Notes under the pieces: model-generated | What the model was told of the DNA's origin: nothing | Databases searched by the model: none | What the model saw: only the letters and a program-made list of their open reading frames with translations | Translations under genes and position numbers: made by a program | Assembly: GCA_902596545.1 (NCBI GenBank) | Contig: CACJUH010000001.1 | Span: forward strand, 70,858-134,857 | Origin: an uncultured Candidatus Actinomarina sp. | GTDB taxonomy: Bacteria > Actinomycetota > Acidimicrobiia > Actinomarinales > Actinomarinaceae | Direction of reading: 5' to 3' | Length of the DNA stretch: 64,000 bases | Part shown: in pieces, positions 1 to 64,000 of the stretch | How the letters are laid out: the number at the start of each line of letters is the position of its first letter | Position numbering within the stretch: the stretch's first letter is position 1

Positions 1-1
1 A

Positions 2-847
2 AAATCTAAAGCAGATGAAGAAAAGCTTTCAGAAGGACTCCAAAAACTTGCTGAAGAAGATCCGACATTTAGAGTTCAGTCAGATGAAGAAACAGGACAA
101 ACAATTATTTCTGGTATGGGAGAGTTACATCTAGACATACTTGTAGACAGACTCAAACGAGAATTTAAGGTTGAAGCTAATATTGGTAAGCCTCAAGTAG
201 CCTATAGAGAAGCACTTAAAAAGAAAACAGATGTTGAGGCAAAATACATCCGTCAAAGTGGTGGTAGGGGTCAGTATGGACACGTCATTATGGAATTTGA
301 GCCAATTGAAGATGGTTACGAGTTTGTAGATTTAATTAAAAGCGGGAGGATTCCAAAAGAATATATTCCTTCTGTCAACGCTGGTGTTGAAGCTGCAATG
401 GAAACAGGTGTGTTAGCTGGATATCCTTTAGTAAATGTAAAAGCAACTTTAAAGGACGGCACTTATCATGATGTAGACTCCTCTGAAATGGCTTTTAAAA
501 TTGCTGGCTCCATGGCATTAAAAGATGGAGCAAAAAAAGCAGGAGTTAAACTACTAGAACCTGTAATGAATGTAGAAGTAGTGACACCTGAAGATTTTAT
601 GGGAGATGTTGTCGGAGATCTTTCCTCAAGAAGAGGCAAGATAGCTGAAATGGAGCAAAGAGGATCTGCAAAGGTTGTCAATGCTAAAGTACCGTTATCA
701 GAAATGTTTGGATACGCAACTGATTTGCGTTCCCGAACACAAGGCCGTGCAACATTTACGATGCAGTTTGATAGTTATGAAGACGTACCAGACAGCATAA
801 CTAAAGAAATAACTGCGAGTATTCGTGGAGTAGAGGTAGAAGTTTAA
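2..847 (+). CDS. fusA: Elongation factor G, C-terminal part (5' end lies outside the window)
   Basis: The frame is open from nt 2. The translation ([25 protein letters not shown]...[31 protein letters not shown]) matches EF-G domains IV and V. Stop at 845-847. Confidence 0.9.
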
Positions 848-884
848 ACCTGAATGGGTTTAAATTTATAAAAAAGGAGAAAAT

Positions 885-2069
885 ATGTCAAAGGAAAAAT
901 TTGACCGTAGCAAGCCTCATGTGAACGTTGGTACAATGGGACACATTGACCACGGTAAAACGACATTGACGGCCGCTATTACAAAAGTCTTATCCGATGC
1001 TAGCGGTGGTGAAGCTACTGCTTTTGAAGATATTGACAAAGCCCCTGAAGAGAGGGAAAGAGGAATCACTATCCAGATTGCTCACGTTGAGTATGAGACT
1101 GAAAACAGACATTATGCTCACGTAGACATGCCTGGTCACGCTGATTATGTTAAAAACATGATTACAGGTGCGGCACAAGTTGATGGAGCAATTTTGGTTG
1201 TATCTGCAGCAGATGGTCCTATGCCACAAACTAGAGAACACGTTCTACTAGCAAGACAAGTTGGTGTACCAGCTATTGCAGTATTCCTTAATAAAGTCGA
1301 CCAAGTTGATGACGATGAGCTTTTAGATCTTGTAGAAATGGAAGTTAGAGAATTATTAAACGAGTATGACTTTCCTGGTGATGATGTTCCAGTAGTAAAA
1401 GGTTCAGCACTTGCTGCTCTTGAGGGTAAAGAAGAAGGCATAAACGCTGTTAAAGAATTAATGGATCAAGTTGACGCCTACATCGAAGAGCCAACAAGAA
1501 TAGTTGATAAACCATTTTTGATGCCTGTTGAGGATGTGTTCTCTATCACTGGTAGAGGTACTGTTGTTACAGGAAGAATTGAACAAGGTATTGTCAACGT
1601 TAACGAAGAAGTTGAGATTGTTGGAATTAGAGAAACAACTAAATCAGTATGTACTGGTGTTGAGATGTTTAGAAAACTTCTTGATGAAGGTAGAGCTGGT
1701 GACAACGTTGGACTTCTTTTAAGAGGCGTAGACAAAGATGATGTTGAGAGAGGCCAAGTTATTGCTAAACCTGGTTCAATCACACCACATACTAAATTTG
1801 AAGCTGAAGTTTATGTGCTTACAAAAGAAGAGGGTGGTAGACACAACCCATTCTTTAAAGGTTATAGACCTCAGTTTTATTTCAGAACAACTGATGTAAC
1901 TGGCGAAGTCAGTCTTTCAGAAGGTACTGAAATGGTCATGCCTGGTGACAACGTTGCTATCTCTGTTGAGCTTATATCCCCAATTGCTATGGAAGAGGGT
2001 GTAAAGTTCGCAATTAGAGAAGGCGGAAGAACAGTTGGAGCTGGACAAGTGACAAAGGTTATTGAGTAA
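885..2069 (+). CDS. tuf: Elongation factor Tu
   Basis: 394 aa with GHIDHGKTT and DMPGHADY([10 protein letters not shown]) G-motifs. AAAGGAG ribosome-binding site 8 nt upstream. Confidence 0.97.
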
Positions 2070-2079
2070 TAAAAACTAA

Positions 2080-2113
2080 CCGGGAGTAGAATTCATACTC
2101 CCGGTTTTTTTTT
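2080..2113 (+). terminator. Rho-independent terminator after tuf, also the likely S10-operon leader hairpin
   Basis: ccgggagta-gaattca-tactcccgg stem followed by a T9 run. Only ~10 nt separate it from the rpsJ start. Confidence 0.7.
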
Positions 2114-2122
2114 GAGGAAAAA

Positions 2123-2434
2123 ATGGCAAAAGAACAGCAAATTAGAATAAAGCTAAAAGCATATGACAATTATGTCGTAGACGAGTCTGCACGTAAAATT
2201 GCTGAAACTGTCATAAAAACTCAGGCCAAGGTAAAAGGTCCAATTCCTCTACCTACAAAAATTCATAGATATTGTGTCATCAGATCACCTCATGTTGATA
2301 AAAAATCAAGAGAACACTTTGAAATGAGAATTCATAAACGTTTGATTGATATCGTAGAACCAACACCAAAAACTGTAGATTCATTAATGAGACTTGATTT
2401 ACCTGCTGGTGTAGAGGTAGAAATTAAATTATGA
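2123..2434 (+). CDS. rpsJ: 30S ribosomal protein S10
   Basis: 103 aa, [15 protein letters not shown]... is a typical S10 sequence. Confidence 0.95.
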
Positions 2435-3063
2435 AAACTTTAATTGCAAAAAAAATTGGAATGACTCAAATTTATGATGAAAATTCAAAATCCCTTGGGG
2501 TTACGGTCTTGGATGTGTCAGACTGTAGAGTTGTCCAAGTTAAAAATAATGAAAAAGACGGATATAGTGCAGTTCAACTAACTATTGGTAAAAAGAAAAA
2601 TCTTTCAAAACCTCTTGAGAGTCACTACAAAAAATATGATGTTGAACCAGGAGAAGTTTTACATGAAGTTAAGGTTGATGAAGACTCTGAATTAAATCCA
2701 GGAGCAAAGATCAATGTTAAAGATTTTTTTGAGATAGGCCAGAAAGTAGACATTACTGGAATATCGAAAGGTAAAGGTTTTGCTGGTGTTATGAAAAGAC
2801 ATAACTTTTCTGGACAAAAAGCTAGTCACGGTGTGCATAAAGTTCATAGAGCTGGTGGTTCGATTGGAAATGCATCTTTTCCTGGACATGTTTTCAAAGG
2901 ACAAAAAATGGCAGGTCGTATGGGAAATCAAAAAACTACTATTCAATCTGTGACAATCGTAGGTTTGAATGAAGAAAAAAATTATTTATTAGTTAATGGT
3001 TCTGTCCCTGGTAATAAAGGAAATATCGTGCAAGTACAAAGTGCAGTGAAGGTTAACCAATGA
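2431..3063 (+). CDS. rplC: 50S ribosomal protein L3
   Basis: 210 aa. Overlaps the rpsJ stop (ATGA). Conserved L3 motifs ([17 protein letters not shown]). Confidence 0.95.
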
Positions 3064-3680
3064 CTGTAAAGCTGGACACTATAAATATATCTGATAATAA
3101 AGTTTCAAAAAAACAATATGCTTTTAACAAGTTAGACGACATAAATCTTGGATTGCTTCATCAAGTCGTAAAAGGCAGCAGAACTAATTTTAGGAATAAT
3201 ACTGCAAGTGTTAAAACACGTGCACAGGTATCTGGAACAGGTGCAAAACCTTGGGCACAAAAGGGAACAGGTAGGGCTAGACAAGGTTCTCTGAGATCCC
3301 CACAATTCGCTGGGGGTGGTGTTGCACATGGACCTGGTACAAGAGTTTATCAAGACAGAACTCCAAAAAAAATGAAAAAGAAAGCTCTGGATATGGCAAT
3401 ATCACAAAGAATTGAAGAGAGTTCGGTTTTTGTAATTAATGGATCAGATTTTTCTACACCATCTACCAAACAAGCAGTTGCTTCTCTAAATGAGTTAAAT
3501 ATAGAAAGAAATTTTACATTTATTTACAGTGATAACGATGAAAATTTATACAAATCCTTTAATAATATTCCAAAATCAAGACTGGTATCTGTGAAAAAAC
3601 TAGCTGCTATCGACATCATTTCGACAGATGATACAATTTTTTCTGTCGATGCAATCTCAGAATTCTTAGGAGAAGAATAA
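3060..3680 (+). CDS. rplD: 50S ribosomal protein L4
   Basis: 206 aa, sits at the L4 position in the S10 operon and has L4-like sequence. Confidence 0.92.
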   Translation: MTVKLDTINISDNKVSKKQYAFNKLDDINLGLLHQVVKGSRTNFRNNTASVKTRAQVSGTGAKPWAQKGTGRARQGSLRSPQFAGGGVAHGPGTRVYQDRTPKKMKKKALDMAISQRIEESSVFVINGSDFSTPSTKQAVASLNELNIERNFTFIYSDNDENLYKSFNNIPKSRLVSVKKLAAIDIISTDDTIFSVDAISEFLGEE

Positions 3681-3967
3681 TGAAATATCTAGAAGATGTT
3701 TTAATCGCTCCAGTTATATCAGAAAAATCATATGATAGAATTTCTGATTCAAATTCTTACTCCTTTTTTGTTCACCCAAAAACAGACAAACCACAAATTA
3801 AAAAGGCAGTTGAAGAAATGTTTGGTGTAAAAGTTTTAAGAGTCAACACAATGTATCGAAAAGGTAAGAAAAAAAGATTTGGATATGTAATTGGCCAACA
3901 AAGTACAAGAAAAATAGCAATAGTTACTCTCGCAGAAGGCGATACTATTGAGGCTTTTGGAGTTTAA
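3680..3967 (+). CDS. rplW: 50S ribosomal protein L23
   Basis: 95 aa, L23-like, conserved operon position. Confidence 0.92.
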
Positions 3968-3969
3968 AA

Positions 3970-4803
3970 ATGGGTTCAAAGAAAATTAGACCAGTTACTC
4001 CCGGAATGCGTGGTCAGGTTGCTACAGATTTTAAAGATATTACAAAAAAGAAACCTGAAAAATCACTTTTAGAGTCAAAAAAATCATCTGGTGGTCGAAA
4101 TAACAAAGGAAGAATTACTTCAAGGCACAGAGGTGGAGGACACAAACAAAAATATAGAGTAATAGATTTCAAAAGAATTAAAGATGGCATCCCTGCACGA
4201 GTTGCTGGAATTGAATATGATCCAAATAGAAATGCAAGAATTGCCCTTCTGCACTATGTTGATGGAGAAAAGTCATATATTATTGCACCAGATGGCATAT
4301 CCGTTGACTCTAGAGTAGAGTCAGGACCAAAAGCAGATATTAAAGATGGCAATTGTTTACCATTAAGAAATATACCCGCAGGTACTTTTGTACATGCCGT
4401 TGAATTAAGACCTGGTGGTGGAGCAAAGATGGCAAGATCAGCAGGATCATCTGTTCAGCTTATGAGTAAAGAGGGTGATTCAGCATTGCTTCGCTTACCA
4501 TCTGGAGAAATGAGAACAGTTCCAATGGATTGTAGAGCAACTGTAGGAATTGTTGGAAATGCTGAAGCAGAACTTACAAAATTAGGTAAAGCAGGTAGAA
4601 GTAGATGGAAAGGGGTTAGGCCACAGACAAGAGGTGTTGCCATGAACCCTGTCGACCATCCTTTAGGTGGAGGAGAAGGAAAATCCTCTGGTGGTAGAGT
4701 GCCTGTTAGCCCATGGGGTAAACCAGAAAAGAAGACTAGGAAAAAGAAAAAGTACAGCAATAAATCAATTGTTAGAAGAAGATCACAAAAAGGTAGAAAT
4801 TAA
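3970..4803 (+). CDS. rplB: 50S ribosomal protein L2
   Basis: 277 aa, conserved L2 core with a basic C-terminal tail. Confidence 0.95.
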
Positions 4804-4804
4804 C

Positions 4805-5068
4805 ATGGCTAGAAGTTTAAGAAAAGGACCATTTGTAGATGAACATCTGCTTAAAAAAGTAGAAGATGCTCAAAATACTGGCAATAAATCTGTTATTAAA
4901 ACTTGGAGCAGAAGATCAACAGTAGTTCCTGAAATGGTTGGACTTACTATTGCAGTTCATAATGGGAGACAGCATCTACCTGTATTTATAACTGAAGCGA
5001 TGGTAGGTCACAAACTTGGAGAATTTTCACCAACAAGAACTTTCAAAGGACATCCGGGACAAAACTAA
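4805..5068 (+). CDS. rpsS: 30S ribosomal protein S19
   Basis: Trimmed from the longer ORF (4667..5068) to ATG 4805, giving [15 protein letters not shown], the canonical S19 N-terminus. TAACATG junction with rplB. Confidence 0.92.
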
Positions 5069-5415
5069 TGGAAAACACAACAGTTAAAGCACAAGGAAAA
5101 TATATAAGACAATCACCTTATAAAATGAGGTTAGTTCTTAATTTAATTAGGGGTCTTGATGTTCAAGAAGCTTTAAATGTTTTAACATTTACTAAAAGAA
5201 GAGCAGCTGTTGAAATTAAACAAGTATTAGAAAGCGCTATATCTAATGCTGAAGCAAACTATAATCTAAATGCTTCTGATTTATATATATCAAAAGCTAT
5301 TGCTGATGAAGGTCCTACATTGAAAAGATTTAGACCAAGAGCAAGAGGAAGAGCAGGAAGAATTAATAAGAGGACATCTCATTTATTGATTGAACTAGAA
5401 AGTGTGAGTGAATAA
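5068..5415 (+). CDS. rplV: 50S ribosomal protein L22
   Basis: 115 aa, L22-like, operon position. Confidence 0.92.
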
Positions 5416-6314
5416 TGGGTCAAAAAACTCATCCATATGCATTTAGAATTGGAATCGTTAACGATTGGAAGTCACGTTGGTTTAATAGTAAAGACTACAA
5501 GGATTTAGTAAATCAAGATTATCAAATAAGAAAGTTGCTTTCAAAAGAACTACCAAAAGCTGCAGTGTCAAGAATTGAAATTGAAAGAAGAGATAAGGGA
5601 GGAACCCTTACAGTTGACATTCACACTGCAAGACCAGGTGTCGTAATAGGTAGAAAAGGTGTTGAAGCTGATCGTCTTAGAAAAGGTATTGAGAAGCTTT
5701 CAAAACAACCTGTTAAATTAAACATTATTGAAATCAGAGAAGCTGAGCTAGACGCACAATTGTTAGCAAGAGGTATAGCAGATCAGTTAGAAAACAGAGT
5801 TGCATTTCGTAGAGCAATGAAAAGAGCTGTTTCTGCAGCGCTTAAAGCAGGTGCTGAAGGAGTAAGAGTTGAGTGTTCAGGTAGACTTGGTGGTGCTGAA
5901 ATGGGGCGTAGAGAATGGTATAGAGAAGGAAGAGTACCATTACATACCCTAAGAGCCGATATAGATTTTGGAAGAGCAGCCGCGCATACTACAGTAGGAG
6001 CAATTGGGGTAAAAGTTTGGGTTTACAAAGGTGATGTTGTCGGCTCAAACAAGTTAAGACAAGAAAAAATTTCCGCTGAAGCCAATTTAGCTAGTGGTGG
6101 CCCAGCAGCTGGAAGAGTAAAATCAGTTAAATCAAGAGCTGAAGCTGCAGTGGGAGAGAAAAAAGAATCGAAGATTCTAGAAGCTGGCGGTGGTAAAAAA
6201 TCTGGAGAAGATAAGACCTCAAATATAGTTGAAGCTGGAGGCGGTAAAAAAATTACAAAAGAAACTGCTCAAGCTGAATTTGAAGAAGAAAAATCTATCT
6301 TAGAAGAAGAGTAA
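5415..6314 (+). CDS. rpsC: 30S ribosomal protein S3 with a repetitive C-terminal extension
   Basis: 299 aa. S3 KH/S3-C core followed by a ~70 aa low-complexity tail with a tandem EAGGGKK repeat. Confidence 0.93.
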
Positions 6315-6317
6315 ATT

Positions 6318-6731
6318 ATGTTGATGCCTAAAAAGACAAAATACAGAAAATCTCATAGAGGAAGAAGAAAAGGAAACTCTAAAGGTGGGAACACTGTAAA
6401 TTTTGGTGACTATGGAATTCAAGCAGTTGAAACTTCATATGTCACAGGAAGACAGATAGAAGCTGCAAGAATTACAATAACTAGAACCATGAAACGTGGT
6501 GGAAAAGTATGGATCAACATTTTTCCTCATAAACCTGTAACTCAAAAACCTGCTGAGGTAAGGATGGGCTCTGGTAAAGGAAACGTCGAATATTATGTAG
6601 CTGTAGTAAAACCTGGTCGCATAATTTTTGAGATTTCTGGTGTTCCAGAAGATGTTGCAAGAGAAGCTATGAGAAAAGCCGGTCATAAATTACCAATGAA
6701 AACTAAATTTGTAAAAAGGGATAACTTATGA
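6318..6731 (+). CDS. rplP: 50S ribosomal protein L16
   Basis: [11 protein letters not shown] is the canonical L16 N-terminus. Confidence 0.95.
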
Positions 6732-6940
6732 GCGTGAATGATTTAAGAGAGCTTTCTGTCACTGAATTGAAAAATAAGATAGTTGATCTCAAAAAAGAAC
6801 TTATGGATTCAAGGTTTGCTTTAGCTACAAGCCAATTAGAAGACACCTCTGTATTTAAAAAAATTAGAAAAGAGATCGCTCAAGCAAATACTGTTTTGAC
6901 TGAAAAGCTTAGTGTTGAAAATGTTGAGGAAGGTGAGTAA
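6728..6940 (+). CDS. rpmC: 50S ribosomal protein L29
   Basis: 70 aa, L29-like, operon position, overlapping start. Confidence 0.9.
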
Positions 6941-7203
6941 TGGTAGAAGAATCAAGATCTTTTAGAAAAACTAGAACCGGAATTGTCACTTCTGATTCAA
7001 GAGAAAAAACAGTTACTGTTTCAATTGAAATTCAATTCCCACATCCAAAATATAAAAAAATTGTAAAGAAGACTAGAAAATTACATGCACATGATGAAAA
7101 TTTCGACGCAAAAATTGGTGATACAGTAAAAATTATGGAAACTAAGCCATATTCAAAAACAAAGCGTTGGAGAATTACTGAAATTGTAGAAAGAGCAAGA
7201 TGA
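6940..7203 (+). CDS. rpsQ: 30S ribosomal protein S17
   Basis: 87 aa, S17-like. Confidence 0.92.
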
Positions 7204-7568
7204 TACAGAAAGAGTCAAGACTAAAAGTTGCTGATAATTCAGGTGCAAAAGAAGTACTTTGTATAAAGGTTAAAGGTAGTTCCAGAATTAGATATGCAGG
7301 CTTAGGTGATGTTTTTGTAGCCACTGTAAAAGACGCTATTCCTGGAGGTCAAATTAAAAAAGGAGATATTGTCAACGCGGTAGTTGTCCGAACAAAAAAA
7401 GAAACTAGAAGAAAAGATGGTACATATATTAGATTTGACGAAAACGCCTGTGTCATTATTAACGAGCAAGATCAACCTAGGGGTACAAGAATTTTTGGTC
7501 CAGTTGGTCGTGAACTTAGAGAAAAAAGATTTATGAGAATAGTTTCATTAGCGCCGGAGGTTTTGTAA
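7200..7568 (+). CDS. rplN: 50S ribosomal protein L14
   Basis: 122 aa, [17 protein letters not shown] is the canonical L14 sequence. Confidence 0.95.
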
Positions 7569-7870
7569 TGAAAATTCAAAAAGGAGACTTAGTTAAAGTC
7601 ATATCTGGTAAAGATTCAGGAAAACAAGGAAAAGTCTTGCAAGCATTTCCAAAAAAAGGGACTGTTCTTGTTGAGGGTGTGAATATTACAAAGAAACATC
7701 AAAAACCACAAGGTCAAACAATGCAGGGCGGTGTAATCGACAAGAGTATGCCAATAGATGTCTCCAACGTTGCTTTAGTTGTCAAGAAAAAGTCAGGCAG
7801 AGTGAGTTATAAATTTGATAAAAATGGTAAGAAGTATCGAGTGCTAGCACAAACAGGTGATGAAGTATGA
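7568..7870 (+). CDS. rplX: 50S ribosomal protein L24
   Basis: 100 aa, KVKKGDxVxVIxGKDKGKxG-like motif. Confidence 0.92.
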   Translation: MKIQKGDLVKVISGKDSGKQGKVLQAFPKKGTVLVEGVNITKKHQKPQGQTMQGGVIDKSMPIDVSNVALVVKKKSGRVSYKFDKNGKKYRVLAQTGDEV

Positions 7871-8412
7871 TACCAAGATTAAAAGAGCAGTTTAATACTG
7901 AATTGAAAACTTCAGTTATGGAGCAACTTAGCCTTAATAATGTAAATGAGATACCAACACTTGATAAAATTATTATCAACATTGGTGATGGTAAAGCTGC
8001 TACAGATGGAAGAGCACTTGAGTCTATGATTGATGAGTTAACAGCTATATCAGGACAAAAACCAGTAATTAGGCGTGCAAAAAAATCAATTGCGGGATTT
8101 AAAATACGAGAAGGCATGCCAATTGGTGTAGCAGTAACTCTTCGTGGTGATCGTATGTGGGAATTTTATGACAGATTTGTTCAAGTAGTTGTTCCAAGAA
8201 TCAGAGACTTTAGAGGTTTTAATAAAAAATCATTTGATGGAAATGGGAATTATACACTCGGACTTAACGAGCAATTAGTTTTTCCAGAAGTTGAATACGA
8301 TAAAGTTCGTGATATAAGAGGTATGAATATTACTATTTGTACTTCTGCTAACGATAACAACCAAGGTTATGTATTATTACAATCGCTAGGATTTCCATTT
8401 AGGGAGAATTAA
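7867..8412 (+). CDS. rplE: 50S ribosomal protein L5
   Basis: 181 aa, L5-like. Confidence 0.95.
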
Positions 8413-8414
8413 TT

Positions 8415-8720
8415 ATGGCAAAAACAAGCAAGATAGTTAAAAACAATAAAAGAAAAAGAACGATAGGTGTTTACTCCGATAGACGTCAAGAGCTTCTTAA
8501 AATTATTAAGGACCCCAATACTTCTTATGATGAAAAAAGAGAAGCGCAAAAAAAGATTGCTAAGATGCCAAGAGATGCTTCTCCAACAAGGCATAGAAAT
8601 AGGTGTGAAGTTACAGGAAGGCCTCGAGGTAATCTGAGAAAGTTTGGTATGTCCAGAAATACGTTCAGAGATTTAGCCCTTAAAGGAGAACTACCCGGAA
8701 TAAAGAAAGCGTCTTGGTAA
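8415..8720 (+). CDS. rpsN: 30S ribosomal protein S14, long zinc-independent type
   Basis: 101 aa with the ...[12 protein letters not shown]...[10 protein letters not shown]-terminus, like the E. coli long form. No CxxC...CxxC zinc ribbon. Confidence 0.93.
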
Positions 8721-8721
8721 A

Positions 8722-9120
8722 ATGAATTCAGATCCAATTTCAGATTTTTTGACTCGAATCAGAAATGCTTCAATGGTCAACAAACCATCAGTTATCGTTC
8801 CTCATTCAAAATTCAAGTTGGAACTGTCTAAACTTTTAAAAAATGAGGGCTATATAAGTGATGTAAAAGTAATAGAAGAGTCCTCAAAAAAAGAAATTCA
8901 AATTGATTTAAAATACTCAGAAGAAGGTGCACCTGTGCTTGCTGGTTTGAACAGATTAAGTAAGCCTGGTAGAAGACTATATGTTGGATCCGAATCACTT
9001 CCAAGAAATAACGGTGGTTTAGGTACAGTAATTATCTCAACATCTCGAGGGTTGCTTCCTGATTCTGAAGCTAGAAAACGAAAACTCGGTGGAGAGCTTA
9101 TTTGTGAGGTTTGGTCATGA
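8722..9120 (+). CDS. rpsH: 30S ribosomal protein S8
   Basis: 132 aa, S8-like. Confidence 0.93.
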   Translation: MNSDPISDFLTRIRNASMVNKPSVIVPHSKFKLELSKLLKNEGYISDVKVIEESSKKEIQIDLKYSEEGAPVLAGLNRLSKPGRRLYVGSESLPRNNGGLGTVIISTSRGLLPDSEARKRKLGGELICEVWS

Positions 9121-9668
9121 GCAGAATAGGAAATAAGCCAGTTTTAATCCCTGAAAAAATAGAAATGAATTTAAATGGCAATTCAATTATTGTTAAAGGT
9201 CCAAAAGGAGAATTAACTACTGAAATTGTTGATGAGAGAATTAAATTTGAAATTAAAGAAAATGAATTATTATTCTCAAGAACTTCCGAAGCTCCAGAGG
9301 TTAGAAGCTTACATGGTTTGTACAGATCTTTAGTTGCTAACAATATTGAAGGAGTATTAGAAGGATATAGTAAAACACTTTTACTTCAAGGTGTTGGACA
9401 CAGAGCCACTCTAAAGGGCAATGATATTGAAATTTTATGCGGCTTCTCTCATCCTGTACTGTTTAATCAAGTTGAGGGAATAAAATATGAAGTGCCTGAT
9501 CAAAACACAATAATAGTTTCCGGAATTGACAAAGCGCTAGTAGGTCAAGTTGCTGCAAATATACGAGCAATTAAACCACCTGAACCATATAAAGGCAAAG
9601 GTATAAGATACAAAGATGAATATGTTAGAAGAAAAGCAGGTAAGGCTGCTGTAACAGCTGGAGCTTAA
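9117..9668 (+). CDS. rplF: 50S ribosomal protein L6
   Basis: Starts at ATG 9117 (MSRIGNKPV), overlapping the rpsH TGA. The track ORF begins at TTG 9111 instead. Confidence 0.9.
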   Translation: MSRIGNKPVLIPEKIEMNLNGNSIIVKGPKGELTTEIVDERIKFEIKENELLFSRTSEAPEVRSLHGLYRSLVANNIEGVLEGYSKTLLLQGVGHRATLKGNDIEILCGFSHPVLFNQVEGIKYEVPDQNTIIVSGIDKALVGQVAANIRAIKPPEPYKGKGIRYKDEYVRRKAGKAAVTAGA

Positions 9669-9673
9669 TAACT

Positions 9674-10021
9674 ATGAAAGTTAAAGATAAAAGAATACAC
9701 AGAAAAATTAGAATAAGAAAAAAAATATCTGGCACATCCAAAGTACCTAGGCTTGCTGTTTTTAAAAGCAACAACAATATATATGTTCAAGCAATAGATG
9801 ATCTTAATCAAGTAACTATTGCTTCCGCTAGCACATTGTCTAAAGAGGTAAAAACTAAAACACTATCCGTAGAGTCAGCAAAAGAAGTTGGTGAAGTGAT
9901 GGGTGAAAAGTTAGCAGGATTAAAAATTAAATCCGCTGTTTTTGACAGAGGCGGCTATGTTTACCACGGAAGAATTAAATCTTTAGCTGATGGAATTAGA
10001 GAAAAAGGAATCAAATTTTAA
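9674..10021 (+). CDS. rplR: 50S ribosomal protein L18
   Basis: 115 aa, L18-like. Confidence 0.92.
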
Positions 10022-10572
10022 TGTCTGAATTAGAACTGCAAGAAAGTGTTATACATATTAACAGAGTTGCCAAGGTTGTTAAAGGTGGTAGAAATTTCGC
10101 ATTTACAGCTCTAGTTGCTGTAGGTGATGGAAATGGAAATGCTGGGATTGGATATGGTAAAGGCTCTGAAGTCCCATTAGCTATTCAAAAAGCCATCGAA
10201 GATGCAAAAAAGAATATTTCAGAAATACCTATGGCAGGTTCAACAATAGTTCACTCAATCGTTGGAAAACACGGCTCTTCAAGGGTTCTTTTAAAACCTG
10301 CTGCACCAGGTACAGGAGTTATTGCCGGAGGTGCTGCTCGTCAAGTTCTTGAAGTTGCTGGAGTAAAAGACATATTAGCAAAATCGCTCGGATCCCCAAC
10401 TCATTTAAATGTGGCCAAAGCAACAATCAATGGCCTTCTCAATCAAAGAACGCCTGACAGTGTTGCTAGTTTACGGGGCAAGAAGTCTTCTGAGGTAGCT
10501 CCTCCAGGTTTAGTTGAGGCCTATGAGAAAACAAAAGCTGAAAAAAAAGTAAAGGTTCCTGATGAAAGTTAA
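10021..10572 (+). CDS. rpsE: 30S ribosomal protein S5
   Basis: 183 aa, S5 dsRBD and C-terminal domains. Confidence 0.93.
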
Positions 10573-10738
10573 AATAACCTTAAAGAGAAGCTTGATAGGC
10601 GAGAAACCCAAAGCAAGAGAAACTGCCAGAAGTTTAGGATTAAAAAAGATAAATTCTTTTACTGAAAGAGAAGTGAACCCTATGATTCAAGGTATGCTTA
10701 ACAAAATTGAACACCTTGTTGAAATTGAGGAAATCTAA
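10562..10738 (+). CDS. rpmD: 50S ribosomal protein L30
   Basis: 58 aa, [58 protein letters not shown], matches L30. Overlaps the rpsE 3' end by 11 nt and rplO by TAATG. Too short for the ORF track. Confidence 0.85.
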
Positions 10739-11187
10739 TGAAAAAGTTACGTTTTCATCATTTAAAACCAACACCTGGATCTACAAAACAGAAATTAAGA
10801 AAAGGTCGCGGTGAAGCTGGAAAGCGAGGAAAGACTGCAGGTAGAGGAACTAAAGGTACAGGTGCTAGGAAAACCGTTCCTGCATATTTTGAAGGAGGTC
10901 AAATTCCTTTATATAGGAGAATTCCTAAATTAAGAGGTTTAAACAATCCACCTAAAATGTCTTATGTTGTTGTAAATGTAAGTGATCTCGAAGAAAAAGC
11001 TGCTGATGGTGAAGTTAATCCTGATGTTCTTAGGGAACTTGGCTTAACTAGAAAAAAAGGTCTTGTTAAAGTTTTAGGTGATGGTGAAGTTACAAAAAAA
11101 ATTGACCTTAAGATTCACGCGATTAGTGAAGTAGCTAAAAGTAAAATTGAAAGTGCTGGCGGGTCTGTCGAGATAATTAATGAGTAA
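10738..11187 (+). CDS. rplO: 50S ribosomal protein L15
   Basis: 149 aa, glycine- and basic-rich L15 N-terminus. Confidence 0.93.
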   Translation: MKKLRFHHLKPTPGSTKQKLRKGRGEAGKRGKTAGRGTKGTGARKTVPAYFEGGQIPLYRRIPKLRGLNNPPKMSYVVVNVSDLEEKAADGEVNPDVLRELGLTRKKGLVKVLGDGEVTKKIDLKIHAISEVAKSKIESAGGSVEIINE

Positions 11188-11189
11188 TT

Positions 11190-12503
11190 ATGCAACTCTC
11201 AATATTTAGATATATATTTAAAATTCCAGACCTTAGAAAAAGAATATTTTTTACTCTTTTTATGTTTGCTGTTTACAGGCTCGGTGCAGCAGTGCCAGTA
11301 CCAGGAGTAGATTTAGAGGCTGTTCAACGTCTAACTGACTCAGGATCACAAGCTGGAATTTATGGTTTATTAAATTTATTCTCCGGAGGTGCTTTAGAGA
11401 CATTTTCTGTTTTTGCTTTAGGAATTATGCCATACATTACAGCTAGTATCATTCTTCAGCTATTGACAGTTGTGATACCAAGATTACAAAAACTACAAGA
11501 AGAAGGAGAGTCTGGTAGAAAAGTGATCACTCAATGGACAAGGTACATAACAGTAGTTTTAGCTCTATTGCAATCAACTGCCTTAACTTATTTATTTTCT
11601 AGAGGTAGTCTCACAGGTGGTATTTCACTTATTCCAAATTACACACCATCTAGAGTTGGATTGATAGTTTTAACAATGACTGCAGGTACTGCCTTTATTA
11701 TGTGGATTGGTGAGTTGATTTCACAAAGAGGAGTTGGAAATGGAATGTCATTAATTATTTTTGCTAGCATTGTAAGCCAGCTTCCTGCACAATTTGGAGG
11801 TGCATATCAGGTAACTGCTGGACAAGGAAGAATTGGACAATTTACATTTTTAATGCTCATGTTCTTTTTAATGATTGTTGGAATAATCTATGTTGAGCAA
11901 GGTCAAAGAAGAATCCCTATACAATTTGCAAAAAGAGTAAGAGGCAGAAAAGTTATGGGTGGTCAAAGCACATATATCCCTCTTAAGGTCAACAGTGCTG
12001 GAGTTATCCCAGTTATTTTTGCGACAAGTATTTTGTTTTTTCCTGCATTAGTAGCTACTTCATTACCACAAGATAATTCTGTTACTGCAGCAATTAGAAA
12101 TTGGATAGACGTTAACTTGGCAAATTCCCAGGGTACAACATGGTTTTATATTTTCTTTTTAGGGATATTGATAATATTTTTTACTTATTTTTATACAACT
12201 ATACAATTTGATCCAGTACGTCAATCAGACATGATCCGAAGGCAAGGTGGCTTCGTTCCAGGAGTAAGGCCGGGTATATCAACAACAAATTATTTGTCAC
12301 ATATAATAAACAGAATTACCTTACCAGGCTCTATATTTTTAGCATCCGTCGCAGTATTGCCATCGATAGCTTCTGCGATTTGGGATATACCTTTAGGTTT
12401 TAGCGGAATTTCAATCTTAATAACTGTCGGTGTTGCTCTTGAAACTATGAAGCAAATTGAAAGTCAGTTAAGCATGAGAAATTATGAAGGATTCATTGAT
12501 TGA
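11190..12503 (+). CDS. secY: Preprotein translocase subunit SecY
   Basis: 437 aa, 10-TM protein, conserved position after rplO. Confidence 0.95.
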   Translation: MQLSIFRYIFKIPDLRKRIFFTLFMFAVYRLGAAVPVPGVDLEAVQRLTDSGSQAGIYGLLNLFSGGALETFSVFALGIMPYITASIILQLLTVVIPRLQKLQEEGESGRKVITQWTRYITVVLALLQSTALTYLFSRGSLTGGISLIPNYTPSRVGLIVLTMTAGTAFIMWIGELISQRGVGNGMSLIIFASIVSQLPAQFGGAYQVTAGQGRIGQFTFLMLMFFLMIVGIIYVEQGQRRIPIQFAKRVRGRKVMGGQSTYIPLKVNSAGVIPVIFATSILFFPALVATSLPQDNSVTAAIRNWIDVNLANSQGTTWFYIFFLGILIIFFTYFYTTIQFDPVRQSDMIRRQGGFVPGVRPGISTTNYLSHIINRITLPGSIFLASVAVLPSIASAIWDIPLGFSGISILITVGVALETMKQIESQLSMRNYEGFID

Positions 12504-13060
12504 GTGAATTAAATATATTTCTTGGACCGCCAGGTGCAGGAAAAGGAACTCAAGCTCTGAAAATTGCGTCTGAATTTGACCTAGCCCATATCTCAACGGG
12601 TGATATGTTGAGAGAACATGTAAGCAGTGGAACTGAACTAGGTAAAATAGCTAAAAGTCTTCTTGATGAAGGAAATTTAGTCCCTGACAAATTAGTTATA
12701 GAAATGCTTCTAGAGAGACTGAATAATGAAGACTGTAAGAATGGTGCAATCCTTGATGGCTTCCCCAGAACCTTACCCCAAGCTAAAAGCTTAGAGAGTT
12801 TAGATAAAGAATTTCCTGTTGCGAAAGTTTTTGTATTTGAAGTAAACGAAGATGAATTAATAAAAAGAATTTTACTAAGAGGGGAAATGACTGGCAGATC
12901 CGATGATACTGAAGATTCAATTAAGGTCAGGTTTGAAGTTTACAAAAAAGATACGCAGCCTTTAGTTGATTTTTATAATGAAAAAAACTTGGTAAATGTT
13001 ATAGATGCTGTTGGGGAAGTAGAGGATATTTACAACTCAATTTCTAGACACTTTAAATAA
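12500..13060 (+). CDS. adk: Adenylate kinase
   Basis: GPPGAGKGTQA P-loop, short-LID form, TTG start overlapping the secY stop. Confidence 0.9.
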   Translation: MSELNIFLGPPGAGKGTQALKIASEFDLAHISTGDMLREHVSSGTELGKIAKSLLDEGNLVPDKLVIEMLLERLNNEDCKNGAILDGFPRTLPQAKSLESLDKEFPVAKVFVFEVNEDELIKRILLRGEMTGRSDDTEDSIKVRFEVYKKDTQPLVDFYNEKNLVNVIDAVGEVEDIYNSISRHFK

Positions 13061-13812
13061 TGATTACATATAAAACACCAGAAGATTTTAAAAAGATGGA
13101 AGCTGCAGGAAAAGTTGTATCAAATATACACTATGAAATTTATGATAAAACAAAAGCAGGAATGACACTTATTGATTTAGACGATATTGCCAAAAATATA
13201 ATTGAGAAGTCAAATGTAAAAGCTAGTTTTTTAGGATATCACGATTATCCAGCTCATATATGTGCTTCACCAAATGATGTAATTGTTCATGGAATACCCA
13301 ATGATTATGTTGTAAATGAAGGAGATATAATTTCTATTGATGTTGGCGTTATTTTTGAAGGATATCATGCTGATGCAGCTTTTAGTTTTGGTGTTGGTGA
13401 AATTACAGAAGAAGAAAAAAATCTATTATCAAAAACTAAACATGCACTTCATGAAGGTATAAAACTTGTAAAGGATGGTCAAAAACTGGGAACAATTGGT
13501 CATAAAATTGACAAAATAGCTAAGAAAAACAATTTTGGCAATGTTAGGAACTATGTTGGTCATGGAATAGGTCAAGAAATGCACGAAGAACCCCAAGTAC
13601 CCCATTATGGTAAGAAGAATCAAGGTTTTGAATTAAAAACAGGTATGGCAATATGTATTGAGCCAATGTTTAATCTTGGTACAGAAGAGAATTTTATTGA
13701 TGAAGATGGCTGGACAATTAGAACATTAGATGGAAAAAAGTCTGCACATTGGGAACATACTGTAGGAATTACCGAGGAAGGAACACGTGTTTTTACTGAA
13801 AACTTATTTTAA
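13060..13812 (+). CDS. map: Methionine aminopeptidase type I
   Basis: 250 aa, metal-ligand motifs (D..D..H..E..E), conserved position. Confidence 0.93.
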   Translation: MITYKTPEDFKKMEAAGKVVSNIHYEIYDKTKAGMTLIDLDDIAKNIIEKSNVKASFLGYHDYPAHICASPNDVIVHGIPNDYVVNEGDIISIDVGVIFEGYHADAAFSFGVGEITEEEKNLLSKTKHALHEGIKLVKDGQKLGTIGHKIDKIAKKNNFGNVRNYVGHGIGQEMHEEPQVPHYGKKNQGFELKTGMAICIEPMFNLGTEENFIDEDGWTIRTLDGKKSAHWEHTVGITEEGTRVFTENLF

Positions 13813-13878
13813 TTTTGTGTTTGTAATAGTTTCAAATCGCACTAATCTAGTAAATCGGTCACATAATCAAGGCTAATT

Positions 13879-14103
13879 TTGGTAGAAAAAGAAAAAAACA
13901 TAATAAAAGTCCAAGGGACAGTTATGGAAACACTGCCAAATGCCTCTTTTAAGGTTCAGCTTGAAAGTGGAGCTGAAATATTAGCTCATGTGTCTGGAAA
14001 AATGAGAATGAGGTACATTAGAATCCTTCCAGGTGATGTTGTTGAAATGGAAGTTTCACCATATGATCCAACAAGAGGTAGGATTATTTGGAGACATAAA
14101 TGA
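13879..14103 (+). CDS. infA: Translation initiation factor IF-1
   Basis: 74 aa, S1-like fold, [19 protein letters not shown] motif, apparent TTG start. Confidence 0.9.
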
Positions 14104-14216
14104 AAGTTAAAGCAAGTATTAAAAAGCGTGGTCCAAATGACCAAATTGTAAGAAGAAAAGGAAAGCTTTACGTAATTAATAAAAGAAATCCTAGACACAA
14201 ACAAAGGCAAGGTTAA
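14100..14216 (+). CDS. rpmJ: 50S ribosomal protein L36, cysteine-free (zinc-independent) form
   Basis: 38 aa, [38 protein letters not shown]. Overlaps infA by ATGA. All four zinc-ribbon Cys/His positions are replaced. Confidence 0.85.
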
Positions 14217-14222
14217 TTTACA

Positions 14223-14600
14223 ATGGCACGTATTTCAGGTATTGATATCCCAAGGGATAAGAGAGTTATAGCATCTTTGAGATACATCCATGGAATCGGA
14301 TCCAAAAGAGCTGAAGATATTTGTGTTGATTTAAAAATTGACCCCAGCACAAGAGTAAGTAATTTAACAAATGATGAAGTTGCTCAAATTAGAAAATACA
14401 TCGAAGCTAATTTTAGAGTTGAGGGAGATCTTAGACGAGATGTGTCCCAAAATATTCGTAGAAAAACAGAAATTGGAACATATCAAGGATTAAGGCACAG
14501 AATGGGATTACCAGTCAGAGGACAGAGAACTCACACTAATGCTAGAACACGAAAAGGCCCAAGATTTGCAATTGCCGGAAAAAAGAAAGCGACTAAATAA
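14223..14600 (+). CDS. rpsM: 30S ribosomal protein S13
   Basis: [15 protein letters not shown] is canonical. Confidence 0.95.
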
Positions 14601-14602
14601 TA

Positions 14603-14986
14603 ATGGCAGATCAAAAAACTAAAAAGAAGAACAAGAAAAACGTTCCTTCAGGAGTAGCTCATATTAAAGCTAGTTTCAACAACACAATAATTAATATTTC
14701 TGACCCAGCCGGACAAACAATTGCTTGGACATCCGGTGGTTCAGTAGGATTTAAAGGTTCAAGAAAATCTACACCCTATGCTGCTCAAGTCGCTGCAGAA
14801 GAGGCAGTTCGAAGAGCTACAGAGCACGGTGTGCATAAGCTAGACATTATCATTAGCGGCACTGGTGCTGGTAGAGAAACAGCTGTTAGAACTCTACAAA
14901 ATATGGGAATGGATGTAGGGACTATTAAAGATATAACACCAACACCTCACAATGGGTGCAGACCCAAGAAAAGAAGAAGGGGATAA
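14603..14986 (+). CDS. rpsK: 30S ribosomal protein S11
   Basis: 127 aa, S11-like. Confidence 0.95.
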
Positions 14987-15600
14987 TGGCTAGATATACA
15001 GGACCTCGAGTTAGAGTATCAAGAAGAATAGGCTTTAATGTATTTGAAAATAGGAAGGGCGACAAAGCACTTCAAGATAGACCATATCCTCCTGGAGAAA
15101 ATGGAAGAAAGCGTGCAAGAGAAACTGATTACGGCACCCAATTAAAAGAAAAGCAAAAAGTTAGATATATGTATGGTGTCCTAGAAAAGCAATTTAGAAA
15201 TTACTATAAAGAAGCTTCAAGAATGAATGGCATAACTGGTGAGAACCTTTTAATTTTACTTGAATCAAGACTTGATAATGTAATTTATAGAGCTGGTTTT
15301 GCATCTACCAGACCTCAAGCAAGACAGCTTGTATCACACAGACATTTCAAATTAAATGGAAAATTCGTAGACGTTCCATCGCATCAAGTTAAAGCTGGAG
15401 ATGTAATTGAGATAAAAGACTCAAGCCAAGATTTAATTGTTATTCAACACACCATTGATACTGGTCAAGACTACGTTATACCTTCTTGGTTGGATGTCGA
15501 TAGTAAAAAGAAAATTGTAAAGATTGCTGCATCTCCCACAAGGAATGATGCAAGTTCACAAATTGAAGAACAATTAATAGTAGAGCTTTATTCAAAATAA
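14986..15600 (+). CDS. rpsD: 30S ribosomal protein S4
   Basis: Trimmed to ATG 14986 ([14 protein letters not shown]), TAATG junction with rpsK. Confidence 0.93.
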   Translation: MARYTGPRVRVSRRIGFNVFENRKGDKALQDRPYPPGENGRKRARETDYGTQLKEKQKVRYMYGVLEKQFRNYYKEASRMNGITGENLLILLESRLDNVIYRAGFASTRPQARQLVSHRHFKLNGKFVDVPSHQVKAGDVIEIKDSSQDLIVIQHTIDTGQDYVIPSWLDVDSKKKIVKIAASPTRNDASSQIEEQLIVELYSK

Positions 15601-15621
15601 AATTTGAGAGGAGAAAATAAT

Positions 15622-16581
15622 ATGTTGATGCTACAAAGACCTGAAATTACTCAAGAAGACCTTGGTAATAACAGAACAAAATTTGTTATCGAACCGCTTG
15701 AGCCAGGTTTTGGATTAACACTTGGTAACACAATGAGGAGAGCACTTTTATCAAGAGTTCCTGGAGTTGCTGTAACTGGAATAAAAATTGACGGTGTGAA
15801 TCATGAATTTACATCTATACCCGGTGTAGTAGAAGATGTTTTAGATCTTCTTTTAAATCTAAAACGATTAGTCTTGAAAGTCGAAGATCAAGAAAACCAC
15901 ACATTAACAGTCAAAGCTAAGGGTCCTGGTGATGTCCTAGCTGCACAAATTCAATGTCCAGCAGGAGTTGAAGTTGTAAATACTGACTTAAAAGTTTGTA
16001 CGCTTTCAGATGGAGCCACATTAGACATGGAAGTATCAATCGCTCATGGTGTCGGATATCGACTTGCAGATAAAAATAAGACTAGTGACTCTAGCTTTAT
16101 TCCTATCGACTCGATTTTTTCTCCAATTGTAAGCGTAAGTTACGGAGTTTCCCCTACTCAAGTTGGACAAGTTACTGACTATGATAAATTAACTTTAGAT
16201 GTTGAAACTGATGGTTCAATTGAGCCTAGTGAAGCAATATCTTCAGTTGGCAAAACTTTGGGTGAATTATGGAAGCTTTTTGCTGATATAGATGAAGGTG
16301 TTGGACTCGAGCTTGGTGAGCTTACAATTTCTGAAGGCAGTTCCCCAGATCTCTCATTATCTGTTGATGCTTTAGATTTATCTGAAAGACCAAGAAATTG
16401 TCTTGGAAGAGAAAACATCACTACTGTGGGACAAATTCTTGAATATACAGAAGATGATTTGTTGAACTTAACTAACTTTGGTCAAAAAAGCTTAGATGAG
16501 CTTGTAGCAAAGTTAGATGAATTAGGTTTAAGCTTACCAACAAGTTCCGACCTAGACTCTGGAGATATGGCTGATGCCTAA
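15622..16581 (+). CDS. rpoA: DNA-directed RNA polymerase alpha subunit
   Basis: Start set at ATG 15622, preceded by a GAGAGGAG ribosome-binding site. N-terminal domain, C-terminal domain and an acidic tail. Confidence 0.93.
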
Positions 16582-16924
16582 ACCAACTAAAGGTAAAAGA
16601 CTTGGGGGCTCATCTTCCCATGAAGATCAAATTATAAGTAATTTGATAAGTGCTTTGATTCAACATGAAAAAATTGAGACAACAGTTACTAAAGCAAAGA
16701 CAGTAAAGCCTTACGCTGAAAAAGTAATTACCAAAGCCAAAAAAGGATCTTTACATGACAGGAGACAAGTTTTGAAAATGATTCAAGACAAATCTGTAGT
16801 AGCAAAACTATTTGAAGAAATTGGTCCCAAGTATGAAGACCGTGATGGTGGTTATACAAGAATTACAAGAACAAGACATAGACAGGGTGATGGTACAGAA
16901 TTAGCTATTTTAGAGCTAGTTTAA
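16574..16924 (+). CDS. rplQ: 50S ribosomal protein L17
   Basis: 116 aa, L17-like. Confidence 0.93.
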
Positions 16925-16927
16925 AGA

Positions 16928-17473
16928 GTGAACTCACTTAAAAATATTTGGTCACAATTTAAAAAATTTATAAGATTTGATCAGTCAACTTTTATTCAAA
17001 TCAGTAATGACAGGTATGAATCTGGAAATGCCCTAATAGTAGTATTACTGAGCTTGCTGTCTATTTATATACCTTTGGTCATTAATGCTTCAGTAGTCAA
17101 TGTTGCAGATATAATTTTTTATGGAGTTGTTGATGGAATTTTTGCATGGCTTTTTGCAAATCTTGCAATTTGGTTTTTATTATCAAGAGCATTTAATCAA
17201 CAAATCGAAATCCCTTCTCTTTTAGTTTTTACAGGCTACACACATGGTCTTGTAGGATTCATTGGTGTAGTTGTTTTAATAAATTCCTTGATCACTATTC
17301 CAGCCATTTTTTTGCAAATTACAACTATATCAATTTTTGCTTGGATGTATTTTGTATTATCAAAATCTCTACGTTCAGCTTTTTTATTTGAGGATAGGGT
17401 AGCAAGTATAACAACAGTGACTTTTTTACTTGTATTAACATTATTTTCAGACCCAATCCGTATTTTTGTTTAA
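16928..17473 (+). CDS. Hypothetical integral membrane protein, possibly Yip1-like
   Basis: 181 aa, GTG start, 4-5 predicted TM helices. No catalytic motif recognised. Confidence 0.5.
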   Translation: MNSLKNIWSQFKKFIRFDQSTFIQISNDRYESGNALIVVLLSLLSIYIPLVINASVVNVADIIFYGVVDGIFAWLFANLAIWFLLSRAFNQQIEIPSLLVFTGYTHGLVGFIGVVVLINSLITIPAIFLQITTISIFAWMYFVLSKSLRSAFLFEDRVASITTVTFLLVLTLFSDPIRIFV

Positions 17474-18199
17474 ATGCAAAATTACAAAGTAAGTATTGCA
17501 TATGATGGATCAAGCTTTTATGGATTTCAAAAACAAAAAAGTAGACCAACTGTACAAGGAAAAATAGAAGAAGTTCTTGATCTACTGATTGAAGATTACG
17601 AATTAAATTATTCTGGTAGAACTGATGCTGGAGTACATGCAAAAGAACAAGTATTAAACATTCTTACGGATATTAAAATTACTGAAAAATTAATCTCTTC
17701 AATTGATAAATTACTTGGAAACTCTATTTCAGTAAATTCATTTAATCAAATTAGTAATGATTTTCATGCTAGGTACAGTGCAAAAGAACGAACTTATGTT
17801 TACTCTACAATGGATAATCAAAAAAAATTACCTTATTTACTTAATAGTACTCACCAACATAATTCATCACTCGATTTGGAAAAGTTGAATGAAATATCTC
17901 AATTATTTTTGGGAAAGAATGACTTTTCATCATTTGCTAAAGTTGAAAAAAATAAAAATCCTGAAAGAGAAATTTTTAAAAGTGTATGGAAAAAAAACTC
18001 TAATATTTTTACATATACAATTACTGGAAATTCATTCCTTAGAAATATGGTGAGAAATTTAGTCGGCGTACAACTGGCTTTTAATGATAATAAATTAACA
18101 TTAAAAGAAATAAAATCACAATTAGATAAACCTGATGGAAATCGTTTAAATTATATAGCTCCTGCTAACGGTTTAACTCTTTGGAAAGTTAAATACTAG
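17474..18199 (+). CDS. truA: tRNA pseudouridine(38-40) synthase
   Basis: 241 aa with the catalytic Asp motif region (GRTDAGVHA). Conserved position after rplQ. Confidence 0.9.
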   Translation: MQNYKVSIAYDGSSFYGFQKQKSRPTVQGKIEEVLDLLIEDYELNYSGRTDAGVHAKEQVLNILTDIKITEKLISSIDKLLGNSISVNSFNQISNDFHARYSAKERTYVYSTMDNQKKLPYLLNSTHQHNSSLDLEKLNEISQLFLGKNDFSSFAKVEKNKNPEREIFKSVWKKNSNIFTYTITGNSFLRNMVRNLVGVQLAFNDNKLTLKEIKSQLDKPDGNRLNYIAPANGLTLWKVKY

Positions 18200-18259
18200 T
18201 TTTCATAAATATATATGCACTTTATACTAGTATTTCGTTACAATTCTAAAGATTGATAA

Positions 18260-18721
18260 ATGAATACAAAAACAACATTTGAAGGAATAGAATCCTCAGA
18301 ACGCAACTGGCACTTAGTTGATGCAAGTGGTCTACCTATTGGAAGACTAGCCAGTGAAATTGCACAAATTTTGAGAGGAAAACATAAACCTCAATACGCA
18401 CCTCATTTAGATGTAGGAGATCACGTAGTTGTAATAAACGCTTCAAAAATATCTATTACTTCAAAAAAGTCTGAACAAAAAATGTACCATTCACATTCCG
18501 GATTTCCTGGAGGTATAAAATCTGAAAGTTTTAATTCTCTAAGGCAGAGAAAGCCAGAAAAAATAATTGAACGCGCTGTATGGGGTATGTTGCCAAAAAA
18601 TAGATTAGGAAGATCTATATTAAAAAAGCTTCACATATACGCAGATTCAAACCACCCTCATCAAAGTCAAGATCCAAAAGAGCTAAGTTTTAACATAAAG
18701 AAAGTAGAAGAAAATGGCTAA
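18260..18721 (+). CDS. rplM: 50S ribosomal protein L13
   Basis: 153 aa, L13-like. Confidence 0.95.
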   Translation: MNTKTTFEGIESSERNWHLVDASGLPIGRLASEIAQILRGKHKPQYAPHLDVGDHVVVINASKISITSKKSEQKMYHSHSGFPGGIKSESFNSLRQRKPEKIIERAVWGMLPKNRLGRSILKKLHIYADSNHPHQSQDPKELSFNIKKVEENG

Positions 18722-19103
18722 CTCATTTTATGGAACTGGAAGAAGAAAAACCTCTGTAGCAAGAGTTACTTTAACTGAAGGTACAGGAAAATTTACATTC
18801 AACGGAAAAGATGTAGAACAATATTTTCCAAGTCCATCTATGAAAATGACAATTGAGAAACCTTTTAAAGTTGTAAACATGGATTCAAAATATGATGTTG
18901 TTGCCAATGTAAGTGGTAGTGGATTATCAGCTCAGGCAGACGCAGTTTCACTTGGAATATCACGTGCATTATTAGAAGTTGATCCTGACTTAAGACCTAA
19001 ATTAAAAAAAGCCGGGTTGCTTACTCGAGACGCGAGAAAAGTTGAGCGTAAAAAATATGGTCTCAAGAAAGCAAGAAGAGCCGAGCAATTTACTAAGAGA
19101 TAG
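18714..19103 (+). CDS. rpsI: 30S ribosomal protein S9
   Basis: 129 aa, C-terminal ...KKYGLKKARRAEQFTKR. Confidence 0.95.
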   Translation: MANSFYGTGRRKTSVARVTLTEGTGKFTFNGKDVEQYFPSPSMKMTIEKPFKVVNMDSKYDVVANVSGSGLSAQADAVSLGISRALLEVDPDLRPKLKKAGLLTRDARKVERKKYGLKKARRAEQFTKR

Positions 19104-19111
19104 TCAAAAAA

Positions 19112-20419
19112 TTGAAGCAATATTTCGGTACTGATGGAATCCGAGGTATTCCAAACGAAACTCTGAATAAAGATTTAGTTTCAAAAATATTTTCTTCTGT
19201 AGAGTTACTTTTATCACCAAAATCCGTGGCAGTAATTTTAGATACAAGAAGTTCATCGTTAGAACTTCTAGATTGGATATGTGCTGGCTTAAGTGAAAAT
19301 GTCGAGGTTATTAATTATGGAGTGCTTCCTTCTGGTTCAATGCCTGTTCTTTTAAAAGAATTCAATCATGATCTTGGTGTAATTATTTCAGCATCTCATA
19401 ACCCAAGTGAATATAACGGTATTAAATTAATTGATCATAAAGGTTCAAAACTATCTGACAATCTTGAGATAGATATAGAAAAAGCTCTGTCTGATGTTAA
19501 TTTACCTAAAGAGTTTACAACTTCCAAAGAATCTCAAAATGGATATCAAGCCTACCTTGAGTTTTTAAATAATTTAATTAATTTTGATCTAGCTAAATTT
19601 AATGTATTGTTTGATACAGCTAATGGGTCTTCATATAAAATAATTGAAGATTTGTTTAAGTCAAAAAAAGCTAAATATAGAATAATTTCAAATAATCCAG
19701 ATGGAGAAAATATAAATTTAAATTGTGGAGCAACTCACCTCGATAACTTAAAGCAAAATAGTGGAAAAAATGAAATTGGTGCAGCGTTTGATGGTGATGC
19801 AGATCGACTCATTTTGCTAGATGAGGAAGGAAATATTTGTAATGGTGATGTGATTATATTATTAATTGCAAAGTATCTTGAGGCAATTAATCAGTTAAAC
19901 AATAAAGTGGTCGTATCAACAGTTATGGCAAATTACGGCTTTAAAAATTCAATGGATAAAAACAATTTTAAGAATATTGAAACTAAAGTAGGCGACAAAT
20001 ATGTTGCAGAAGCGATGGATGAAAACAATGCCTCAATAGGTGGGGAGCAATCTGGTCATATAATTATTTCTGAAGCATTACCAGTAGGTGATGGCCTTGT
20101 AACTTTAATATACTGCTTAAAAGCACTTGCATTTTTTGACACTACATTATCAAAATTTAAATCTGAAAATATTGAGGAATATCCGCAAAAATTAGTCAAT
20201 CTTGAATTGAGTACTATGCCTGAGGAAAACCAAATTAAAGAATTGAATAAAATAGCAAAAAAATTGACTGATAAATACGATTTAGATGGAAGGTACTTGA
20301 TTAGAAATTCAGGAACTGAGCCATTACTTAGAGTGCTAATTGAAGCTAAAGATAGTAATTCTGTAAATGAATTTAGTGATGAATTAATAAACAATATTAA
20401 AAACTATCTTTTTACTTAA
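19112..20419 (+). CDS. glmM: Phosphoglucosamine mutase
   Basis: MKQYFGTDGIRG N-terminus, SASHNPSEYNGIK phosphoserine loop, TTG start. Confidence 0.92.
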   Translation: MKQYFGTDGIRGIPNETLNKDLVSKIFSSVELLLSPKSVAVILDTRSSSLELLDWICAGLSENVEVINYGVLPSGSMPVLLKEFNHDLGVIISASHNPSEYNGIKLIDHKGSKLSDNLEIDIEKALSDVNLPKEFTTSKESQNGYQAYLEFLNNLINFDLAKFNVLFDTANGSSYKIIEDLFKSKKAKYRIISNNPDGENINLNCGATHLDNLKQNSGKNEIGAAFDGDADRLILLDEEGNICNGDVIILLIAKYLEAINQLNNKVVVSTVMANYGFKNSMDKNNFKNIETKVGDKYVAEAMDENNASIGGEQSGHIIISEALPVGDGLVTLIYCLKALAFFDTTLSKFKSENIEEYPQKLVNLELSTMPEENQIKELNKIAKKLTDKYDLDGRYLIRNSGTEPLLRVLIEAKDSNSVNEFSDELINNIKNYLFT

Positions 20420-20449
20420 TTTTTTTACTTATAATATATACAACGAGCA

Positions 20450-20592
20450 AATTAGCGCCAGGCCTTGAAAAAGGTGACGAGGTGGTATGTTATCGAAAAA
20501 TTCGGCGGATGCATACTCGGCTCTACGGTCGTAATAAATTGTTTAAAAACAGCAAGAAATTGTTGAACAGAGTCAATTTAACGTAGTCTTAA
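20450..20592 (+). ncRNA. glmS ribozyme (GlcN6P-dependent self-cleaving riboswitch) in the glmS 5' leader
   Basis: Conserved core blocks: A|GCGCCAG..., GACGAGG, GUUAUCGAA, UUCGGCGGAUGC, CGGCU, a GCCGUAA-like and a UUGAACAGAG P4-like segment. Expected cleavage site is between A20454 and G20455. Confidence 0.8.
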
Positions 20593-20622
20593 TTTCAACT
20601 TGCTCGTTGGAATGGAGAAAGT

Positions 20623-22419
20623 ATGTGTGGAATAATCGGGTATTCAGGCCCAAAAGAACCCTTACCAATTCTAATTAGTGGATTATCAAGATTAGAGTAC
20701 CGCGGATATGATTCTGCGGGAGTGGCTTTAATTGATGGAGATAACCTATCAATAGAAAAAAAAGAAGGAAAACTCAGTGTGCTTAAGGAGCATTTAGAAG
20801 GAACTTCAATAAAAGGAAACATTGGAATTGGTCATACAAGATGGGCAACACATGGAGTTCCGAGCGATGTTAATGCTCATCCTCATGCGGATAATGCTAA
20901 TGAATTTGCCATCATTCACAATGGAATTATTGAGAACTACGCTGAGTTAAAAGATGATTTAATTCAAGACAATTATAGCTTTATTTCGGAAACCGACACA
21001 GAGGTTGTTGCTGTTGAGTTGAGTAGAAAATGGAATGGTGAGTTGTTAGATACTGTTTTAGATGTAGCTAAATCACTTGATGGTACCTATGCTCTTGTTG
21101 TAACTTCAACAAAACAGCCAGGCACAATTGTAGCTGGAAGAATGATGAGTCCATTAGTTCTAGGTGTTGGTGAGGGGGAGGTCTTTTTAGCATCTGACTC
21201 TGCAGCAATTTTAGAATATACAAACAAAATGATATTTCTAGAGAATGGTGACTTTGTAGAAATTAATGATGGAAATTTTACTTTGTACGATATAGAAAAA
21301 AATGTAATAACAAGAGATATTCAAGTTATAGACTGGGAGGTCTCTGAAGCAGAAAAAGCTGGTCATGACCATTTCATGTATAAAGAAATACTTGAACAAG
21401 CAGAAGTAATTGAGAGAACAATTGCAGGAAGAATTGAAAAAAACTCAACAGAAATACCAATACATTTAGATAAAGCAAAAAAGTTTGAAAAGATATGGAT
21501 TGTTGCTTGCGGTACTGCTTATCATGCTGGTTTATTTGGTAAAGATTTATTTGAAAAAGTTCTTGGAGTTCCTGTAAGTGTTGAACTTGCTTCTGAGTTT
21601 AGATATCGAGAGCCAATAATAGGCAAAAATGATCTTGCTATTGTTATATCTCAGTCTGGTGAAACTATGGATACAATCGCAGCAACAGAATTACTAAAAG
21701 AAAATGGATCTCACGTATTAGCTTTAGTAAATGTTGTTGGGAGCTCACTTGCAAGAATGGCAGATAGTGTATTTTATCTTCACGTTGGTCCAGAAATTGG
21801 TGTGGCATCAACAAAAGCATACTTGGGAATGTTAGTTGGACAACTTTTGCTAGCAAAACATTGGGATTCAAATAATAAATTAGATACTTCACTTGAAGAG
21901 ATTAAGGCGCTTCCTTCTTTAATCGAAGAAGCGTTAAAGTGTGAAGATCAAGTAAAACAGATATCAAAACTAATTTATAAGAAGAAAGATATTTATTTTA
22001 TAGGTAGAGGCTTAGATTATGCTTTGGCTGCTGAAGGGGCATTAAAATTGAAAGAGATATCTTATCTTCATGCTGAAGCTCTTGCAGCAGGAGAACTTAA
22101 GCATGGAACACTTGCACTTATTGAAGAAGGAACTCCAGTGATAGTCACCGCTAGTCAAAGACATTTATTAGATAAAACAACTAGCAATGTACAAGAGGTA
22201 ATTGCTAGAGGAGCGTATGTTATAGCAGTTGGAGATGTTTCATCTAAGAAATTAAAAGACATATCAAATAATTACATTGCACTTCCTGAAACAAGTGAAA
22301 TGCTGTCGACTATTATATCGATTATCCCTCTACAGTTTATTGCTTATCATGTAGCTAATTTAAATGGCGAGTCAATTGACCAGCCCAGAAATTTAGCTAA
22401 ATCTGTAACTGTTGAATAA
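20623..22419 (+). CDS. glmS: Glutamine--fructose-6-phosphate aminotransferase
   Basis: 598 aa, MCGIIGY N-terminal nucleophile, two SIS domains. Confidence 0.95.
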   Translation: MCGIIGYSGPKEPLPILISGLSRLEYRGYDSAGVALIDGDNLSIEKKEGKLSVLKEHLEGTSIKGNIGIGHTRWATHGVPSDVNAHPHADNANEFAIIHNGIIENYAELKDDLIQDNYSFISETDTEVVAVELSRKWNGELLDTVLDVAKSLDGTYALVVTSTKQPGTIVAGRMMSPLVLGVGEGEVFLASDSAAILEYTNKMIFLENGDFVEINDGNFTLYDIEKNVITRDIQVIDWEVSEAEKAGHDHFMYKEILEQAEVIERTIAGRIEKNSTEIPIHLDKAKKFEKIWIVACGTAYHAGLFGKDLFEKVLGVPVSVELASEFRYREPIIGKNDLAIVISQSGETMDTIAATELLKENGSHVLALVNVVGSSLARMADSVFYLHVGPEIGVASTKAYLGMLVGQLLLAKHWDSNNKLDTSLEEIKALPSLIEEALKCEDQVKQISKLIYKKKDIYFIGRGLDYALAAEGALKLKEISYLHAEALAAGELKHGTLALIEEGTPVIVTASQRHLLDKTTSNVQEVIARGAYVIAVGDVSSKKLKDISNNYIALPETSEMLSTIISIIPLQFIAYHVANLNGESIDQPRNLAKSVTVE

Positions 22420-22438
22420 ATAAAGGAGCTTGCTTGTC

Positions 22439-22597
22439 ATGGATAAAAAAATTAAAAATACCGGAAGCATGATTGGTGTTGGTACAGCTATAGGAGCAGC
22501 AGTTTTTGCTGCTACAAACGAACCTACCTGGTTAGCTGTAGGTGTTGCATTAGGAGCAGCACTCAGTTGGAGAAAACCACAAAATAAAAATGAATAA
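22439..22597 (+). CDS. Small hydrophobic peptide, 52 aa, 2-TM hairpin
   Basis: AAGGAG ribosome-binding site 7 nt upstream. MDKKIKNTGSMIGVGTAIGAAVFAATNEPTWLAVGVALGAALSWRKPQNKNE. Not in the ORF track because it is under 60 aa. Confidence 0.45.
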   Translation: MDKKIKNTGSMIGVGTAIGAAVFAATNEPTWLAVGVALGAALSWRKPQNKNE

Positions 22598-22763
22598 TGA
22601 ATCAACGAATTCTAATAATGCTGGAAATTTGATTGGTATTTGGATAGCAATGGGAGTTGCAGTTTTTGGATGGCTTTTTGTAAATTTATCTCCTTGGATA
22701 GCAGCAGGTTTTGCAATTAGTGCAGTGCTTACATACAAAATACCAAAAGGATTTAGATCTTAA
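22590..22763 (+). CDS. Small hydrophobic peptide, 57 aa, paralog of the preceding one
   Basis: MNNESTNSNNAGNLIGIWIAMGVAVFGWLFVNLSPWIAAGFAISAVLTYKIPKGFRS. Shares the pattern IG.G.A.G.AVF...W.A.G.A...A.L..+.P with the upstream peptide. Overlaps it by 8 nt. Confidence 0.45.
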   Translation: MNNESTNSNNAGNLIGIWIAMGVAVFGWLFVNLSPWIAAGFAISAVLTYKIPKGFRS

Positions 22764-22804
22764 AAAATTAACTTTTATAATTTGCAATTCTATTAGACAT
22801 TAGA

Positions 22805-23893
22805 ATGAAACAGATGGACAGAGGATACATTTTCGTAAATAAATCTCACTTAGTCAGCAATTTGAATTACTTAAGTGACCTTACAAAAAAAGAGTTGTGT
22901 CTGGTTGTGAAAGCAAATGCCTATGGACATGGTATTCAATGGACTGTAAAAACAGCTGAGGAGGCTGGAATTAGTTGGTTTGCTGTAGCATCTGTAAATG
23001 AAGCAATTCAAGTTAGGAATATTTCAAAAGGTGCCAGGATACTTTTATTAGCCGAACCTTCAAAATCTCAAATAAAAAATGTTTTAAAAAACGAAATAGA
23101 TTTGACCGTTTACAATGAAGAATTTATTGATGAATTAATTAATGTCGAAGGAAACCTCAATGTGCACTTAAAAGTTGACACTGGCATGCATCGCATAGGT
23201 TGTGAACCAGAAAATTTTGATAAATTAATGGAAAAAATTCAAACATCATCATTAAATTTAGTTGGAATTTGCACACATTTTCCAACTGCTGATACTGATG
23301 AACAATACACACAAAATGCTTTAAATTTGTTTAAAGCATTAATTAGTGGACACGATACTGATGGCTTATTACTACATGTAGACAATTCAGCCTCTAGTTT
23401 TTACAATTCTGATGATTCATTCAACATGACAAGAATTGGTTTAGCAGCATATGGTACACAAATTTCAATAAAAAATTATGATCACAATTTGATGCCAACA
23501 ATGGAAATTAAAACAAGAATCTCCAACTTACAAAAAAGAAATAAAGGTGACGCTGTTTCCTATGGAAAATCTTTTGAGCTAGAAAGAGATTCGACAATTG
23601 CAACAGCTCCAATTGGTTATGGTGATGGATACCCTTGGAACTCTTTTCCTGATGGTCATGTTTTAGTAAATAACAAAATTTGTAAATTGATAGGCAGGGT
23701 AACTATGGACCAAATTTTAATTGATGTAACTGATATAAAGGTCAAAGTTGATGATGAAGTAACTGTCCTAGGTAAATCTGAAAATGGACAGCATGAAATA
23801 ACAGTTACTGACATTGCACAATGGAATAAAACTATTGAATGGGAAATATTAACTAATATGTCAAGAAGGCTTGAGAGAATAGAAATTGAGTAA
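22805..23893 (+). CDS. alr: Alanine racemase
   Basis: 362 aa, PLP-lysine motif VVKANAYGHG. Confidence 0.92.
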   Translation: MKQMDRGYIFVNKSHLVSNLNYLSDLTKKELCLVVKANAYGHGIQWTVKTAEEAGISWFAVASVNEAIQVRNISKGARILLLAEPSKSQIKNVLKNEIDLTVYNEEFIDELINVEGNLNVHLKVDTGMHRIGCEPENFDKLMEKIQTSSLNLVGICTHFPTADTDEQYTQNALNLFKALISGHDTDGLLLHVDNSASSFYNSDDSFNMTRIGLAAYGTQISIKNYDHNLMPTMEIKTRISNLQKRNKGDAVSYGKSFELERDSTIATAPIGYGDGYPWNSFPDGHVLVNNKICKLIGRVTMDQILIDVTDIKVKVDDEVTVLGKSENGQHEITVTDIAQWNKTIEWEILTNMSRRLERIEIE

Positions 23894-24293
23894 TTTAGTA
23901 AAAGAAGAAGACTTGGATATTTTTTTGGATGACTATTTTAAAACTTTACACTTACCCAAAACAATTGGTTTATCAGGGCCTTTAGGTGCTGGAAAGACAA
24001 CGATTGCAAAAAAAGTAATAGAATATTTTGGATGTGAGGAAGTTGTAACATCACCGACATTTAATATTGTTAAAAATTATAAAGTCAAAGAAATTGACAT
24101 TTATCATGTTGATTTATATAGACTTTCAAGTTGGGCTGAGTTCATTGATTTAGATCTTCCTTTAAACAGTGAGAACTGTTTAGTTATTATTGAGTGGATT
24201 AATTTGATTCCAGAGAAAAATAATCTAAATATGGATATATTTGAAATTGAGATTATAGACGAACAAACAAGAAAGATAACAATTAATGTATAG
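23886..24293 (+). CDS. tsaE: tRNA t6A biosynthesis ATPase TsaE
   Basis: 135 aa, GPLGAGKTT Walker A, YjeE-like. Confidence 0.85.
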   Translation: MSNLVKEEDLDIFLDDYFKTLHLPKTIGLSGPLGAGKTTIAKKVIEYFGCEEVVTSPTFNIVKNYKVKEIDIYHVDLYRLSSWAEFIDLDLPLNSENCLVIIEWINLIPEKNNLNMDIFEIEIIDEQTRKITINV

Positions 24294-24990
24294 CCTATCA
24301 ATATCTACTTCCGGAAAATATATTTCTGTAGCTTTATTTAGTGATAAATTAATCTCAAGCAGTTCTGTTTTAGCTGAGAATGGAAATACGAATTTACTAA
24401 TGAATTCAATTGATGAATTAACCTTAAAATCAAATATAAAGAAGTCAGATATTAATGTAATTTATCTTGATACAGGTCCAGGTTTTTATACAAGTTTAAG
24501 AATTGGACTAGCTGTTTCGCAAGGAATATGTGCAACTCTAGGGATACCACTTATATCAGTGAATGGTCTAGATGCTTTGGCTTTTGCTGCTCATACAGGT
24601 CATAGAAAAATTTGTTCAATTATTGACATTAAAAGAGATGAATATGCATTTTGTACATACAAACCTGTACCAGGTGGAGTAGTCAGAGAAAGTGAACCGG
24701 AAGTCTTAAACGAAAATACATTAAAACAAAAACTGAACGAGGATAATGAAAAGAAGTTAATAGTTGGCGATTGGAATGAACTTAATGAAAAAATTATTGG
24801 AGACTCAAGCTATCTAAAGTTTGGTTCTCCAGAATACGTCTCGGCAGAACACATTTATAACGTCGGTAAAGAAATATATAAAAATAGTGATTTTCCAAAT
24901 TTTAATGAAGTAAGAATTTCATACATGAGAGAACCTGATATTTCTTTCTCAAATAAGAGCTTAGAAAGTGAGATTAATTTTCATGATTAA
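24286..24990 (+). CDS. tsaB: tRNA t6A biosynthesis protein TsaB
   Basis: 234 aa, YeaZ-like (LDTGPGFYTSLRIGLAVSQG). Confidence 0.85.
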   Translation: MYSLSISTSGKYISVALFSDKLISSSSVLAENGNTNLLMNSIDELTLKSNIKKSDINVIYLDTGPGFYTSLRIGLAVSQGICATLGIPLISVNGLDALAFAAHTGHRKICSIIDIKRDEYAFCTYKPVPGGVVRESEPEVLNENTLKQKLNEDNEKKLIVGDWNELNEKIIGDSSYLKFGSPEYVSAEHIYNVGKEIYKNSDFPNFNEVRISYMREPDISFSNKSLESEINFHD

Positions 24991-25426
24991 GAAAATAAGC
25001 TATTGCAATACGGATATGGCTCAACAGTTGGCAGACTTAGAAAAAGAGATATTTGGTACTGCATGGAATAACGAGCTAATAAAGCAAAAAATAAACAATG
25101 ATGAGTTCCTCTATTGGGTTTATGAAATTAATAGCAAAATAGTTGGTTATTTGGCTATCCAAAAAAATTTTAAAGAGTTACATATTTTGGGTATAGGCGT
25201 AAAAGAGATATTTAGAAATCAGTCCATTGCTAAGAAATTAACAATCGAATTGATTGATTATTTTGAAGAATCTAAATATGAACAAATATTACTTGAAGTA
25301 AGAGTTTCGAACTCTGTTGCTATAAATATGTATGAATCTTTTGGATTCAAACATTATGGGATTAGAGAAAAATATTATAAAAATGAGGATGCTAATTTAT
25401 TTCGATTGGAGAAAACCTATGTCTAA
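24983..25426 (+). CDS. rimI: Ribosomal-protein-alanine N-acetyltransferase (GNAT)
   Basis: GNAT acetyl-CoA binding fold. Canonical tsaE-tsaB-rimI-tsaD cluster. Start trimmed to ATG 24983. Confidence 0.8.
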   Translation: MIKKISYCNTDMAQQLADLEKEIFGTAWNNELIKQKINNDEFLYWVYEINSKIVGYLAIQKNFKELHILGIGVKEIFRNQSIAKKLTIELIDYFEESKYEQILLEVRVSNSVAINMYESFGFKHYGIREKYYKNEDANLFRLEKTYV

Positions 25427-26420
25427 AGACAAAGTTATTTTAGGTTTTGAAACGTCTTGTGATGAAACAGCAATTGCAATAATGAGAGGTGAAGAGTTAT
25501 TGGTAAATACAATTTCTTCACAGGTTGATATACACGAAAAATTTGGTGGAGTGGTACCCGAGGTAGCATCAAGAGCGCATGCTGAAATGATTAGAAATAT
25601 TTTTCATTCATCCTTAAATAGTGCAAATTTACAAATTTCTGATATTGATTCAGTTGCTACAACTGATGGACCTGGTTTGGTTGGAAGTTTGGTTGTCGGT
25701 TATAATTTTGCAAAATCAATAGCTTGGTCTATTGACAAACCTCTATACACGGTTGATCACATGGTAGGACATTTAGCAGCTCCATTAATTGAAAACCCAA
25801 ATATGGAACCTCCATTTTTAACTTTATTAGTATCTGGTGGCCATACACAAATCGTTCTTGTTGAAAAGTGGGGAGATTACAAATTAATGGGAACAACTAT
25901 TGATGATGCTGCTGGTGAAGCTTTTGACAAGCTTTCTAGGTTCTGTGGTTTTGGCTTTCCAGGCGGTCCAGCAATTCAACGAATTGCAGAAAGTGGAAAT
26001 CCGTCAAAAATTAATTTACCTAGACCAAAAACTAAGCATGAATATAACTATTCATTTTCAGGTTTAAAAACTGCTGCTACAAATTTTCTAAAAAACATAG
26101 ACCCAGATGACAAAATTACTAGAGCAGATTTCGCAGCTTCTTATCAAGAGGCAATTGTCGACTCTCTTATGATAAATTTCACAAAAGCTGTAAAAGAAAC
26201 TGGTGTAAAAAATATATCAGGTGGAGGCGGAGTTATGGCAAATTCAAGACTAAGAGAAAAAATGAATATATTAGCAAATGATAATAATCTAGAAATATTT
26301 TTACCTTCACCAAGGCTTTCTACTGATAATGCAGCGATGATATGTGTTGCTGCTCAAAATGACTTAATTACCAATGATTTAAAAGAAAACGATGTTAGAT
26401 TAAGTTCAATAATTAAATAA
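25419..26420 (+). CDS. tsaD: tRNA N6-adenosine threonylcarbamoyltransferase TsaD
   Basis: Trimmed to MSKDKVILGFETSCDETAIAI. Kae1/TsaD family with metal-binding His pair (HMVGHL). Confidence 0.92.
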   Translation: MSKDKVILGFETSCDETAIAIMRGEELLVNTISSQVDIHEKFGGVVPEVASRAHAEMIRNIFHSSLNSANLQISDIDSVATTDGPGLVGSLVVGYNFAKSIAWSIDKPLYTVDHMVGHLAAPLIENPNMEPPFLTLLVSGGHTQIVLVEKWGDYKLMGTTIDDAAGEAFDKLSRFCGFGFPGGPAIQRIAESGNPSKINLPRPKTKHEYNYSFSGLKTAATNFLKNIDPDDKITRADFAASYQEAIVDSLMINFTKAVKETGVKNISGGGGVMANSRLREKMNILANDNNLEIFLPSPRLSTDNAAMICVAAQNDLITNDLKENDVRLSSIIK

Positions 26421-26499
26421 TTTAAAGAATTTATTTACATATATAAACAAGACTATATTAAATTCACAATGTAGATATTTATTTAGGAGGTAAATATAT

Positions 26500-26793
26500 A
26501 TGAATCTTCAACCACTAGGAGACAGGGTTATAGTAAAACCTTTGTCAGAAGAAGATAGTAAAACCCCATCAGGGATTTATATTCCTGACACTGCTAAGGA
26601 AAAACCTCAAGAAGGTGAAGTTGTAGCAGTTGGCCCCGGGGAGCCGAATGAATCAGGCAAAATGGTAAAACCAGATGTTGATAAAGGCGACAAAGTAGTC
26701 TATTCAAAATATGGCGGCACAGAAATTAAAATTGAAGGTACAGAATATCTTATTCTTTCAAGTAGAGATATTCTTGCAAAAGTAAGTAAGTAA
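26500..26793 (+). CDS. groES: Co-chaperonin GroES
   Basis: 97 aa, [14 protein letters not shown]. Confidence 0.95.
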
Positions 26794-28434
<1,641 letters not shown>

Positions 28435-28458
28435 CCAAGTTACATTCTAGACTTTAAA

Positions 28459-28488
28459 AAAGAGTGGACATTGTTCCACTCTTTTTAT
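28459..28488 (+). terminator. Rho-independent terminator after groEL
   Basis: agagtgga-cattgt-tccactct hairpin followed by TTTTTAT. Confidence 0.7.
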
Positions 28489-28504
28489 ATAGTAAACAAA
28501 TATT

Positions 28505-28849
28505 ATGAAAAGCATACGTGGAGCAATCGCAGTTGTAGAAAATACGGATGAAGGCATTGTTAATGCTTCAAAATCTTTAATAAATTCAATAATGAATGTA
28601 AATAGCTTAAAAGAAGAAGATATTGTCTTTGCTTTGTTTACAGTAACAAAAGATTTAACTACTGCATTTCCTGCAAAAGCTTTTCGAGAGTTAGGAATGA
28701 TGTCAATTCCAGCATTGGATGCAAAAGCACCAGAAATTCAGAACGATTTAGATGGCTGTATAAGGATATTAGTTACTGTAAACAATGATATTAAAGATAT
28801 ACAACATGTTTATTTACAGGATGCAAAGAAACTACGACCAGATAGATAA
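28505..28849 (+). CDS. aroH: Monofunctional chorismate mutase, AroH class
   Basis: 114 aa, similar throughout to B. subtilis AroH (SIRGAIAV, AFPAKAFREL, CIRILVTV, HVYLQDAKKLRPD). Confidence 0.8.
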   Translation: MKSIRGAIAVVENTDEGIVNASKSLINSIMNVNSLKEEDIVFALFTVTKDLTTAFPAKAFRELGMMSIPALDAKAPEIQNDLDGCIRILVTVNNDIKDIQHVYLQDAKKLRPDR

Positions 28850-28879
28850 AAAATTATTTGTAAAACAAAATACTCTGCT

Positions 28880-28936
28880 ATGATATTTCTAATGAAGTTA
28901 AACAACACATACTTTTACTTTAGAGAGCACATATAG
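28880..28936 (+). CDS. Candidate attenuation leader peptide rich in Tyr/Phe codons
   Basis: MIFLMKLNNTYFYFREHI*, with tandem TAC-TTT-TAC-TTT codons at 28910-28921. An alternative start is ATG 28892 (MKLNNTYFYFREHI), which may be leaderless. Confidence 0.5.
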   Translation: MIFLMKLNNTYFYFREHI

Positions 28937-28937
28937 G

Positions 28938-28988
28938 TTGCCCTAAAGTATGTTGTGTGAAATCGGGCAAAGGCCCGATTTTTTTTTA
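28938..28988 (+). promoter_or_regulatory. Attenuator: antiterminator/terminator alternative structures upstream of the DAHP synthase gene
   Basis: Terminator atcgggc-aaag-gcccgat plus T9 at 28962-28988. Segment ttgccc (28938-43) is complementary to gggcaa (28965-70) in the terminator's left arm. acatacttt (28907-15, inside the YFYF codons) is complementary to aaagtatgt (28945-53). Confidence 0.55.
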
Positions 28989-28999
28989 TAGGAGGAAAA

Positions 29000-30013
29000 T
29001 TGATAGTAGTAATGAATCAATCTTCAACAGAAGAAGATATAGAAAAGGTAAAAGAAAAAGCAATACAGCAAGGTCATGAGCCTTTAGTTATCTATGGTGT
29101 TGAGAGAAGCGTCGTAGCTGTAAGTGGAAAGGTAAACGATGACCATAGAGCAGTTATGAAGCTACTGCCAAATGTTAGTCGTGTAATACCTGTTGGAAAA
29201 CCATATAAACTTGCTAGTAGAAATTATCAAAAAGATGATTCAGTTATAGCTATCAAAAATTTATCAATTGGTGGTCAACAATTAGCAATAATTGCAGGTC
29301 CAGATAGTGCTGAGACACAAGAACAAACAATAGAAACTGCATTAGCTGCAAAAGAGGCAGGTTCAAATGGTTTAAGGGGTGGTGCCTTTAAGCCCAGAAC
29401 GTCACCTTACAGTTTTCAAGGACTTGGAGAAGACGGACTTAAGATGCTAAAGGAAGCCTCCGAAATAACTTCATTACCTTTGTTTAGCGAAATAATGGAT
29501 GCTCAACATTTATCTATGATGGAAAAGTATGTAGACGTTCTTCAAGTGGGAGCAAGAAATATGCAAAATTTTAAATTACTTGAAGCAGTAGGTGAATCAC
29601 ACTTACCAGTTCTTTTAAAAAGAGGACTATCTGCAACTCTGGATGAGCTTCTGTTGGCTAGTGAATATATTCTTTCTAGGGGAAACGAAAATGTCATGCT
29701 TTGCGAGCGAGGCATAAGAACCTATGAGACAGCTACTAGAAATACATTTGATATAAATGCAATACCTTATCTAAAGCAAAACAGCCATCTTCCTATTATT
29801 GCAGATCCAAGTCATGCAACCGGCGATAATAAGCTTGTTGAACCAGTAGCTTTAGCAGCTATAGCTGCTGGAGCAGATGGTTTATTGATTGAGATTCATC
29901 CAAGGCCTGATGAAGCTCTGTGTGATGGTCCTCAAGCATTATTACCAAATGAATTAAAAACCTTAATTGATAAAACATCAATTGTTGCAAAGGCGGTAGG
30001 AAGGTCAGTCTAA
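29000..30013 (+). CDS. 3-deoxy-7-phosphoheptulonate (DAHP) synthase, type I-beta (KDO8PS-like) with an N-terminal regulatory domain
   Basis: 337 aa, KPRTSPYSFQG motif, similar to T. maritima and B. subtilis AroA(G)-type DAHPS. Apparent TTG start 4 nt after AGGAGG. Confidence 0.85.
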   Translation: MIVVMNQSSTEEDIEKVKEKAIQQGHEPLVIYGVERSVVAVSGKVNDDHRAVMKLLPNVSRVIPVGKPYKLASRNYQKDDSVIAIKNLSIGGQQLAIIAGPDSAETQEQTIETALAAKEAGSNGLRGGAFKPRTSPYSFQGLGEDGLKMLKEASEITSLPLFSEIMDAQHLSMMEKYVDVLQVGARNMQNFKLLEAVGESHLPVLLKRGLSATLDELLLASEYILSRGNENVMLCERGIRTYETATRNTFDINAIPYLKQNSHLPIIADPSHATGDNKLVEPVALAAIAAGADGLLIEIHPRPDEALCDGPQALLPNELKTLIDKTSIVAKAVGRSV

Positions 30014-30853
30014 ATGATTAATAAAGTTCACATAATTGGCATGGGTTTAATGGGTACCAACCTTGGTATTAAGCTTGTTGAAAAAGGATTACAGGTTAGT
30101 GGGGATGATACTTCGAAAAGCAATCTAGACAGAGCTAAAAAGTATGATGCAATAAATTTGAATCATAATCTTGATACAGAGTACGATTTAACAGTACTTG
30201 CAATGCCTATAAATGAAATTATCTCAAGTTTGAGAGATTCTAAGATTGAAATTAACTCGAAAGTTTTAATTGATCTTGGTGGAACGAAAGAAATTATTTG
30301 TAGACATATGGACGAAAGTAAAATTCCTTCCTTTGGTGGTCATCCACTATGTGGAATTGCTGATAACCAAACTTGGGACCCAACTCCAGAAATGTACAAT
30401 CAAGCTCCTTTTTTATTATGTGAAACAGAAAGTTCAACAAATGAAACAAAGAATATAGTAAGTAATTTTGTAGAACTAATAAATTCGAAACCAATTTGGA
30501 TAGATTCTAAAAAACACGATGAATTAATTTCCTTAACGAGTCACTTGCCGCATATATTAAGCTCTGCTCTTGTTTCTACAGCTATGCAAAAACACGAGAT
30601 GGATGAATTGCTAGATTTAGCTTCAGGAGGTTTTGACGGAGCAACAAGGTTATCAAGAACTTCTCCGAATATGATATCTGACATGTATTTAACAAACGAT
30701 TTGAACGTTAAAACTTTAATTAAGGAGTTAATCGAAGAATTAGAAAAGATTATCTTAATAGAAGATCAAGAATTAATGCTTAATTATCTATCTAAAACAG
30801 TTGACTGGCGTCGAGCATTGGCTGATAAATTTGGAGAAAGAAAATTAAAATGA
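30014..30853 (+). CDS. tyrA: Prephenate or arogenate dehydrogenase
   Basis: 279 aa, N-terminal GMGLMG Rossmann motif, conserved catalytic His region (HPLCG). Confidence 0.82.
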   Translation: MINKVHIIGMGLMGTNLGIKLVEKGLQVSGDDTSKSNLDRAKKYDAINLNHNLDTEYDLTVLAMPINEIISSLRDSKIEINSKVLIDLGGTKEIICRHMDESKIPSFGGHPLCGIADNQTWDPTPEMYNQAPFLLCETESSTNETKNIVSNFVELINSKPIWIDSKKHDELISLTSHLPHILSSALVSTAMQKHEMDELLDLASGGFDGATRLSRTSPNMISDMYLTNDLNVKTLIKELIEELEKIILIEDQELMLNYLSKTVDWRRALADKFGERKLK

Positions 30854-32121
30854 GAAGCAGAATTGTTGGCGAAGTTAATATAGTAGGTGACAAATCTATT
30901 TCGCATAGAGCTATAATTTTATCTTCACTAGCTTCTGGTAAATCTATGTTGTCTAATGTATTAATCTCTGGTGATACAAAAGCAACAATAAATATATTTA
31001 AAAATCTAGGTGTTGAGATTAATGAAATTTCAAACAATCAATTAGAAATTCATGGTGTCGGTTTAAATGGATTGAATGAATCAAAGGAACCGCTTAATGC
31101 TATTAATTCTGGCACAACTGCAAGACTTCTTATAGGTCTTCTTTCAAAACAAAAATTCGAAAGTGATTTAATAGGTAGTACTCAACTAAACAAAAGACCA
31201 ATGAGTAGGGTAATTGATCCTTTAGTCAATGAAGGTGCCAAAATTTCAGGTAATAGAGGTAGCCTTCCCATAAAAATTAAACCTTCAGATTACTCCTTTG
31301 AAAACATTCATTCAACTAAACCAAGCGCACAGGTAAAAAGTAGTTTTCTACTTGCTAGTTTATATCATAAAGCACCAACTACTATCTCTGAAATAGTACT
31401 AACCAGAGATCACACAGAAAGAATGCTGAGTCTAATGGGTGTTAACATTGTAAGACTTGGAAATACTTCTACTGTTGCCCCAATAAATGAAATAACAAGT
31501 ATAGATTATTTAGTTCCAGGAGATCCTTCATCTGCAGCATTTTTGATTGCTATAGGATTGTTGAAGAGCAAAAAAGTTGTAATCAAAAATGTTTTATTAA
31601 ATGAGAGAAGAATTGGGTTTTTAAAAGTTCTAAAAAGAATGAATGCTGATATTTTATTGGAAAATATAGAAAATTTTCAAAACGAACCAGTTGGAGATAT
31701 TGTAGTTAAAAAATCAAAACTTCAAGGTGTTACTATCGATGGTTCTGACGTGGTTGATATGGTAGATGAAATTCCAATATTTACACTCTTAGCATCTCAA
31801 GCAGAAGGTATTACAAAGGTAATAGGCGCTCAAGAATTAAGAGTCAAGGAGTCTGATCGTTTGGCAGCTATGGAAAATTTTATAAATGAACTAGATGGTG
31901 AAATTACTACTTTCGAAGATGGTTTTGAAATAAATGGTAAGCAAAATTTACAGAGTGGAGTAGTAGAAACTCTTGAAGACCACCGAATAGCAATGACTGC
32001 TGTCGTAGCAAATATATGTATAGATTCACAGATTAAAGCAGACAATATTGATTGTATAAGCGATTCATATCCGGATTTTTTTTACGACTTAGAAAAAATT
32101 GGAGCGAATTATGAATCTTAA
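30850..32121 (+). CDS. aroA: 3-phosphoshikimate 1-carboxyvinyltransferase (EPSP synthase)
   Basis: 423 aa, GDKSISHRAIILSSLA motif. Confidence 0.93.
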   Translation: MRSRIVGEVNIVGDKSISHRAIILSSLASGKSMLSNVLISGDTKATINIFKNLGVEINEISNNQLEIHGVGLNGLNESKEPLNAINSGTTARLLIGLLSKQKFESDLIGSTQLNKRPMSRVIDPLVNEGAKISGNRGSLPIKIKPSDYSFENIHSTKPSAQVKSSFLLASLYHKAPTTISEIVLTRDHTERMLSLMGVNIVRLGNTSTVAPINEITSIDYLVPGDPSSAAFLIAIGLLKSKKVVIKNVLLNERRIGFLKVLKRMNADILLENIENFQNEPVGDIVVKKSKLQGVTIDGSDVVDMVDEIPIFTLLASQAEGITKVIGAQELRVKESDRLAAMENFINELDGEITTFEDGFEINGKQNLQSGVVETLEDHRIAMTAVVANICIDSQIKADNIDCISDSYPDFFYDLEKIGANYES

Positions 32122-32905
32122 GCTTGGAATTGTAGGTTGGCCACTTACTAAAACATATTCACCATTAATTCATAAACTTCTAGGTGAGTTTTTAGGAATA
32201 AATGTTGAGTATCAAAAAGTTCCAATAGAAAATCTGGATAGACAAAAAATTCAAGATGTTAATTCAAAATTTGATGGTTACAATATTACAGTTCCACATA
32301 AAAACAAAATAATTGAATTAATAGAAAATACAGATGGTTACTTGCCTGATCACCACGTAAAAGAATTAGGCATTTGTAATACAATTAAGTTAGTCGATAA
32401 TAATATCTATGCATTCAACACTGACATAGAGGGAATAAATAAAACCTTAGAATCAATTTATACAAAAATTAATAATAAGAATTTCTTAATTTTAGGTAGT
32501 GGTGGAAGTTCAAAAACAATTGAGTATTTATTTAAGGAACACAATACAGTACAAATAGCTTCTAGGGAGCCTAATTTGGATTCCATTTCATACAATGAAA
32601 TAAATGATATAGCTCCAAAAATAGATATATTAATTAACACAACACCTATAGGAATGCCACCTTTTGAAGAGGAGAGCCTAAATATTCCATTCGATCAATT
32701 CAACAATTTAGAAGTATTTTTCAATCTGGGTTATAACGTTAAAGAAAACTTTACATCTAAATTTTCAGAGGATGTCATTAAAATCGATGGAATAAAAATG
32801 TTAATTACTCAAGCAGTTGCTTCTTTTAACATTTGGGCAGACTCAGAAATCAAATTAGAAGATGTGTACCATAACATAACAGAAAGGCTAAAAAATGAAA
32901 ATTAG
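32111..32905 (+). CDS. aroE: Shikimate dehydrogenase
   Basis: Trimmed to MNLKLGIVGWPLTKTYSPLIH. GSGG NADP-binding motif. Confidence 0.88.
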   Translation: MNLKLGIVGWPLTKTYSPLIHKLLGEFLGINVEYQKVPIENLDRQKIQDVNSKFDGYNITVPHKNKIIELIENTDGYLPDHHVKELGICNTIKLVDNNIYAFNTDIEGINKTLESIYTKINNKNFLILGSGGSSKTIEYLFKEHNTVQIASREPNLDSISYNEINDIAPKIDILINTTPIGMPPFEEESLNIPFDQFNNLEVFFNLGYNVKENFTSKFSEDVIKIDGIKMLITQAVASFNIWADSEIKLEDVYHNITERLKNEN

Positions 32906-34076
32906 ATATCTTACTGCTGGCGAAAGTCATGGACCAGAACTCACTGCAATTTTAGAGGGTATTCCATCTAATTTCATAGTCACAAAAGAATACATTGATA
33001 GTTTTTTATCCAGAAGACAAAAGAGCCTTGGTTCTGGAGGAAGGATGAACATTGAAAAAGATGAGGTATTAATTTCTTCTGGAGTAGTAAACAACAAAAC
33101 TACTGGTGGCCCAATTGCTTTAAAAATTATCAATAGAGATTGGAATAACTGGAAAGATAAAGAAGTAGAACCTTTTGTAGTACCACGTCCAGGACATGCT
33201 GACTTAGTTGGCACATTAAAATATAACCACGAAGATATACGGATCGCGTTGGAAAGAGCAAGTGCACGTGAAACAGCAATAAGATGTGCGGTTGGAGCTA
33301 TAGCCCACCAAATCCTTGATCAGTTAAATATTTCGATAATTGGTTTTGTTTCATCCATAGGAAAGCAAGAACTTGATGTATCAAAATTTATAACCGATAC
33401 AGATTTGAAAGATTCCATTTACAATTCAGAAGTTTCATGTCCAGATGAAGAGACAAGTAAATTAATGATTGATGAAATAAAGTCTGCAAGGAAGAAAAAA
33501 GATACTTTAGGAGGTTCAATAACTTGCGTAGCTAAAAATTTTCCACCCGCTTGTGGTAGTTATGTACATTTTGATCGCAAACTTGATGCAATTATTTCTT
33601 CGTCAATGATGTCAGTACAAAGTGTAAAGGCGGTTGAAATAGGAGATGGATTTGATTCTTCCAAAAAATTTGGAACAGAAGTACAGGATCAAATTGTTTT
33701 AAATGAAAAAAAAGTTGAGAGAATTACAAATAATTTAGGTGGTTTCGAAGGTGGAATGACAACAGGCGAACCTATTGTTGTTACAAGTTATTTAAAACCG
33801 ATTAGCACAACTTTGACACCAATAAAAAGTGTAAACCTTGTAGAACAAGCAGAAACAGAAACAAATTATGAAAGATCTGATACTTGCGCAGTTCCAAGAG
33901 CAGTACCAATATTTGAAAGTGTATTCTCAATTGATTTATTAAATTCACTGTTAGAAAAGACTGGTGGAGACTCAAAGGAAGAAATCCATTCACGAGTTGT
34001 GAAACTTCAAGAATTTACTATTGATGATATTTCACTTTCAAATAAAAATTGGAACATGAAATATGAAAATGAATAA
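32895..34076 (+). CDS. aroC: Chorismate synthase
   Basis: 393 aa, [24 protein letters not shown] signature. Confidence 0.93.
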
Positions 34077-34560
34077 ATGTTACTATTTGTCTGGCTTCAT
34101 GGGTGTAGGTAAATCTACTATTCTCAAAAAAATAAAGGAGAGTACTCAACTTTCATGTATAGATCTAGATGCATTAATCGCAGAAAAACACGGTCCTATC
34201 AATGAAATTTTTGAAATAAATGGTGAAGATTACTTTCGTAAGCTGGAGGAGAAAGAGTTTTTTCTTATTAAACCGGAATCCAACCTTGTTGCATTAGGCG
34301 CAGGTGCATTAACAAACAACAATATTTACAAATATATATTAGATAACAAAACAGGTATATATCTAGAAGAAGAATTTCAGACATTGTGGTCAAGAATCCA
34401 AAATTCTGACAGACCGTTAGCAAAATTAGGACACGATTATGTTGAAGATTTATTTAATAATAGAAAAGCAAGATATGAAAATCTGCATATAAAAATTACA
34501 AAATCTAACTTAAATGATGTTATTAATTCGATACTCGATATATTGGCTGGAAAAAAATGA
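34063..34560 (+). CDS. aroK: Shikimate kinase
   Basis: 165 aa, [10 protein letters not shown]-loop. Confidence 0.88.
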
Positions 34561-35549
34561 CAAATAATATATATTTGAAAACTAATTTAGAACTTATAGA
34601 ATATTTAAATTCACGATTCTCAGATGAGTCTCTTTTTATCATTGATTCAAATTTGAATAACCTCAAAATTGACGAGCAAGTTAATGCTCAGGTTTCTTAT
34701 TTTGACATTAATGAAGAAACAAAAAACTTGACGTCAGTAGAAAAAATTTGGGATTTACTTTTTCAACACAATTTAAATCGATCAAGTGAAATAGTAATTA
34801 TTGGTGGTGGTGTTCTATTAGATGTGTGTGCGTTTGCATCAAGCACATTTAAAAGGGGTGTTTCGTTTACGTTTGTTCCTTCAACGCTTTTATCAATGGT
34901 TGATGCATCTCATGGTGGAAAGAATGGATTTAATAATACATATGGTAAAAATCAAATTGGTACTTTTACTCTCCCGGAAAGTGTCATTGTTTGCTATCAA
35001 TTACTGGATACTTTGCCTGAAGATAATTATAAAGATGGTCTTATAGAACTAATCAAACATGGAATGATAGCTAATGAAAAAATATTCAATTCTATGATTA
35101 CAAAAACGAGTTTCAATGTTGATTTTGAAATAATAAGAGAAGGTATTGATGTAAAGCTCAAAATTGTCAGTGAAGATTTTTTGGAGGGTGATAAAAGGAA
35201 ATTATTAAATTTTGGACATACGGTGGGACATCTAGTTGAGAAAGACTCTAATTATGAAATTACTCATGGCCAAGCAGTAGCCATAGGTATTTATTACGAA
35301 CTCTTAATTTCAAAAGAGCAATTGGGTCTACCTAAGGAAATTATTGATTCGTATTTAAACTACTTAAATCAAATTGAATATGATTACGAATACAACTTTT
35401 TATCTAATAGTGAAAAATTAATTGAAATGTTAAAACATGACAAAAAGAGTAATGCAAAAGGAGTCGATATAGTTCTGCTGTATGAAATAGGTAATCCAAA
35501 AGTGATTAATCTAACATTTAATGAAGTAATAGAGGTGATTCAGCATTAA
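34557..35549 (+). CDS. aroB: 3-dehydroquinate synthase
   Basis: 330 aa, [22 protein letters not shown]-binding glycine motif, HG...H metal ligands. Confidence 0.9.
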
Positions 35550-35982
35550 AAAAATATATATTATTAATGGTCCAAATTTAAATTTCCTAGGAATAAGAGA
35601 GTTGGAGAAATATGGTGAAACTGATTACACAACTCTTTTAAAGTTACTTGATAACAAAGCAAAAGCATTAGATATTGAGATTGAACATTTTCAATCAAAT
35701 GTTGAGGGAGAATTAGTTAACTTTATTCAATCGATTCATGATTCACTTGACTCTTGGGTAGTAATCAACCCAGGTGCTTTTACCCATACAAGTATCGCTT
35801 TGAGGGACGCTTTAAATACACTAAGTGCTCAAAATAAAATTATTGAAGTTCATATATCAAACATTGAAGAACGAGAAGATTACAGAAAATTTAATCTAAT
35901 CAAAGAATTTTGTGAAATTTCGATAATAGGTGAGGGCATAGAAGGATATTTTCAAGCATTGGATTATATAAATGACAAATAA
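35545..35982 (+). CDS. aroQ: 3-dehydroquinate dehydratase type II. The true start codon is non-canonical (ATT 35545 or ATA 35554)
   Basis: In-frame upstream of the first canonical start (TTG 35602), the sequence encodes [25 protein letters not shown]. This is the conserved type II DHQase N-terminus with its essential Arg and Tyr. The frame has no ATG, GTG or TTG between the aroB stop and 35602. Confidence 0.75.
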   Translation: MKKIYIINGPNLNFLGIRELEKYGETDYTTLLKLLDNKAKALDIEIEHFQSNVEGELVNFIQSIHDSLDSWVVINPGAFTHTSIALRDALNTLSAQNKIIEVHISNIEEREDYRKFNLIKEFCEISIIGEGIEGYFQALDYINDK

Positions 35983-36793
35983 TTTTAAGATTGCGTATCA
36001 AGGCTCAGAGGGTTCTTATTCGGAAGAGCTGCTAAAAAAAGAATTTTCAAATTATTCTTTTATTGCCTGTGAAAGTTTTACAGAGTTACTTAACAAAGTT
36101 AGTAGTGAAAGTTGCCTAGGCCTCTTACCAGTAGAAAATTCAATTGCAGGTACTGTTAATGAGGCTTACGAAGAATTAATCAATAGTGGGTTAGAAATAT
36201 TTGGAGAATTTATTAAAAAGATTGATCATACTTTAATAGGTCTTTCAAATTCTAAGTTTGAAGAAATTACTCATGTGATTTCACATCCACAGGCATTACA
36301 ACAATGTAGTAAATTTCTACAAGATTCAAAGTTAAGAATTACACCGGTTTTTGACACTGCAGGAAGCGTTTTTGAAATATTGGAAACAAAAGACATTAAT
36401 ACAGCAGCAATAGCAGGGGAGCACTTTAAAAACGATGAACGATTTAAGATTCTTAAAGAAAATATTTCAAACCATCAAGAAAATTTCACTAGATTTCTCT
36501 TAATTGGGAATGAAAAATTGGAATCCAATAAAGAAAATAATAAATATTCATCTGTACTTATTTCAGATGATAAACCAGGTTCATTACTTAAAGCACTCAA
36601 TATATTTAGCGATCTTAATATAAACTTAACAAAACTTGAATCAAGGCCAATATTAGGAAGGCCTTGGGAATACAAGTTTTATATCGATTATGAACTTCAA
36701 AATGTAAAAACACAAATGGAGCTTATAGATGGAATAAAAAAAGTTTCAAAAGAATTTATTATTTTAGGACATTACCCAAAAGCTAATCCTTAA
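35972..36793 (+). CDS. pheA: Prephenate dehydratase with a C-terminal ACT domain
   Basis: 273 aa, PDT domain plus ACT (GSLLKALNIFSDLNINLTKLESRP). Confidence 0.9.
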   Translation: MTNNFKIAYQGSEGSYSEELLKKEFSNYSFIACESFTELLNKVSSESCLGLLPVENSIAGTVNEAYEELINSGLEIFGEFIKKIDHTLIGLSNSKFEEITHVISHPQALQQCSKFLQDSKLRITPVFDTAGSVFEILETKDINTAAIAGEHFKNDERFKILKENISNHQENFTRFLLIGNEKLESNKENNKYSSVLISDDKPGSLLKALNIFSDLNINLTKLESRPILGRPWEYKFYIDYELQNVKTQMELIDGIKKVSKEFIILGHYPKANP

Positions 36794-37859
36794 TTTTCCA
36801 CTCTATCTTATCTGTTGAATCTTCAATTTGAATATTTGAAGATTCAAGAATATCTCTTATCATGTCAGACATTTCATATTTTTTTTCACTTCTTAGCTTT
36901 AACCGCAAATCAATTAATTGGGTTACTAATTCTCTAAATGTTTTGTTGTTAGATTCGTTTTCTTCAATTTGTATTTCGAGATTCGCAATTTTTCTTAAAG
37001 TTTCATCTGATTTATTTTGTTTAGCCTCTTGATTTATTTCAGATGGTTTATCTTTGTGGCTTTTACTTAAATGATTTTGCAAAGTGGTTAAATCGTAAGC
37101 TTCTCCAGATTTGAATTCTAGAGTTTTATCCTCATTAATGACGGTAACTTGTCCAAGTCCATAAACTTCAAACGTATTTTCTTTACCAGAAATTATCAAT
37201 GCAGTGTGTTCATCAATTCCAAGTAGATTAGAATAATTTATTTCCATTAATTTACTCATCCTATTTTTACCTACATAACTAAAACTTGTATCGTGATTTC
37301 CTCCCTCTCTATTATTAAAGTGAGGCACTACAGTACAAGACAAACCGTATAAGCCAAGCAAATCAAGTCCTTCTTCCCAATATGGATCTATCCCAACCTT
37401 ATATATTTCATAAACAGGTAAAGTGTTTTCTCCCAGTGTTGTTGCTGCAGCACTTGCAAATAGAGCGTTTGCACCTTTTTTAATATGATTAAACAATGTT
37501 TCTTCAATTTCATTGTTCACCCACAGTTTGCTTGCATAACTGGGACTACCAGGGCCTGCAAATATAAAATCTGCTTTTTCTAATAAAGATATCGTTTTAA
37601 AGAATGATTTTGTATTTAATTCTTCTATGTTTCTGTAAGATGCTAATTTAATTTTTATATTTAAACTTAAATCATAAAAATCTTGAATTTTTTCAACAAG
37701 TTGTTCAGCATTTTCCTGAAAACCAAATGGTGAATCTAGCATGTATGCTTTTACAGGTTTAGGAATTTCCTGTAATAGTTTTCTATGTACTGCAACTAAA
37801 TTAGGACTTGTTTCACCAGACCCTAATATTGCAATTGTTCCAAGTTGATTTGACATCAA
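36783..37859 (-). CDS. Peptidase S51-like (PepE/cyanophycinase-fold) protein with a ~110 aa C-terminal coiled-coil extension
   Basis: 358 aa. The motif order ILGSGETSP ... FIFAGPGSP ... FASAAATTLG ... VVPHF parallels PepE FIPFAG / IIVGGGNT / GWSAGAN / INPHF. The tail is charged and heptad-rich. Confidence 0.45.
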   Translation of the reverse strand: MMSNQLGTIAILGSGETSPNLVAVHRKLLQEIPKPVKAYMLDSPFGFQENAEQLVEKIQDFYDLSLNIKIKLASYRNIEELNTKSFFKTISLLEKADFIFAGPGSPSYASKLWVNNEIEETLFNHIKKGANALFASAAATTLGENTLPVYEIYKVGIDPYWEEGLDLLGLYGLSCTVVPHFNNREGGNHDTSFSYVGKNRMSKLMEINYSNLLGIDEHTALIISGKENTFEVYGLGQVTVINEDKTLEFKSGEAYDLTTLQNHLSKSHKDKPSEINQEAKQNKSDETLRKIANLEIQIEENESNNKTFRELVTQLIDLRLKLRSEKKYEMSDMIRDILESSNIQIEDSTDKIEWKIKD

Positions 37860-37907
37860 CCTATTATATATTTTTTTTGTTTTGAACCAAAGGTGTATAA
37901 TTAAAGT

Positions 37908-38906
37908 GTGATATCAATTTTAGCTAAAATATTGGAAAAATTTACTATTGAGATTATCCCGACTCTTCCAATGTTTATGAGAACACCTTTATATCTAAAT
38001 ATATTAAAGCTCAGAAAAGTAAAAGACAGATTGAGGCTTGATGTTACTAAAAAAAATCCTACTTTTGAAGATCGTTTGGATTATGCTCTAGACTCTCGAG
38101 CAAATTTAAATAATTCAGGTGAAAAGTTACACAATTTTAATTCCAATGTCGTACTTGAAGAAATAAAAGATGGGCCAGTAAGAATTTATAAATTTATTCC
38201 ACCAAATTCTAGTAAAGATAAATACGGAATCTATTTTCATGGGGGAGGATATTTTGCAGGAAGTATTACCTCACATAAAAATTTAATTTCCCAAATATCT
38301 AATGATTCAAATTTAACTGTTTATTTCTTTGAATATAGATTAAGTCCAGAATACAATTTTCCATCTGCACATGAAGACGCAAAGCTTGCGGTAGATTTTA
38401 TAAAAACTCTTCATCCGGATGATCAAAGTATCTGGATAGGGGAATCTGCTGGTGGAGGTCTTGCTACAGGGCTAGTAGTAGATAAAGAGTATCTTGAAAA
38501 ACCAGATAATCTAATACTTTTATCTCCATGGCTTGATTTGTCTGATAATTTTGAGGATAAGAAATTTTTCAAAAATAGTGATGTGACGATAATTATTGAA
38601 GGTATGTTTGAAGTAGGAGAATATTATGCAGGCGAATATGGAACAAAAAATCCAATATTATCTCCGGTATATGCTGATGTCGATGATTTTCCAGATGTAC
38701 TAATTCAGGTATGCACCGATGAGCTTCTTTACAATGATGCAATAGAATTTGTAAAAAAATTAGAAGATAAGAATATAAATGTTCAACTGCAAACTTGGGA
38801 TGGAGTTTGGCATGCTTGGCAATTCTTTCCAATTAAAGAAGCATATGAAGCACTTGAAAAGATTGTAGAGTATATTAAATCTTTAGAGTTTCACTCTTCT
38901 AAATGA
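37908..38906 (+). CDS. Alpha/beta-hydrolase fold esterase/lipase (HGGG / GxSxG family)
   Basis: HGGGYFAGS oxyanion motif and GESAGGGLA nucleophile elbow. GTG start. The true start may be downstream (MFMRTP). Confidence 0.75.
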   Translation: MISILAKILEKFTIEIIPTLPMFMRTPLYLNILKLRKVKDRLRLDVTKKNPTFEDRLDYALDSRANLNNSGEKLHNFNSNVVLEEIKDGPVRIYKFIPPNSSKDKYGIYFHGGGYFAGSITSHKNLISQISNDSNLTVYFFEYRLSPEYNFPSAHEDAKLAVDFIKTLHPDDQSIWIGESAGGGLATGLVVDKEYLEKPDNLILLSPWLDLSDNFEDKKFFKNSDVTIIIEGMFEVGEYYAGEYGTKNPILSPVYADVDDFPDVLIQVCTDELLYNDAIEFVKKLEDKNINVQLQTWDGVWHAWQFFPIKEAYEALEKIVEYIKSLEFHSSK

Positions 38907-39637
38907 TGTAGGGCAAACCCATAAGGTAATTCAAGCCGATTTTCTTCCATTATTTTTTTATCTTTAAGAATCTCATAGGTTTTCATATCAGTAGTAATTG
39001 CTCCATTATTTAAAATAATACTCCTGTCACAAATCTCTAGAGCCATTGGTAAATCATGAGTTACCAATATAAGTGAAATTTCCAAACTTTTTAGAATTTC
39101 GATTAATTCTCTTCGAGATGCTGGATCAAGATTAGAACTAGGTTCATCTAGAACTAGAAGCTCAGGTTCTGATGCTAAAACACTAGCAATAGCAACTTTT
39201 CTTTTTTGGCCAAAGCTTAAATGGTGTGGAGGCTTATCAATGAAATTATCCATCTTAACTTTTTTTAATGCATTTATAGCATTATTTTCTGCTTCTTCAT
39301 TTGAAAAGCCAAAGTTCTTAGGTCCAAACATAACATCTTCTAATACTGTAGGCATAAATAATTGGTCATCTGGGTCCTGGAAAACTAATCCTACAGTTTT
39401 ACGAATTCTGCTAATGTTTTGTTCATTATATAAGAAATTATCAATTTTAATTTTTTCATCAAGATTTCCAAGAATTCCATTTAAATGAAGAATAAGAGTT
39501 GTTTTTCCTGCACCATTTGGACCAAGAACTGCAATTCTCTCGTTTTTCTTAATTTGAAAATTAATATTATGTAAAGCTTTAAATCCATCTGGATACTCAA
39601 AATTTAAATTATTTACACTTAGGTAGCTATTATTCAT
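38891..39637 (-). CDS. ECF-type transporter ATPase (CbiO/EcfA-like)
   Basis: 248 aa. Walker A GPNGAGKTT, signature LSFGQKRKV, Walker B LLVLDEP. Confidence 0.85.
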   Translation of the reverse strand: MNNSYLSVNNLNFEYPDGFKALHNINFQIKKNERIAVLGPNGAGKTTLILHLNGILGNLDEKIKIDNFLYNEQNISRIRKTVGLVFQDPDDQLFMPTVLEDVMFGPKNFGFSNEEAENNAINALKKVKMDNFIDKPPHHLSFGQKRKVAIASVLASEPELLVLDEPSSNLDPASRRELIEILKSLEISLILVTHDLPMALEICDRSIILNNGAITTDMKTYEILKDKKIMEENRLELPYGFALHHLEE

Positions 39638-40398
39638 ATGAGAAATCTTTCTACAATAGTTGTAGCAATTGAAATAAATGATAAATAATAAAGAAGATAG
39701 GACTTTTTAAATTCTCTTTTCTTAAGTTCAATTGAACCGTTAAAACCTCTTGATATCATTGAGTTATAAACTCTTTCACCTCTTTCATACCCTCTTATCA
39801 ACATTGCACCAGAAGCATATGCAATTGGTTTTAATCCCCTTAATCCTTTTTGATCATAACCTCTTGATTTCATAGCAACTTTAACTCTTTTAAATTCATC
39901 AATAAAAACATCAATATATCTAATTGCAAAAGATAATATTGAAATTAACAACGGTGAAATTTTTAATTTTTGCAAACCATAAATAATCTCAATATTTGAT
40001 GTAGTAGCAGTTAAAACAATTGCTAACGAAACACACAGTGTAATTTTAATTAATATTGAAATCATTTCGTTGAAACCAGTTTCATAAATAGGCAATGAAA
40101 AAAATTCAAACATAACAGTACTGTCTCCCTTACTTAAAAAAGGGAGAAATAAAGCAAACAGTACAAAGGGTATATCGATTGAAAGTCTTTTAAAATATGT
40201 TGATATTTTTATTTTAGATAAATACAACAACAATAATACAACGAAAGTTTGTACAACTATTGCTAAATTTTTCTCAAGGCTTAAAAAAGCAATAGACAAA
40301 ACAATTATAAATGTTGTTGCAATTTTGATTTCAGGTCTGATATTGCTGAGAACAGAGTTACTGTGAATTTCTAGATGATGAGAGTGTGTTGTTTCCAT
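39634..40398 (-). CDS. ECF transporter transmembrane T component (CbiQ/EcfT-like)
   Basis: 254 aa, 5-6 TM helices, C-terminal AMKSRGY...IRGYERG motifs typical of CbiQ/EcfT. Confidence 0.75.
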   Translation of the reverse strand: METTHSHHLEIHSNSVLSNIRPEIKIATTFIIVLSIAFLSLEKNLAIVVQTFVVLLLLYLSKIKISTYFKRLSIDIPFVLFALFLPFLSKGDSTVMFEFFSLPIYETGFNEMISILIKITLCVSLAIVLTATTSNIEIIYGLQKLKISPLLISILSFAIRYIDVFIDEFKRVKVAMKSRGYDQKGLRGLKPIAYASGAMLIRGYERGERVYNSMISRGFNGSIELKKREFKKSYLLYYLSFISIATTIVERFLI

Positions 40399-40404
40399 AT
40401 AAAA

Positions 40405-40437
40405 ATATGTTAATGCAAATTATTTGCAATAACATAT
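40405..40437. promoter_or_regulatory. 33-bp near-perfect palindrome between the fur-family gene and the ECF T gene
   Basis: atatgttaatgcaaat-t-atttgcaataacatat, 15 of 16 arm positions complementary. It is a candidate metalloregulator operator and/or bidirectional terminator. Confidence 0.5.
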
Positions 40438-40854
40438 TTATTTACACTTTTTACATATACCTGAATATATAAAATGATGATTTATACTCTTAAAATTACT
40501 ATCTTTAATTAAAATTTTGTTAATTTCCTCTTTAGTTTCTGTTTTCAAATCAGAGATTGAATTGCACGAATCACAAATAATATGGTTATTATCATATTCA
40601 CTTTTTAAATAATATATTCCTGAACCATGAACTTGGTGAGAGTGTTCAACAATGTCTACTTTTTCTAACAACTCTAGAGTTCTATAAACAGTTGCCAAAT
40701 CTATATTTTGATCTTTTTTCAATGCTAAATTATGTAATTTTTCAACAGTAAAATGTTCGTGTCCTGCAGTTTCTAAAATGTTACAAATCACCTCCCGCGG
40801 ACTAGTGATTCTGTGACCCCTTTTTTTTAATTCATTAACGAAATCCATATTCAA
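40438..40854 (-). CDS. Fur-family metalloregulator (Fur/Zur/Nur-like)
   Basis: 138 aa. N-terminal winged helix (RITSPREVI...ATVYRTLELLE). Metal sites HxHxxC..C (HIICDSC) and C-terminal CKKC. Confidence 0.85.
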   Translation of the reverse strand: MNMDFVNELKKRGHRITSPREVICNILETAGHEHFTVEKLHNLALKKDQNIDLATVYRTLELLEKVDIVEHSHQVHGSGIYYLKSEYDNNHIICDSCNSISDLKTETKEEINKILIKDSNFKSINHHFIYSGICKKCK

Positions 40855-40882
40855 GTATATTATAAGGTTTGATAAGGGACTT

Positions 40883-41356
40883 ATGAAAAGAAAATTTCTA
40901 AAGATACTTAATCGGTATAGTTTAATTTATTTACCTTTAGGCTGGGTTATTGGATTAGCAATTTTCTTTTTTGCATTTGAGCCTTCAGCTGTCTTATATT
41001 TTCTAAGTTTTTTTGTTCTTGGAATATTTTATTTTCTGATTTCATATACTTCTAATCGCAAAATGGTTGACTCGTCTTATTCATATTCAGATTATGAAAA
41101 TTCAATTATTGAATTTTATTCTGATTACTGACTGGGTTGTACTGCTTCAAAATTCATAGTTGATGAATTTAAAAAAGAAAATCCAGAAGTTTTTTTTGTA
41201 TCAATTAATGCTAGTAAACAAAAAGATCATCCATTTATTGATGAGTACAAATTATTTAATACTCCAACATATGTTTTGATAAATAACAAAGGTGAAAAAA
41301 TAGTTAGAAGAGTTGGAACATTTAATCCCACCTACTTTAAAAAATATTTAGCTTAA
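40883..41356 (+). CDS. Membrane-anchored thioredoxin-fold protein with a single in-frame TGA (41129-41131) at the first redox-motif position. Candidate selenoprotein (UxxC) or recent pseudogene
   Basis: Two N-terminal TM helices, then beta1 of the Trx fold (SIIEFYSDY), TGA, LGCTASKF... and a cis-Pro motif (NTPTYVL), all in one frame. The TGA aligns with the first Cys of the thioredoxin WCGPC motif. A hairpin (aaattcat-agttg-atgaattt) lies at 41150-41170, 18 nt after the TGA. Confidence 0.5.
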
Positions 41357-41688
41357 GATACTCTATCGCCTAATTCTGAATCCTCTTCAGGTGACAACAA
41401 AAGCACATCTCCATTACTTGATATTGAACCTAATACTAAACACTGGCTCATTATTGGACCAATTTGCTTTTCACCTAAATTAATAACAGCTATACATTTT
41501 TTATCTGTAAGACTATTTAAATCATAATTTGTAATTTGAGCACTTGTTTTTTTTAGGCCAATTTCTTCACCAAAATCAATAGTTAGAATATACGCAGGTT
41601 TTATTGCTTCTTCAAATACTTCAGCTTTAACAATTTTTCCAACTCTTATATCTAATTTAGAAAATAAACCTACATTTTCACTATTCAT
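41353..41688 (-). CDS. csaA: tRNA-binding domain protein (CsaA/Myf-like)
   Basis: Trimmed to MNSENVGLFSKLDIRVGKIVKAE. Similar to B. subtilis CsaA (DIRVGKIVKAE, IDFG, INLG). Confidence 0.75.
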   Translation of the reverse strand: MNSENVGLFSKLDIRVGKIVKAEVFEEAIKPAYILTIDFGEEIGLKKTSAQITNYDLNSLTDKKCIAVINLGEKQIGPIMSQCLVLGSISSNGDVLLLSPEEDSELGDRVS

Positions 41689-41716
41689 ATAACAAACATA
41701 ATTACATACTGATAAC

Positions 41717-42262
41717 ATGTCAAAAATTTTCATCCTAAGTGCTGGAACAAGTCCTGATTCATATAACAATCAACTTGCGAAGCACCTAAGTAATTATTTT
41801 GATAAAAAAGGTTTAGAAAATGTTCTTTTTGACAATTTATATTCTGATATTCCATTTTTACTGGACACTCACGATGATGTTCCAGAAAAAATTCTTGAAA
41901 TGAGAAAATCATTAGAGGTATCTGAAAAAATAATTATTTTTAGCCCTGTTTACAACGGTGGGTTTTTAGCACATTTAAAAAATACTCTAGATTGGCTTTC
42001 ACTTGCATATGATGAAAACCGTTATAGTGCTTTATTTAAAGAAAAAAAAGTTGCAGTTGTTACAACCGTTAAGGGGGCTGGAGGTAATGCCCAGAAAGCA
42101 TTTGAAATTCTAAGTATGCAATTATCAAATTATGATTTGCAAGTTTTTGAAAAATTTCATTTAATCACTAAATCAGAACATCAAAATGAAAAAAGTATTC
42201 TAAACAATCGGGATGTTATTGAATCATTGAATAGTTATGCAGAAGAGTTTTTAGATTTATAG
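41717..42262 (+). CDS. NAD(P)H-dependent FMN reductase / flavodoxin-like fold protein
   Basis: 181 aa, MSKIFILSAGTSP..., IIFSPVYNGGF motif. Confidence 0.65.
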   Translation: MSKIFILSAGTSPDSYNNQLAKHLSNYFDKKGLENVLFDNLYSDIPFLLDTHDDVPEKILEMRKSLEVSEKIIIFSPVYNGGFLAHLKNTLDWLSLAYDENRYSALFKEKKVAVVTTVKGAGGNAQKAFEILSMQLSNYDLQVFEKFHLITKSEHQNEKSILNNRDVIESLNSYAEEFLDL

Positions 42263-42979
42263 TTTACTTTTTATTAAAGACTCCATTTTTGAAGTTAGTT
42301 CATCGACAGTGTAATCATTCACATTATAAATTGGATCTAATATTTCAATTTTAATTTCGCCACTTTTAAGCCAAACTTTTCCTTTAACCATCAAGTTATG
42401 AGCATTATGGGAAACAACTGGAATTACTGGGAGATTAAAATCTTTTGCAATATAAGCCGCCCCTTTTTTAAATGGCAACAACTCTTTTTGATTACTTCTT
42501 TTTCCTTCCGGAAATATCATAATTGAATTACCAAGCTTGATAACTTGGTTAATAGAGTCATTAATTTTTTCAAAATTTGCTTTTGCGTTTTTCCTATCAA
42601 TTCTTGGCAATCCTAAGGTTTTTAAAACTCTTCCAAAAATCGGTATTCTAAATAATTCTGTTTTTGTTAGAAATCTAATTGAAACAGGCAGAGCAGTGAT
42701 ATGTGTAAATATATCAAGAGTTGATGGATGATTTCCAATTACTACGTAGCTTTTTTTTGTATCTATTTTTTCCGCTCCAATAACATTTAATTCAACGCCT
42801 ACAAGTACTATTCCTATCCAGCCAAAGAATTCATATAGTTTTGTTGCAAGAACCCGTCCTTTCGGAACAAATGCTGTTATCACGATCAATAAACATAATG
42901 GAAACATTATAAAAATCATGAATAGTGGAAACAAGATAACAGTTTTTAAAAAGATTTTGATATTTATTCTTGCATCCAT
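42257..42979 (-). CDS. plsC: 1-acyl-sn-glycerol-3-phosphate acyltransferase
   Basis: 240 aa, HxxxxD motif (GNHPSTLDI), FPEGKRS motif, N-terminal TM helix. Confidence 0.85.
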   Translation of the reverse strand: MDARINIKIFLKTVILFPLFMIFIMFPLCLLIVITAFVPKGRVLATKLYEFFGWIGIVLVGVELNVIGAEKIDTKKSYVVIGNHPSTLDIFTHITALPVSIRFLTKTELFRIPIFGRVLKTLGLPRIDRKNAKANFEKINDSINQVIKLGNSIMIFPEGKRSNQKELLPFKKGAAYIAKDFNLPVIPVVSHNAHNLMVKGKVWLKSGEIKIEILDPIYNVNDYTVDELTSKMESLIKSKL

Positions 42980-43011
42980 AGTGCTATTTTAAGAAATATA
43001 ACTATGAGTTA

Positions 43012-43887
43012 TCAAATACTTATACCAAATTGTTTTTTTACACTCAAGCTTAGGAAATAAAATGAGCTTGCACATAATGTAAAACCTAATGTTGGCGGAA
43101 TTAAATTCCAATAATTGGTTCCACCTAGATAAGAACCATATGTGATTGCATCATAAATCATCATTCCCCAATTAGGCGTCCACCCAACTTGTCCATAAAA
43201 TGATGCAAAACCATATGCTAATATTCCATAGGTCGTACTTGCTAACATATAACTTACTGCGTATGGAACAACCACTGGCATTATGTGTCTTGTTGCTATG
43301 TATAGGTTTTTTCCACCTAACAATTTAGAAGCATTAATAAATTCTTGATTTGATATCTCTATAACTGCTGACCTTACAACTAAATAGCAGACACCTAGAC
43401 CTGATAAAATTCCATAAATTATACCAACTGATGACGGTGTCAAAGTATCTGTAAAATCTCCAGTTCCTAAAATAAGTAAAATTATTGGAGGAGAAATTAA
43501 AATTAATCCGGATGAAATTTCTTTAAAGATTAAATCTGTTCTTTTGAAAATAAAAGGAATTGTTGTACCCAAAAAAAGGCTTATTGATATTCCAATAAAA
43601 AAAGAAAATATTGATAGCTTAATTAAAGGGCCAGAGCCAGCTAAAAACATACTTAAGACATCTCTACCAAGTGGATCTGTACCTAATAGGTGTGCTTTTG
43701 AAGGTGTTGTTGGATGTGGAAAAACTTGTAAATCAAATCCTACAATTGGATCATAAATGCTTTCAGGCCAGATATTTCCTAGAAGCCAAGAATGAATTAG
43801 ATTTCCAATTATAAGTAAAAGTAAGAAAAAGTATCCTATTTTTCCGTGGTAAGTTTTATAAGTACTTTTAATTATATATTTAATCAT
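43012..43887 (-). CDS. ABC transporter permease, OppC/DppC-like
   Basis: 291 aa, 6 TM helices, binding-protein-dependent inner-membrane component. Confidence 0.85.
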   Translation of the reverse strand: MIKYIIKSTYKTYHGKIGYFFLLLLIIGNLIHSWLLGNIWPESIYDPIVGFDLQVFPHPTTPSKAHLLGTDPLGRDVLSMFLAGSGPLIKLSIFSFFIGISISLFLGTTIPFIFKRTDLIFKEISSGLILISPPIILLILGTGDFTDTLTPSSVGIIYGILSGLGVCYLVVRSAVIEISNQEFINASKLLGGKNLYIATRHIMPVVVPYAVSYMLASTTYGILAYGFASFYGQVGWTPNWGMMIYDAITYGSYLGGTNYWNLIPPTLGFTLCASSFYFLSLSVKKQFGISI

Positions 43888-45014
43888 TTTGCCCTTACCC
43901 TAGGGTCAATAATCATCTGAATTAAGGAAATTGTAATTCTTAAAATAATTGTTAATAATGCCAATAATAAAAACAAACCCATCGCAGCATTTGAATCTTG
44001 ATTCAATATTGTTTGATATAGTAAACTTCCCATTCCATTCCAATTTGTTGTTGATTCAACTATTACTAGAGATGCTATTGTAAACGGCAAGCCGAGCCCT
44101 ATTCGGGTGGCAAATGGACCAAAAGAATTCCTTATTATATGTTTTGAGAAAATTTTACTATTTGAATAACCCAAAGCTCTCGCGGTAAGTATGTGAGGCT
44201 CTCTAGCTATGTTTTGAGTAATGACATTAGTTAGAAGTACGTATTCTCCAATAAAAAATATAGTAAGAATGGATATTGTTTTGAAAGCATTTTTCGAGAG
44301 GAGAGCTACCTCATTAAATAGAATTGTGTCCGAATTGAAAATAAAAATGATAAAAATAAATACAATAAATGAAATTTTCAAAATAAATATCTTTAAATTG
44401 GTAAACAAATCAATTAAAGATGAGATAAAAATTGTTATTCCAAGCAAGAGTAAGAATAAAAATATATTTATTTTTAATTCACTAATTTCTAATAAACTAA
44501 TAGGTGTCTTTTCTATATTAAAAAAAGAAACTAGATATAAATATAAGTTATCAAACTTTGATCCAATAAGAAAAAGTATTATTGGAGGAAATAAGCTTAT
44601 GAGAAAAGTTGCAAAAGTATCTGAAAAGATTTTGTTTTTATGCAATTTTTTTATTGGCGTATTGATTGATGGAATTCTTGAAATATAAAATGCAAGTAAA
44701 AATGACGGAATAAGAATTTGAATAGTTGGAAAGAATGTTGAAGTAATATCTTTTCCCGATCTTTGTCTAAAACCACCAGTAGTTATCTCTCCATTAAAAA
44801 CTCCTAAAATCCATCTAAAATATCTCTGGTATAAAGGATCATTCACTCCAAGTGATTCTCTTAGAGCATCTAGCTCCGCTTGGCTCATCATAAGTCTCAA
44901 CGGGGTTAAAAAATCACCTGGAATTAGTAAGTTGATTCCATAAAACATAATTAGTAAGAAAATAAATAATGAGATTAAAGAAGAAAAAATTTCTCTAATG
45001 ATAAATTTAATCAT
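43884..45014 (-). CDS. ABC transporter permease, OppB/DppB-like, with a hydrophobic low-complexity insertion
   Basis: 376 aa, DppB-like N-terminus (MIKFIIREIFSSLISLFI...), C-terminal ...ALLTIILRITISLIQMIIDPRVR, extra Ile/Phe-rich insert. Confidence 0.8.
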   Translation of the reverse strand: MIKFIIREIFSSLISLFIFLLIMFYGINLLIPGDFLTPLRLMMSQAELDALRESLGVNDPLYQRYFRWILGVFNGEITTGGFRQRSGKDITSTFFPTIQILIPSFLLAFYISRIPSINTPIKKLHKNKIFSDTFATFLISLFPPIILFLIGSKFDNLYLYLVSFFNIEKTPISLLEISELKINIFLFLLLLGITIFISSLIDLFTNLKIFILKISFIVFIFIIFIFNSDTILFNEVALLSKNAFKTISILTIFFIGEYVLLTNVITQNIAREPHILTARALGYSNSKIFSKHIIRNSFGPFATRIGLGLPFTIASLVIVESTTNWNGMGSLLYQTILNQDSNAAMGLFLLLALLTIILRITISLIQMIIDPRVRAK

Positions 45015-45594
45015 TTTTTCGCATATCTACATAAGGTAAAACTATTTGAACTACTGGTCCTATACCAATTACAAACAAAATAGTAACATAACCAACTAAT
45101 CCGCCTAAAAGCCAACCAGTTAAAAAAGCAAATAATTCAATTAAATTTCTAGCTGTTCCAATTTTTAACCCAATTGTTTCTAAACCAACCATAACTCCAT
45201 CTCGTGGTCCAGCTCCCAAATCTGCACCAACATATATCGCAGTACCGGCACCAATTAAAATTATTCCAAAAGCAATAAGAGTAAGACTTAAAAAGATACT
45301 ATCTGATAATTCAAAATTTAAAATTATTAAATCTGCAACAATACCAACTAAAAAGATATCAACAATTGTGCCTAATCCTGGTTTTTGCTTTAATGGAATC
45401 CAAAGAAGCATTACAGCAACTCCAGTAATAATTATTGTTCTACCATAACTAATACCAAGCGTTTTAGAGAGTCCGTCATGAAAAACTCCCCAAGGTCCTA
45501 ATCCTAAATTTGCCAAGTAATTTAATGAAATTCCTATACCAATTAGCGATGTTCCTGAGAAGACTTGAATAAATTGTCTAATTTTTGTCGACAT
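45007..45594 (-). CDS. Hypothetical integral membrane protein
   Basis: 195 aa, 5-6 TM helices, Gly-rich (GADLGAGPRDG). No assignable family. Confidence 0.5.
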   Translation of the reverse strand: MSTKIRQFIQVFSGTSLIGIGISLNYLANLGLGPWGVFHDGLSKTLGISYGRTIIITGVAVMLLWIPLKQKPGLGTIVDIFLVGIVADLIILNFELSDSIFLSLTLIAFGIILIGAGTAIYVGADLGAGPRDGVMVGLETIGLKIGTARNLIELFAFLTGWLLGGLVGYVTILFVIGIGPVVQIVLPYVDMRKND

Positions 45595-45645
45595 TCATAT
45601 AGGATACAAGTTAAAAAAAATAATAAACTAAGTAGAATATTCTCT

Positions 45646-46362
45646 ATGAAAAAAAAATACATCGTTTTACTATTTTTATTAATTTTCTGTAGTCAGGAAA
45701 GCTCAATAGAGGAGGTTGATTTAACTACAACCTCTATGATGGAACAAAGTCAAGCTCTCGACGAAGATACAACAACTACAACTTCAGTTGAGATTGTACA
45801 ATTAGAAACTTTTGAAAATATAAAATTTGTAATTGAAAAAGAAGACAGCAGAGTTAGTTACCTAGCACCTAAACAGTTTTTAAATTCTGGTTTAGATATT
45901 GTTGAAGGCACTACCCGTGAAATCATTGGTGAGTTTACTTTAACTTTATCTGATTGTGACCAAGCTGACTCATGTTTGTATATAAAGAATCTGTCAATTA
46001 GAGCAGATATATCAACTTTAAAAAGTAATAATGTGATTAGAGATCAAGCTTTAAACAATCAATGGCTTCAGTCTGCACTTTTCCCAGAAGCTATATTTAG
46101 AATTGATGAATTAGTGTTACCAAATAAAAATTTTGATTCAAAAGTAGAAGATACTATCGTTGGAAAATTATCAATTAGGGAAATAGAACTTGATACACCT
46201 TTTTCAATCACTGCTTATCTTGAAGATGACAAAATATTTATATCTGGATTTACTGAGATTGATACTACTTGGTTTGGATTTGATGCACCAACAAGATTCA
46301 ATGCTTGGGAAGTTTTAAATCCTATTGGTATCAAGGTAGAGTTAGTAGCAAAAAGAAGTTAA
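45646..46362 (+). CDS. Putative secreted lipoprotein, possibly YceI-like
   Basis: Start trimmed to MKKKYIVLLFLLIFCSQ (signal peptide plus lipobox Cys). Thr/Glu-rich linker followed by a beta-rich domain. Confidence 0.5.
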   Translation: MKKKYIVLLFLLIFCSQESSIEEVDLTTTSMMEQSQALDEDTTTTTSVEIVQLETFENIKFVIEKEDSRVSYLAPKQFLNSGLDIVEGTTREIIGEFTLTLSDCDQADSCLYIKNLSIRADISTLKSNNVIRDQALNNQWLQSALFPEAIFRIDELVLPNKNFDSKVEDTIVGKLSIREIELDTPFSITAYLEDDKIFISGFTEIDTTWFGFDAPTRFNAWEVLNPIGIKVELVAKRS

Positions 46363-46884
46363 TTGATAGAAAATTTTGCATTTCAAGCTTTGAATAAACC
46401 ATATGATTATATAGAACTAGACTATGCAGCAGTTTCTATATTAGTTTACAAAAATAAGGAAATACTTTTTATTAAAAGGTCTGATAATATGCCTACTCAT
46501 AAGGGCCATATTGCATTTCCTGGAGGTAAAAAAGAATTATCTGACTCTAGTGTTGTTTCCACAGCTATCAGAGAGGCATCAGAAGAATTATTGATTTCAG
46601 AAAACCTAATTAAACCTGTCGGTATTTTAGAACCAATAGATACGGTTGAATATAAATTTTTAGTTTTTCCGATACTTTGTAGTTTATCTATGAAACCTAA
46701 ACAATTTAACACCAGTGAAGTTCAAAAAGTAATTTATGAACCTATAAGAAATTTGATGAACAAGGATAATTGGTCATTCAGAGGTGCATATTCTGATGAC
46801 TGGATATATATGTTAGGAGATGAAATTCTTTGGGGTGCAACAGCAAAAATGATTAGACTATTGCTTAAATTGAAATTAGTTTAA
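46363..46884 (+). CDS. NUDIX hydrolase
   Basis: 173 aa, Nudix box GGKKELSDSSVVSTAIREASEELLI, TTG start. Confidence 0.8.
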   Translation: MIENFAFQALNKPYDYIELDYAAVSILVYKNKEILFIKRSDNMPTHKGHIAFPGGKKELSDSSVVSTAIREASEELLISENLIKPVGILEPIDTVEYKFLVFPILCSLSMKPKQFNTSEVQKVIYEPIRNLMNKDNWSFRGAYSDDWIYMLGDEILWGATAKMIRLLLKLKLV

Positions 46885-47763
46885 GTTTTCAGATTCGTCT
46901 TTTACAGCTAGGTAAAGAGAGATAAAAATTAAAATTAAAGTTACAAAAAAGATATTATCAACAATTTCGTCGAGAAATATGTATCCAACCAAAATTCCAA
47001 CAATTGGAACAACGTAATCAACTAAAGTAGTAAAAGTTGCAGACAGTCTCTTAATTGTGTATAGAAATAAGGAGTAATTAAAAATATCTATAAATGCAAG
47101 TCCAAACAATTTTGACAATTCACCAGCTGTCAATATTTCGAATTTTCCATCTAATATAAAAAATAAAATAATTGATATTACTGAACCAACCAACCATTGA
47201 GTTAAGAGATATGTTTTAGATGGTATATACTGCAAGTGTTTTTTATTTGTAATATTGCTTAGTGCTAGGCCTTGAACTCCAAGTACCGCAAGTAATCCAC
47301 CAATAAGCAAATTTCCTTCATTAGATAATCCAGTTGCTCCAGAGAAAAAGAGGATAATCAGTCCAATAAGACCAGTTAATACTGAAACAATTTTTAAATT
47401 TGTAATTTTTTCATCTTTATATAACAAAAGCACCCAAAAAACTGTGAATAAAGGAATTGTAGAAATGAAAATACTTTGAAGTCCAGAAGAGATGTATTTA
47501 AGAGCATAAATAAAAGCCCATCCAGGAATAAAGATTGCAAGTATTCCTGATAGGGAGCCTTTAAGAAAATACTCTACAGAAATTGATGAAATAAATTCTC
47601 TAAAGCAATAAATTCCAATGAGTAAAGTAACCACTGATATTCTTGATGTAACTATAAAAATTTCATTTACTCCATCAATAAGAAGACTTCGATTTAGTAA
47701 TCCATGAAAACCAAAAAGGGTACCAATTAAAATTATGTTTCTTAAGCCAGCATATGCAGACAT
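46876..47763 (-). CDS. EamA/DMT-family transporter
   Basis: 295 aa, ten TM helices in two EamA-like halves. Confidence 0.8.
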   Translation of the reverse strand: MSAYAGLRNIILIGTLFGFHGLLNRSLLIDGVNEIFIVTSRISVVTLLIGIYCFREFISSISVEYFLKGSLSGILAIFIPGWAFIYALKYISSGLQSIFISTIPLFTVFWVLLLYKDEKITNLKIVSVLTGLIGLIILFFSGATGLSNEGNLLIGGLLAVLGVQGLALSNITNKKHLQYIPSKTYLLTQWLVGSVISIILFFILDGKFEILTAGELSKLFGLAFIDIFNYSLFLYTIKRLSATFTTLVDYVVPIVGILVGYIFLDEIVDNIFFVTLILIFISLYLAVKDESENLN

Positions 47764-47822
47764 TGAATATTCAGGTTTGATAAAAACACTCCAATTTGAA
47801 TTAGTTTATTAGAATAGCAGAT

Positions 47823-48797
47823 ATGAAAACAGTTTTTTCCGGAATCCAACCTAGTGGGTTAGTACATTTGGGTAATCTCCTTGGAGCAATAAACAATTGG
47901 GCAAAATTATCAAATGAAGACTCAAAAAATTATTTTTGTATTGTTGATCTACATTCTTTAACAGCAATGCCTAATAAATCTGACTTAAAAGACAGCATCA
48001 AAAACACATTAAAAGTTCTATTAGCATCTGGAATTAATTTGGAAAATTCTGTAATTTATGTACAAAGTGATCTTAAAGACCACGCCTATTTATCTTGGAT
48101 ACTGTCAAATTTTTGCCAAGTTGGTGAATTGCAACGAATGACACAATTTAAGGAAAAAGCTTCTTCGTTTGGAACGCACTCTGGTCTTTTGACTTACCCC
48201 ATCCTAATGGCAGCGGATATTTTAATTCATAAAGCAAACGAGGTCCCAGTAGGTGACGATCAAACTCAACATTTAGAATTAACAAGAAATATAGCTGAAA
48301 GATTTAATAATAATTATGGTGAAATATTTCCAATACCTGAAAAAACTAGTGGAAAATATGGTGCTCGATTAATGTCTTTGAGACATCCAGAAAACAAAAT
48401 GTCAAAAAGCTCAGATGATATTAACGGTACAATTTATTTCAATGATTCAAAAGATTCAATTATCAAAAAATTTAAATCTTCTGTTACAGACTCAAGTAAT
48501 TCAATAGCATATGATATTAAATCAAAGGCGGGGATAAGTAATTTGATAGAGATATACTCATCTATTAATAATCTAGAAATAAAAGAAACTGAAAAAAAGT
48601 TTAATGATTATCAATATGGAGAATTTAAAATTGCCGTAGCAGAGTCAGTAATTTCATACTTGGAACCGATCAATGAAAAATTTAATAATTTAGGTGATAA
48701 AGAAGTAGATGAAATAATTAGAAAAAATTTAGAATTAGCAAAAGAGTCTGCTGAACTTACAATATCAGAAGTAGAAGATGCTTTAGGTATAAGTTAA
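47823..48797 (+). CDS. trpS: Tryptophan--tRNA ligase
   Basis: 324 aa, HIGH-type motif (GIQPSGLVHLGN), KMSKS. Confidence 0.95.
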   Translation: MKTVFSGIQPSGLVHLGNLLGAINNWAKLSNEDSKNYFCIVDLHSLTAMPNKSDLKDSIKNTLKVLLASGINLENSVIYVQSDLKDHAYLSWILSNFCQVGELQRMTQFKEKASSFGTHSGLLTYPILMAADILIHKANEVPVGDDQTQHLELTRNIAERFNNNYGEIFPIPEKTSGKYGARLMSLRHPENKMSKSSDDINGTIYFNDSKDSIIKKFKSSVTDSSNSIAYDIKSKAGISNLIEIYSSINNLEIKETEKKFNDYQYGEFKIAVAESVISYLEPINEKFNNLGDKEVDEIIRKNLELAKESAELTISEVEDALGIS

Positions 48798-48832
48798 TCA
48801 ATGAGTATAAAGACAGAAAAGCCTAAATCTTA

Positions 48833-50974
48833 ATGTCATTGGATTCTAATTTACCGGAAGACTGGAAAAAATTACTAAACCCAAGTCAGATTCAAGCCAT
48901 AGAAACAATTAATGGACCTGTATTAATAATGGCAGGAGCAGGTTCAGGTAAAACTAGAGTATTGACTCATAGGTATGCCCATTTAGTAAAACACCATAAT
49001 GTAGACGTTGAGCAAATATTGGCTATTACATTTACAAATAAAGCAGCAGAAGAAATGAAATCAAGAATAAGTAAGCTTCTTAATTTAAAAATTTCACCAA
49101 AGTGGATATCAACTTTCCATAGTTTGTGTGTAAAAATTTTAAGAATCCATGGAGATAAGATAGGTTACAAAAGCAACTTTACTATTTACGATCAATCTGA
49201 TTCAAATAAAGTGATTAGGAATTGTATGTCTGAAAACAATGTTGACCTTAAACAATATTCACCAAAACGTTTCCAGGCACATATATCTAATCTTAAGAAC
49301 AGCATGATAAGCCCTGGGGAGGCACTAGAGAATGCAGAATCTTTTTTTGAAGTAAAAGTTGCCGAAATTTATTCAAGCTATGAAAAAAAATTAATAATTG
49401 CTAATTCAATGGATTTTGATGATCTTTTAATTAAAACTGTAGAACTTTTACAAACAAATGAAAGCATTTTGAAGTTTTGGTCTAATAAATTTCAATTCAT
49501 CATGGTTGATGAATACCAAGATACAAATTTTGTACAATACAAATTAGTTGAGCTTCTTGGTTCAAATAATAAAAATGTTTGTGTAGTTGGAGACTCGGAT
49601 CAAAGTATCTATGCATTTAGGGGTGCGGATATTAGAAATATTATTGAATTTGAAAAAGATTTTAGTAACGCAACAGTTATTCAACTAGATAAAAACTACA
49701 GATCTTCTAAAAAGATTCTTAATTTAGCTAACTCAGTCATATCTAATAATCCACGAAAAATTGAAAAAAATCTTTGGACTGATAACGAAGATGGTTTAGA
49801 TATTTCATCATTTAGATTTAGATCTGAAAAAGATGAAGCAAGATGGGTTGCAGAAGAAGTTAAAAACCTAATAGATTCATCCAAAGAGAATGAGGTTGCA
49901 ATTTTTTATAGAACCAATAGCCAATCACGTTTATTTGAGGAAGAACTAAGAATGTTAAATATTAATTATAAAGTCATTGGCAGTGTGAGATTTTATGACA
50001 GAAAAGAGATTAAAGATATAATCTCATACCTACAATTTTTAGTTAATGATAGTGATACAGTTGCATTTGAAAGAATTGTAAATGTTCCAAGGCGAGGAAT
50101 AGGAGAGTCTACTGTAAAAAAAATAAGGATATATTTAAATGAAACAGGAAAGTCTATATTTGAAGCACTGGAATCAATAGAGGAGATTAAAAATATTTCT
50201 CCACGAATTAAAGGAAGTCTCTCGGAATTTAAAGATTTAATTACTGAACTAAAGTCCTATTCGCTTCAAGGTCCCTCGAAAACAATCCAAAACGTTTTGG
50301 AGCTTACAGGATATAAAATGAGTTTGATTAAAGAAGGTACACTAGAGTCACAAATGCGCATAGAAAATATTGAAGAACTTCTAAATTCCGCATTTAGTTT
50401 TGAGAATTTGTATGAAGAAGAAATTGATGAACCTTATGGAATGCTCAGAGATTACTTAGAATCCATTGCCCTATTTTCTGAAACTGATAAATTAGAAGAT
50501 GCTGATAGAGTTTTGTTGATGACTCTACATAACGCAAAAGGCTTGGAGTTTCCATATGTATTTATGACTGGAATGGAAGAAAATTTATTTCCGCATGAAA
50601 GAAGTTCTCAAGGAGATAACTCTGAAATTGAGGAAGAAAGAAGACTTTGTTATGTTGGAATAACAAGAGCTGAAAAAAAGCTTTATTTAACTCATTCGTG
50701 GTCAAGGACACTTTGGGGTGGCACAGTTTATAATTTACCAAGCCGTTTTCTAGAAGAGGGTTCTAGTCATTTTGATACTGTAGATTTTTCACTTGATACT
50801 AAACAAAAAGACTCTACTCAGCTTGAAGTTGGTACAGGTCAAAAAATAATTCATGAAAAATATGGAGAAGGGCTTGTTTTAGAAGTTCAGGGAAATGAAA
50901 TAACTGTTCAATTTAATGATGATATTGGAGTAAAGTATCTTGATGTAGAATGGGCACCCATAAAATTTCAATAA
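48833..50974 (+). CDS. pcrA: ATP-dependent DNA helicase PcrA/UvrD
   Basis: 713 aa, AGAGSGKTRVLTHR Walker A, SF1 helicase motifs. Confidence 0.92.
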   Translation: MSLDSNLPEDWKKLLNPSQIQAIETINGPVLIMAGAGSGKTRVLTHRYAHLVKHHNVDVEQILAITFTNKAAEEMKSRISKLLNLKISPKWISTFHSLCVKILRIHGDKIGYKSNFTIYDQSDSNKVIRNCMSENNVDLKQYSPKRFQAHISNLKNSMISPGEALENAESFFEVKVAEIYSSYEKKLIIANSMDFDDLLIKTVELLQTNESILKFWSNKFQFIMVDEYQDTNFVQYKLVELLGSNNKNVCVVGDSDQSIYAFRGADIRNIIEFEKDFSNATVIQLDKNYRSSKKILNLANSVISNNPRKIEKNLWTDNEDGLDISSFRFRSEKDEARWVAEEVKNLIDSSKENEVAIFYRTNSQSRLFEEELRMLNINYKVIGSVRFYDRKEIKDIISYLQFLVNDSDTVAFERIVNVPRRGIGESTVKKIRIYLNETGKSIFEALESIEEIKNISPRIKGSLSEFKDLITELKSYSLQGPSKTIQNVLELTGYKMSLIKEGTLESQMRIENIEELLNSAFSFENLYEEEIDEPYGMLRDYLESIALFSETDKLEDADRVLLMTLHNAKGLEFPYVFMTGMEENLFPHERSSQGDNSEIEEERRLCYVGITRAEKKLYLTHSWSRTLWGGTVYNLPSRFLEEGSSHFDTVDFSLDTKQKDSTQLEVGTGQKIIHEKYGEGLVLEVQGNEITVQFNDDIGVKYLDVEWAPIKFQ

Positions 50975-51027
50975 AATATGAAGCATAATTTTATTTCATT
51001 TGTAATCTATATTCTTGTTATAAGATT

Positions 51028-52161
51028 ATGAACCTATTTGAATATCAAGGCAAAGATTTATATAAAAAATATTCTATAACAACACCCAAATCAATTTTTA
51101 TAAACTCTATTTCTGATTTAACAGAAAATCATGGTTTGAGTTTTCCATTGGTTGTAAAAGCCCAAGTCCAAGTTGGTGGAAGAGGAAAGGCAGGCGGAAT
51201 AAAGGTTGCAAAAAACCATCAAGAACTAGAAGAGCATATAGATGCAATTCTAGGTATGGACATTAAAGGTCATAAAGTTGAAAGCTTATTGATTGAGGAG
51301 GCTTCTGAAATCATAAGCGAATATTATATATCATTTACTTTAGACAGATCTGAAAAAAAATATTTGATGATGTTGAGCTCCAAAGGTGGAATGGATATTG
51401 AAGAAGTTGCAGCTAATAGTCCAGAAGATTTAATAAAAATTTATATATCTCCATCATTAGGACTTGAAAGTAAAATAATTACACAAGCAATAAAAGATGC
51501 AAATCTCAATCTTGATTACATTGATGAATTACATGAAATAATTTCTAAACTTTACAAACTTTTTACTGAAGGAGACTGTGATCTTGTTGAAGTGAACCCA
51601 TTGGCAATAACAAATCAGGGTGTTTCTGCTCTAGATTCTAAAGTTTCACTAGATATGAATGCAATCTATCGACATGATGATTTTAAAAAATATGAAGAAG
51701 AAATTCCCATTCCAGAATCTGAAAAGTTTGCCAAAAGCAAAGGCTTAAATTTTATCAAGTTGGATGGAAGTGTTGGAATTATTGGCAATGGTGCAGGATT
51801 AGTTATGTCAACTCTAGATGTCGTAGCAGAGCATGGTGGAAAAGCGGCAAATTTTTGTGATATTGGTGGGGGAGCAAAAGCCGAAACCGTTACAGCAGCT
51901 TTAGAAGTTTTAGAATCAGAAGAAGAGGTAACAAGTGTTTTAATTAATATTTTCGGAGGCATTACAAGATGTGATTTAGTAGCTGAAGGAATTGTTGAGG
52001 CAACAAAAGGCAAAGTACTTAAATGGCCTTTGATAGTTAGATTAGACGGCACAAATTCAAAAGAAGGTTTAGAAATTTTGTCTAAAAATGCAAATGAAAA
52101 AATAATAATCTCTGAGTCTATGGATGACGCAGCGAAAGCTGCTGTCGAAGGTGGTAAATAA
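51028..52161 (+). CDS. sucC: Succinate--CoA ligase beta subunit
   Basis: 377 aa, [14 protein letters not shown]-grasp. Confidence 0.95.
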
Positions 52162-53030
52162 TGGCAGTATTTATAAATGAAGAAACAAGAGTTGTTGTTC
52201 AAGGCTTAACAGGTAGAGAAGGAAAGTTTCATGCTTTGCGAAATAGGGACTATGGAACAAAAGTGGTAGCAGGAACAAGGCCAGGTAAAGGTGGAGAAGA
52301 AGTTGAAGGTATTCCAATTTTTAATACTGTTGTTGATGCTGTAAAAGAAACTGGTGCTAATACAGCTATGACTTTTGTACCTCCAGCATTTGCAATGGAT
52401 GCAGTTCTTGAAGCAGGTGAAGCTGGTTGTGATTTAATAGTTTGTATTACGGAAGGCATTCCTGCTAAAGATGAAGCAAGAATGTATGATCTACTTAAAA
52501 GAAATACTATTTCACAATTATTGGGGCCTAATTGTCCCGGACTTATCTCCCCAGGAAAATCAAATGTAGGTATCATGCCACACGAAATAACTAAAGAAGG
52601 AAACGTAGGAGTTGTTTCAAGGTCTGGAACTTTAACTTATCAAGCAGTTCATGAGTTAACTAGATTAGACATCGGACAGTCTACGTGTATTGGTATAGGC
52701 GGTGACCCTGTGCCAGGAATGTCCTTTATCGATGTTTTAGAGGCATTTGAAAAAGATGAACAGACAGAAGCAATCGTAATGATTGGTGAGATAGGTGGGA
52801 GTGCTGAAGAAGAAGCAGCCGAATACATAAGCAAGCTAGTTAGTAAACCAGTAGTTTCTTACATTGCTGGTGTAACCGCGCCACCAGGAAAAAAAATGGG
52901 ACATGCTGGGGCAATTGTTTCTGGAAATATGGGTACAGCCTCTGCTAAAATTGAAGCACTTACTAACGCTGGTGTTAATGTTGTTAACAACCCTACCAAG
53001 ATTGGACAAGCAATAAAGGAATTGATTTGA
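52161..53030 (+). CDS. sucD: Succinate--CoA ligase alpha subunit
   Basis: 289 aa, VQGLTGREG, catalytic His loop ([10 protein letters not shown] / MGHAGA). Confidence 0.95.
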
Positions 53031-54262
53031 AAGAAAATTTAAATAGAGAAGAATTATCTGCAGCAATTTCTGATACTAGAAAATCTTTTGATACTGATAA
53101 TCCTATAATTCCGTTTATCGAAGGTGACGGAATAGGTATAGACATATGGCCTGCTTCTCAGAAAGTATTTGATTCAGCTGTTGAAAAAGCCTATAACAAT
53201 CAAAGAAAAATTGAATGGATGGAAGTTTTAGCTGGTCAAAAAGCATATGATAATGAAAATGAGTGGTTGCCTGAAAAAACAATTGAAATGTTTGATAAAT
53301 ACGGGATAGGAATTAAAGGACCTTTAACTACTCCTGTTGGAGGTGGAATTAGATCTATAAACGTCTCAATAAGGCAAAAATTAGACCTTTATGCCTGTGT
53401 AAGGCCTTTGAGGTGGTTTAAAGGTGTTGAAACACCAACAAAGAACCCAGGAGCTGTAGATATTGCTTTATTTAGAGAAAATACAGAAGATGTTTATTCA
53501 GGCAAAGAATTAGAGATGGGTTCTGAGGAAGTCAAAACATTAAATAACTTTCTAAAGTCTGAATTTGGATGGGAAATTAGAGAAGATAGCGGTATTGGAA
53601 TTAAACCAATTTCCCAAACTGCATCAGAGAGATTAATTAGAGCAGCACTGAATTATGCAGTAGAGAATGGAAAGAAAAACCTAGCAATAGTACATAAAGG
53701 AAACATCATGAAATTTACCGAGGGAGCATTTCGAGGCTGGGGCTATGAATTAGTTAAAAATGAATTTTCAGATGTTGCAGTATCTTGGGAAGACTGTAAA
53801 GGTGAACCAGGAGACAAGATTCTAGTTCAGGACGTGATAGCAGATGCTTTTTTACAGCAGATATTAATTAAGCCTCATGAATTTGATGTGATTGCTACCA
53901 CAAATCTTAATGGAGATTATGCATCCGATGCACTAGCAGCTCAAATTGGAGGAATTGGAATAAGCCCAGGTGGAAATATAAATTATGAAAATGGTAAATC
54001 AGTTTTTGAAGCTACTCATGGAACAGCTCCAAAATATGCTGGACAGGACAAAGCTAACCCTGGATCTCTAATACTTTCAGGTGAAATGATGTTTAGGTAT
54101 ATGGGTTGGAATGAAGCTGCAGACCTAGTAATTAAAGCTATGGAAAAATCAATAAGTGAAGGTAATGTTACCTACGACTTAGCGAGAGGTAGATCTGATG
54201 CAAGAACTCTTCCTTCATCAGAATTTGCTCAATCCTTAATTGAAAATATAGAAAGCTTTTAA
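53027..54262 (+). CDS. icd: Isocitrate dehydrogenase (NADP-dependent, homodimeric type)
   Basis: 411 aa, [12 protein letters not shown] motif, TTG start overlapping the sucD stop. Confidence 0.93.
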
Positions 54263-54265
54263 GTC

Positions 54266-55204
54266 ATGACAAAAGTAACAGTAGTTGGATCAGGAAAGTA
54301 TGGATCAATGACAGCTCTTAGAGTTGCAGAATATGATATAGCTGATACGGTAGTCATGACAGATATAGTTGAAGGTCTTCCTCAAGGTCTTGCTTTAGAC
54401 ATGAATCAATCAAGATTTGTAGAAAAATTCTCATCAAAAATTATTGGAACTAATAATTATGAAGATACTTCTGATAGTGATGTAGTAGTCATCACTGCAG
54501 GCTTACCACGAAAGCCAGGAATGTCGCGCATGGATTTATTAGAGGTTAATGCAAATATTGTAACTGAGGTAACAAGTAACATTATGAAACATTCAAAGAA
54601 TCCAATAATAATTGTTGTTACAAATCCTTTAGATCAAATGACAACTTTAGTTTCTGATGTGTCTGGCTTACCTAAAAGTAGAGTCATCGGTCAAGCTGGA
54701 GTTCTTGATTCATCTCGATTTGCTTATTTTATATCAGAGAAATTAAATGTAAATATGAAGGAAGTTGAAGCCTGGACTCTAGGTAGTCATGGTGAAACTA
54801 TGGTGCCTGCACCATCCCAGTGTAAAGTTGATGGTAAGCCTTTAACTGAGCTGCTTACAAATGATGAAATAGAAGAGTTAGTAAAAAGAACTTCTGATGG
54901 AGGAGCGGAAATCGTTGCATTATTAAAAACAGGCAGTGCTTACTTTGCGCCTTCTTCGGCAGCTGCAACTATGGTTAAGTCAATTATTTCAGATTCAAAT
55001 AATGTTTTACCTTCTTGTTCTTGGGTCTCTGGAGAGTATGGAATTAGTGATGTTTACTTAGGTGTACCAACTAAATTAGGTAAAGATGGCGTAACCGAAA
55101 TTGTAGAACTTGATTTAAATACTGAGGAGCTAGAAAACCTAAAATCAGCTGCTGATTCAGTAAAACAAAAAGTTTTAGAGTTAAATAATCTAAAAACTCA
55201 ATAA
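54266..55204 (+). CDS. mdh: Malate dehydrogenase (LDH-like)
   Basis: 312 aa, MTKVTVVGSGKYG NAD motif, ITAGLPRKPGMSRMDL. Confidence 0.93.
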   Translation: MTKVTVVGSGKYGSMTALRVAEYDIADTVVMTDIVEGLPQGLALDMNQSRFVEKFSSKIIGTNNYEDTSDSDVVVITAGLPRKPGMSRMDLLEVNANIVTEVTSNIMKHSKNPIIIVVTNPLDQMTTLVSDVSGLPKSRVIGQAGVLDSSRFAYFISEKLNVNMKEVEAWTLGSHGETMVPAPSQCKVDGKPLTELLTNDEIEELVKRTSDGGAEIVALLKTGSAYFAPSSAAATMVKSIISDSNNVLPSCSWVSGEYGISDVYLGVPTKLGKDGVTEIVELDLNTEELENLKSAADSVKQKVLELNNLKTQ

Positions 55205-55358
55205 AATTGGGCTTTTTAAGCAAAAAATTTATAATTAGCATAAAAACTCAATAAAATCAGCAGTTTATAAAAAAAAGTCAATAAATTTAGGGTTTTAAGA
55301 CAAATTAATTAAAAAAACTATAATGTTTATAGGGAGTTTTAAAAAAACTCAATAAAGA
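55191..55358. repeat. Four direct copies of an AAAACTCAATAAA-like motif upstream of hup
   Basis: Copies at 55191-55207 and 55241-55257 are 17/17 identical and exactly 50 nt apart. Degenerate copies at 55271-55288 and 55343-55358. Confidence 0.6.
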
Positions 55359-55370
55359 AAGCGGATTCTA

Positions 55371-55643
55371 ATGAATAAAGATGATTTAGCAAATGCTGTT
55401 GCAGCTGCAGTAGGGTTGTCACAAGCAGACGCTAAAAAAGCAGTAGAGGCCGTGTTTGATGGAGTAACAGGTGGTATGAAAGACGGCGTTAAAGTAAGCG
55501 TTGCCGGTTTTGGTACATTTGAATCCAGATACAGGGCTGCAAGACAAGGTAGAAATCCAGCAACAGGTGAAACAATCCAAATTGCTGCGAAAAATGCCCC
55601 AGCTTTTAAAGCTGCAAAAGGATTAAAAGACGCTTTAAATTAA
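55371..55643 (+). CDS. hup: DNA-binding protein HU
   Basis: 90 aa, MNKDDLANAVAAAVGLSQADAKKAVEAVFDG, RNPATGETIQI arm. Confidence 0.93.
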   Translation: MNKDDLANAVAAAVGLSQADAKKAVEAVFDGVTGGMKDGVKVSVAGFGTFESRYRAARQGRNPATGETIQIAAKNAPAFKAAKGLKDALN

Positions 55644-55664
55644 AGTTCTTTTAGTTAAATTTGA

Positions 55665-55693
55665 AAAGACGGCAAAAGCCGTCTTTTCTTTTT
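55665..55693. terminator. Bidirectional rho-independent terminator between hup and a convergent minus-strand gene
   Basis: aaagacggc-aaaa-gccgtcttt hairpin flanked by T runs on both strands. Confidence 0.75.
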
Positions 55694-55961
55694 AGGAAAT
55701 GATACTTATATCACCAGATATTTTAATTTTTTTATCAAACATAAGATCTTCTGGATGTATTTCAGCATTTACAATTTTGTAAAGATCGACAGAAGACATT
55801 TTAAATTTTAGAAAATAGTCATCGTTAATATTTTCAATTTCAGAACAGTTATTTAGTGAATATATTTTTTCTAAATCTGTAAATTCAAAATAAATAAACT
55901 CAGTTTTGTATTCAAAGTTAGAAATTTTTATTTTAAAATTTTTTAGCGTATCTTCTATCAA
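55692..55961 (-). CDS. Hypothetical acidic protein, likely co-transcribed with sdhCDAB
   Basis: 89 aa ORF starting 4 nt after the sdhB stop region. No recognisable motif. Confidence 0.4.
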   Translation of the reverse strand: MIEDTLKNFKIKISNFEYKTEFIYFEFTDLEKIYSLNNCSEIENINDDYFLKFKMSSVDLYKIVNAEIHPEDLMFDKKIKISGDISIIS

Positions 55962-56653
55962 TTAATTGTTAATGTTTCTCTTTTAACGTCTTCTATGGCT
56001 TTGGTAACTTGTATGCCTCTAGGACATGCTGTAGTACAGTTAAATGCTGTTCTGCATCTGAAAGCGCCATTCACATCTTTAAGTATTTCTAATCTTTGTT
56101 TTGAGGCATTGTCTCTTGAATCAAATACAAATCTATGCGCATTAACAATTGCTGCTGGGCCAACATAAGTATCCGCAGTCCAGAAAACCGGACAACTAGT
56201 TGTGCAGGCTGCACAGAGAATACATTTTGTAGTATCTTCAAACTTATCTCTATCTTCTGGAGATTGTAATCTTTCTCTTTCTCCGGGCACTTCATCATTT
56301 ACAAGATAAGGCATAACTTTTTTGTAAGATTCAAAGAATGTTTCCATATCAACAACTAAATCTTTTATGACAGGAAGACCTCTAATTGGCTCAATTTTTA
56401 TTGGATTGCTAACTTCCTTAACTAAGACTTGGCAAGCAAGCATATTTTCTCCATTAACAACCATCGCATCAGAACCACATACTCCATGAGCACATGATCT
56501 TCTAAAAGCGAGACTACCATCATCAAACCATTTAACTTTGTGAAGAAGATCTAAGATTCTCTCATCAGGATCTGCTTCAATGTTGTATTCTTCCCAATGG
56601 CCTTTTCTATCGGTTTCAGGATTGAATCTAAGAATTCTAAGTTTTACATCCAT
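55958..56653 (-). CDS. sdhB: Succinate dehydrogenase iron-sulfur subunit
   Basis: 231 aa, 2Fe-2S Cys cluster (CAHGVCGSDA) and two 4Fe-4S CxxCxxCxxxCP motifs. Confidence 0.95.
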   Translation of the reverse strand: MDVKLRILRFNPETDRKGHWEEYNIEADPDERILDLLHKVKWFDDGSLAFRRSCAHGVCGSDAMVVNGENMLACQVLVKEVSNPIKIEPIRGLPVIKDLVVDMETFFESYKKVMPYLVNDEVPGERERLQSPEDRDKFEDTTKCILCAACTTSCPVFWTADTYVGPAAIVNAHRFVFDSRDNASKQRLEILKDVNGAFRCRTAFNCTTACPRGIQVTKAIEDVKRETLTIN

Positions 56654-58395
56654 TAATATTTTCTTTCTTTTGGTTCATAGTTACCAAGCTCAACATCTTT
56701 ATAGTCAAGTTTAACTGAGTCGCCATTCTTAAATGCAAATGAATGTTTTAACCAATTTGAATCGTCTCTTTCAACATGATCTACTCTTGAATGTGCTCCA
56801 CGACTTTCTTTTCTTTCCAAAGCGCTAGCAACAGTTGTGTCTGACATATCTAATAAGTACTCAAGCTCAATTGCTTCTAGCAACTCTGTATTAAAAACTT
56901 TTCCTTTATCAGAAATAGTAACATTTTGATATCTATCTCTTAAGTCTGACAAAATTTCAGTCTGTTTTGTTAAGCTTTCTTCAGTTCTAAAAATTTTGGC
57001 ATTTTCTTCCATTGAATCTTGAAGCTCTTCTCTTATTTTTGCTACTGAAAAATTAGGGTCATGTTCTTTATCAATAAAGTTACTTATCTTATTTTTTAGG
57101 TCTTCGCCAGCATTTTCAGATAAAGAAAATGGTTTTGTAGAAGAAACATAGTCAACCATGCTTTGACCTGCTCTTTTCCCAAAAACAACTATATCTAACA
57201 GAGAATTAGTGCCTAATCTATTTGCACCATGAACGCTTACACAGGCAGACTCTCCCGCTGAATATACACCTGGAAGTATTGTGCCTTGAGCATCGCTTAA
57301 AACTCTCGCATCTACATCAGTAGGAATACCTCCCATAGCGTAATGAGCTGTTGGTTGAACTGGAATTGGCTCATCTATTGGTTCAATTTTCACATATGTC
57401 CTAACAAAATCTGTTATATCAGGCAATTTCTGTTTTATTGTTTCTGCACCCAAATGTGTTAAATCTAAATATACGAAATCATTGTTTGGTCCTGCTCCGT
57501 TACCTTCACTTATCTCAGTTGCGATAGCTCTTGATACCATATCTCTTGGTGCGAGATCTTTAATTGATGGAGCATATCTTTCCATAAACCTTTCACCGTC
57601 TTTATTTCTTAAAATTCCACCCTCACCTCTCGCAGCTTCTGACAATAGTATTCCAAGACGGTATATTCCTGTTGGGTGAAACTGGTAGAATTCCATGTCT
57701 TCTAAAGGTATGCCTTTTTGATATAAAATTCCCGGACCGTCACCTGTTAACGAGTGGGCATTGGAACTAACCTTATATATTTTTCCAAAACCACCAGTAG
57801 CGAATGTTACAGCTCTGGCTTCAAATATATGTATATCACCGGTTGCAATTTCATAAGCTATAACACCTTTACAAACTCCGTCGTCAATTTTTATATCTAA
57901 AACTTGAAATTCGTCAAAAAAGGTTACTCCCATCGAAACGCATTTTTGATATAAAGTTTGAAGAATCATATGACCAGTTCTGTCTGCTGCATAGCAGGCT
58001 CTAAAAGCTGGTGCCTCACCTTCTTTAACAGTATGTCCTCCAAATCTTCTTTGAGCAATCTTTCCATTTTCTAATCTACTAAATGGTAGTCCCCAATGTT
58101 CTAACTCAACTACAGAGTCAATTGCTTCTTTGCACAGAATATCTACAGCTGGTTGATCTGCTAAGTAGTCTGAACCTTTGACTGTATCAAATGCATGCCA
58201 GTTCCAATTATCTTCTTCTACATTTGCTAATGCGGCACTCATACCACCTTGGGCTGCACCAGTGTGCGATCTTGTTGGATATAGTTTTGTTATTACAGCT
58301 AGCTTCATATGGGGCGCTGCTTCAATTGCAGCTCTAAGACCTGCTCCACCAGCACCAACGATTACTCCATCAAAAGAGTGCTTGATTATTTTCAT
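56653..58395 (-). CDS. sdhA: Succinate dehydrogenase flavoprotein subunit
   Basis: 580 aa, DGVIVGAGGAGLRAA FAD motif, covalent-FAD His region (RSHTGAAQGG). Confidence 0.95.
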   Translation of the reverse strand: MKIIKHSFDGVIVGAGGAGLRAAIEAAPHMKLAVITKLYPTRSHTGAAQGGMSAALANVEEDNWNWHAFDTVKGSDYLADQPAVDILCKEAIDSVVELEHWGLPFSRLENGKIAQRRFGGHTVKEGEAPAFRACYAADRTGHMILQTLYQKCVSMGVTFFDEFQVLDIKIDDGVCKGVIAYEIATGDIHIFEARAVTFATGGFGKIYKVSSNAHSLTGDGPGILYQKGIPLEDMEFYQFHPTGIYRLGILLSEAARGEGGILRNKDGERFMERYAPSIKDLAPRDMVSRAIATEISEGNGAGPNNDFVYLDLTHLGAETIKQKLPDITDFVRTYVKIEPIDEPIPVQPTAHYAMGGIPTDVDARVLSDAQGTILPGVYSAGESACVSVHGANRLGTNSLLDIVVFGKRAGQSMVDYVSSTKPFSLSENAGEDLKNKISNFIDKEHDPNFSVAKIREELQDSMEENAKIFRTEESLTKQTEILSDLRDRYQNVTISDKGKVFNTELLEAIELEYLLDMSDTTVASALERKESRGAHSRVDHVERDDSNWLKHSFAFKNGDSVKLDYKDVELGNYEPKERKY

Positions 58396-58802
58396 GACTG
58401 CCTCACAAATGCTACCAAAACATATGTACCTAATACAAAAAACGCTGTTGATACAAAATATAAACTATATAAAGCAAGACTTCTATGGAGTTTGTTTGCT
58501 ATATTGTCGTGCATAACTATCCTTAATCCATTTGTTCCATGAAGAATACTTAGAGCCAGCAAAAGCCAATCAAATGTTCTCCAATAAGGGGTATCCCATC
58601 TGGCAGCAACAAATTCATAATCAAGATTAAGCGTATCATTAAAAACATGCATAATAAACATATGACCAGCAGCTAATAAAACCAGAAATAAACCACTTAC
58701 TCTCATGAAAAACCATGCGTATAATTCAAAATTGCTTCCACCAATAGGCGGTTGCCTTCTTCCCCAATCAGTTCTAGTTGTATTCTGCATTATGATTTCC
58801 AA
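58392..58802 (-). CDS. sdhD: Succinate dehydrogenase hydrophobic membrane anchor subunit
   Basis: 136 aa, 3 TM helices, sits between sdhC and sdhA. Confidence 0.7.
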   Translation of the reverse strand: MEIIMQNTTRTDWGRRQPPIGGSNFELYAWFFMRVSGLFLVLLAAGHMFIMHVFNDTLNLDYEFVAARWDTPYWRTFDWLLLALSILHGTNGLRIVMHDNIANKLHRSLALYSLYFVSTAFFVLGTYVLVAFVRQS

Positions 58803-59248
58803 TCTGGTAATGGTCTTACCATACAGTCAACAACTGTTGTTCCAGGTGAACTTTTTTCAATACAAATATCAAAATACGAAGTTATCATTCTATAAGTCGT
58901 TGGAACAAAAATTCCAATAAAAATTAGCAGTGCAACAACGTTAAGAGATTTTTGATAATCAGATCCTTTTTTCCAAAGATCAACAGTGATGATTCTTAAC
59001 CCATTTATTGCATGGGCTAATACTGCAGCCATTAAACCAACCTCGCCGAGTCTGAAATAAAAGTTTTTGTATATTGCTTCTGCACCTTCATATATTTCGG
59101 GACCCGCAAGGATTAATGCGGTAGAAATAATATGTAAAAGTAAATAACCAAATAGCGCAACACCAGTGATTCGATGAAAAAGATATAACCACATGCTAGT
59201 CCTGCCTTTATAAACAGAACCAGTAGAAACTATTTCCTGATAAGCCAT
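58790..59248 (-). CDS. sdhC: Succinate dehydrogenase cytochrome b subunit
   Basis: 152 aa, 3 TM helices with conserved His, first gene of the sdh operon. Confidence 0.75.
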   Translation of the reverse strand: MAYQEIVSTGSVYKGRTSMWLYLFHRITGVALFGYLLLHIISTALILAGPEIYEGAEAIYKNFYFRLGEVGLMAAVLAHAINGLRIITVDLWKKGSDYQKSLNVVALLIFIGIFVPTTYRMITSYFDICIEKSSPGTTVVDCMVRPLPDWKS

Positions 59249-59303
59249 ATTTAATTATCCTACATTGGAAAAATAACTATAAATTAATTAGACAATTCAC
59301 CTC

Positions 59304-59347
59304 TTGACATTTTTATGTTCCCGTAATAAATTACACATATGTAATTT
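59304..59347 (+). promoter_or_regulatory. Candidate whiB promoter (TTGACA -35) with an overlapping 8-bp inverted repeat operator
   Basis: TTGACA at 59304-09, then TAAATT about 17 nt later. aaattaca-cata-tgtaattt palindrome at 59328-47, just upstream of the AAGGAG ribosome-binding site and the GTG start. Confidence 0.4.
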
Positions 59348-59363
59348 ACTTTAAGGAGTACGG

Positions 59364-59645
59364 GTGGAGCAATCAATAGTAGAAGAGTTAATCGGCGGAA
59401 TGCCATCATGGACAGAAGAGGCAAATTGTAAAGGGGCAGATGCAGATTTATTTTTTCCGGAAAGAGGAGCTTCTACTAGAAAAGCTAAAGCAATTTGTAG
59501 AGCATGCACCGTCCAAGACCAATGTTTAGAGTATGCAGTAGAGAACTCTGAAAAATTCGGAATTTGGGGTGGTCTATCAGAACGTGAGCGTAGAAGAATT
59601 AAAAGACAACGTGCTGCAGAATTTGATATTAGAGACGTAGGTTAG
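59364..59645 (+). CDS. whiB: WhiB-family (Wbl) Fe-S transcriptional regulator
   Basis: 93 aa, four Cys (C-x24-C-x2-C-x5-C), GIWGG turn, basic C-terminus, GTG start. The family is restricted to Actinobacteria. Confidence 0.9.
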   Translation: MEQSIVEELIGGMPSWTEEANCKGADADLFFPERGASTRKAKAICRACTVQDQCLEYAVENSEKFGIWGGLSERERRRIKRQRAAEFDIRDVG

Positions 59646-60097
59646 ATACTAAAGCTTTCAGAATATTCGCTGAAGTCTCTTTCAACCCCGATTTCATCAC
59701 TTTTTATTATTTCAGTTATAGTGTTTTCTTCGTCTGTTATATATGTATATCTCAAAGAAATACCAGCACCATCATGAAAGCAACCAAATTTTTTGGCTAC
59801 TTCACCATGAGGCCAAAAGTCTGACAAAATTGGGAATTCAATATTATGGTGTGCAGCCCACGACCTATTAGTAGGACTTGCACCAACTGTTATTAGTATT
59901 GTATTTGTATCTTCTTTCAAAAAAGACTCTTGGTAGTCTCTTAATTCGCATATTTCCTTATCACAAACACTACTAAATGGGAATGGCATAAAAACAAACA
60001 TTGTTTTTTGACCCAAGAAATCTTTGTCGCTGTGTTTTGTTTTGTCATAGTTGAATAATTCAAATTCTGGTATTTTATCTCCAATATTTAATGACAT
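59642..60097 (-). CDS. AhpE-like peroxiredoxin (AhpC/TSA family)
   Basis: 151 aa, FMPFPFSSVCDKEICELRD peroxidatic Cys motif, FPILSDFWPHG. Confidence 0.85.
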   Translation of the reverse strand: MSLNIGDKIPEFELFNYDKTKHSDKDFLGQKTMFVFMPFPFSSVCDKEICELRDYQESFLKEDTNTILITVGASPTNRSWAAHHNIEFPILSDFWPHGEVAKKFGCFHDGAGISLRYTYITDEENTITEIIKSDEIGVERDFSEYSESFSI

Positions 60098-60141
60098 TTT
60101 ATTTATCCTTTCTTAATAAATTTATGATAGCGAAGTTAAAT

Positions 60142-61182
60142 TTAAATAGGTGGCAAAGAAGTTCTAGCTGCCCAAGAAATTGGATCTTCTAATTCATGAA
60201 CTGATGGAATAAGGTTCATATCTGAAATAATTTCATTTAGGCCAAGTTCATTTTTGGAATCTTCAAGGAATGAGATAAAAGAATCGGATCTTTCATCGTA
60301 TTTAGAAATTTTTAATTCGAAATCACTTCCAGGTCCTTGATTGGCAACGAGGCCTAGGTCCATAACTAGATCAATCACACTCGGTTCTATAAAGTCAATT
60401 AATTTTTTTGCAGAGTGCTTGATTACTGATCTATAAAAACTAAGAGGTGCAAAAATAACATCAAGCATGGAGTCAATATCAAAGTTGTTCAATTCAGGTA
60501 TGTTATTCATGAGGTCTTGAGGATTAGAAAAATTACTTGGGTCAAAATTTGGTTCAATATCTTTTATGTTTGCTAACAGTTCTTCGTTACTTTTTTTCAT
60601 TTGTTTTATCAAGTAATCGAATGGAGCTGTGTGCTCACCAAGAGTCAGAGTTATATATTCTAGAAGCATCAATGCAATTGTTGCCTCTTTTTCATCGATC
60701 GAAAACTGACTTATTCTCAAATCAAAATTATTTTTATTTATCGCAAGAGCACTATTTCTTGGAAGAACAATTCCATAATGACTAAGACCCCAAGTGTTCT
60801 TGCTCAAAAATCCAGCAATGTTACCTAGTTGCATTCCTATTAATGATGATTGAGCACCTCCAATTCCTGCAGGTAAACCCTCAAACATTTTAAGCTCGGA
60901 AAAATCAAAATGTTTAATTGAATTTAGAAACCAATTTCCATATTTTTTTGAATCCATTATTGAAACTTCTAGTGGCGTGTACTCATTTTTTGTTGAAGAT
61001 TCTTGACTCAATTCTATAACTCTGAATATTTCTTGATAATTCAAGTCAGAATTAGAAAGTAATCTATCTTCTTCGATATCTTTATTTATATGGTTATTAA
61101 TTTGTTCAGCCAGTTGCCAATTTACATCGCCGTCATCATTATTGAAAAGATTAAATAATTGGGAAAAAAGATCGTCAGACAT
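60142..61182 (-). CDS. Hypothetical protein, upstream partner of htrA
   Basis: 346 aa, acidic, no HExxH or other catalytic motif seen. The start of its coding sequence overlaps the htrA stop by 1 nt. Confidence 0.45.
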   Translation of the reverse strand: MSDDLFSQLFNLFNNDDGDVNWQLAEQINNHINKDIEEDRLLSNSDLNYQEIFRVIELSQESSTKNEYTPLEVSIMDSKKYGNWFLNSIKHFDFSELKMFEGLPAGIGGAQSSLIGMQLGNIAGFLSKNTWGLSHYGIVLPRNSALAINKNNFDLRISQFSIDEKEATIALMLLEYITLTLGEHTAPFDYLIKQMKKSNEELLANIKDIEPNFDPSNFSNPQDLMNNIPELNNFDIDSMLDVIFAPLSFYRSVIKHSAKKLIDFIEPSVIDLVMDLGLVANQGPGSDFELKISKYDERSDSFISFLEDSKNELGLNEIISDMNLIPSVHELEDPISWAARTSLPPI

Positions 61183-62390
61183 TAAACATCGGATGGACGT
61201 AAATCTAATTCAAAAACAAGTGTAATAATTTGTGATTCTCTAAGTATTTCAATCTCCACTATCTCACCTGCTCTTTTTGTTCTTAAAATAGTTATTAAAC
61301 CATCAAGTGTTTTTACTGTTTTACCATTTATTTTTTTTATAATATCACCTGGTTGTGCTCCAGCTTTTCCTATAGCAAATATTTCACCACCTGGACCATA
61401 AAGTTCTTGTATAAACACCCCAGAAAATACTCTTGCACCATCTTCTGCAATATCAAAATGCTGAGCTCCTAGAATTCCTAGGAAAGCATGAAGTATTTTT
61501 CCATCTTTTATCAAACCTTCTGCAATGTTTAAAGCAAGATTTACTGGTACAGCAAAGCCTAATCCCTCAGCACCAACATCAGCTGTTGCGATTGCAGTAG
61601 TAATGCCAATTAATTCTCCATTTTTATTAATTAGTGCGCCTCCACTAGAACCTCTAGTAATAGGTGCATCAGTTTGTATAAGCCCAAATAAAGTTACTGA
61701 AGTGCCCATTACATCACCACCAACATCTAGTCTTCTCTGAAGTGCAGAAACAACACCTGTTGTTACAGTAGGTGCGGCACCAAGCGTAAGAGGATGTCCA
61801 ATGGCAACTGCTAAATCACCAACTAGCATTTTATCGCTATTACCAATTGCAATAGGTATCAAATTTGAAGCTGTTATTTTTACAAGCCCAATGTCAGTCA
61901 ATCTGTCAGAACCAATTATATTTGCTTCGTACATTCGTCCATCTTCAAAAATAACTCTAACCTCTGTGGAATTGTCGATAACATGGTGATTTGTCATTAT
62001 TAGACCATCATCAGTAATTACAACCCCTGAACCTCCACCAGCTGACAAAAACTCTCCATCATCAGACAGTGTCCCCACTTGAACTTGAACAATTGTCTTT
62101 GTTGCCAATTCAGCTATTGAGACAACCTCAGTCGAATCCACTCTAGGCATAACTAATTCTTTTTCCTTTACAGTCTCAGTAATTGTTATTGGCTCTGGTA
62201 AAACAATTTCTTCTTCTTCAAAAAGACCAAATAAAAATAAAAATCCTAAAACAACACCACTCGAAAGAAGAGCAGAACCAATTACGACATTTAATGAGCT
62301 TTTTTTCTTTTCAGTTTTTTCTTCAATTAGATCCGAAATATATTTTCTTTGTTCAAACAATTCTTGTTGCGAATAATTATCTTCTTCCAT
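61182..62390 (-). CDS. htrA: HtrA/DegP-family serine protease with N-terminal TM helix and C-terminal PDZ domain
   Basis: 402 aa. Catalytic triad contexts MTNHHV, D, TRGSSGGALIN. PDZ at the C-terminus. Confidence 0.88.
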   Translation of the reverse strand: MEEDNYSQQELFEQRKYISDLIEEKTEKKKSSLNVVIGSALLSSGVVLGFLFLFGLFEEEEIVLPEPITITETVKEKELVMPRVDSTEVVSIAELATKTIVQVQVGTLSDDGEFLSAGGGSGVVITDDGLIMTNHHVIDNSTEVRVIFEDGRMYEANIIGSDRLTDIGLVKITASNLIPIAIGNSDKMLVGDLAVAIGHPLTLGAAPTVTTGVVSALQRRLDVGGDVMGTSVTLFGLIQTDAPITRGSSGGALINKNGELIGITTAIATADVGAEGLGFAVPVNLALNIAEGLIKDGKILHAFLGILGAQHFDIAEDGARVFSGVFIQELYGPGGEIFAIGKAGAQPGDIIKKINGKTVKTLDGLITILRTKRAGEIVEIEILRESQIITLVFELDLRPSDV

Positions 62391-62522
62391 ACATTCATAT
62401 TAAATATGGAAAGATTCTAACCAATATTTCAAAACAATTTTTTTAAAAGGTTTCAATGTTTGTTGCTTTAAATTGTCTATAAGTTGAAAAATGTTTTACG
62501 TTTCCTTAAAGTTAAAAGGTAA

Positions 62523-63311
62523 ATGTTATCTGTTCAAAACTTAGAAGTTGTATATCAAGATGTTATTTTAGTTTTAAGGGGTGTTTCATTTGAAATCCCC
62601 AAAGGCGAAATAGTTTCTTTATTAGGTAGCAATGGTTCTGGAAAGACTACTGTTATCAGATCAATCACAGGTCTTCTTGATATTCAAAATGGTGATATAA
62701 CTAAAGGTACAATTTCAGTAGATGGAGAAGATATTACTAATGAAAAGCCATCAAAGATAGTTGAAAAAGGAATTGCTCAGGTTTTAGAAGGAAGAAGGAT
62801 TTTTGCAGAATTGTCTGTTGTAGAAAATCTGAGGTTGGGAGGACATACTAATAGCAAAGATATACCTGAAAACATTGATAGAGTATTAGATCTTTTTCCA
62901 ATACTAAAAGAAAGATCTAAGGGTGAAGCAGGTTATCTCTCTGGAGGTGAGCAACAAATGTTGGCAATTGGAAGAGCGCTTATGTCCAACCCAAATTATT
63001 TATTATTGGATGAACCAAGTCTTGGATTAGCTCCAAAATTAGTTGATCAAATTGCAGAGTTAATTACAGAAATAAACTCACAGGGAGTAACAGTTTTATT
63101 AGTAGAACAAAATGCAAACATGGCATTAAACGTATCAAGCCATGGTTATATTATGGAAACAGGAAATATAGTAATGGACAATCCTAGTGACGAACTATTA
63201 CAAGATCAAGATGTCAGAGAGTTCTATCTAGGCCTGAATCCTGAAGGAACGAACAGAAAATCTTTCAAGGATGTAAAACATTACAAAAGAAAAAAGAGAT
63301 GGTTGTCATGA
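62523..63311 (+). CDS. livF: Branched-chain amino acid ABC transporter ATP-binding protein LivF
   Basis: 262 aa. Walker A GSNGSGKTT, LSGGEQQMLAIGRALMSNPNYLLLDEPSLGLAP. Confidence 0.9.
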   Translation: MLSVQNLEVVYQDVILVLRGVSFEIPKGEIVSLLGSNGSGKTTVIRSITGLLDIQNGDITKGTISVDGEDITNEKPSKIVEKGIAQVLEGRRIFAELSVVENLRLGGHTNSKDIPENIDRVLDLFPILKERSKGEAGYLSGGEQQMLAIGRALMSNPNYLLLDEPSLGLAPKLVDQIAELITEINSQGVTVLLVEQNANMALNVSSHGYIMETGNIVMDNPSDELLQDQDVREFYLGLNPEGTNRKSFKDVKHYKRKKRWLS

Positions 63312-64000
63312 GTTCTTTAAAATTCAATGATGTAACTTTAAAGTTTGGTGGTATTACAGCATTGAATAATGTAAGTTTTGAAGTTAAACCCAAGACTTTG
63401 TATGCAATAATTGGACCTAACGGTGCTGGAAAAACATCTATTTTTAATTGTATAAGCGGAATATATAGACCAACAGAAGGTTCAGTTCATTATGGTGACA
63501 GCGACATCAAAGACTTAAGACCAGATCAAGTAGCTAATTTAGGCATTGCAAGAACTTTCCAAAATATTGAATTATTTGAAAATATGACGGTATTAGATAA
63601 TATTTTGATCGGTGCTCATAGGCATTTAAATTATGGTCCTATATCAAGTTTATTTTTCAGTAATAAAACTAGAAAAAGTGAATTGGAAGCAAGAAAAATA
63701 GCTGAAGATATAATTGATTTTCTTGAAATTGAACAATTCAGATATTCATATATTATGTCTCTTCCTTACGGTGTACAAAAACGTGTAGAAATAGGTAGAG
63801 CTCTAGCCATGGATCCAGACTTAATCTTGCTTGATGAACCAGCTGCTGGAATGAACAATGAAGAAACAGAGGATATCGCAAGATTCATTATTGACATACA
63901 TGAAGAAATGAAAAAAACAGTAATACTTGTTGATCATGATATGAACATGGTGATGGATATAGCAGAAGAAGTTATGGTTCTTAATTTTGGGGAAAAACTT
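63308..64000 (+). CDS. livG: Branched-chain amino acid ABC transporter ATP-binding protein LivG (3' end outside the window)
   Basis: MSSLKFNDVTLKFGGITALNNVSFEV...GPNGAGKTS. ATGA overlap with the livF stop. Runs off the window edge. Confidence 0.88.
   Translation, partial: MSSLKFNDVTLKFGGITALNNVSFEVKPKTLYAIIGPNGAGKTSIFNCISGIYRPTEGSVHYGDSDIKDLRPDQVANLGIARTFQNIELFENMTVLDNILIGAHRHLNYGPISSLFFSNKTRKSELEARKIAEDIIDFLEIEQFRYSYIMSLPYGVQKRVEIGRALAMDPDLILLDEPAAGMNNEETEDIARFIIDIHEEMKKTVILVDHDMNMVMDIAEEVMVLNFGEKL

Follow-up and report, generated by a model that had tools for sequence, protein, structure and literature searches.

A glmS ribozyme in the glmS leader of Candidatus Actinomarina, with conserved flanking segments that may pair with each other and with the Shine-Dalgarno sequence

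A ribozyme of the glmS class, which is best known from Firmicutes, was predicted between glmM and glmS in the genome of a marine actinobacterium. The locus raises the question of whether this RNA is genuine, how it would act on glmS in such a host and where it came from. The DNA analyzed here is a stretch of 64,000 nucleotides, referred to as the window. The original prediction had described the genome as low-GC and actinobacterium-like, which agrees with its identity as Candidatus Actinomarina (Acidimicrobiia), with a mean of about 33% GC in the window and with a GlmS protein that shares 99% identity with the one from Candidatus Actinomarina single-cell genomes. Where WhiB and AhpE had been cited as hallmarks, a WhiB gene (Pfam, 89.6 bits) was recovered adjoining one for an AhpC/TSA peroxiredoxin (89.8 bits). 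The gene order in the window is truA-rplM-rpsI-glmM-ribozyme-glmS-alr-tsaE-tsaB. The predicted GlmS exceeds the cutoff of both NCBIfam models that it matches (NF001484, 757 bits; TIGR01135, 748 bits), and GlmM scores 362 bits with TIGR01455, which is under the equivalog cutoff of 447.55 and yet is its best match and full-length. The spacer between the two genes (20420-20622), into which the RNA is tightly fitted, measures 203 nt. An intrinsic terminator was sought between glmM and glmS and none was found. The principal features are as follows.

19112..20419, + strand: glmM (phosphoglucosamine mutase), the upstream gene; TIGR01455; stop codon TAA at 20417-19
20443..20590, + strand: glmS ribozyme (Rfam RF00234), full length
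20454..20455, + strand: predicted self-cleavage site A(-1)/G(+1), placed by alignment to the family's conserved A/GCGCC (cut at the slash)
20623..22419, + strand: glmS (glutamine--fructose-6-phosphate transaminase), the regulated gene; NF001484, TIGR01135

A covariance-model search, the check that had been proposed for this call, matched the Rfam glmS model RF00234 at 20443-20590 (+) with 86.8 bits (gathering score 37, E = 1.3e-18). The match is far above chance level and covers the model from end to end (positions 1-167 of 167), and the 3' end of the ribozyme lies 32 nt upstream of the glmS start codon (20623). Every element of the family core consensus, namely A/GCGCC, GACGAGG, UUAUCGA and UCGGCGGAUG, is found in the window. 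The motifs from which the ribozyme had been recognized are present at 20454-20461 (A/GCGCCAG), 20476-82 (GACGAGG), 20489-97 (GUUAUCGAA), 20501-12 (UUCGGCGGAUGC), 20518-22 (CGGCU) and 20563-72 (UUGAACAGAG), with the exception of a supposed GCCGUAA, which was misread and is GUCGUAA in the sequence (20528-34). The identification as a glmS ribozyme is thus upheld by the Rfam match, by the position between glmM and glmS and by the helices, all of which can be formed. Judged by its sequence, this is a genuine glmS ribozyme of the ordinary type in the glmS leader of Candidatus Actinomarina.

The base pairings were transferred from the crystal structure in B. subtilis numbering (PMC11602151), where P2.1 includes C38-G55 and G39-C54 and where there is also an A56-U61 pair. 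When written on the window sequence all ten helices consist of standard pairs, and these include the pseudoknot pairings P2.1 and P2.2; the original prediction would have been rejected had its pseudoknot pairings been unable to form.

20456..20507, + strand: core double pseudoknot (P2.2, P1, P2.1 and the A20496-U20502 pair), standard pairs throughout
20456-59 with 20504-07, + strand: P2.2, C20456-C20459 with G20504-G20507 (nucleotides +2 to +5 with GGCG)
20462-66 with 20471-75, + strand: P1, with a GAAA loop
20478-80 with 20493-95, + strand: P2.1, C20478-A20480 with U20493-G20495 (CGA with UCG)
20484-89 with 20512-17, + strand: P2 (span 20484..20517), GGUAUG with CAUACU
20518..20586, + strand: peripheral domain (P3, P3.1, P4, P4.1)
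20518-21 with 20528-31, + strand: P3
20523-27 with 20582-86, + strand: P3.1 pseudoknot, CUACG with CGUAG
20535-41 with 20574-80, + strand: P4
20550-55 with 20560-65, + strand: P4.1, capped by a GAAA tetraloop

P1 is minimal, being a 5-bp hairpin closed by a GAAA loop at a place where the consensus has 19 more nucleotides, and P2 is an AU-rich version of the consensus GGAGG/CCUCC.

The conservation of this RNA was followed through 46 species-level genomes of the Actinomarinales, the order also known as the OCS155 cluster. A homologue search with the GlmS of the window returned only Actinomarinales proteins, at 80% identity or more; ribozyme loci outside the order came from scanning metagenomes for a generic pattern of the core and from a second search seeded by locus L069. 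The core motifs were found with constant spacing to the start codon in 44 of the 44 Actinomarinales loci with upstream sequence, all of which contain AGCGCC and GACGAGG, and in none of six distant outgroups, and Rfam confirmed the glmS ribozyme in each of 12 diverse Actinomarinales loci tested (80-93 bits). Alignment of 37 Actinomarinales leaders showed that the core motifs are near-invariant, the exceptions being L014 in TTATCGA and L012 in CGGCGGATG. Pairing statistics were calculated on the 36 distinct sequences of this alignment, in which 97% of the cells of the full pseudoknotted structure are paired as opposed to 29-40% in slid controls, and in which ten pairs have changed on both sides; none of 500 shuffles matched the observed values. 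The helices that covary are P3.1, where one pair is G-C in some sequences and A-U in others (21 vs 15), P4 and P4.1, with three pairs changed on both sides in each, and P2, which is paired in 100% of cells and has one pair doubly changed from A-U to G-C. P2.1 and P2.2 are 100% paired and P3 is invariant too. The lack of covariation in P2.1 and P2.2 is due to their being invariant in the 36 sequences, and it has also been reported for the glmS family as a whole (PMC2258182).

Comparison with the glmS ribozymes of B. subtilis, B. anthracis and Thermoanaerobacter tengcongensis shows the same cleavage-site sequence, the same core nucleotides and P2.1/P2.2 double pseudoknot, the same P3.1 pseudoknot and P4/P4.1 domain with a GNRA loop, and the same position in the glmS 5' UTR. 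The Actinomarina RNA differs from these three in its 5-bp P1 with the GAAA loop, in its AU-rich P2, in a leader of only some 13-14 nt (as estimated from the putative transcription start described below), in a predicted conserved helix, here named P0, which encloses the ribozyme, and in a predicted hairpin 3' of the ribozyme that contains an anti-Shine-Dalgarno (anti-SD) strand. Location directly downstream of glmM is presumably shared with the ribozyme of B. subtilis. We consider it very probable that the Actinomarina RNA is a functional ribozyme-riboswitch which cleaves with glucosamine-6-phosphate (GlcN6P) and in this way exerts negative feedback by inactivating the glmS message; the chemistry, the dependence on GlcN6P and the destabilization of the mRNA are expected from membership in the family. 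Accumulating GlcN6P would bind in the preformed pocket that the double-pseudoknot core provides and serve as cofactor, cleavage between A20454 and G20455 would leave a 5'-OH on the glmS message, and the message would then be inactivated, giving negative feedback on GlcN6P synthesis. In B. subtilis it is RNase J1 which degrades the 5'-OH cleavage product (PMC3997798, PMC10810187). The scanned proteins of the 64-kb window did not include an RNase J.

In the textbook view the glmS ribozyme is free of an expression platform. The conserved flanks of the Actinomarina ribozyme, P0 and the anti-SD segment, are the part of this locus which goes beyond the family assignment. Three conserved blocks lie outside the Rfam model in the Actinomarinales leader alignment, and the elements of the flanks are the following.

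20430..20435, + strand: TATAAT, candidate -10 box of a glmS-specific promoter; TATA[AC]T invariant in 37 leaders
20441..20450, + strand: P0 5' strand CAACGAGCAA, located in the leader ahead of the cleavage site and complementary to 20600-09 over all 10 bp
20587..20599, + strand: anti-SD strand UCUUAAUUUCAAC, the 5' half of a predicted hairpin that would sequester the Shine-Dalgarno (SD) sequence; pairs with 20606-18
20600..20609, + strand: P0 3' strand UUGCUCGUUG; in the alternative hairpin 20600-05 would be the loop and 20606-09 part of the stem
20606..20618, + strand: 3' half of the SD hairpin, GUUGGAAUGGAGA, which includes the Shine-Dalgarno GGAG (20614-17)

The first block, TATA[AC]T, stands out amid variable surroundings 11 nt past the glmM stop codon and 5-7 nt before the 5' strand of P0. 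From this pattern glmS appears to have its own promoter just 3' of the glmM stop codon, and we infer that the transcript starts at approximately 20441-20444, which would leave a leader of about 13-14 nt before the cleavage site. The second block has the consensus (U/C)AACGAGC(A) and is the 5' strand of P0. The third, AUUU(C/U)AAC-(U/C)UGCUCGUUGGAAUGGAGA (20592-20618), continues into the Shine-Dalgarno GGAG; TTGGAATGGAG is conserved in the 37 leaders save for one substitution in L028. Pairing of 20441-50 with 20600-09 makes P0 an almost invariant helix of 8-10 bp around the whole ribozyme. The hexaloop of the SD hairpin, UUGCUC, is itself part of the P0 3' strand and the GUUG at 20606-09 is common to both structures, and P0 and the SD hairpin are therefore mutually exclusive.

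Compared with shuffled sequences, the perfect 10-bp run of P0 gives p = 0.012 for the longest run and z = -5.2 for the duplex energy. Five of its inner eight pairs are invariant and three vary on one side (U-G/C-G, A-U/G-U), and just one cell among all eight is non-standard. In the ninth pair three cells are non-standard and a compensatory change from A-U to U-A has occurred once (L003, L034); in half of the sequences the outermost pair does not form. As the compensatory change lies in the loop of the hairpin it supports P0 specifically; the covariation in P0 consists of this one event, in two related sequences. For the SD hairpin 94.9% of cells are paired across the Actinomarinales, as opposed to 42-55% with a slid partner. 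Its variation is chiefly C or U opposite G in the anti-SD strand, a few sequences (L003, L034) lose outer pairs, and with a 3' strand that hardly varies no pair has changed on both sides.

For this pair of exclusive structures we tentatively propose, at less than even odds, a translational switch, in which cleavage would detach the leader and allow the conserved hairpin to bury the SD, thus turning translation off directly. In the intact RNA P0 would hold the pre-SD segment and keep the SD accessible, with the leader acting as an anti-anti-SD in cis. After cleavage P0 would be reduced to a short intermolecular duplex, the hairpin would displace the 14-nt leader fragment, and translation would stop. 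Such a shut-off might operate in addition to exonucleolytic decay or, in streamlined genomes, instead of it. Besides the Actinomarinales it may hold for certain other Acidimicrobiia and for a small number of low-GC lineages, an extension for which we keep the same reserve.

The energetics of the two states depend on how the RNA is folded. P0 is present in the RNAfold minimum free energy (MFE) structure and in the centroid of 20440-20625, and the SD hairpin replaces it in the MFE structure of the uncleaved segment 20441-20645. These opposite outcomes indicate that little energy separates the two states in a model which cannot represent the pseudoknotted core, and for which the choice between P0 and hairpin depends on the boundaries of the segment. 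In the cleaved RNA the SD hairpin is found in both the MFE structure and the centroid, and the SD is buried. Because of the boundary dependence P0 and the hairpin were in addition evaluated while the native ribozyme helices were kept fixed. Under this constraint the window sequence gives -15.5 kcal/mol for P0 and -10.2 kcal/mol for the hairpin at 37 C, and -18.8 and -15.7 at 20 C; P0 is the more stable in all 37 sequences (means of -13.3 vs -8.1 kcal/mol). When leader and 3' tail were cofolded the mean probability of an unpaired SD was 0.22 for the 3' tail alone, 0.57 with the native leader and 0.25 with shuffled leaders. In this equilibrium cofold model the SD stays closed in about one third of the clade despite the leader.

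In most of 89 diverse glmS ribozymes prediction leaves the SD open whatever the leader, and strong leader-specific unmasking was seen only in L152 (Acidimicrobiia-like; from 0.03 to 0.97), L070/L090, L167 and L067, each of which has the three-part arrangement of leader, anti-SD and SD in sequences unrelated to those of the others. Complementarity of the flanks at p <= 0.01 was detected in 8 of 63 other glmS ribozymes, again in unrelated sequences; that of L085 was dismissed, as it looks like a hairpin inside the upstream leader itself. For GC-rich leaders, where z-scores of duplex energy are weak in power, the longest-run statistic was added. Among the high-GC Acidimicrobiia-like loci pairing between the leader and the pre-SD segment is clear in L174 (11 bp, p < 0.002), suggestive in L173/L069, L178, L175, L176 and L152, and not evident in L177, L130 and L096. 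Over ten such loci the combined p value is 0.0066, or 0.086 when L174 is left out. The high-GC Acidimicrobiia (L069, L173-L178, L152 and others) resemble Actinomarina in synteny, in Rfam family (80-99 bits) and in their short P1, and several of the loci also have the leader-to-pre-SD pairing together with a GGUCUCC-type anti-SD adjoining the SD. They differ in that their flank sequences are unrelated, their GC content is 0.61-0.69 and the P0-like pairing is present in some loci only.

Nearly even chances are given to a simpler explanation of the flanks, namely that the locus holds a canonical glmS ribozyme and nothing else, with P0 as a structural clamp and the downstream hairpin as a constitutive damper of translation unrelated to cleavage. 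P0 could insulate the folding of the ribozyme from the flanking mRNA, or it could bury the 5'-triphosphate end and so stabilize the uncleaved message. The recurrence of flanking helices in those 8 of 63 ribozymes is what would be expected of a clamp, as is the position of P0 at the extreme 5' end of the RNA if the transcription start is placed correctly; the RNAfold structure of the intact RNA (20441-20645) already contains the hairpin, and published work on natural glmS ribozymes describes only decay mediated by RNase J1. A search of the literature for a natural glmS ribozyme with an SD-switch platform likewise yielded only the decay model. Against two independent elements stands the architecture of the locus, in that P0 shares 20606-09 with the hairpin and consumes its loop. 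Moreover the block from the ribozyme to the SD hardly varies, in contrast to other linkers, the effect of the leader on SD exposure is specific to its sequence as shown by the shuffled leaders, and the same arrangement of leader, anti-SD and SD occurs in the four other lineages named above.

A further reading, which is unlikely, takes the complementarity of the flanks for a coincidence and holds that they are not pairing partners at all: the 5' block would be conserved for its role as promoter, discriminator or initially transcribed sequence, and the 3' block for its role as an extended ribosome-binding or standby site. Such a reading would account for the position of the 5' block immediately 3' of the conserved -10 box, and most positions of P0 and the hairpin never vary, so that conservation alone cannot separate pairing from other constraints. 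A coincidence is however difficult to reconcile with a perfect 10-bp complement of the length and energy found relative to shuffles, with changes in the inner nine pairs of P0 which mostly preserve pairing (four non-standard cells in all), or with analogous pairings made of different sequences in L174 and other relatives.

The proposed switch has two parallels in other systems. In E. coli the GlmZ/GlmY/RapZ system activates glmS by means of a base-pairing RNA segment, and cleavage removes the activating segment (PMC3997798). The logic resembles that proposed here, where the activator would be the leader in cis and the nuclease the ribozyme; in E. coli the RNA is a small one that acts in trans, its cleavage requires RNase E together with an adaptor protein, and a ribozyme plays no part, hence the analogy is one of function and not of homology. 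In engineered hammerhead and twister switches that embed the SD (PMC5052635) self-cleavage changes the pairing of a strand with the ribosome-binding site. These are synthetic constructs, the only kind for which the searched literature describes SD access governed by a ribozyme, unlike the natural Actinomarina locus, and the likeness is that self-cleavage alters ribosome-binding-site pairing.

The original prediction had regarded a glmS ribozyme in such a genome as taxonomically surprising. Published collections of the glmS family include some actinobacterial members. The surprise is justified with respect to Mycobacteriaceae and Corynebacteriaceae, as the RegPrecise data in the supplement of PMC3766115 list the glmS motif in none of 8 Corynebacteriaceae and 9 Mycobacteriaceae genomes, and list it in Bacillales, Staphylococcus, Clostridiaceae, Chloroflexi and Deinococcus-Thermus. 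It is not justified for the class to which this organism belongs, where the ribozyme is general both in the Actinomarinales (44/44) and in their high-GC relatives (6/6), and it is therefore a normal feature of the class and no oddity of this genome. The metagenome scan returned many high-GC loci with the ribozyme. Five of these (L069, L087, L096, L112 and L130; GC 0.61-0.69) have the order rplM-rpsI-glmM-ribozyme-glmS, with L087 lacking rplM, and their RplM proteins are 52-63% identical to that of the window. The closest named relatives of the L069 GlmS are proteins labelled '[Acidimicrobiia bacterium]' at NCBI, with 67-88% identity. A further six loci were selected from high-GC Acidimicrobiia/Actinobacteria metagenome-assembled genomes (MAGs) by similarity of GlmS alone, the RNA not being considered. 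A full-length Rfam glmS ribozyme was present in all six (84-98 bits), and five have the layout truA-rplM-rpsI-glmM-gap-glmS, the sixth (L177) having rplM-rpsI-glmM without truA. In total Rfam confirmed ten of ten high-GC Acidimicrobiia-like loci (80-99 bits), six of which are those selected by GlmS, and the synteny rplM-rpsI-glmM-ribozyme-glmS is found in nine of the ten. The close placement beside glmM is thus common to Actinomarina and these relatives, and in approximately ten further ribozyme loci of varied GC content glmM is directly upstream and rplM-rpsI are absent.

The presence of the ribozyme in a common gene order in the six MAG loci argues for inheritance within the class, and on this comparison of sequences we conclude that the ribozyme has been passed on vertically within the Acidimicrobiia and retained in the streamlined, low-GC Actinomarinales. 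Recent horizontal transfer of ribozyme and glmS from a low-GC Gram-positive, which would explain a Firmicutes-type RNA in a low-GC actinobacterium and its absence from Mycobacteriaceae and Corynebacteriaceae, is highly improbable and was discarded in view of gene order and of the closest GlmS proteins, since truA-rplM-rpsI-glmM-ribozyme-glmS is also found on high-GC (0.61-0.69) contigs whose GlmS is closest to NCBI-labelled Acidimicrobiia and whose RplM has the similarity to the window protein given above, and since the nearest ribozyme-linked GlmS outside the order is that of the Acidimicrobiia-like L069 (51%) and no low-GC one.

These results add a well-supported glmS ribozyme for one of the most abundant actinobacterial groups of the surface ocean. 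They make the glmS ribozyme a general feature of the Acidimicrobiia, and correct the impression of a Firmicutes RNA that is missing from Actinobacteria. If the proposed switch is true, the ribozyme would have a second output, translational shut-off by the loss of an activating strand in cis, and this would be a new route from ribozyme cleavage to repression in organisms with an RNA decay machinery unlike that of Bacillus. The locus would then stand beside the engineered ribozyme-SD switches as their counterpart in nature, and beside E. coli GlmZ as its analogue in cis.

The three-part arrangement of leader, anti-SD, and Shine-Dalgarno (SD) segments seen in the window was also found in the loci L070/L090, L167, and L067, all of which are low-GC metagenome contigs with unrelated glmS ribozymes. 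In each of these the anti-SD segment pairs with the leader 5' of the cleavage site and otherwise with the SD, as in L067, where GUCUCU pairs with the leader sequence AGAGAC and, when alone, with UUGGAGG. The leader of L090 is preceded by a promoter, TTGACC-17-TATAAT.

Within the window the motif ACGAG occurs twice, at 20443-20447 in the leader (AACGAGC) and at 20477-20481 in the catalytic core (GACGAGG). As it is present in both, the 3' strand of P0 (GCUCGUU), the helix formed with the leader, could base-pair in the core as well, with the strand that contributes to the P2.1 pseudoknot helix; such a pairing would possibly represent a misfold or a third alternative state. A consensus scan of window positions 19900-22900 detected no site resembling an intrinsic terminator, either between glmM and glmS or directly past glmS, so that the rplM-rpsI-glmM transcript could extend by read-through into the ribozyme, alongside transcription from the candidate glmS promoter.

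The second Rfam match in the window, n00280 (RF03531, described in Rfam as "C. difficile sRNA included into helicase gene"), lies at 50603-50704 on the + strand and scores 69.4 bits, with the gathering score at 65.2. The match falls entirely within the coding sequence of a PcrA helicase (48833-50974; TIGR01073, 844 bits), and conserved coding sequence is the most likely explanation, rather than an RNA gene. Three other genes of the window are listed here:

59364-59645, + strand, WhiB gene (Pfam PF02467, 89.6 bits)
59642-60097, - strand, AhpC/TSA peroxiredoxin gene, 151 aa (89.8 bits)
60142-61182, - strand, ORF of 346 aa (Pfam Zincin_2, borderline, 28.3 bits; cutoff 25)

The WhiB and AhpC/TSA genes are convergent, with a 4-nt overlap of their 3' ends. 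No NCBIfam model matched WhiB or the 346-aa ORF, for which Zincin_2 was the sole Pfam match.

Genes other than glmS were found downstream of the ribozyme in L053, L084, L113, L117, and L125, and also in L058 and L091, with ribozyme scores of 61-88 bits, above the Rfam glmS threshold. Two of these ribozymes are:

L053, 7526-7676, - strand, Rfam glmS
L084, 12842-12993, - strand, Rfam glmS

The next gene is nagB-like in L053, L084, L058, and L091, the L053 protein matching the GlcN6P deaminase model TIGR00502 with 369 bits (cutoff 237), and the gene order in L084 is ribozyme-nagB-acetyltransferase-glmM. In L113, L117, and L125 the ribozyme is followed by a GlmU-like acetyltransferase of about 220 aa and then by glmM. 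This suggests that in the organisms carrying these loci a deaminase, working in the direction of biosynthesis, may take the place of GlmS and be controlled by the same RNA.

Follow-up and report, generated by a model that had tools for sequence, protein, structure and literature searches.

The 64,000-nucleotide stretch of DNA analysed here (the window; 33% GC, from Candidatus Actinomarina, Actinomycetota and not a Firmicute) carries, between aroH and the gene for DAHP synthase, what we take with a probability of about 0.8 to be a classical ribosome-mediated leader-peptide transcription attenuator, which would sense charged tRNA-Phe and tRNA-Tyr in the compact leaderless style of actinobacteria. 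The Tyr and Phe codons of the leader match the product of the operon that follows, as the gene identities from NCBIfam bear out the earlier description of a route to Phe and Tyr without trp genes. This reading as a mixed Tyr/Phe attenuator had been put forward in a preliminary description of the region and is supported in silico by conservation and by predicted folds. The element convincingly adds a new member to a known type of switch; it is not a new kind and changes no concept. Its parts are listed in Table 1.

Table 1. Features of the leader region and its neighbouring genes, in positions of the window.
Feature	Position	Strand	Basis or conservation
aroH, monofunctional chorismate mutase	28505..28849	+	TIGR01796 match, 102.8 bits
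Weak -35-like element TTTGTAA	28857..28863	+	position kept in 49/49 sequences
Extended -10 element TGcTATGAT (TGnTAnnAT)	28876..28884	+	all 49 sequences
Leader ORF MKLNNTYFYFREHI + TAG stop (28934-28936), 14 codons	28892..28936	+	kept in 48/48 relatives
Outer helix 5' arm ACACA.AC	28905..28912	+	pairs with 28952-28958 in minimum-energy fold
Regulatory codons Tyr-Phe-Tyr-Phe, TAC TTT TAC TTT	28910..28921	+	sequence
Segment 1, protector 5' arm UACUUUAG.G.GCAC	28916..28930	+	minimum-energy, centroid and RNAalifold folds
Segment 2, protector 3' arm G.UGCCCUAAAGUA	28937..28950	+	holds UUGCCC 28938-28943
Outer helix 3' arm GUUGUGU, inside variable spacer	28952..28958	+	fold
Terminator hairpin, segments 3 and 4, GAAAUCGGGC-AAAG-GCCCGAUUUU	28959..28982	+	10 pairs, 5 of them G-C
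Terminator T-run, 9 T	28979..28987	+	sequence; conserved in alignment
Shine-Dalgarno AGGAGG (28990-28995) and TTG start of DAHP synthase	28990..29002	+	sequence
Operon: DAHP synthase, tyrA, aroA, aroE, aroC, aroK, aroB, aroQ, pheA	29000..36793	+	NCBIfam

The comparison covers 48 loci of relatives from the Actinomarinales, with DAHP synthases that are 72-99% identical, and the fold and codon statistics were taken over 36 unique leaders. The whole arrangement is kept in 48/48 of these loci, namely the ATG, four or five in-frame Tyr/Phe codons, a stop adjoining GCCC, and the terminator; no relative retains the hairpin and lacks the aromatic codons or the ORF. Among 31 loci from Chloroflexota, Planctomycetota and others, no comparable leader was found upstream of DAHP synthase.

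The leader ORF had been drawn as 18 codons from the ATG at 28880, with a shorter leaderless form as a fallback that starts in the same frame at 28892. The longer form was rejected, as its ATG falls within the -10 hexamer and most relatives lack it; conservation favours the 14-codon fallback, with an ATG at 28892 that is invariant in 49/49 sequences. Across the 48 loci the ORF has 13-15 codons and the pattern M-K-x-N-(N)-T-[Y/F]-F-Y-F-x-x-H-I-stop. The first aromatic codon follows the ATG at a distance of either 15 or 18 nt, so the length changes there by whole codons. The four consecutive aromatic codons, present in the sequence as described earlier, correspond to positions that hold only TAC, TAT or TTT in the 36 unique leaders and never a non-aromatic codon, and the codons on either side of them vary in amino acid (T/A/S/V, R/S/G, E/A/L). 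The mean pairwise identity of this segment is 0.93. In 11 of the 36 the first UAC has become UUU, by which the tandem repeat is lost and an aromatic codon is retained; the same change breaks one pair of the outer helix without compensation and leaves the aromatic identity unaffected. The most divergent locus, L043, differs in codon count and has a shifted frame downstream, and still retains five in-frame aromatic codons; its stop overlaps GCCC. Third codon positions are 0.75 identical in the leader vs 0.47-0.52 in aroH and DAHP synthase, the leader exceeds even the second codon positions of aroH in conservation, and selection beyond coding need appears to act on it. The core motif has one copy in the window against a chance expectation of 0 matches, and no second copy of the leader motif was found in the 64 kb or in the loci of the relatives.

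The sigma-70-like promoter proposed for this leader stands as far as its -10 element (28879-84) is concerned, which is conserved, but the -35 element as originally given, with a 15-nt spacer, is weak, and a consensus promoter scan missed this promoter. With the -35 taken as TTTGTA (28857-28862) the spacer becomes 16 nt; in relatives the corresponding element reads TTGCAA or TTGGCA and lies 15-16 nt upstream of the -10. A TAnnAT hexamer preceded by TGn was recorded in 49/49 sequences, with TAAGCT instead in one locus, and the -10 elements of loci L002 and L005 were placed by eye from the locus sequences. The end of the -10 is separated from the leader ATG by 7 nt in 37 sequences, by 8 nt in 11 and by 6 nt in one, and in none of the 49 do the 20 nt before that ATG contain GGAG, GAGG or AGGA. 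Because a Shine-Dalgarno sequence is absent and the -10 element lies 6-8 nt from the ATG, the leader mRNA is probably leaderless, with its 5' end at the leader ORF. The same leaderless geometry is found at several long ORFs of the window.

All ten gene identities that had been assigned, from aroH to pheA, are confirmed by NCBIfam. Nine of these genes, DAHP synthase to pheA, lie under the attenuator and are contiguous or overlapping; the tenth, aroH, has to be taken out of the earlier ten-gene unit, as it is located 5' of both the promoter and the attenuator. It adjoins the leader in every relative locus examined. The DAHP synthase is TIGR01361-type, that is, of the B. subtilis or KDO8PS-like type, its start codon is the TTG at 29000, and its ribosome-binding site follows the T-run by 2-8 nt in all relatives. 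In the window sequence and in the alignment of relatives, the gap from the terminator to this gene is too small to hold a promoter, and it contains no conserved -10. With the ribosome-binding site directly after the T-run, the operon can therefore be expressed only via read-through of the terminator. As neither the window sequence nor the terminator scan gave a terminator between aroH and the leader, the attenuator hairpin probably ends aroH transcripts too.

The free leader RNA is predicted to fold into a protector and a terminator hairpin (-30 kcal/mol; z = -5.2 vs shuffles), and the RNAalifold consensus agrees with this fold. In the protector, the Tyr-Phe-Arg-Glu-His codons (28916-28930) pair with GCCCUAAAGUA (28937-28950), which conceals the GCCC that otherwise could pair with the GGGC of the terminator. 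Segment 1 is nearly invariant, with 96.6% of its cells paired, and within segment 2 the sequence UUGCCC forms the 5' arm of the antiterminator, the GCCC part of which is invariant; the 3' arm is GGGCAA at 28965-28970. The outer helix has 79% of its cells paired, shows a single covarying pair (CG 22, UA 8, UG 2, AU 1) and has its 3' arm in the spacer, where conservation within the leader is lowest (identity 0.70). A second pairing that had been suggested, ACAUACUUU with AAAGUAUGU, could form in the window, yet is not the main protector and is broken in many relatives by TACGT and TTACG variants; it was rejected and replaced by the pairing of 28916-28930 with 28937-28950 plus the outer ACACA:UGUGU helix.

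For the terminator, previously placed at 28962-28988, the hairpin and the run of nine T are real, but the run ends at 28987 and position 28988 is an A. The core hairpin ATCGGGC-AAAG-GCCCGAT (28962-28979) is lengthened to 10 pairs by the terminator scan, 95.8% of the cells are paired, one compensatory change from U-A to G-C is seen in L043, and the hairpin energy ranges from -12.7 to -15.7 kcal/mol across relatives. The spacings are constant: in the 36 unique leaders GCCC begins 3 nt after the stop, except for L043 (-1, an overlap), and its distance from the last aromatic codon is 17-18 nt throughout. This spacing fits ribosome footprints that would mask segment 2 at the stop and leave it free at the regulatory codons.

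The proposed antiterminator TTGCCC:GGGCAA holds up in the folds for a ribosome that sits on the last Phe codon and an RNA that stops short of segment 4. Under these conditions it is the minimum-energy structure in the window and in 36/36 unique leaders (-5.8 to -10.7 kcal/mol). It cannot form once the ribosome is at the stop codon, in line with the masking suggested earlier for that position in the model. The fold with a stalled ribosome thus comes out as expected for the last Phe codon on shortened RNA, but not for the first Tyr or Phe codon, where a competing local hairpin is predicted in the window, and not on full-length RNA, where the terminator wins in every ribosome-masked fold and the antiterminator was never obtained. 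The antiterminator is short, consisting of four invariant G-C pairs and up to two A-U pairs, which some species lack, encloses a loop of 21-24 nt and is far weaker than the terminator (-6 to -11 vs -13 to -16 kcal/mol). Since the terminator always wins on full-length RNA, the switch must be kinetic. In classical attenuators, such as the E. coli trp attenuator, the antiterminator is likewise weaker than the terminator and acts by forming first. The pairings 1:2, 2:3 and 3:4 are all predicted in 36/36 unique leaders, with invariant helices and only 4-6 bp in 2:3. No covariation was found in the antiterminator. The protector, the antiterminator and the greater part of the terminator do not vary at all, so that hardly any independent support can come from covariation.

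From this anatomy we infer that transcription would begin at or beside A28892, 7 nt past the extended -10 box, and that a ribosome would load directly on the 5'-terminal AUG and translate the leader. When Phe and Tyr are ample, it would get to the stop codon and cover the GCCC (28940-28943) located 3 nt further on; if the ribosome has already been released, the protector would re-form instead. In both cases the GGGC at 28965-28968 would be free for the GCCC at 28973-28976, and the terminator would give a transcript of ~96 nt with its 3' end at ~28985-28988. Under a shortage of charged tRNA-Phe or tRNA-Tyr, the ribosome would stall on codons 7-10 and hold segment 1 inside, thereby exposing segment 2. 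The UUGCCC could then pair with the GGGCAA as soon as the latter is made, and the resulting delay in terminator formation would allow RNA polymerase to read into the genes from DAHP synthase through pheA.

One feature of the leader stands apart. The sequence CAC-AUA-UA(G/A), which reads as His-Ile-stop and at the same time forms the ACAUAUA loop of the protector, is invariant in the 36 unique leaders, and His-Ile is kept even in L043 despite its shifted frame. The attenuator model has no account of this invariance. A second functional layer, such as ribosome release delayed by the peptide or the stop context, a loop recognised by a factor, or a trans role of the ~96-nt RNA of the rnTrpL type, is conceivable but doubtful; delayed release, if true, would mean that the timing of the decision is set by the peptide or by the stop context.

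An account in which the hairpin is merely a leaky terminator of aroH, the ORF a product of chance in AT-rich DNA, and the operon expressed by constitutive partial read-through would suit the lack of any other terminator between aroH and the hairpin. Runs of at least four Tyr/Phe codons are also not rare, with 40 in the six frames of the window at its 33% GC, and such terminator sites are not unique, as the one at 2078-2106 also stands directly before a gene start. Such an account nevertheless leaves unexplained why 48/48 relatives, with proteins that diverge by up to 28%, retain the invariant ATG and the in-frame aromatic codons, why the spacings are fixed with a -10 box 6-8 nt before the ATG, and why the leader is conserved above the second codon positions of aroH, which makes it very improbable. 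(Another terminator, at 55665-55686, was considered as a second attenuator of the window and rejected, as it trails an ORF that ends in AAFKAAKGLKDALN and a stop codon, HU-like by eye only.) The switch could also be real but set by a trans factor, such as a TRAP/PyrR-type protein, a ligand or a tRNA, which would act on UACUUU-UACUUU and the loop and render translation irrelevant. The tandem UACUUU could be a binding site, GCACAUAU is present in L043 in another reading frame, and nucleotide conservation goes beyond the need of the peptide, with third positions at 0.75 and an invariant ACAUAUA loop. Against this, the change from UAC to UUU in 11/36 unique leaders ruins the repeat and spares the aromatic codon, and the ATG, the frame and the position of the stop are conserved. 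Nor did Rfam assign the leader to a family at gathering score or list a T-box or riboswitch among the weak matches with E up to 10, the ~96-nt leader is too short for a T-box, and no candidate regulator gene is seen beside the operon in the gene list of its neighbourhood; a trans factor is accordingly considered unlikely.

Equally improbable is that the ORF senses Phe and Tyr with an output that is not, or not only, termination, the protector serving as a pause or stability element or the ~96-nt RNA acting in trans. The weakness of the antiterminator and the equilibrium folds, which always favour the terminator, would agree with such an output, the invariant loop and His-Ile-stop leave room for an extra function, and attenuator-derived sRNAs with trans roles exist, as described for rnTrpL of Sinorhizobium (PMC6614838). 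On the other hand, neither a target nor a further copy of the motif turned up in the window or in the loci, and the geometry is already covered by the classical ribosome-mediated attenuator.

Candidatus Actinomarina is uncultured, occurs abundantly in data from the surface ocean and ranks among the smallest free-living marine bacteria, with a streamlined genome. If the attenuator reading is true, a costly aromatic pathway would be tuned in this organism to the supply of its products, presumably by uptake from seawater, through a cis element of ~96 nt and not through a regulatory protein. The ratio of leader to operon reads could then serve as a marker of Phe/Tyr limitation in ocean metatranscriptomes, and a very compact, natural leaderless attenuator would lend itself as a model for the coupling of transcription and translation.

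Low-GC Gram-positives usually place their aro, phe and tyr genes under T-box riboswitches as amino-acid sensors, with a leader of roughly 200 nt or more that includes a specifier loop and the T-box sequence. Both devices would set terminator read-through by tRNA charging, but the sensor in Actinomarina would be a translated ORF and not a tRNA-binding RNA, and its ~96-nt leader falls well short of T-box length. Scanned against Rfam with gathering scores as the threshold, the window gave only glmS and RF03531, and neither Phe_leader nor T-box; for 28300-29200, with E up to 10, no T-box, leader family or riboswitch was obtained. The weak Rfam matches in that interval are chance matches driven by the groEL terminator. 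A megablast of 28400-29100 vs plasmids gave no match, and a literature search yielded nothing relevant on attenuators or leader peptides in Actinomarina.

The logic is the same as in pheL-pheA of E. coli, where a leader peptide with many Phe codons precedes a Phe biosynthesis gene, together with alternative hairpins and an intrinsic terminator. The leader pheL contains Phe codons only, has a Shine-Dalgarno sequence and belongs to a longer leader RNA. In contrast, the Actinomarina element appears leaderless, would measure ~96 nt and mixes Tyr with Phe, and the E. coli attenuator controls pheA only. Absence of a ribosome-binding site is usual for leader peptides of actinobacteria, as in trpL, ilvL and leuL of Streptomyces lividans and the ilvB leader of C. 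glutamicum and C. diphtheriae, where the transcription start coincides with the start codon and the peptides have 12-18 residues; in many actinobacterial cases hairpins and a U-stretch follow. The distance from the -10 element to the ATG in Actinomarina fits this pattern. The S. lividans and Corynebacterium leaders sense Trp, Leu, Ile or Val, and no aromatic (Phe/Tyr) leader was found for Streptomyces in the literature examined; Actinomarina differs from these hosts in being a marine lineage, uncultured and low in GC, with a streamlined genome.

The closest known case is the aroR leader (Phe-Tyr-Phe) upstream of the DAHP synthase gene aroF in C. glutamicum, where ribosome stalling under Phe limitation raises transcription (Neshat et al. 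2014, as described in PMC11802643, PMC4046766 and PMC3890552). The two are alike in their occurrence in Actinobacteria and in a mixed Phe and Tyr leader before an operon that starts with DAHP synthase, although the C. glutamicum element has experimental support and that of Actinomarina is known from sequence and folds. C. glutamicum AroF belongs to a DAHP synthase subfamily other than the TIGR01361-type. An origin independent of aroR, which was compared by its Phe-Tyr-Phe peptide motif only, seems likely. If the reading given here is true, the mixed Phe/Tyr leader of the aroR type reaches beyond Corynebacterium into a distant order of actinobacteria with low GC, where it has four or five aromatic codons in place of three and would control the whole nine-gene Phe/Tyr route, including tyrA and pheA.

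The nine genes from the DAHP synthase gene to pheA are most probably governed by leader-peptide attenuation, a reading to which we assign a probability of about 0.8 on the basis of sequence and predicted folding. Direct reading of 28500-29300 bore out the leader features listed in the preliminary description (in-frame ATGs, aromatic codons, TTGCCC and hairpin), with ATG 28880 and ATG 28892 in the same frame and the latter followed by AAG TTA AAC AAC ACA TAC TTT TAC TTT AGA GAG CAC ATA TAG. NCBIfam gene identities agree with the ten genes named there and with the absence of trp genes, but the count behind the attenuator falls to nine because aroH is upstream of the promoter. Sequence reading and the terminator scan found no terminator of aroH's own between this gene and the leader, and the attenuator hairpin probably also ends aroH transcripts. 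Rfam showed no known RNA in the intergenic region; even among weak hits to E = 10, neither a T-box nor a curated leader family appeared. The window has a single copy of the core motif, where 0 matches are expected by chance, and each Actinomarinales locus likewise has one; an aromatic leader precedes DAHP synthase at 0/31 loci from other phyla.

Features of the attenuator locus and long ORFs with a -10 box close to the start (window coordinates)
Feature	Position	Strand	Basis or remark
aroH	28505-28849	+	NCBIfam
Outer helix ACACA.AC : GU.UGUGU	28905-28912 : 28952-28958	+	extends protector; predicted fold
Protector 5' arm UACUUUAG.G.GCAC	28916-28930	+	second Tyr-Phe and Arg-Glu-His codons; predicted fold
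Leader stop TAG	28934-28936	+	sequence reading
Protector 3' arm G.UGCCCUAAAGUA	28937-28950	+	predicted fold
TTGCCC	28938-28943	+	sequence reading
Hairpin extended to 10 pairs	28959-28982	+	terminator scan
Hairpin ATCGGGC-AAAG-GCCCGAT	28962-28979	+	sequence reading
T-run, nine T	28979-28987	+	sequence reading
AGGAGG	28990-28995	+	sequence reading
TTG start of DAHP synthase	29000	+	sequence reading
DAHP synthase, tyrA, aroA, aroE, aroC, aroK, aroB, aroQ, pheA	through 36793	+	NCBIfam
Long ORFs	22814, 37908, 47823	+	TAnnnT box, no SD
Long ORFs	40398, 42979, 37856	-	TAnnnT box, no SD

Scanning one genome per species with the DAHP synthase protein gave 48 loci, all from Candidatus Actinomarina or other Actinomarinales and sharing 72-99% of protein residues; the matches that came next, in other phyla, fell to about 53%. 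The short ORF starting at the equivalent of ATG 28892 is kept in 48/48 relatives at 13-15 codons, with the consensus M-K-x-N-(N)-T-[Y/F]-F-Y-F-[R/S/G]-[E/A/L]-H-I-stop. As ATG 28880 lies within the -10 hexamer and is missing in most relatives, the 18-codon reading first proposed is rejected in favour of the shorter leader MKLNNTYFYFREHI, which had been offered as an alternative. The distance from ATG to aromatic codons varies by whole codons (15 or 18 nt). L043, the most divergent leader, is one codon shorter upstream and one Phe codon longer, and its frame shifts downstream of the aromatic run; five aromatic codons nevertheless remain in frame, and its stop overlaps GCCC. Mean pairwise identity is 0.93 in the aromatic codons, 0.94 in the terminator, 0.88-0.89 in the segment from the Arg codon to AAAGUA and 0.70 in the spacer; at third codon positions it is 0.75 in the leader versus 0.47 in aroH and 0.52 in DAHP synthase. 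These identities point to constraint on the leader both as codons and as RNA. At one relative locus (L016, about 2417-2514), an N run over the groEL end, terminator and aroH start is a MAG assembly artefact without biological meaning.

An extended -10 (TGnTAnnAT) is present in 49/49 sequences, ending 7 nt (37 sequences), 8 nt (11) or 6 nt (1) before the leader ATG, with a weak TTGnnA-like -35 15-16 nt further upstream; because this -35 is poor, the promoter is missing from the consensus promoter scan. No GGAG, GAGG or AGGA occurs within 20 nt of the leader ATG in the 49 sequences, unlike DAHP synthase, where AGGAGG or AGGAGA is always present in the relatives. Transcription would thus start at or next to the leader ATG. 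Several long window ORFs, judged by predicted gene starts, likewise lack an SD and have a TAnnnT box 6-8 nt upstream of the start codon; many mRNAs of this genome may therefore be leaderless, and leaderless initiation looks normal in this organism. As the DAHP synthase matches show, the source is a marine, uncultured, low-GC (33%) member of the Actinomycetota and not a Firmicute, and this host matters for interpretation because leaderless mRNAs are very common in Actinobacteria (33% of mRNAs in C. glutamicum) and attenuator leader peptides there are typically leaderless.

Folding of the free leader (28892-28990) gives -30 kcal/mol versus -15.8 +/- 2.7 for shuffles (z = -5.2), with two elements, a protector hairpin and the terminator, and RNAalifold on the 36 unique leaders returns the identical protector core and terminator. 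The GCCC able to invade the terminator is itself predicted to be sequestered, since the protector pairs it with the regulatory codons, and the predicted layout is the classical 1:2 / 2:3 / 3:4. This protector is better supported than the second pairing previously suggested for the YFYF codons. When transcripts were folded as they grow, a ribosome placed over the last Phe codon (mask to +12 or +15) made UUGCCC:GGGCAA the lowest-energy structure, at -7.3 to -9.3 kcal/mol, in RNAs ending at 28970-28976, a stage at which the terminator still lacks its 3' arm. A ribosome standing on the stop codon leaves the antiterminator unable to form, and without a ribosome the protector persists. The folds thus reproduce the proposed effect of stalling on the YFYF codons for the last Phe on growing RNA, but not for the first Tyr, where a local hairpin is predicted to compete, nor for the full-length transcript, in which the terminator belongs to the minimum-energy fold under every mask. 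The last-Phe antiterminator is predicted in 36/36 unique leaders (-5.8 to -10.7 kcal/mol; terminators -12.7 to -15.7 kcal/mol); it is short and would have to act kinetically. The fixed spacings in these leaders, 17-18 nt between aromatic run and GCCC and 3 nt (-1 in L043) between stop and GCCC, suit a ribosome footprint that extends some 12-15 nt beyond the A-site codon.

In this AT-rich DNA, with 40 runs of at least four Tyr/Phe codons in the six frames of the window, the run by itself is not significant; the evidence lies in position and conservation. Across the 36 unique leaders, only TAC, TAT or TTT occupies the four aromatic positions, and adjacent positions change amino acid (T/A/S/V before; R/S/G then E/A/L after). 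We regard a plain terminator beside a chance ORF as very improbable. Covariation argues neither for nor against the key helices because the pair counts show almost no variation: the protector helix (96.6% of cells paired) has none, the outer helix (79%) one covarying pair (CG 22, UA 8, UG 2, AU 1), the terminator helix (95.8%) one compensatory U-A to G-C change, in L043, and the antiterminator none, with GCCC:GGGC invariant and U-A in 33/36 and 25/36.

One feature is not accounted for by the attenuation model. CAC-ATA-TA(G/A) at 28928-28936 (columns 37-45 of the leader alignment), which encodes His-Ile-stop and forms the protector loop, is invariant in the 36 unique leaders apart from synonymous CAT (3 sequences) and ATT (1 sequence) within CAC-ATA, and His-Ile persists in L043 despite its shifted frame. 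A switch set by a trans-acting factor is improbable, and a non-classical output or a trans-acting RNA is equally so.

Other features of the window were also recorded. Upstream of aroH, the groEL terminator hairpin AGAGTGGAC...GTCCACTCT with its T-run (28461-28505, +) is readable on both strands and is overlapped by a promoter-like TGGACA-17-TATAGT that stops 11 nt short of the aroH ATG; this ATG lacks an SD. Relatives share the arrangement, their stem sequences covarying (GAGTGGAC, GAGCGGAC, GGTGGAC), and a -10-like TATCAT lies 8 nt before the aroH ATG in some, which suggests that aroH is leaderless. In aroQ (35545-35602, +), no ATG, GTG or TTG stands at the family-alignment start, and the coding sequence for the conserved N-terminus (15 residues) precedes the first canonical start codon, TTG 35602. 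Translation probably begins at ATT 35545, which overlaps the stop of aroB (cATTAA); if true, aroQ would combine a non-canonical start with translational coupling. A strong 11-bp hairpin at 2078-2106 has T-runs on both strands; about 12 nt beyond it come GGAAAAAATG and an ORF that by eye resembles ribosomal protein S10, another downstream operon without room for its own promoter after the terminator. A full-length glmS ribozyme/riboswitch (RF00234, 20443-20590, +; 86.8 bits, gathering score 37) presumably precedes a glmS gene. The match to RF03531 (n00280, 'Clostridioides difficile sRNA included into helicase gene'; 50603-50704, +; 69.4 bits, gathering 65.2) is, in an actinobacterium, probably conserved helicase coding sequence and not an sRNA.

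Our literature search found no paper on attenuators in Actinomarina, and the element would add to the known leader-peptide attenuators. It is compact (about 96 nt from start to T-run), has four to five mixed Tyr/Phe codons and would place a complete Phe/Tyr route under one element in a streamlined genome. Leaderless leader peptides are known for ilvB in C. glutamicum (as the title of Morbach et al. 2000 indicates) and C. diphtheriae, and for trpL, ilvL and leuL in Streptomyces lividans. The mechanism would be that of trpL and pheL. Closest among the precedents is the aroR leader of C. glutamicum, located in front of the DAHP synthase gene aroF; as relayed in later accounts, this leader contains Phe-Tyr-Phe and reacts when Phe is limiting (Neshat et al. 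2014, via PMC11802643, PMC4046766).

Follow-up and report, generated by a model that had tools for sequence, protein, structure and literature searches.

A conserved palindrome between a Fur-family regulator gene and cbiQ in Candidatus Actinomarina is probably the operator of a metal-sensing repressor

The 64,000-nt stretch of Candidatus Actinomarina DNA analysed here (the window; 33% G+C) carries on its reverse strand a gene for a Fur-family regulator, followed by the genes for the T component and the ATPase of an ECF transporter. A palindrome lies between the regulator gene and the first transporter gene.

40438 to 40848, reverse strand: Fur-family regulator gene, 136 aa (PF01475); ATG at 40848, TTG two codons upstream at 40854, stop codon at 40438-40440
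40405 to 40437, reverse strand: 33-bp palindrome, comprising the predicted operator and flanking symmetric arms and starting right after the regulator stop codon
39634 to 40398, reverse strand: cbiQ, ECF T component, 254 aa (PF02361; TIGR02454; PDB matches EcfT and CbiQ); ATG at 40398-40396
40363 to 40386, reverse strand: cbiQ codons 5 to 12, N-terminal motif H-x-H-H-L-[E/S]-x-H, invariant in 53 of 53 species
38891 to 39637, reverse strand: cbiO, ECF ATPase, 248 aa (PF00005; PDB matches CbiO 3GFO, 7e-54, and 5X3X)

The initial annotation had called a Fur-family gene and an ECF T/A pair here, and the profile searches agree. The regulator matches the FUR family PF01475 with an E value of 1.7e-26, and since its homologues are 136 aa long, the ATG at 40848 is its likely start. 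CbiQ (PF02361) also passes the equivalog model TIGR02454 (133.8 bits against a cut-off of 111.8). The ATPase falls below the NCBIfam equivalog cut-offs and has CbiO structures as its best matches. The start of cbiO overlaps the stop of cbiQ by 4 nt (ATGA).

The same gene order was found at 53 loci: acyltransferase, FMN reductase, tRNA-binding protein, a divergent membrane ORF of 82 aa, fur, cbiQ, cbiO and a convergent hydrolase. The loci L201 and L202, for which Pfam labels were read to 10 kb either side, have an identical order. The 82-aa ORF (40883-41131, forward strand) encodes two transmembrane segments and diverges from the regulator gene, with 34 nt between the two start codons. It is kept in 53 of 53 species and has no match in Pfam or NCBIfam. 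At the other end, the 3' ends of cbiO and of the convergent alpha/beta-hydrolase gene (37908-38906) share 16 nt (38891-38906), which leaves no room for a terminator between them.

The gap from the fur stop codon to the cbiQ ATG is 39 nt long (40399-40437), and the palindrome takes up 33 nt of it. Its forward-strand sequence is ATATGTTAATGCAAAT-T-ATTTGCAATAACATAT, and 15 of the 16 positions in one arm can pair with the other arm. If complementarity is relaxed to 87%, the arms lengthen to 23 nt each (40398-40420 and 40422-40444, a span of 40398-40444). It is the sole site in the window with 16-nt arms and at least 15 matches; under the same criterion, 30 dinucleotide-preserving shuffles of the window gave a mean of 0.03 such palindromes per window. 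Both earlier statements about this element, that it is a near-perfect 33-bp palindrome and that it nearly fills the spacer, thus stand.

Conservation was assessed across the 53 Actinomarinales loci, taken as one genome per species, in which identity to the regulator of the window ranges from 99% down to 51%; the homologues of this regulator are labelled Candidatus Actinomarina. All 53 species have a gap of 37-42 nt between fur and cbiQ. Each gap contains TT(A/T)TTGCAAA-NNN-TTTGCA(T/G), read on the coding strand; this element has the same position throughout, beginning 8-11 nt past the fur stop codon. TTGCAA and TTGCA are invariant (53/53), so that the box can be written TTGCAA-N5-TTGCA[T/G]. 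The A and T flanking the half-sites (TTGCAAA...TTTGCA) are nearly invariant, the three central bases vary freely across lineages, and the lone mismatch of the palindrome, T opposite T, is itself kept in 24 of 29 sequences. A constant core with variable central bases is the pattern expected of a protein-binding site.

The elements that we assign to this gap, and to the promoter of the regulator gene itself, are as follows.

40430 to 40435, reverse strand: weak putative -35-like hexamer ATGTTA, read from the sequence; also the outer left arm of the palindrome
40413 to 40429, reverse strand: predicted operator core TTGCAA-ATAAT-TTGCAT, with 6-5-6 Nur-box geometry and 11 of 12 positions matching TTGCAA-N5-TTGCAA
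40407 to 40412, reverse strand: putative -10 hexamer TAACAT of the cbiQ-cbiO promoter, abutting the box; TAANAT is conserved
40399 to 40406, reverse strand: 8-nt spacer ATTTTTAT from the -10 hexamer to the cbiQ ATG, without a Shine-Dalgarno sequence
40859 to 40887, reverse strand: predicted promoter of the regulator gene, TTCATA-17 bp-TATAAT, scoring 10 of 12 in a promoter scan

The core resembles the box of Nur, the nickel-responsive Fur-family repressor of Streptomyces, for which the consensus tTGCaa-N5-ttGCAA has been reported (PMC2691836). The half-site likeness proposed by the initial annotation extends to 11 of the 12 positions of this published 6-5-6 consensus, and each of the 53 loci matches with at most one mismatch, always at the last base. 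The core can alternatively be read as a 7-1-7 Fur-type box, TGCAAAT-N-ATTTGCA. With at most one mismatch allowed, the bare Nur consensus is expected 0.59 times per window and was found twice, the second time within a coding sequence. Because such a match is not rare by chance, the case draws its weight from the length of the palindrome, where it lies and how well it is conserved.

ATGTTA and TAACAT stand 17 bp apart, and the box (40413-40429) takes up exactly this spacer. A TANNNT hexamer directly follows the box in all species and has the form TAANAT in 34 of 36 distinct lineage sequences; in the -35-like region T.TTA is conserved across lineages. The distance from the hexamer to the cbiQ ATG is 6 nt in 19 of the distinct sequences (L040 counted as 6), 7 nt in one and 8 nt in 16. 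The consensus promoter scan made no call for a cbiQ promoter, and its -35 element is a poor one. TTGCAA as the -35 element was rejected, as it lies only 11 bp from TAACAT.

No Shine-Dalgarno sequence precedes cbiQ, and the relevant first in-frame codon upstream is a stop codon. Given this lack of a ribosome-binding site, cbiQ-cbiO is most likely transcribed from the box-overlapping promoter as a leaderless or nearly leaderless mRNA, and with an 8-nt spacer the transcript would be expected to start at the ATG or within about 2 nt of it. Leaderless promoters are common in actinobacteria generally. Within the window, TANNNT stands 6-8 nt before the start codon of 9 of 35 first-in-unit genes and of 1 of 39 inner genes; on the strength of this excess, leaderless-type transcription appears to be common in the Actinomarina genome. 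Starts with TANNNT 6-8 nt upstream and without a Shine-Dalgarno sequence include those at 37856, 40848, 42979, 45594 and 62390 on the reverse strand and at 37908 and 47823 on the forward strand. The -10 hexamer of the regulator's own predicted promoter ends 10 nt before the ATG, leaving a leader near zero. This hexamer is kept as TATAAT or TATACT across lineages, and the promoter (40859-40887) contains no copy of the box. From the regulator stop codon onward, the predicted operator and promoter and the start codon of cbiQ are packed into about 39 nt.

The protein encoded next to the box belongs, judging by its sequence, to the Nur branch of the Fur family, within which it is divergent. When its profile was compared with the PDB, Nur (3EYY) was the best match (92.5 bits, E 1.9e-25), followed by Fur of Bacillus cereus (84.6 bits). 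Residues H69, H71 and H125 of the regulator align with H70, H72 and H126 of Nur, the site that gives nickel specificity and was reported to be a conserved feature of Nur orthologues alone (PMC2691836). Of the 53 species, 52 have both H69 and H71, and about 42 have the third histidine. The Tyr-Arg pair that contacts DNA (ATVYRTL) does not vary among the regulators, and both CxxC pairs of Streptomyces coelicolor Nur are kept. The H70/H72/H126 triad was also found in 58 of the 124 full-length representatives among the best 150 matches from 1.84 billion proteins; of these, the nearest relatives from outside the order have it almost without exception. Among 27 more distant Fur homologues from other phyla (L054-L080), it is absent from all except one Frankiales (actinobacterial) protein. 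The AlphaFold model of the regulator (pLDDT 82.7) retrieved only Fur-family proteins among its top Foldseek matches, the subfamilies scoring alike.

Its divergence from S. coelicolor Nur is considerable, identity being only about 29-30%. The Nur M-site (His33, His86, His88 and His90) does not carry over: H32 and H89 are kept, and positions 86 and 88 are Tyr and Asn in the window and vary across the order. H81 is likewise replaced. The H88A mutant of Streptomyces Nur has nearly no DNA binding (PMC2691836), and the closest relatives outside the order, among the best 150 matches, keep both H81 and H88. The regulator has an extra invariant histidine (H30, in a GHxH motif), which together with D100 may complete a remodelled M-site. 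The equivalent of His126 is Asn or Asp in about 10 of 53 species. The Asn variants form one clade (L040, L042, L043, L046, L048, L049, L051 and L053, and also L005 and L013), with Asp in L013. The box is unchanged in these species, and in the clade neither the operator nor the histidine motif of cbiQ is altered; the third nickel ligand may be dispensable or replaced there.

Taken with the box and its position, these features make it likely that the palindrome serves as operator for the metal-sensing Fur-family repressor whose gene directly precedes it, and that it is placed over the promoter of cbiQ-cbiO. The box lies over the spacer and against the -10 hexamer, which is a classical repressor position. 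In the proposed mechanism, one dimer of the metal-loaded regulator would bind the box, cover the spacer and abut or overlap the -10 hexamer, so keeping RNA polymerase off; it would probably also block polymerases reading through from the regulator gene. When metal is scarce the regulator would leave the box, and the ECF T and ATPase components would be made. That the regulator binds and represses here, that cbiQ has a leaderless start and which metal is sensed are inferences from sequence. At that level, the earlier suggestion of an operator through which the adjacent Fur-family protein controls the transporter is supported by the invariant box, its overlap with promoter-like elements and the Nur-type residues of the regulator.

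The S. coelicolor Nur system (PMC2691836; PDB 3EYY) is a close parallel. There, too, an actinobacterial Fur-family repressor acts on an ECF-type Ni/Co transporter module through a box of 6-5-6 geometry, and Nur binds the promoters of nikM (nikMNOQ), nikA (nikABCDE) and sodF in a nickel-dependent manner (PMC2691836). The Actinomarina arrangement differs in that the regulator gene is immediately upstream of its presumed target and the predicted operator begins at the regulator stop codon; in that the site reads equally well as a 7-1-7 box; and in having a promoter of leaderless type and an operon without nikM or nikN. One clade of Actinomarinales has furthermore lost the equivalent of H126.

Membership in the Nur branch makes nickel the most likely metal to be sensed, and we rate nickel at an even chance or slightly better. 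The same operator mechanism could also respond to iron, manganese or cobalt, with the ECF module carrying an iron-linked or other cargo, a reading that we consider unlikely but still credible. In its favour, the box is shared with iron-type regulators. In a crystal structure, the iron-type Fur of Magnetospirillum is bound to a symmetrised feoAB1 operator, TTGCAAAT-C-ATTTGCAA (TTGCAAATCATTTGCAA) (PMC4506495). The core TTGCAAAT-N-ATTTGCAA of the M. gryphiswaldense Fur-feoAB1 operator TTAATTGCAAATCATTTGCAATTGC (PMC4506495; PDB 4RB3) is practically identical to that of Actinomarina. One Fur dimer binds per site, with an Arg contacting G and a Tyr contacting Ts, and both residues are kept in the Actinomarina regulator. 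The Magnetospirillum protein differs from the latter in being a general Fur activated by iron or manganese, in lacking the HxH...H triad and in having feoAB as its target.

A metagenome scan for TTGCAAANNNTTTGCAA points in the same direction. It returned at least 120 matches, which belong to unrelated organisms and one repeat family. Among the matches listed, this perfect palindrome occurs beside iron-transport genes or Fur homologues in four unrelated contigs, and no further Actinomarina sites were found.

L093, 5057-5073: copy of TTGCAAANNNTTTGCAA directly upstream of a fur-feoB-feoA cluster
L181, 1501-1517: copy of TTGCAAANNNTTTGCAA 5 nt before a feoA gene
L073, 3966-3982: copy of TTGCAAANNNTTTGCAA just upstream of another Fur homologue
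L155, 1944-1960: copy of TTGCAAANNNTTTGCAA just upstream of another Fur homologue

The three Fur homologues beside these copies (L073, L093 and L155) are without the Nur histidine triad. The box therefore appears to be common to several Fur subfamilies, and since it is bound by an iron-type Fur and lies upstream of fur and feo genes, the motif alone is not diagnostic of nickel. In one metagenome sample (Ga0209679) many repeat copies contain TTGCAAAACATTTGCAA, flanked by GGTTACATGTAAAATAAAACA in inverted orientation (L087-L089, L092, L120, L134, L137, L143, L150, L151 and others); this is probably a dispersed repeat of an unrelated organism.

Other points also speak for iron, manganese or cobalt. 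The H86/H88 site of Nur is lost in the regulator and H126 in one clade, the best NCBIfam matches of the regulator are iron Fur models (all sub-threshold), and the T component is named as a cobalt type. Fur-regulated ECF heme importers are known, for example LhaSTA. Against this stands the triad reported as exclusive to Nur, which occurs in the protein of the window and, counted over the 53 species, in about 42. Outside the order, the nearest relatives among the best 150 matches are overwhelmingly of the triad type, whereas the Fur homologues beside the other box copies are without it; Nur is the best solved-structure match; and cbiQ and cbiO are of Cbi/Nik type. Actinobacteria usually sense iron via IdeR/DtxR, not Fur. 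A search of the literature and supplements for nickel or cobalt use in Actinomarinales found nothing.

The initial annotation had proposed a search for further copies of TGCAAAT-N-ATTTGCA near metal genes. The 64-kb window has no second intergenic box, a result that counts against the operator reading. Matches to TGCAAATNATTTGCA with at most three mismatches number 9, against 12.4 expected. With at most two mismatches to TTGCAA-N5-TTGCAA, the other matches in the window all lie within coding sequences, and no regulon can be defined from them. The box match at 63546 encodes a conserved ABC-ATPase motif.

The transporter module resembles the group-I ECF importers CbiMNQO and NikMNQO (e.g. PDB 5X3X) in having a CbiQ-type T component and a single CbiO-type ATPase gene that are translationally coupled. 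It differs from them in that no M (or N, K, L) substrate-capture component lies nearby. No CbiM/NikM, CbiN or NikK/L was found among the membrane ORFs scanned from 20.6 to 63.3 kb of the window, no CbiM/NikM within 4 kb either side in the 53 species, and none by Pfam labels within 10 kb either side in L201 and L202. The cbiQO pair is thus without a capture subunit for 24 kb or more in the window, where it sits among housekeeping genes whose order is strictly conserved. Motif scans for the Ni-SOD hook, the CbiM N-terminus, urease and HypB/UreG returned nothing in the window and the 53 loci. A further difference from the group-I importers is the invariant N-terminal HxHH motif of the T component. 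H-x-H-H-L-[E/S]-x-H lies outside the Pfam/TIGRFAM CbiQ core, which begins at residues 14-20, and may be a metal-binding tail. Only Actinomarinales appear among the 120 matches listed in a search for CbiQ homologues.

It is conceivable, though quite unlikely, that the nur-cbiQ-cbiO cassette, strictly conserved throughout the order, forms a Ni or Co importer working without a canonical CbiM/NikM, by way of the HxHH motif of the T component or of some partner protein not yet recognised, for which the conserved, divergent membrane protein of 82 aa is a candidate. In that case the 37-42 nt gap would be a complete regulatory unit, with operator, promoter and leaderless start from the regulator stop codon onward, and the locus would amount to a minimal circuit for metal homeostasis, retained in a genome that ranks among the smallest of free-living actinobacteria and otherwise has very few regulators. 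Two membrane proteins were set aside as candidates for specific ECF parts: a YczE-like protein of 195 aa as an S component, as it matches NCBIfam YczE and PF19700, and the 82-aa ORF as CbiN, to which neither Pfam nor NCBIfam shows any similarity.

The palindrome might instead work chiefly in the transcript, where a hairpin would terminate the regulator mRNA or stabilise its 3' end. For the site in the window, RNA folding gives a hairpin of 16 pairs at -17.5 kcal/mol (z = -2.8), after which comes AUAUUUUUAU. Counted over the lineages, 82% of cells are paired, as compared with 34-48% in slid controls, and one pair of the outer arms covaries, with G-C, C-G and U-A variants. However, the terminator scan placed no site at the palindrome, and just three pairs of the stem are G-C. 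The U-run is confined to the clade of the window and missing in most lineages, for example TAAAATAATATCATG, and the hairpin energy ranges from -5.7 to -19 kcal/mol across lineages. A G+C-rich stem with a U-tract that is shared by relatives, the mark of an intrinsic terminator, is thus absent here, and an Rfam scan at the locus found no riboswitch or other RNA family. The six core pairs never vary, and the T-T mismatch is kept (24/29), which points to sequence-specific recognition together with the promoter, and not to a structural constraint. An invariant core, loosely symmetric outer arms and the lack of a conserved U-tract fit an operator and not a conserved terminator. A function chiefly in RNA is accordingly very unlikely, and the terminator hairpin suggested earlier finds no support as a conserved function, its core being kept by sequence and not by covariation; a weak terminator role could still exist within the window's own clade.

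That the palindrome is a site for a different protein, or a chance or neutral sequence without a regulatory role, is extremely improbable: the window offers no second site that could define a regulon, but 13 core bases are constant across 53 species, with flanking proteins down to 51% identity, the site strictly adjoins a Fur-family gene and is built, in sequence and geometry, like the boxes of that family, and only 0.03 such palindromes are expected per window.

The operator reading has some bearing on the biology of these organisms. Candidatus Actinomarinales, bacteria that abound in the surface ocean, have genomes of about 1 Mb and have been described as having little regulatory capacity (PMC7771536). 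They have nevertheless kept what is predicted to be a metal-sensing repressor, its operator and a transporter module without change throughout the order, and this retention suggests that the cells must manage nickel, or some related trace metal, as a resource. The locus could serve as a compact model of a repressor acting on a predicted leaderless promoter. That no capture subunit lies nearby raises a small question, namely how an ECF metal transporter is put together in an organism with a streamlined genome. These findings leave the present view of Fur-family regulation as it is; the palindrome would be an ordinary kind of bacterial gene switch, strongly conserved.

Further upstream, the reverse-strand genes between 43012 and 45594 encode a YczE-like membrane protein and then an Opp/Dpp/Nik-type permease pair that scores far below all NCBIfam equivalog cut-offs. 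The permease pair has no adjoining gene for a binding protein or an ATPase, and it occurs only in some Actinomarinales lineages.

Follow-up and report, generated by a model that had tools for sequence, protein, structure and literature searches.

A small thioredoxin-like gene of an uncultured Candidatus Actinomarina sp. is interrupted in frame by a TGA at the place of a catalytic cysteine. The question is whether this codon ends the protein, is read through by a standard tRNA, belongs to a reassigned genetic code, or encodes selenocysteine (Sec). The gene lies in a window of 64,000 nucleotides, which is the whole stretch of DNA analyzed here. The in-frame TGA of this membrane-tethered protein almost certainly encodes selenocysteine at the catalytic site. 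The complete reading, a single 157-residue protein in which UGA codon 83 is decoded as Sec via a hairpin within the coding sequence, is assigned a probability of roughly 90%.

A membrane-anchored thioredoxin fold with an in-frame TGA

The forward frame from 40883 to 41356 consists of 157 codons in translation and closes with a TAA at 41354-41356. As the initial annotation had stated, its sole interruption is the TGA at 41129-41131. The gene and its parts are listed below with the evidence for each.

40874-40879, plus strand: Shine-Dalgarno-like AAGGGA, putative, ending 3 nt before the ATG (read from sequence)
40883-41356, plus strand: complete recoded gene of a membrane-anchored thioredoxin-fold protein, 157 codons including the proposed Sec83
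40883-40921, plus strand: basic N-terminal segment MKRKFLKILNRYS, charge +5, with the family-wide N-x-Y-S motif at its end (conservation, charge counts)
40919-40975, plus strand: hydrophobic helix 1, residues 13-31, predicted transmembrane (AlphaFold2 helix, hydropathy scan)
40988-41053, plus strand: hydrophobic helix 2, residues 36-57, predicted transmembrane (AlphaFold2 helix, charge counts)
41090-41353, plus strand: thioredoxin-fold domain, residues ~70-157 (profile, alignment, AlphaFold2, Foldseek)
41129-41131, plus strand: in-frame TGA, codon 83, proposed Sec codon, opening the U-L-G-C redox motif (conservation in relatives)
41138-41140, plus strand: TGT, Cys86, the resolving cysteine of UxxC (invariant in the wide family alignment, except for TTT in locus L058)
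41264-41266, plus strand: CCA, Pro128, the cis-proline of T-P-T (invariant column in a 33-sequence family alignment)

Purine runs resembling AAGGA or AAGGG occupy the place of AAGGGA in part of the relatives, and the nucleotide following the TGA at codon 83 is always C (TGAC).

The initial annotation had placed the TGA on the first Cys of the thioredoxin motif (Y-U-L-G-C), and alignments bear this out. FYSDY(TGA)LGC aligns with FYADWCGPC of solved thioredoxins, and a profile of the wider family, which matches solved thioredoxins at E=2e-16, also puts the TGA on the first Cys of CxxC. The two transmembrane (TM) helices and the complete thioredoxin fold that had been read from the letters can be seen in an AlphaFold2 model (pLDDT 87.6), which contains an N-terminal helix, hydrophobic helices at residues 13-31 and 36-57, and a thioredoxin fold with beta1 at residues 73-79 (SIIEFYS) and the active site at the start of helix 84-99. 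The cis-Pro loop claimed at the same time is matched by the invariant Pro128. The domain elements (beta 73-79, alpha 84-99, beta 103-109, alpha 117-121, beta 129-134, beta 139-144, alpha 149-153) follow the beta-alpha-beta-alpha-beta-beta-alpha order of the fold; the dithiol motif opens the first helix, and a cis-Pro loop is in place. In a Foldseek search against the PDB the best matches are thioredoxins (E ~2e-7, target-normalised TM-score 0.65-0.79, rmsd ~2 A). With Cys replacing Sec, the protein scores 23.8 bits against PF00085 (cut-off 23.5) and 24.7 bits against PF13098 (cut-off 27).

Within the N-terminal motif, conservation of N10 and S13 reaches 90% or more, even among homologs of 17-30% identity. 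The N-terminal segment carries a mean of 4.3 K+R in Actinomarinales, and the inter-helix loop, EPSA, is short and acidic. Charge counts in Actinomarinales are +4.3 for the N-terminus, +0.1 for the loop and +1.8 after TM2, from which a crude positive-inside rule predicts an N-in/C-in topology with a cytoplasmic catalytic domain.

The protein would thus begin with a basic N-terminus, continue into two TM segments arranged as a helical hairpin, and end in a thioredoxin-fold domain. Where the first helix of the fold starts, Sec83 and Cys86 would make up a U-x-x-C redox centre, in which Sec83 would act as the attacking nucleophile and Cys86 would resolve the selenenylsulfide. With such a centre the protein would work as a thiol/selenol-disulfide oxidoreductase tethered to the membrane. 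What each of these residues does in catalysis is predicted from sequence, as are topology, regulation, and physiological substrate.

Conservation of codon 83 and other readings of the TGA

Codon 83 is TGA in all 49 Actinomarinales species-representative genomes and in 15 of 15 metagenomic loci of the clade. Neither TGG nor TGY is found there in any of the 65 Actinomarinales-type copies read as DNA (the window plus 64 loci). The gene is single-copy, its synteny is kept in 49/49 species, and 57 of 59 homologous genes share an indel-free length of 471 nt. The 74 codons downstream of the TGA are open and indel-free, with a dN/dS of 0.12-0.48 at saturated synonymous sites (dS 0.8-1.9), and this part of the gene is under purifying selection. 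No functional end at the TGA or other disruption occurs among the 49 species representatives and 15 metagenomic loci.

The initial annotation had proposed asking whether orthologs carry TGA, TGC, or TGT at this site. TGA proves invariant in the clade, and in homologs a Cys occupies precisely this site. The positional ortholog P0089 (L063/L064), from a related lineage, is full length with TGT (Cys) at the site and lies in the same gene order as in Actinomarinales (lipase, cbiO, cbiQ, cbiM, fur / trx / tRNA_bind, FMN_red, plsC). Two further loci, L062 and L072, use the Cys codon TGC, and Cys is present at the site in 21 of 33 proteins of the same architecture. The invariant TGA, the Cys homologs, and a constrained SECIS-like hairpin together support the selenocysteine (U-L-G-C) reading originally put forward, and they point to Sec insertion itself at codon 83.

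In all databases examined the gene is mis-annotated: table 11 yields an 82-residue fragment, and the other form has full length but Trp at the catalytic site. The full-length 'W' forms go back to metagenome gene calling, which changed over to table 4 when contigs were short and AT-rich. All four of the distant 'W' forms checked at the DNA level have TGA.

Three other readings of the codon can be set against selenocysteine. Trp stands at the site in 66/66 database proteins spanning codon 83, as would be expected if the code were reassigned and TGA meant Trp or Gly (tables 4 or 25). Under table 11, however, the DNA of none of the W forms translates to the database protein, which identifies the W as a gene-calling artefact on short AT-rich contigs. 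TGA also terminates 17 of the 75 long, well-packed ORFs of the 64-kb window, many with ATGA overlaps, so it is an ordinary stop and the genetic code is the standard one. No other gene requires TGA to be read through, and no other read-through ORF was found between genes in the window. On this stop-codon usage and the absence of further read-through ORFs, reassignment is ruled out, and its probability is negligible. The same use of TGA elsewhere in the window would suit a plain stop, by which translation would end at Tyr82 to give an 82-residue two-helix membrane peptide and the downstream part would be a decaying remnant; table-11 gene callers do report products of 82-90 residues (P0065, P0068, P0069, P0071, P0076, P0079). 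Such a stop would split the fold between beta1 and the active-site helix, though, while the Cys orthologs are full length and the 74 downstream codons stay intact in 49/49 species and every metagenomic copy, with the low dN/dS given above. The original argument that a plain stop is unlikely since an 82-aa ORF halves the domain therefore stands. A pseudogene, which had been named as the condition to check, is ruled out by conservation and purifying selection, and a plain stop of either kind is very improbable.

UGA followed by C is a leaky termination context in E. coli. This context favors selenium-free read-through, in which a standard tRNA (near-cognate Trp or Cys) would act at the UGA while the hairpin and UGA-C slow termination, and the weakness of a hairpin that no curated SECIS model matches favors it as well. 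Still, the site is the catalytic Cys of CxxC, at which homologs have Cys and, by DNA, never Trp. TGG and TGY are one mutation away, yet they are found in 0/65 Actinomarinales-type copies, and full Sec machinery with several selenoproteins has been reported for the genus (10.64898/2026.04.03.716425). Read-through of this kind is somewhat less remote than a plain stop, but still improbable.

Each of the 84 complete Actinomarina genomes is reported to carry selC, selA, selD, and a divergent selB (10.64898/2026.04.03.716425; a 2026 preprint, not peer-reviewed). The same work predicts ~5 selenoproteins per genome by deep-Sep, of which a 78-aa family, SelD, and a K07090 family are the only ones named; it found no SECIS (bioRxiv 10.64898/2026.04.03.716425). 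The word 'thioredoxin' is absent from its main text and the supplement contains no selenoprotein list (10.64898/2026.04.03.716425). The present gene is probably among the deep-Sep predictions for Actinomarina. The genes of the Sec machinery are not local to this locus: ARAGORN found no tRNA genes in the window or in 49 loci +/-10 kb, and a crude six-frame scan for SelA, SelD, and GTPase motifs returned EF-Tu only, with no SelA or SelD signature.

A conserved hairpin downstream of the UGA

An 8-bp hairpin (aaattcat-agttg-atgaattt, 41150-41170) starting 18 nt after the TGA, with G and U in its loop, had been proposed as the Sec insertion signal. The hairpin is present as described, and in relatives its core is conserved over 7 bp.

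41151-41169, plus strand: conserved SECIS-like hairpin, 41151-41157 paired with 41163-41169 (7 bp), loop AGUUG at 41158-41162 (RNAalifold consensus)

An extra A-U pair (41150/41170) completes the 8 bp in this window and is A.C in about half of the relatives' sequences. The conserved 7-bp stem, closed by a loop of the form NGUUR, begins 19 nt after the TGA, and the spacing from UGA to loop is 26 nt. In the RNAalifold consensus, 147/147 stem cells are paired, with a change from U-A to C-G in two sequences via U-G in two, and from A-U to G-U in one. The U-A to C-G stem change was taken despite the F91L substitution that it entails. Codons 89-95 have a third-codon-position entropy of 0.12 bits, where the gene as a whole averages 1.10 (permutation p<1e-5). 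Synonymous sites are thus frozen at seven consecutive third positions, which within the gene happens only at the hairpin in Actinomarinales. Ser, Val, and Ile codons with 4-fold or 3-fold degeneracy are among those frozen, and protein constraint cannot explain this freeze. In five other, distant Sec lineages the register of the hairpin is the same although the stem sequences are unrelated, and the loop reads NGU(U/A)(G/A). Across both strands of the 64-kb window, no TGA but this one has open frames before and after it together with a hairpin of 6/7 pairs or more whose NG(U/G)NN loop lies 16-37 nt beyond it.

Rules for bacterial SECIS elements (bSECIS) specify a loop of 3-9 nt, an upper stem of 4-16 bp, a G in the first two loop positions, and a UGA-to-loop distance of 16-37 nt (PMC13188914). 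They also specify a minimum free energy of -7.5 kcal/mol or lower (PMC13188914). The suggestion that the region be checked against a bacterial SECIS model is borne out in part. Loop (AGUUG, 5 nt), stem (7-8 bp), G position (G at position 2, then U), and spacing (26 nt) all agree with the rules, while the energy threshold, for the hairpin alone, and the Rfam SECIS models do not support it. The conserved hairpin by itself folds at -4.7 kcal/mol (z -2.6) with one G-C pair, which falls short of -7.5 kcal/mol. The 62 nt after the UGA reach -12.9 kcal/mol in the window through a non-conserved lower helix (41132-41138/41180-41186), which was left out of the model because 67% and 40% of its cells are paired. 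The covariation score of the whole window-derived structure is equalled in 18/500 shuffles and is not decisive. None of the Rfam SECIS families (RF00031, RF01988-RF01991) gives a match, whether the window is searched at the gathering score or 41100-41260 at E<=10, as is to be expected because Rfam models do not cover such elements.

The proposed role for this element is that SelB carrying Sec-tRNA(Sec) would be recruited by the in-gene hairpin, and UGA codon 83 would then be decoded as Sec. The hairpin might alternatively be a by-product, or serve mRNA stability, a pause for membrane insertion, or codon constraints, with some other signal directing Sec insertion. The K-P-x-V-D-R codons could account for part of the structure, and loop positions 2-3 (G-U) are the start of a conserved Val codon. 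The shortfall from the bSECISearch energy threshold points the same way, as does the distant Cys form L072, which retains 6/7 pairs in the same register at -5.9 kcal/mol; the idea that the hairpin is exclusive to Sec forms holds only in part. The hairpin is nonetheless missing in two of three Cys forms. One of these is the syntenic Cys ortholog (L063/L064), which has no structure at the corresponding place (0.0 kcal/mol). Third positions frozen over seven consecutive codons only here, and a U-A to C-G change accepted at the cost of F91L, are likewise hard to reconcile with a by-product, and no alternative conserved structure was found in the 70 nt after the UGA. A hairpin that is not a SECIS is thus unlikely, if less so than the other readings of the codon, and a SECIS function within the coding sequence is preferred.

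Known relatives, the Fur-family neighbor, and implications

Marine metagenomes have yielded thioredoxin-like UxxC selenoproteins since 2005-2008, and among marine selenoprotein families Trx-like 1 and Trx-like 3 rank with the most abundant. The Actinomarina protein has in common with them the thioredoxin fold, Sec in the first position of UxxC, the existence of Cys homologs, a hairpin of the bacterial SECIS type shortly downstream of the UGA, and an origin in marine surface water. Its membership in this known class of marine thioredoxin-fold selenoproteins is well supported, and it is a new but unsurprising member. Those families were defined from anonymous reads, and the Actinomarina gene is matched to no single one of them. 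The N-x-Y-S motif with a two-TM anchor, the assignment to Actinomarinales, and the synteny with fur were not found described in the literature on marine Trx-like selenoproteins. Curated selenoprotein models of NCBIfam (GOS_C NF045500, SaoT NF040730, HUIPC NF047660, TsoB NF045694) do not match the Actinomarina protein, and TsoB matches 10 distant relatives weakly, via the thioredoxin domain. NCBIfam matches at E<=0.01 are confined to TIGR01068, NF001419, and NF040494, all far under their cut-offs.

TrxA (PF00085, TIGR01068; PDB 2e0q, 3hhv, and E. coli Trx) has the same fold, with the active site at the helix after beta1 and a cis-Pro loop. The Actinomarina protein differs from it in having Y-U-L-G-C instead of W-C-G-P-C and a membrane anchor of ~60 residues, at an identity of 13-22%. 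It can be ruled out as a TrxA ortholog on its TIGR01068 score (29.6 bits, cut-off 96.8) and its YULGC motif. A membrane-attached thioredoxin domain is also found in DsbD gamma, TlpA/ResA/DsbE, and cyanobacterial TxlA, and weak profile matches exist to the DsbD C-terminal model NF001419 and, for distant relatives, to TsoB, DsbE, and slr1796 models. All of these scores lie far under the cut-offs (18.4 bits against 330 for NF001419), and charges in Actinomarinales predict a cytoplasmic, not an external, catalytic domain. Neither HMM score nor crude charge-rule topology places it with the extracytoplasmic reductases (DsbD gamma, TlpA/ResA/DsbE), and no CcdA or DsbD partner is seen near the gene.

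The stem of the fdhF SECIS starts 11 nt after the UGA, compared with 19 nt in Actinomarina. The Actinomarina SelB is reported to be divergent (10.64898/2026.04.03.716425). The SECIS of the E. coli fdhF type and the bSECISearch consensus resemble the Actinomarina hairpin in lying 3' of the UGA in the coding sequence, with a small loop in which G precedes U and a spacing within range (PMC13188914). The Actinomarina stem differs from the fdhF type in being AU-rich, with a single G-C pair, -4.7 kcal/mol, and no evident bulged U. The deep-Sep selenoproteome concerns the same genus and was presented without a SECIS, whereas a conserved hairpin is defined here (10.64898/2026.04.03.716425).

Upstream, the gene faces a divergent regulator across a short spacer.

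40438-40854, minus strand: divergent Fur-family transcriptional regulator (PF01475, E=1.7e-26)
40857-40863, plus strand: -10-like box, TATATTA here and TATAAT in other clades (conservation, within the 28-34 nt fur-trx spacer)

The divergent Fur-family gene that the initial annotation had noted 28 nt upstream is confirmed at that distance from its TTG start; the gap is 34 nt if the start is the ATG at 40848, which homologs use. Every score of the NCBIfam Fur and PerR models lies under its cut-off for this neighbor. The two genes are adjacent in all loci of relatives that reach that far, and an AGTATAWT block in the spacer is conserved across clades. Consensus promoter matches run from 40835 to 40863 on the plus strand and from 40887 to 40859 on the minus strand, the latter for fur, and their -10 boxes overlap. 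Such matches are no more numerous than in shuffled sequence, so that conservation is the sole real support for a putative overlapping divergent fur/trx promoter. It is possible that the Fur-family protein regulates the trx gene. A promoter region in common with such a regulator would mean that the gene may respond to metal or oxidative stress.

The gene changes nothing in the current understanding of how selenoproteins work. Existing models find no SECIS in this genus, and the hairpin supplies it with a clean and conserved example; reading 'W' at the first Cys of CxxC as a masked Sec would recover hidden selenoproteins from protein catalogues. As a single-copy syntenic core gene in 49/49 species, it is a concrete target for asking why 1.1-Mb Actinomarina genomes keep the Sec machinery. 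A broader proposal is tentative and more doubtful than probable: that N-x-Y-S, the two-helix hairpin, and the thioredoxin domain define a distinct family with several Sec/Cys switches, which in Actinomarinales would be a universal core selenoprotein, cytoplasm-facing and co-regulated with Fur via overlapping divergent promoters, its need for selenium being a main reason for Sec machinery in a 1.1-Mb genome. If true, the Actinomarina gene would be the founding example of this family, and would tie membrane redox upkeep to metal and oxidative stress in very abundant ocean bacteria.

Gene structure, fold and active site

Three features frame the analysis of trx, the membrane-anchored thioredoxin-fold gene:

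40883-41356, + strand: recoded trx frame, 157 codons with one TGA (41129-41131, codon 83) and a terminal TAA
41150-41170, + strand: hairpin aaattcat-agttg-atgaattt, 18 nt past the TGA
28 nt upstream of trx, divergent: Fur-family gene (PF01475, E=1.7e-26)

All three had been reported in the initial annotation, whose description is accurate in every point: the frame is interrupted by this TGA alone, and the hairpin and divergent Fur-family gene are present. With Cys placed at the TGA, the translation matches Pfam Thioredoxin at 23.8 bits (cut-off 23.5) and Thioredoxin_2 at 24.7 bits (cut-off 27). An AlphaFold2 model built from 14 homologs (pLDDT 87.6, pTM 0.79) opens with a short helix at the N-terminus, followed by two long hydrophobic ones (residues 13-31 and 36-57) and a compact thioredoxin fold; there, strand 73-79 runs into the active site, which lies where helix 84-99 begins. 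The top PDB matches of this model in Foldseek are thioredoxins (TM-score normalized to target 0.65-0.79). Alignment to solved thioredoxins (FYSDY*LGC vs FYADWCGPC) pairs the TGA with the first Cys of CxxC, and U-L-G-C occupies the canonical position of the fold.

Cys86 and cis-Pro128 are invariant in a 33-sequence family alignment. Established thioredoxin chemistry would make Sec83 the exposed nucleophile and give Cys86 the resolving role, yielding a selenenylsulfide/selenol-thiol redox couple. One genomic locus, L058 (MAG 02um_A1B0725_3.57, about 10007-10009), reads U-L-G-F, the resolving Cys being replaced by Phe (TGT to TTT); its close relative, protein P0022, has Cys, and the L058 motif reflects either misassembly or natural variation that has removed the resolving Cys.

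Conservation of the TGA and its Cys counterparts

Of the 75 ORFs in the whole window that reach 100 codons and do not overlap, TGA ends 17, TAA 52 and TAG six, and no other TGA-joined pair of ORFs was found between genes there. TGA is therefore a normal stop in the window and the trx site an exception. Species-representative genomes, scanned once using the protein's C-terminal half, gave 49 loci. The label is Candidatus Actinomarina, Actinomarinales, OCS155 cluster or another Acidimicrobiia/Actinomycetota name for 48 of them; the remaining one, L049, comes from a bin labelled Saprospiraceae. The hosts are very small, AT-rich marine actinobacteria; the protein of single-cell genome AG-410-M23 is 99% identical to that of the window over the matched half. 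Whether orthologs carry TGA, TGC or TGT had been posed as a check, and in these relatives the answer is uniform: TGA followed by an intact 74-codon frame occurs in 49/49 loci, and TGA with an intact downstream frame in 15 metagenomic loci, namely 11 loci and four more divergent members (L011, L065-L067).

Such conservation bears directly on the possibility that the gene is a pseudogene or that the TGA is a functional stop. The gene measures 471 nt with zero indels in 57 of 59 full copies, even though synonymous sites are saturated (dS between clades 0.8-1.9 or not computable). Downstream of the TGA dN/dS is 0.12-0.48, similar to the upstream half, and the protein and its neighbors diverge at roughly equal rates. 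All loci that are long enough share one gene order (lipase, cbiO, cbiQ, fur, trx, tRNA-binding protein, FMN reductase, acyltransferase). Both readings are incompatible with these data.

Stored database translations give another residue at this position. Among 77 database relatives, all 66 that span the site show Trp, and six, including P0079, stop at Tyr82. These proteins are not reproduced from their contigs under table 11, the contig DNA is TGA, and TGG is absent from every copy; the Trp arises because gene callers applied table 4 to contigs that are short and AT-rich. The artefact affects database proteins P0001-P0063 and loci L001-L011, L061 and L065-L071 ('translates_to_query: no').

A profile search over 1.8 billion representative proteins returned 298 matches, about 30 of which (157-183 residues, 17-30% identity) have the layout of the Actinomarina protein, in which an N-x-Y-S motif that hardly varies precedes a pair of hydrophobic helices and the thioredoxin domain. 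Across the 33 aligned sequences, Cys occupies the site in 21, 'W' in 11 and Ser in one. Four of four distant 'W' forms checked in DNA have TGA (L061, L068, L069, L070/L071), and three of three Cys forms have TGT or TGC (L063/L064, L062, L072). The closest Cys form, P0089, lies on an AT-rich contig (32% GC) among neighbors matching those of the window (lipase, cbiO, cbiQ, cbiM, fur, trx, tRNA_bind, FMN_red, acyltransferase) and is a positional ortholog with Cys where Actinomarinales have TGA. This Sec/Cys correspondence is a classical selenoprotein-family signature.

The downstream hairpin and the selenocysteine machinery

Among 52 distinct Actinomarinales trx sequences, third-codon-position entropy averages 1.10 bits over the gene and falls to 0.12 bits in codons 89-95 (41147-41167), the lowest seven-codon window, a value unmatched in 100,000 random draws. 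The frozen third positions include degenerate Ser, Ile and Val codons, and the constraint therefore acts on RNA. RNAalifold on 21 diverse sequences predicts a single conserved element, a 7-bp stem (41151-41157/41163-41169) with a 5-nt loop, AGUUG/A, paired in 147/147 cells of the alignment. One U-A pair becomes C-G in two sequences, at the cost of F91L, and two further sequences show the U-G intermediate; at a different pair, a single sequence has G-U. Roughly half of the relatives have A.C in place of the eighth pair seen in the window.

Distant Sec forms carry a hairpin in identical register with other stem sequences (AGCUCAU/AUGAGUU, AGCCUG/CAGGCU, AGCCU.U/A.AGGUU and AACCUGU/ACAGGAU) and loops AGUUA, AGUUG, CGUUG or CGUAG.

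Hairpin energies of Sec and Cys forms
Sec forms (window, L065, L068, L061, L069, L070): -4.3 to -10 kcal/mol
L063 (Cys, syntenic ortholog): 0.0 kcal/mol
L062 (Cys): -0.7 kcal/mol
L072 (Cys): -5.9 kcal/mol

L072 counts against a strict Sec-only association: its AACCUAU-CGUGG-AUAGGAU hairpin forms 6/7 pairs in SECIS register, 22-41 nt past the TGC, and needs a rare AGG Arg codon on a 55% GC contig. It may be a fossil SECIS left by Sec-to-Cys conversion, and may partly be a consequence of the K-P-x-V-D-R codons.

The published bacterial consensus has a 3-9-nt loop with G in its first two positions, a 4-16-bp stem, a UGA-to-loop distance of 16-37 nt and an energy of at most -7.5 kcal/mol (PMC13188914). 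Measured against SECIS models, as the initial annotation proposed, the trx hairpin agrees in loop, stem, G-U and spacing (26 nt). Its core alone reaches -4.7 kcal/mol, and the energy limit is passed, at -12.9 kcal/mol, only through a lower helix of the minimum-energy fold that is not conserved across relatives. Rfam SECIS families match neither the window at the gathering score nor 41100-41260 in a permissive search (E<=10); SECIS models fail likewise in an Actinomarina preprint (10.64898/2026.04.03.716425). Nowhere else in the window does a TGA combine open frames on either side with a downstream hairpin of this kind.

No tRNA genes were found in the window or in the 49 loci of ±10 kb, and simple signature scans for SelA, SelD and GTPases found EF-Tu alone (885-2069, GHIDHGKT motif at 939). 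Evidence for the machinery in the genus comes from that one bioRxiv preprint (April 2026, not peer reviewed), in which all 84 complete Actinomarina genomes have selC (UCA anticodon), selA, selD and a divergent selB, and lack ybbB (10.64898/2026.04.03.716425). It reports about five deep-Sep-predicted selenoproteins per genome, and similarly in 23 public genomes; it names three families only, thioredoxin unmentioned, and its supplement has no selenoprotein list (10.64898/2026.04.03.716425). The trx gene is likely among those calls. We place the probability that TGA 41129-41131 is decoded as Sec, as initially interpreted, at about 0.9.

Topology, gene neighborhood and wider significance

Lys/Arg counts in Actinomarinales are 4-5 for the N-terminus, zero for the loop between the helices and about two for the stretch that follows helix 2; by the positive-inside rule both termini and the catalytic domain are therefore predicted to be cytoplasmic. 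Charges are inverted in the distant relatives P0089-P0220 of alignment A5, where the N-terminus is neutral and the loop basic, against a basic N-terminus and an acidic loop in Actinomarinales; this hints that homologous members of the family may sit in the membrane in opposite orientations. Between fur and trx, an AGTATAWT block is conserved, -10-like matches occur on both strands, and AAGGGA resembles a Shine-Dalgarno sequence. These suggest overlapping divergent promoters, an inferred reading because matches in a promoter scan of the spacer were no better than chance, and co-regulation of trx by the Fur-family protein is possible.

Other features surround the gene. The adjacent fur adjoins cbiQ directly, with a 40-nt gap (window 40398-40438 and 49/49 Actinomarinales loci), and CbiM, a cobalt/nickel ECF transporter component, is therefore missing from this cluster; in L063, a Cys-form relative, cbiM lies between the two (4565-5494). 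A convergent CsaA-like tRNA-binding protein ORF (41353-41769, - strand, 138 codons, TTG start) overlaps the trx stop by 4 nt at its 3' end; this ORF is probably annotated too long, given that its homologs have 110-111 residues. A glmS ribozyme/riboswitch (20443-20590, +; RF00234, 86.8 bits, E=1.3e-18) directly precedes a 598-codon ORF (20623-22419), presumably glmS. An RF03531 ('n00280') match (50603-50704, +; 69.4 bits, gathering score 65.2), from an sRNA described within a Clostridioides helicase gene, sits inside a 713-codon ORF (48833-50974) assigned as a UvrD-type helicase by synteny with L063, and is probably conserved coding sequence, not an RNA gene. Positions 1-20000 (+), a run of tightly packed short ORFs on one strand, look like a ribosomal-protein (S10/spc/alpha) region, and their strong positive GC skew reverses at about 36-44 kb.

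Thioredoxin-fold UxxC proteins are the dominant selenoprotein class in marine metagenomes, with 321 Trx-like 1 sequences from 42 GOS samples and 212 of the marine-enriched Trx-like 3 (PMC2398784); Trx, thiol:disulfide interchange and many Trx-like families appear in a review from 2026 (PMC13188914). The Actinomarina protein would work like Trx-type selenoproteins and is neither an ortholog of TrxA nor a member of a named subfamily. Its only matches are to generic thioredoxin models, with scores under the family cut-offs; curated selenoprotein models of NCBIfam do not match it. No description of it was found in the literature; reads of its gene are likely hidden in the old 'Trx-like' bins. It is thus a well-defined addition to a known selenoprotein class, mechanistically unsurprising.

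The TPMT/TehB-type methyltransferase family is tied to selenium and tellurium methylation. A member follows trx with a 4-nt overlap in the distant GC-rich Cys forms L062 (2737-3318) and L072 (1136-1705; PF05724, PF03848), a possible functional lead for the wider family.

These results correct a systematic mis-annotation, make 'W' in place of the first Cys of CxxC a usable flag for masked selenoproteins, and define a SECIS for a genus where models fail. They also point to a selenoprotein whose conservation is universal in a marine bacterium that is both very abundant and extremely streamlined.
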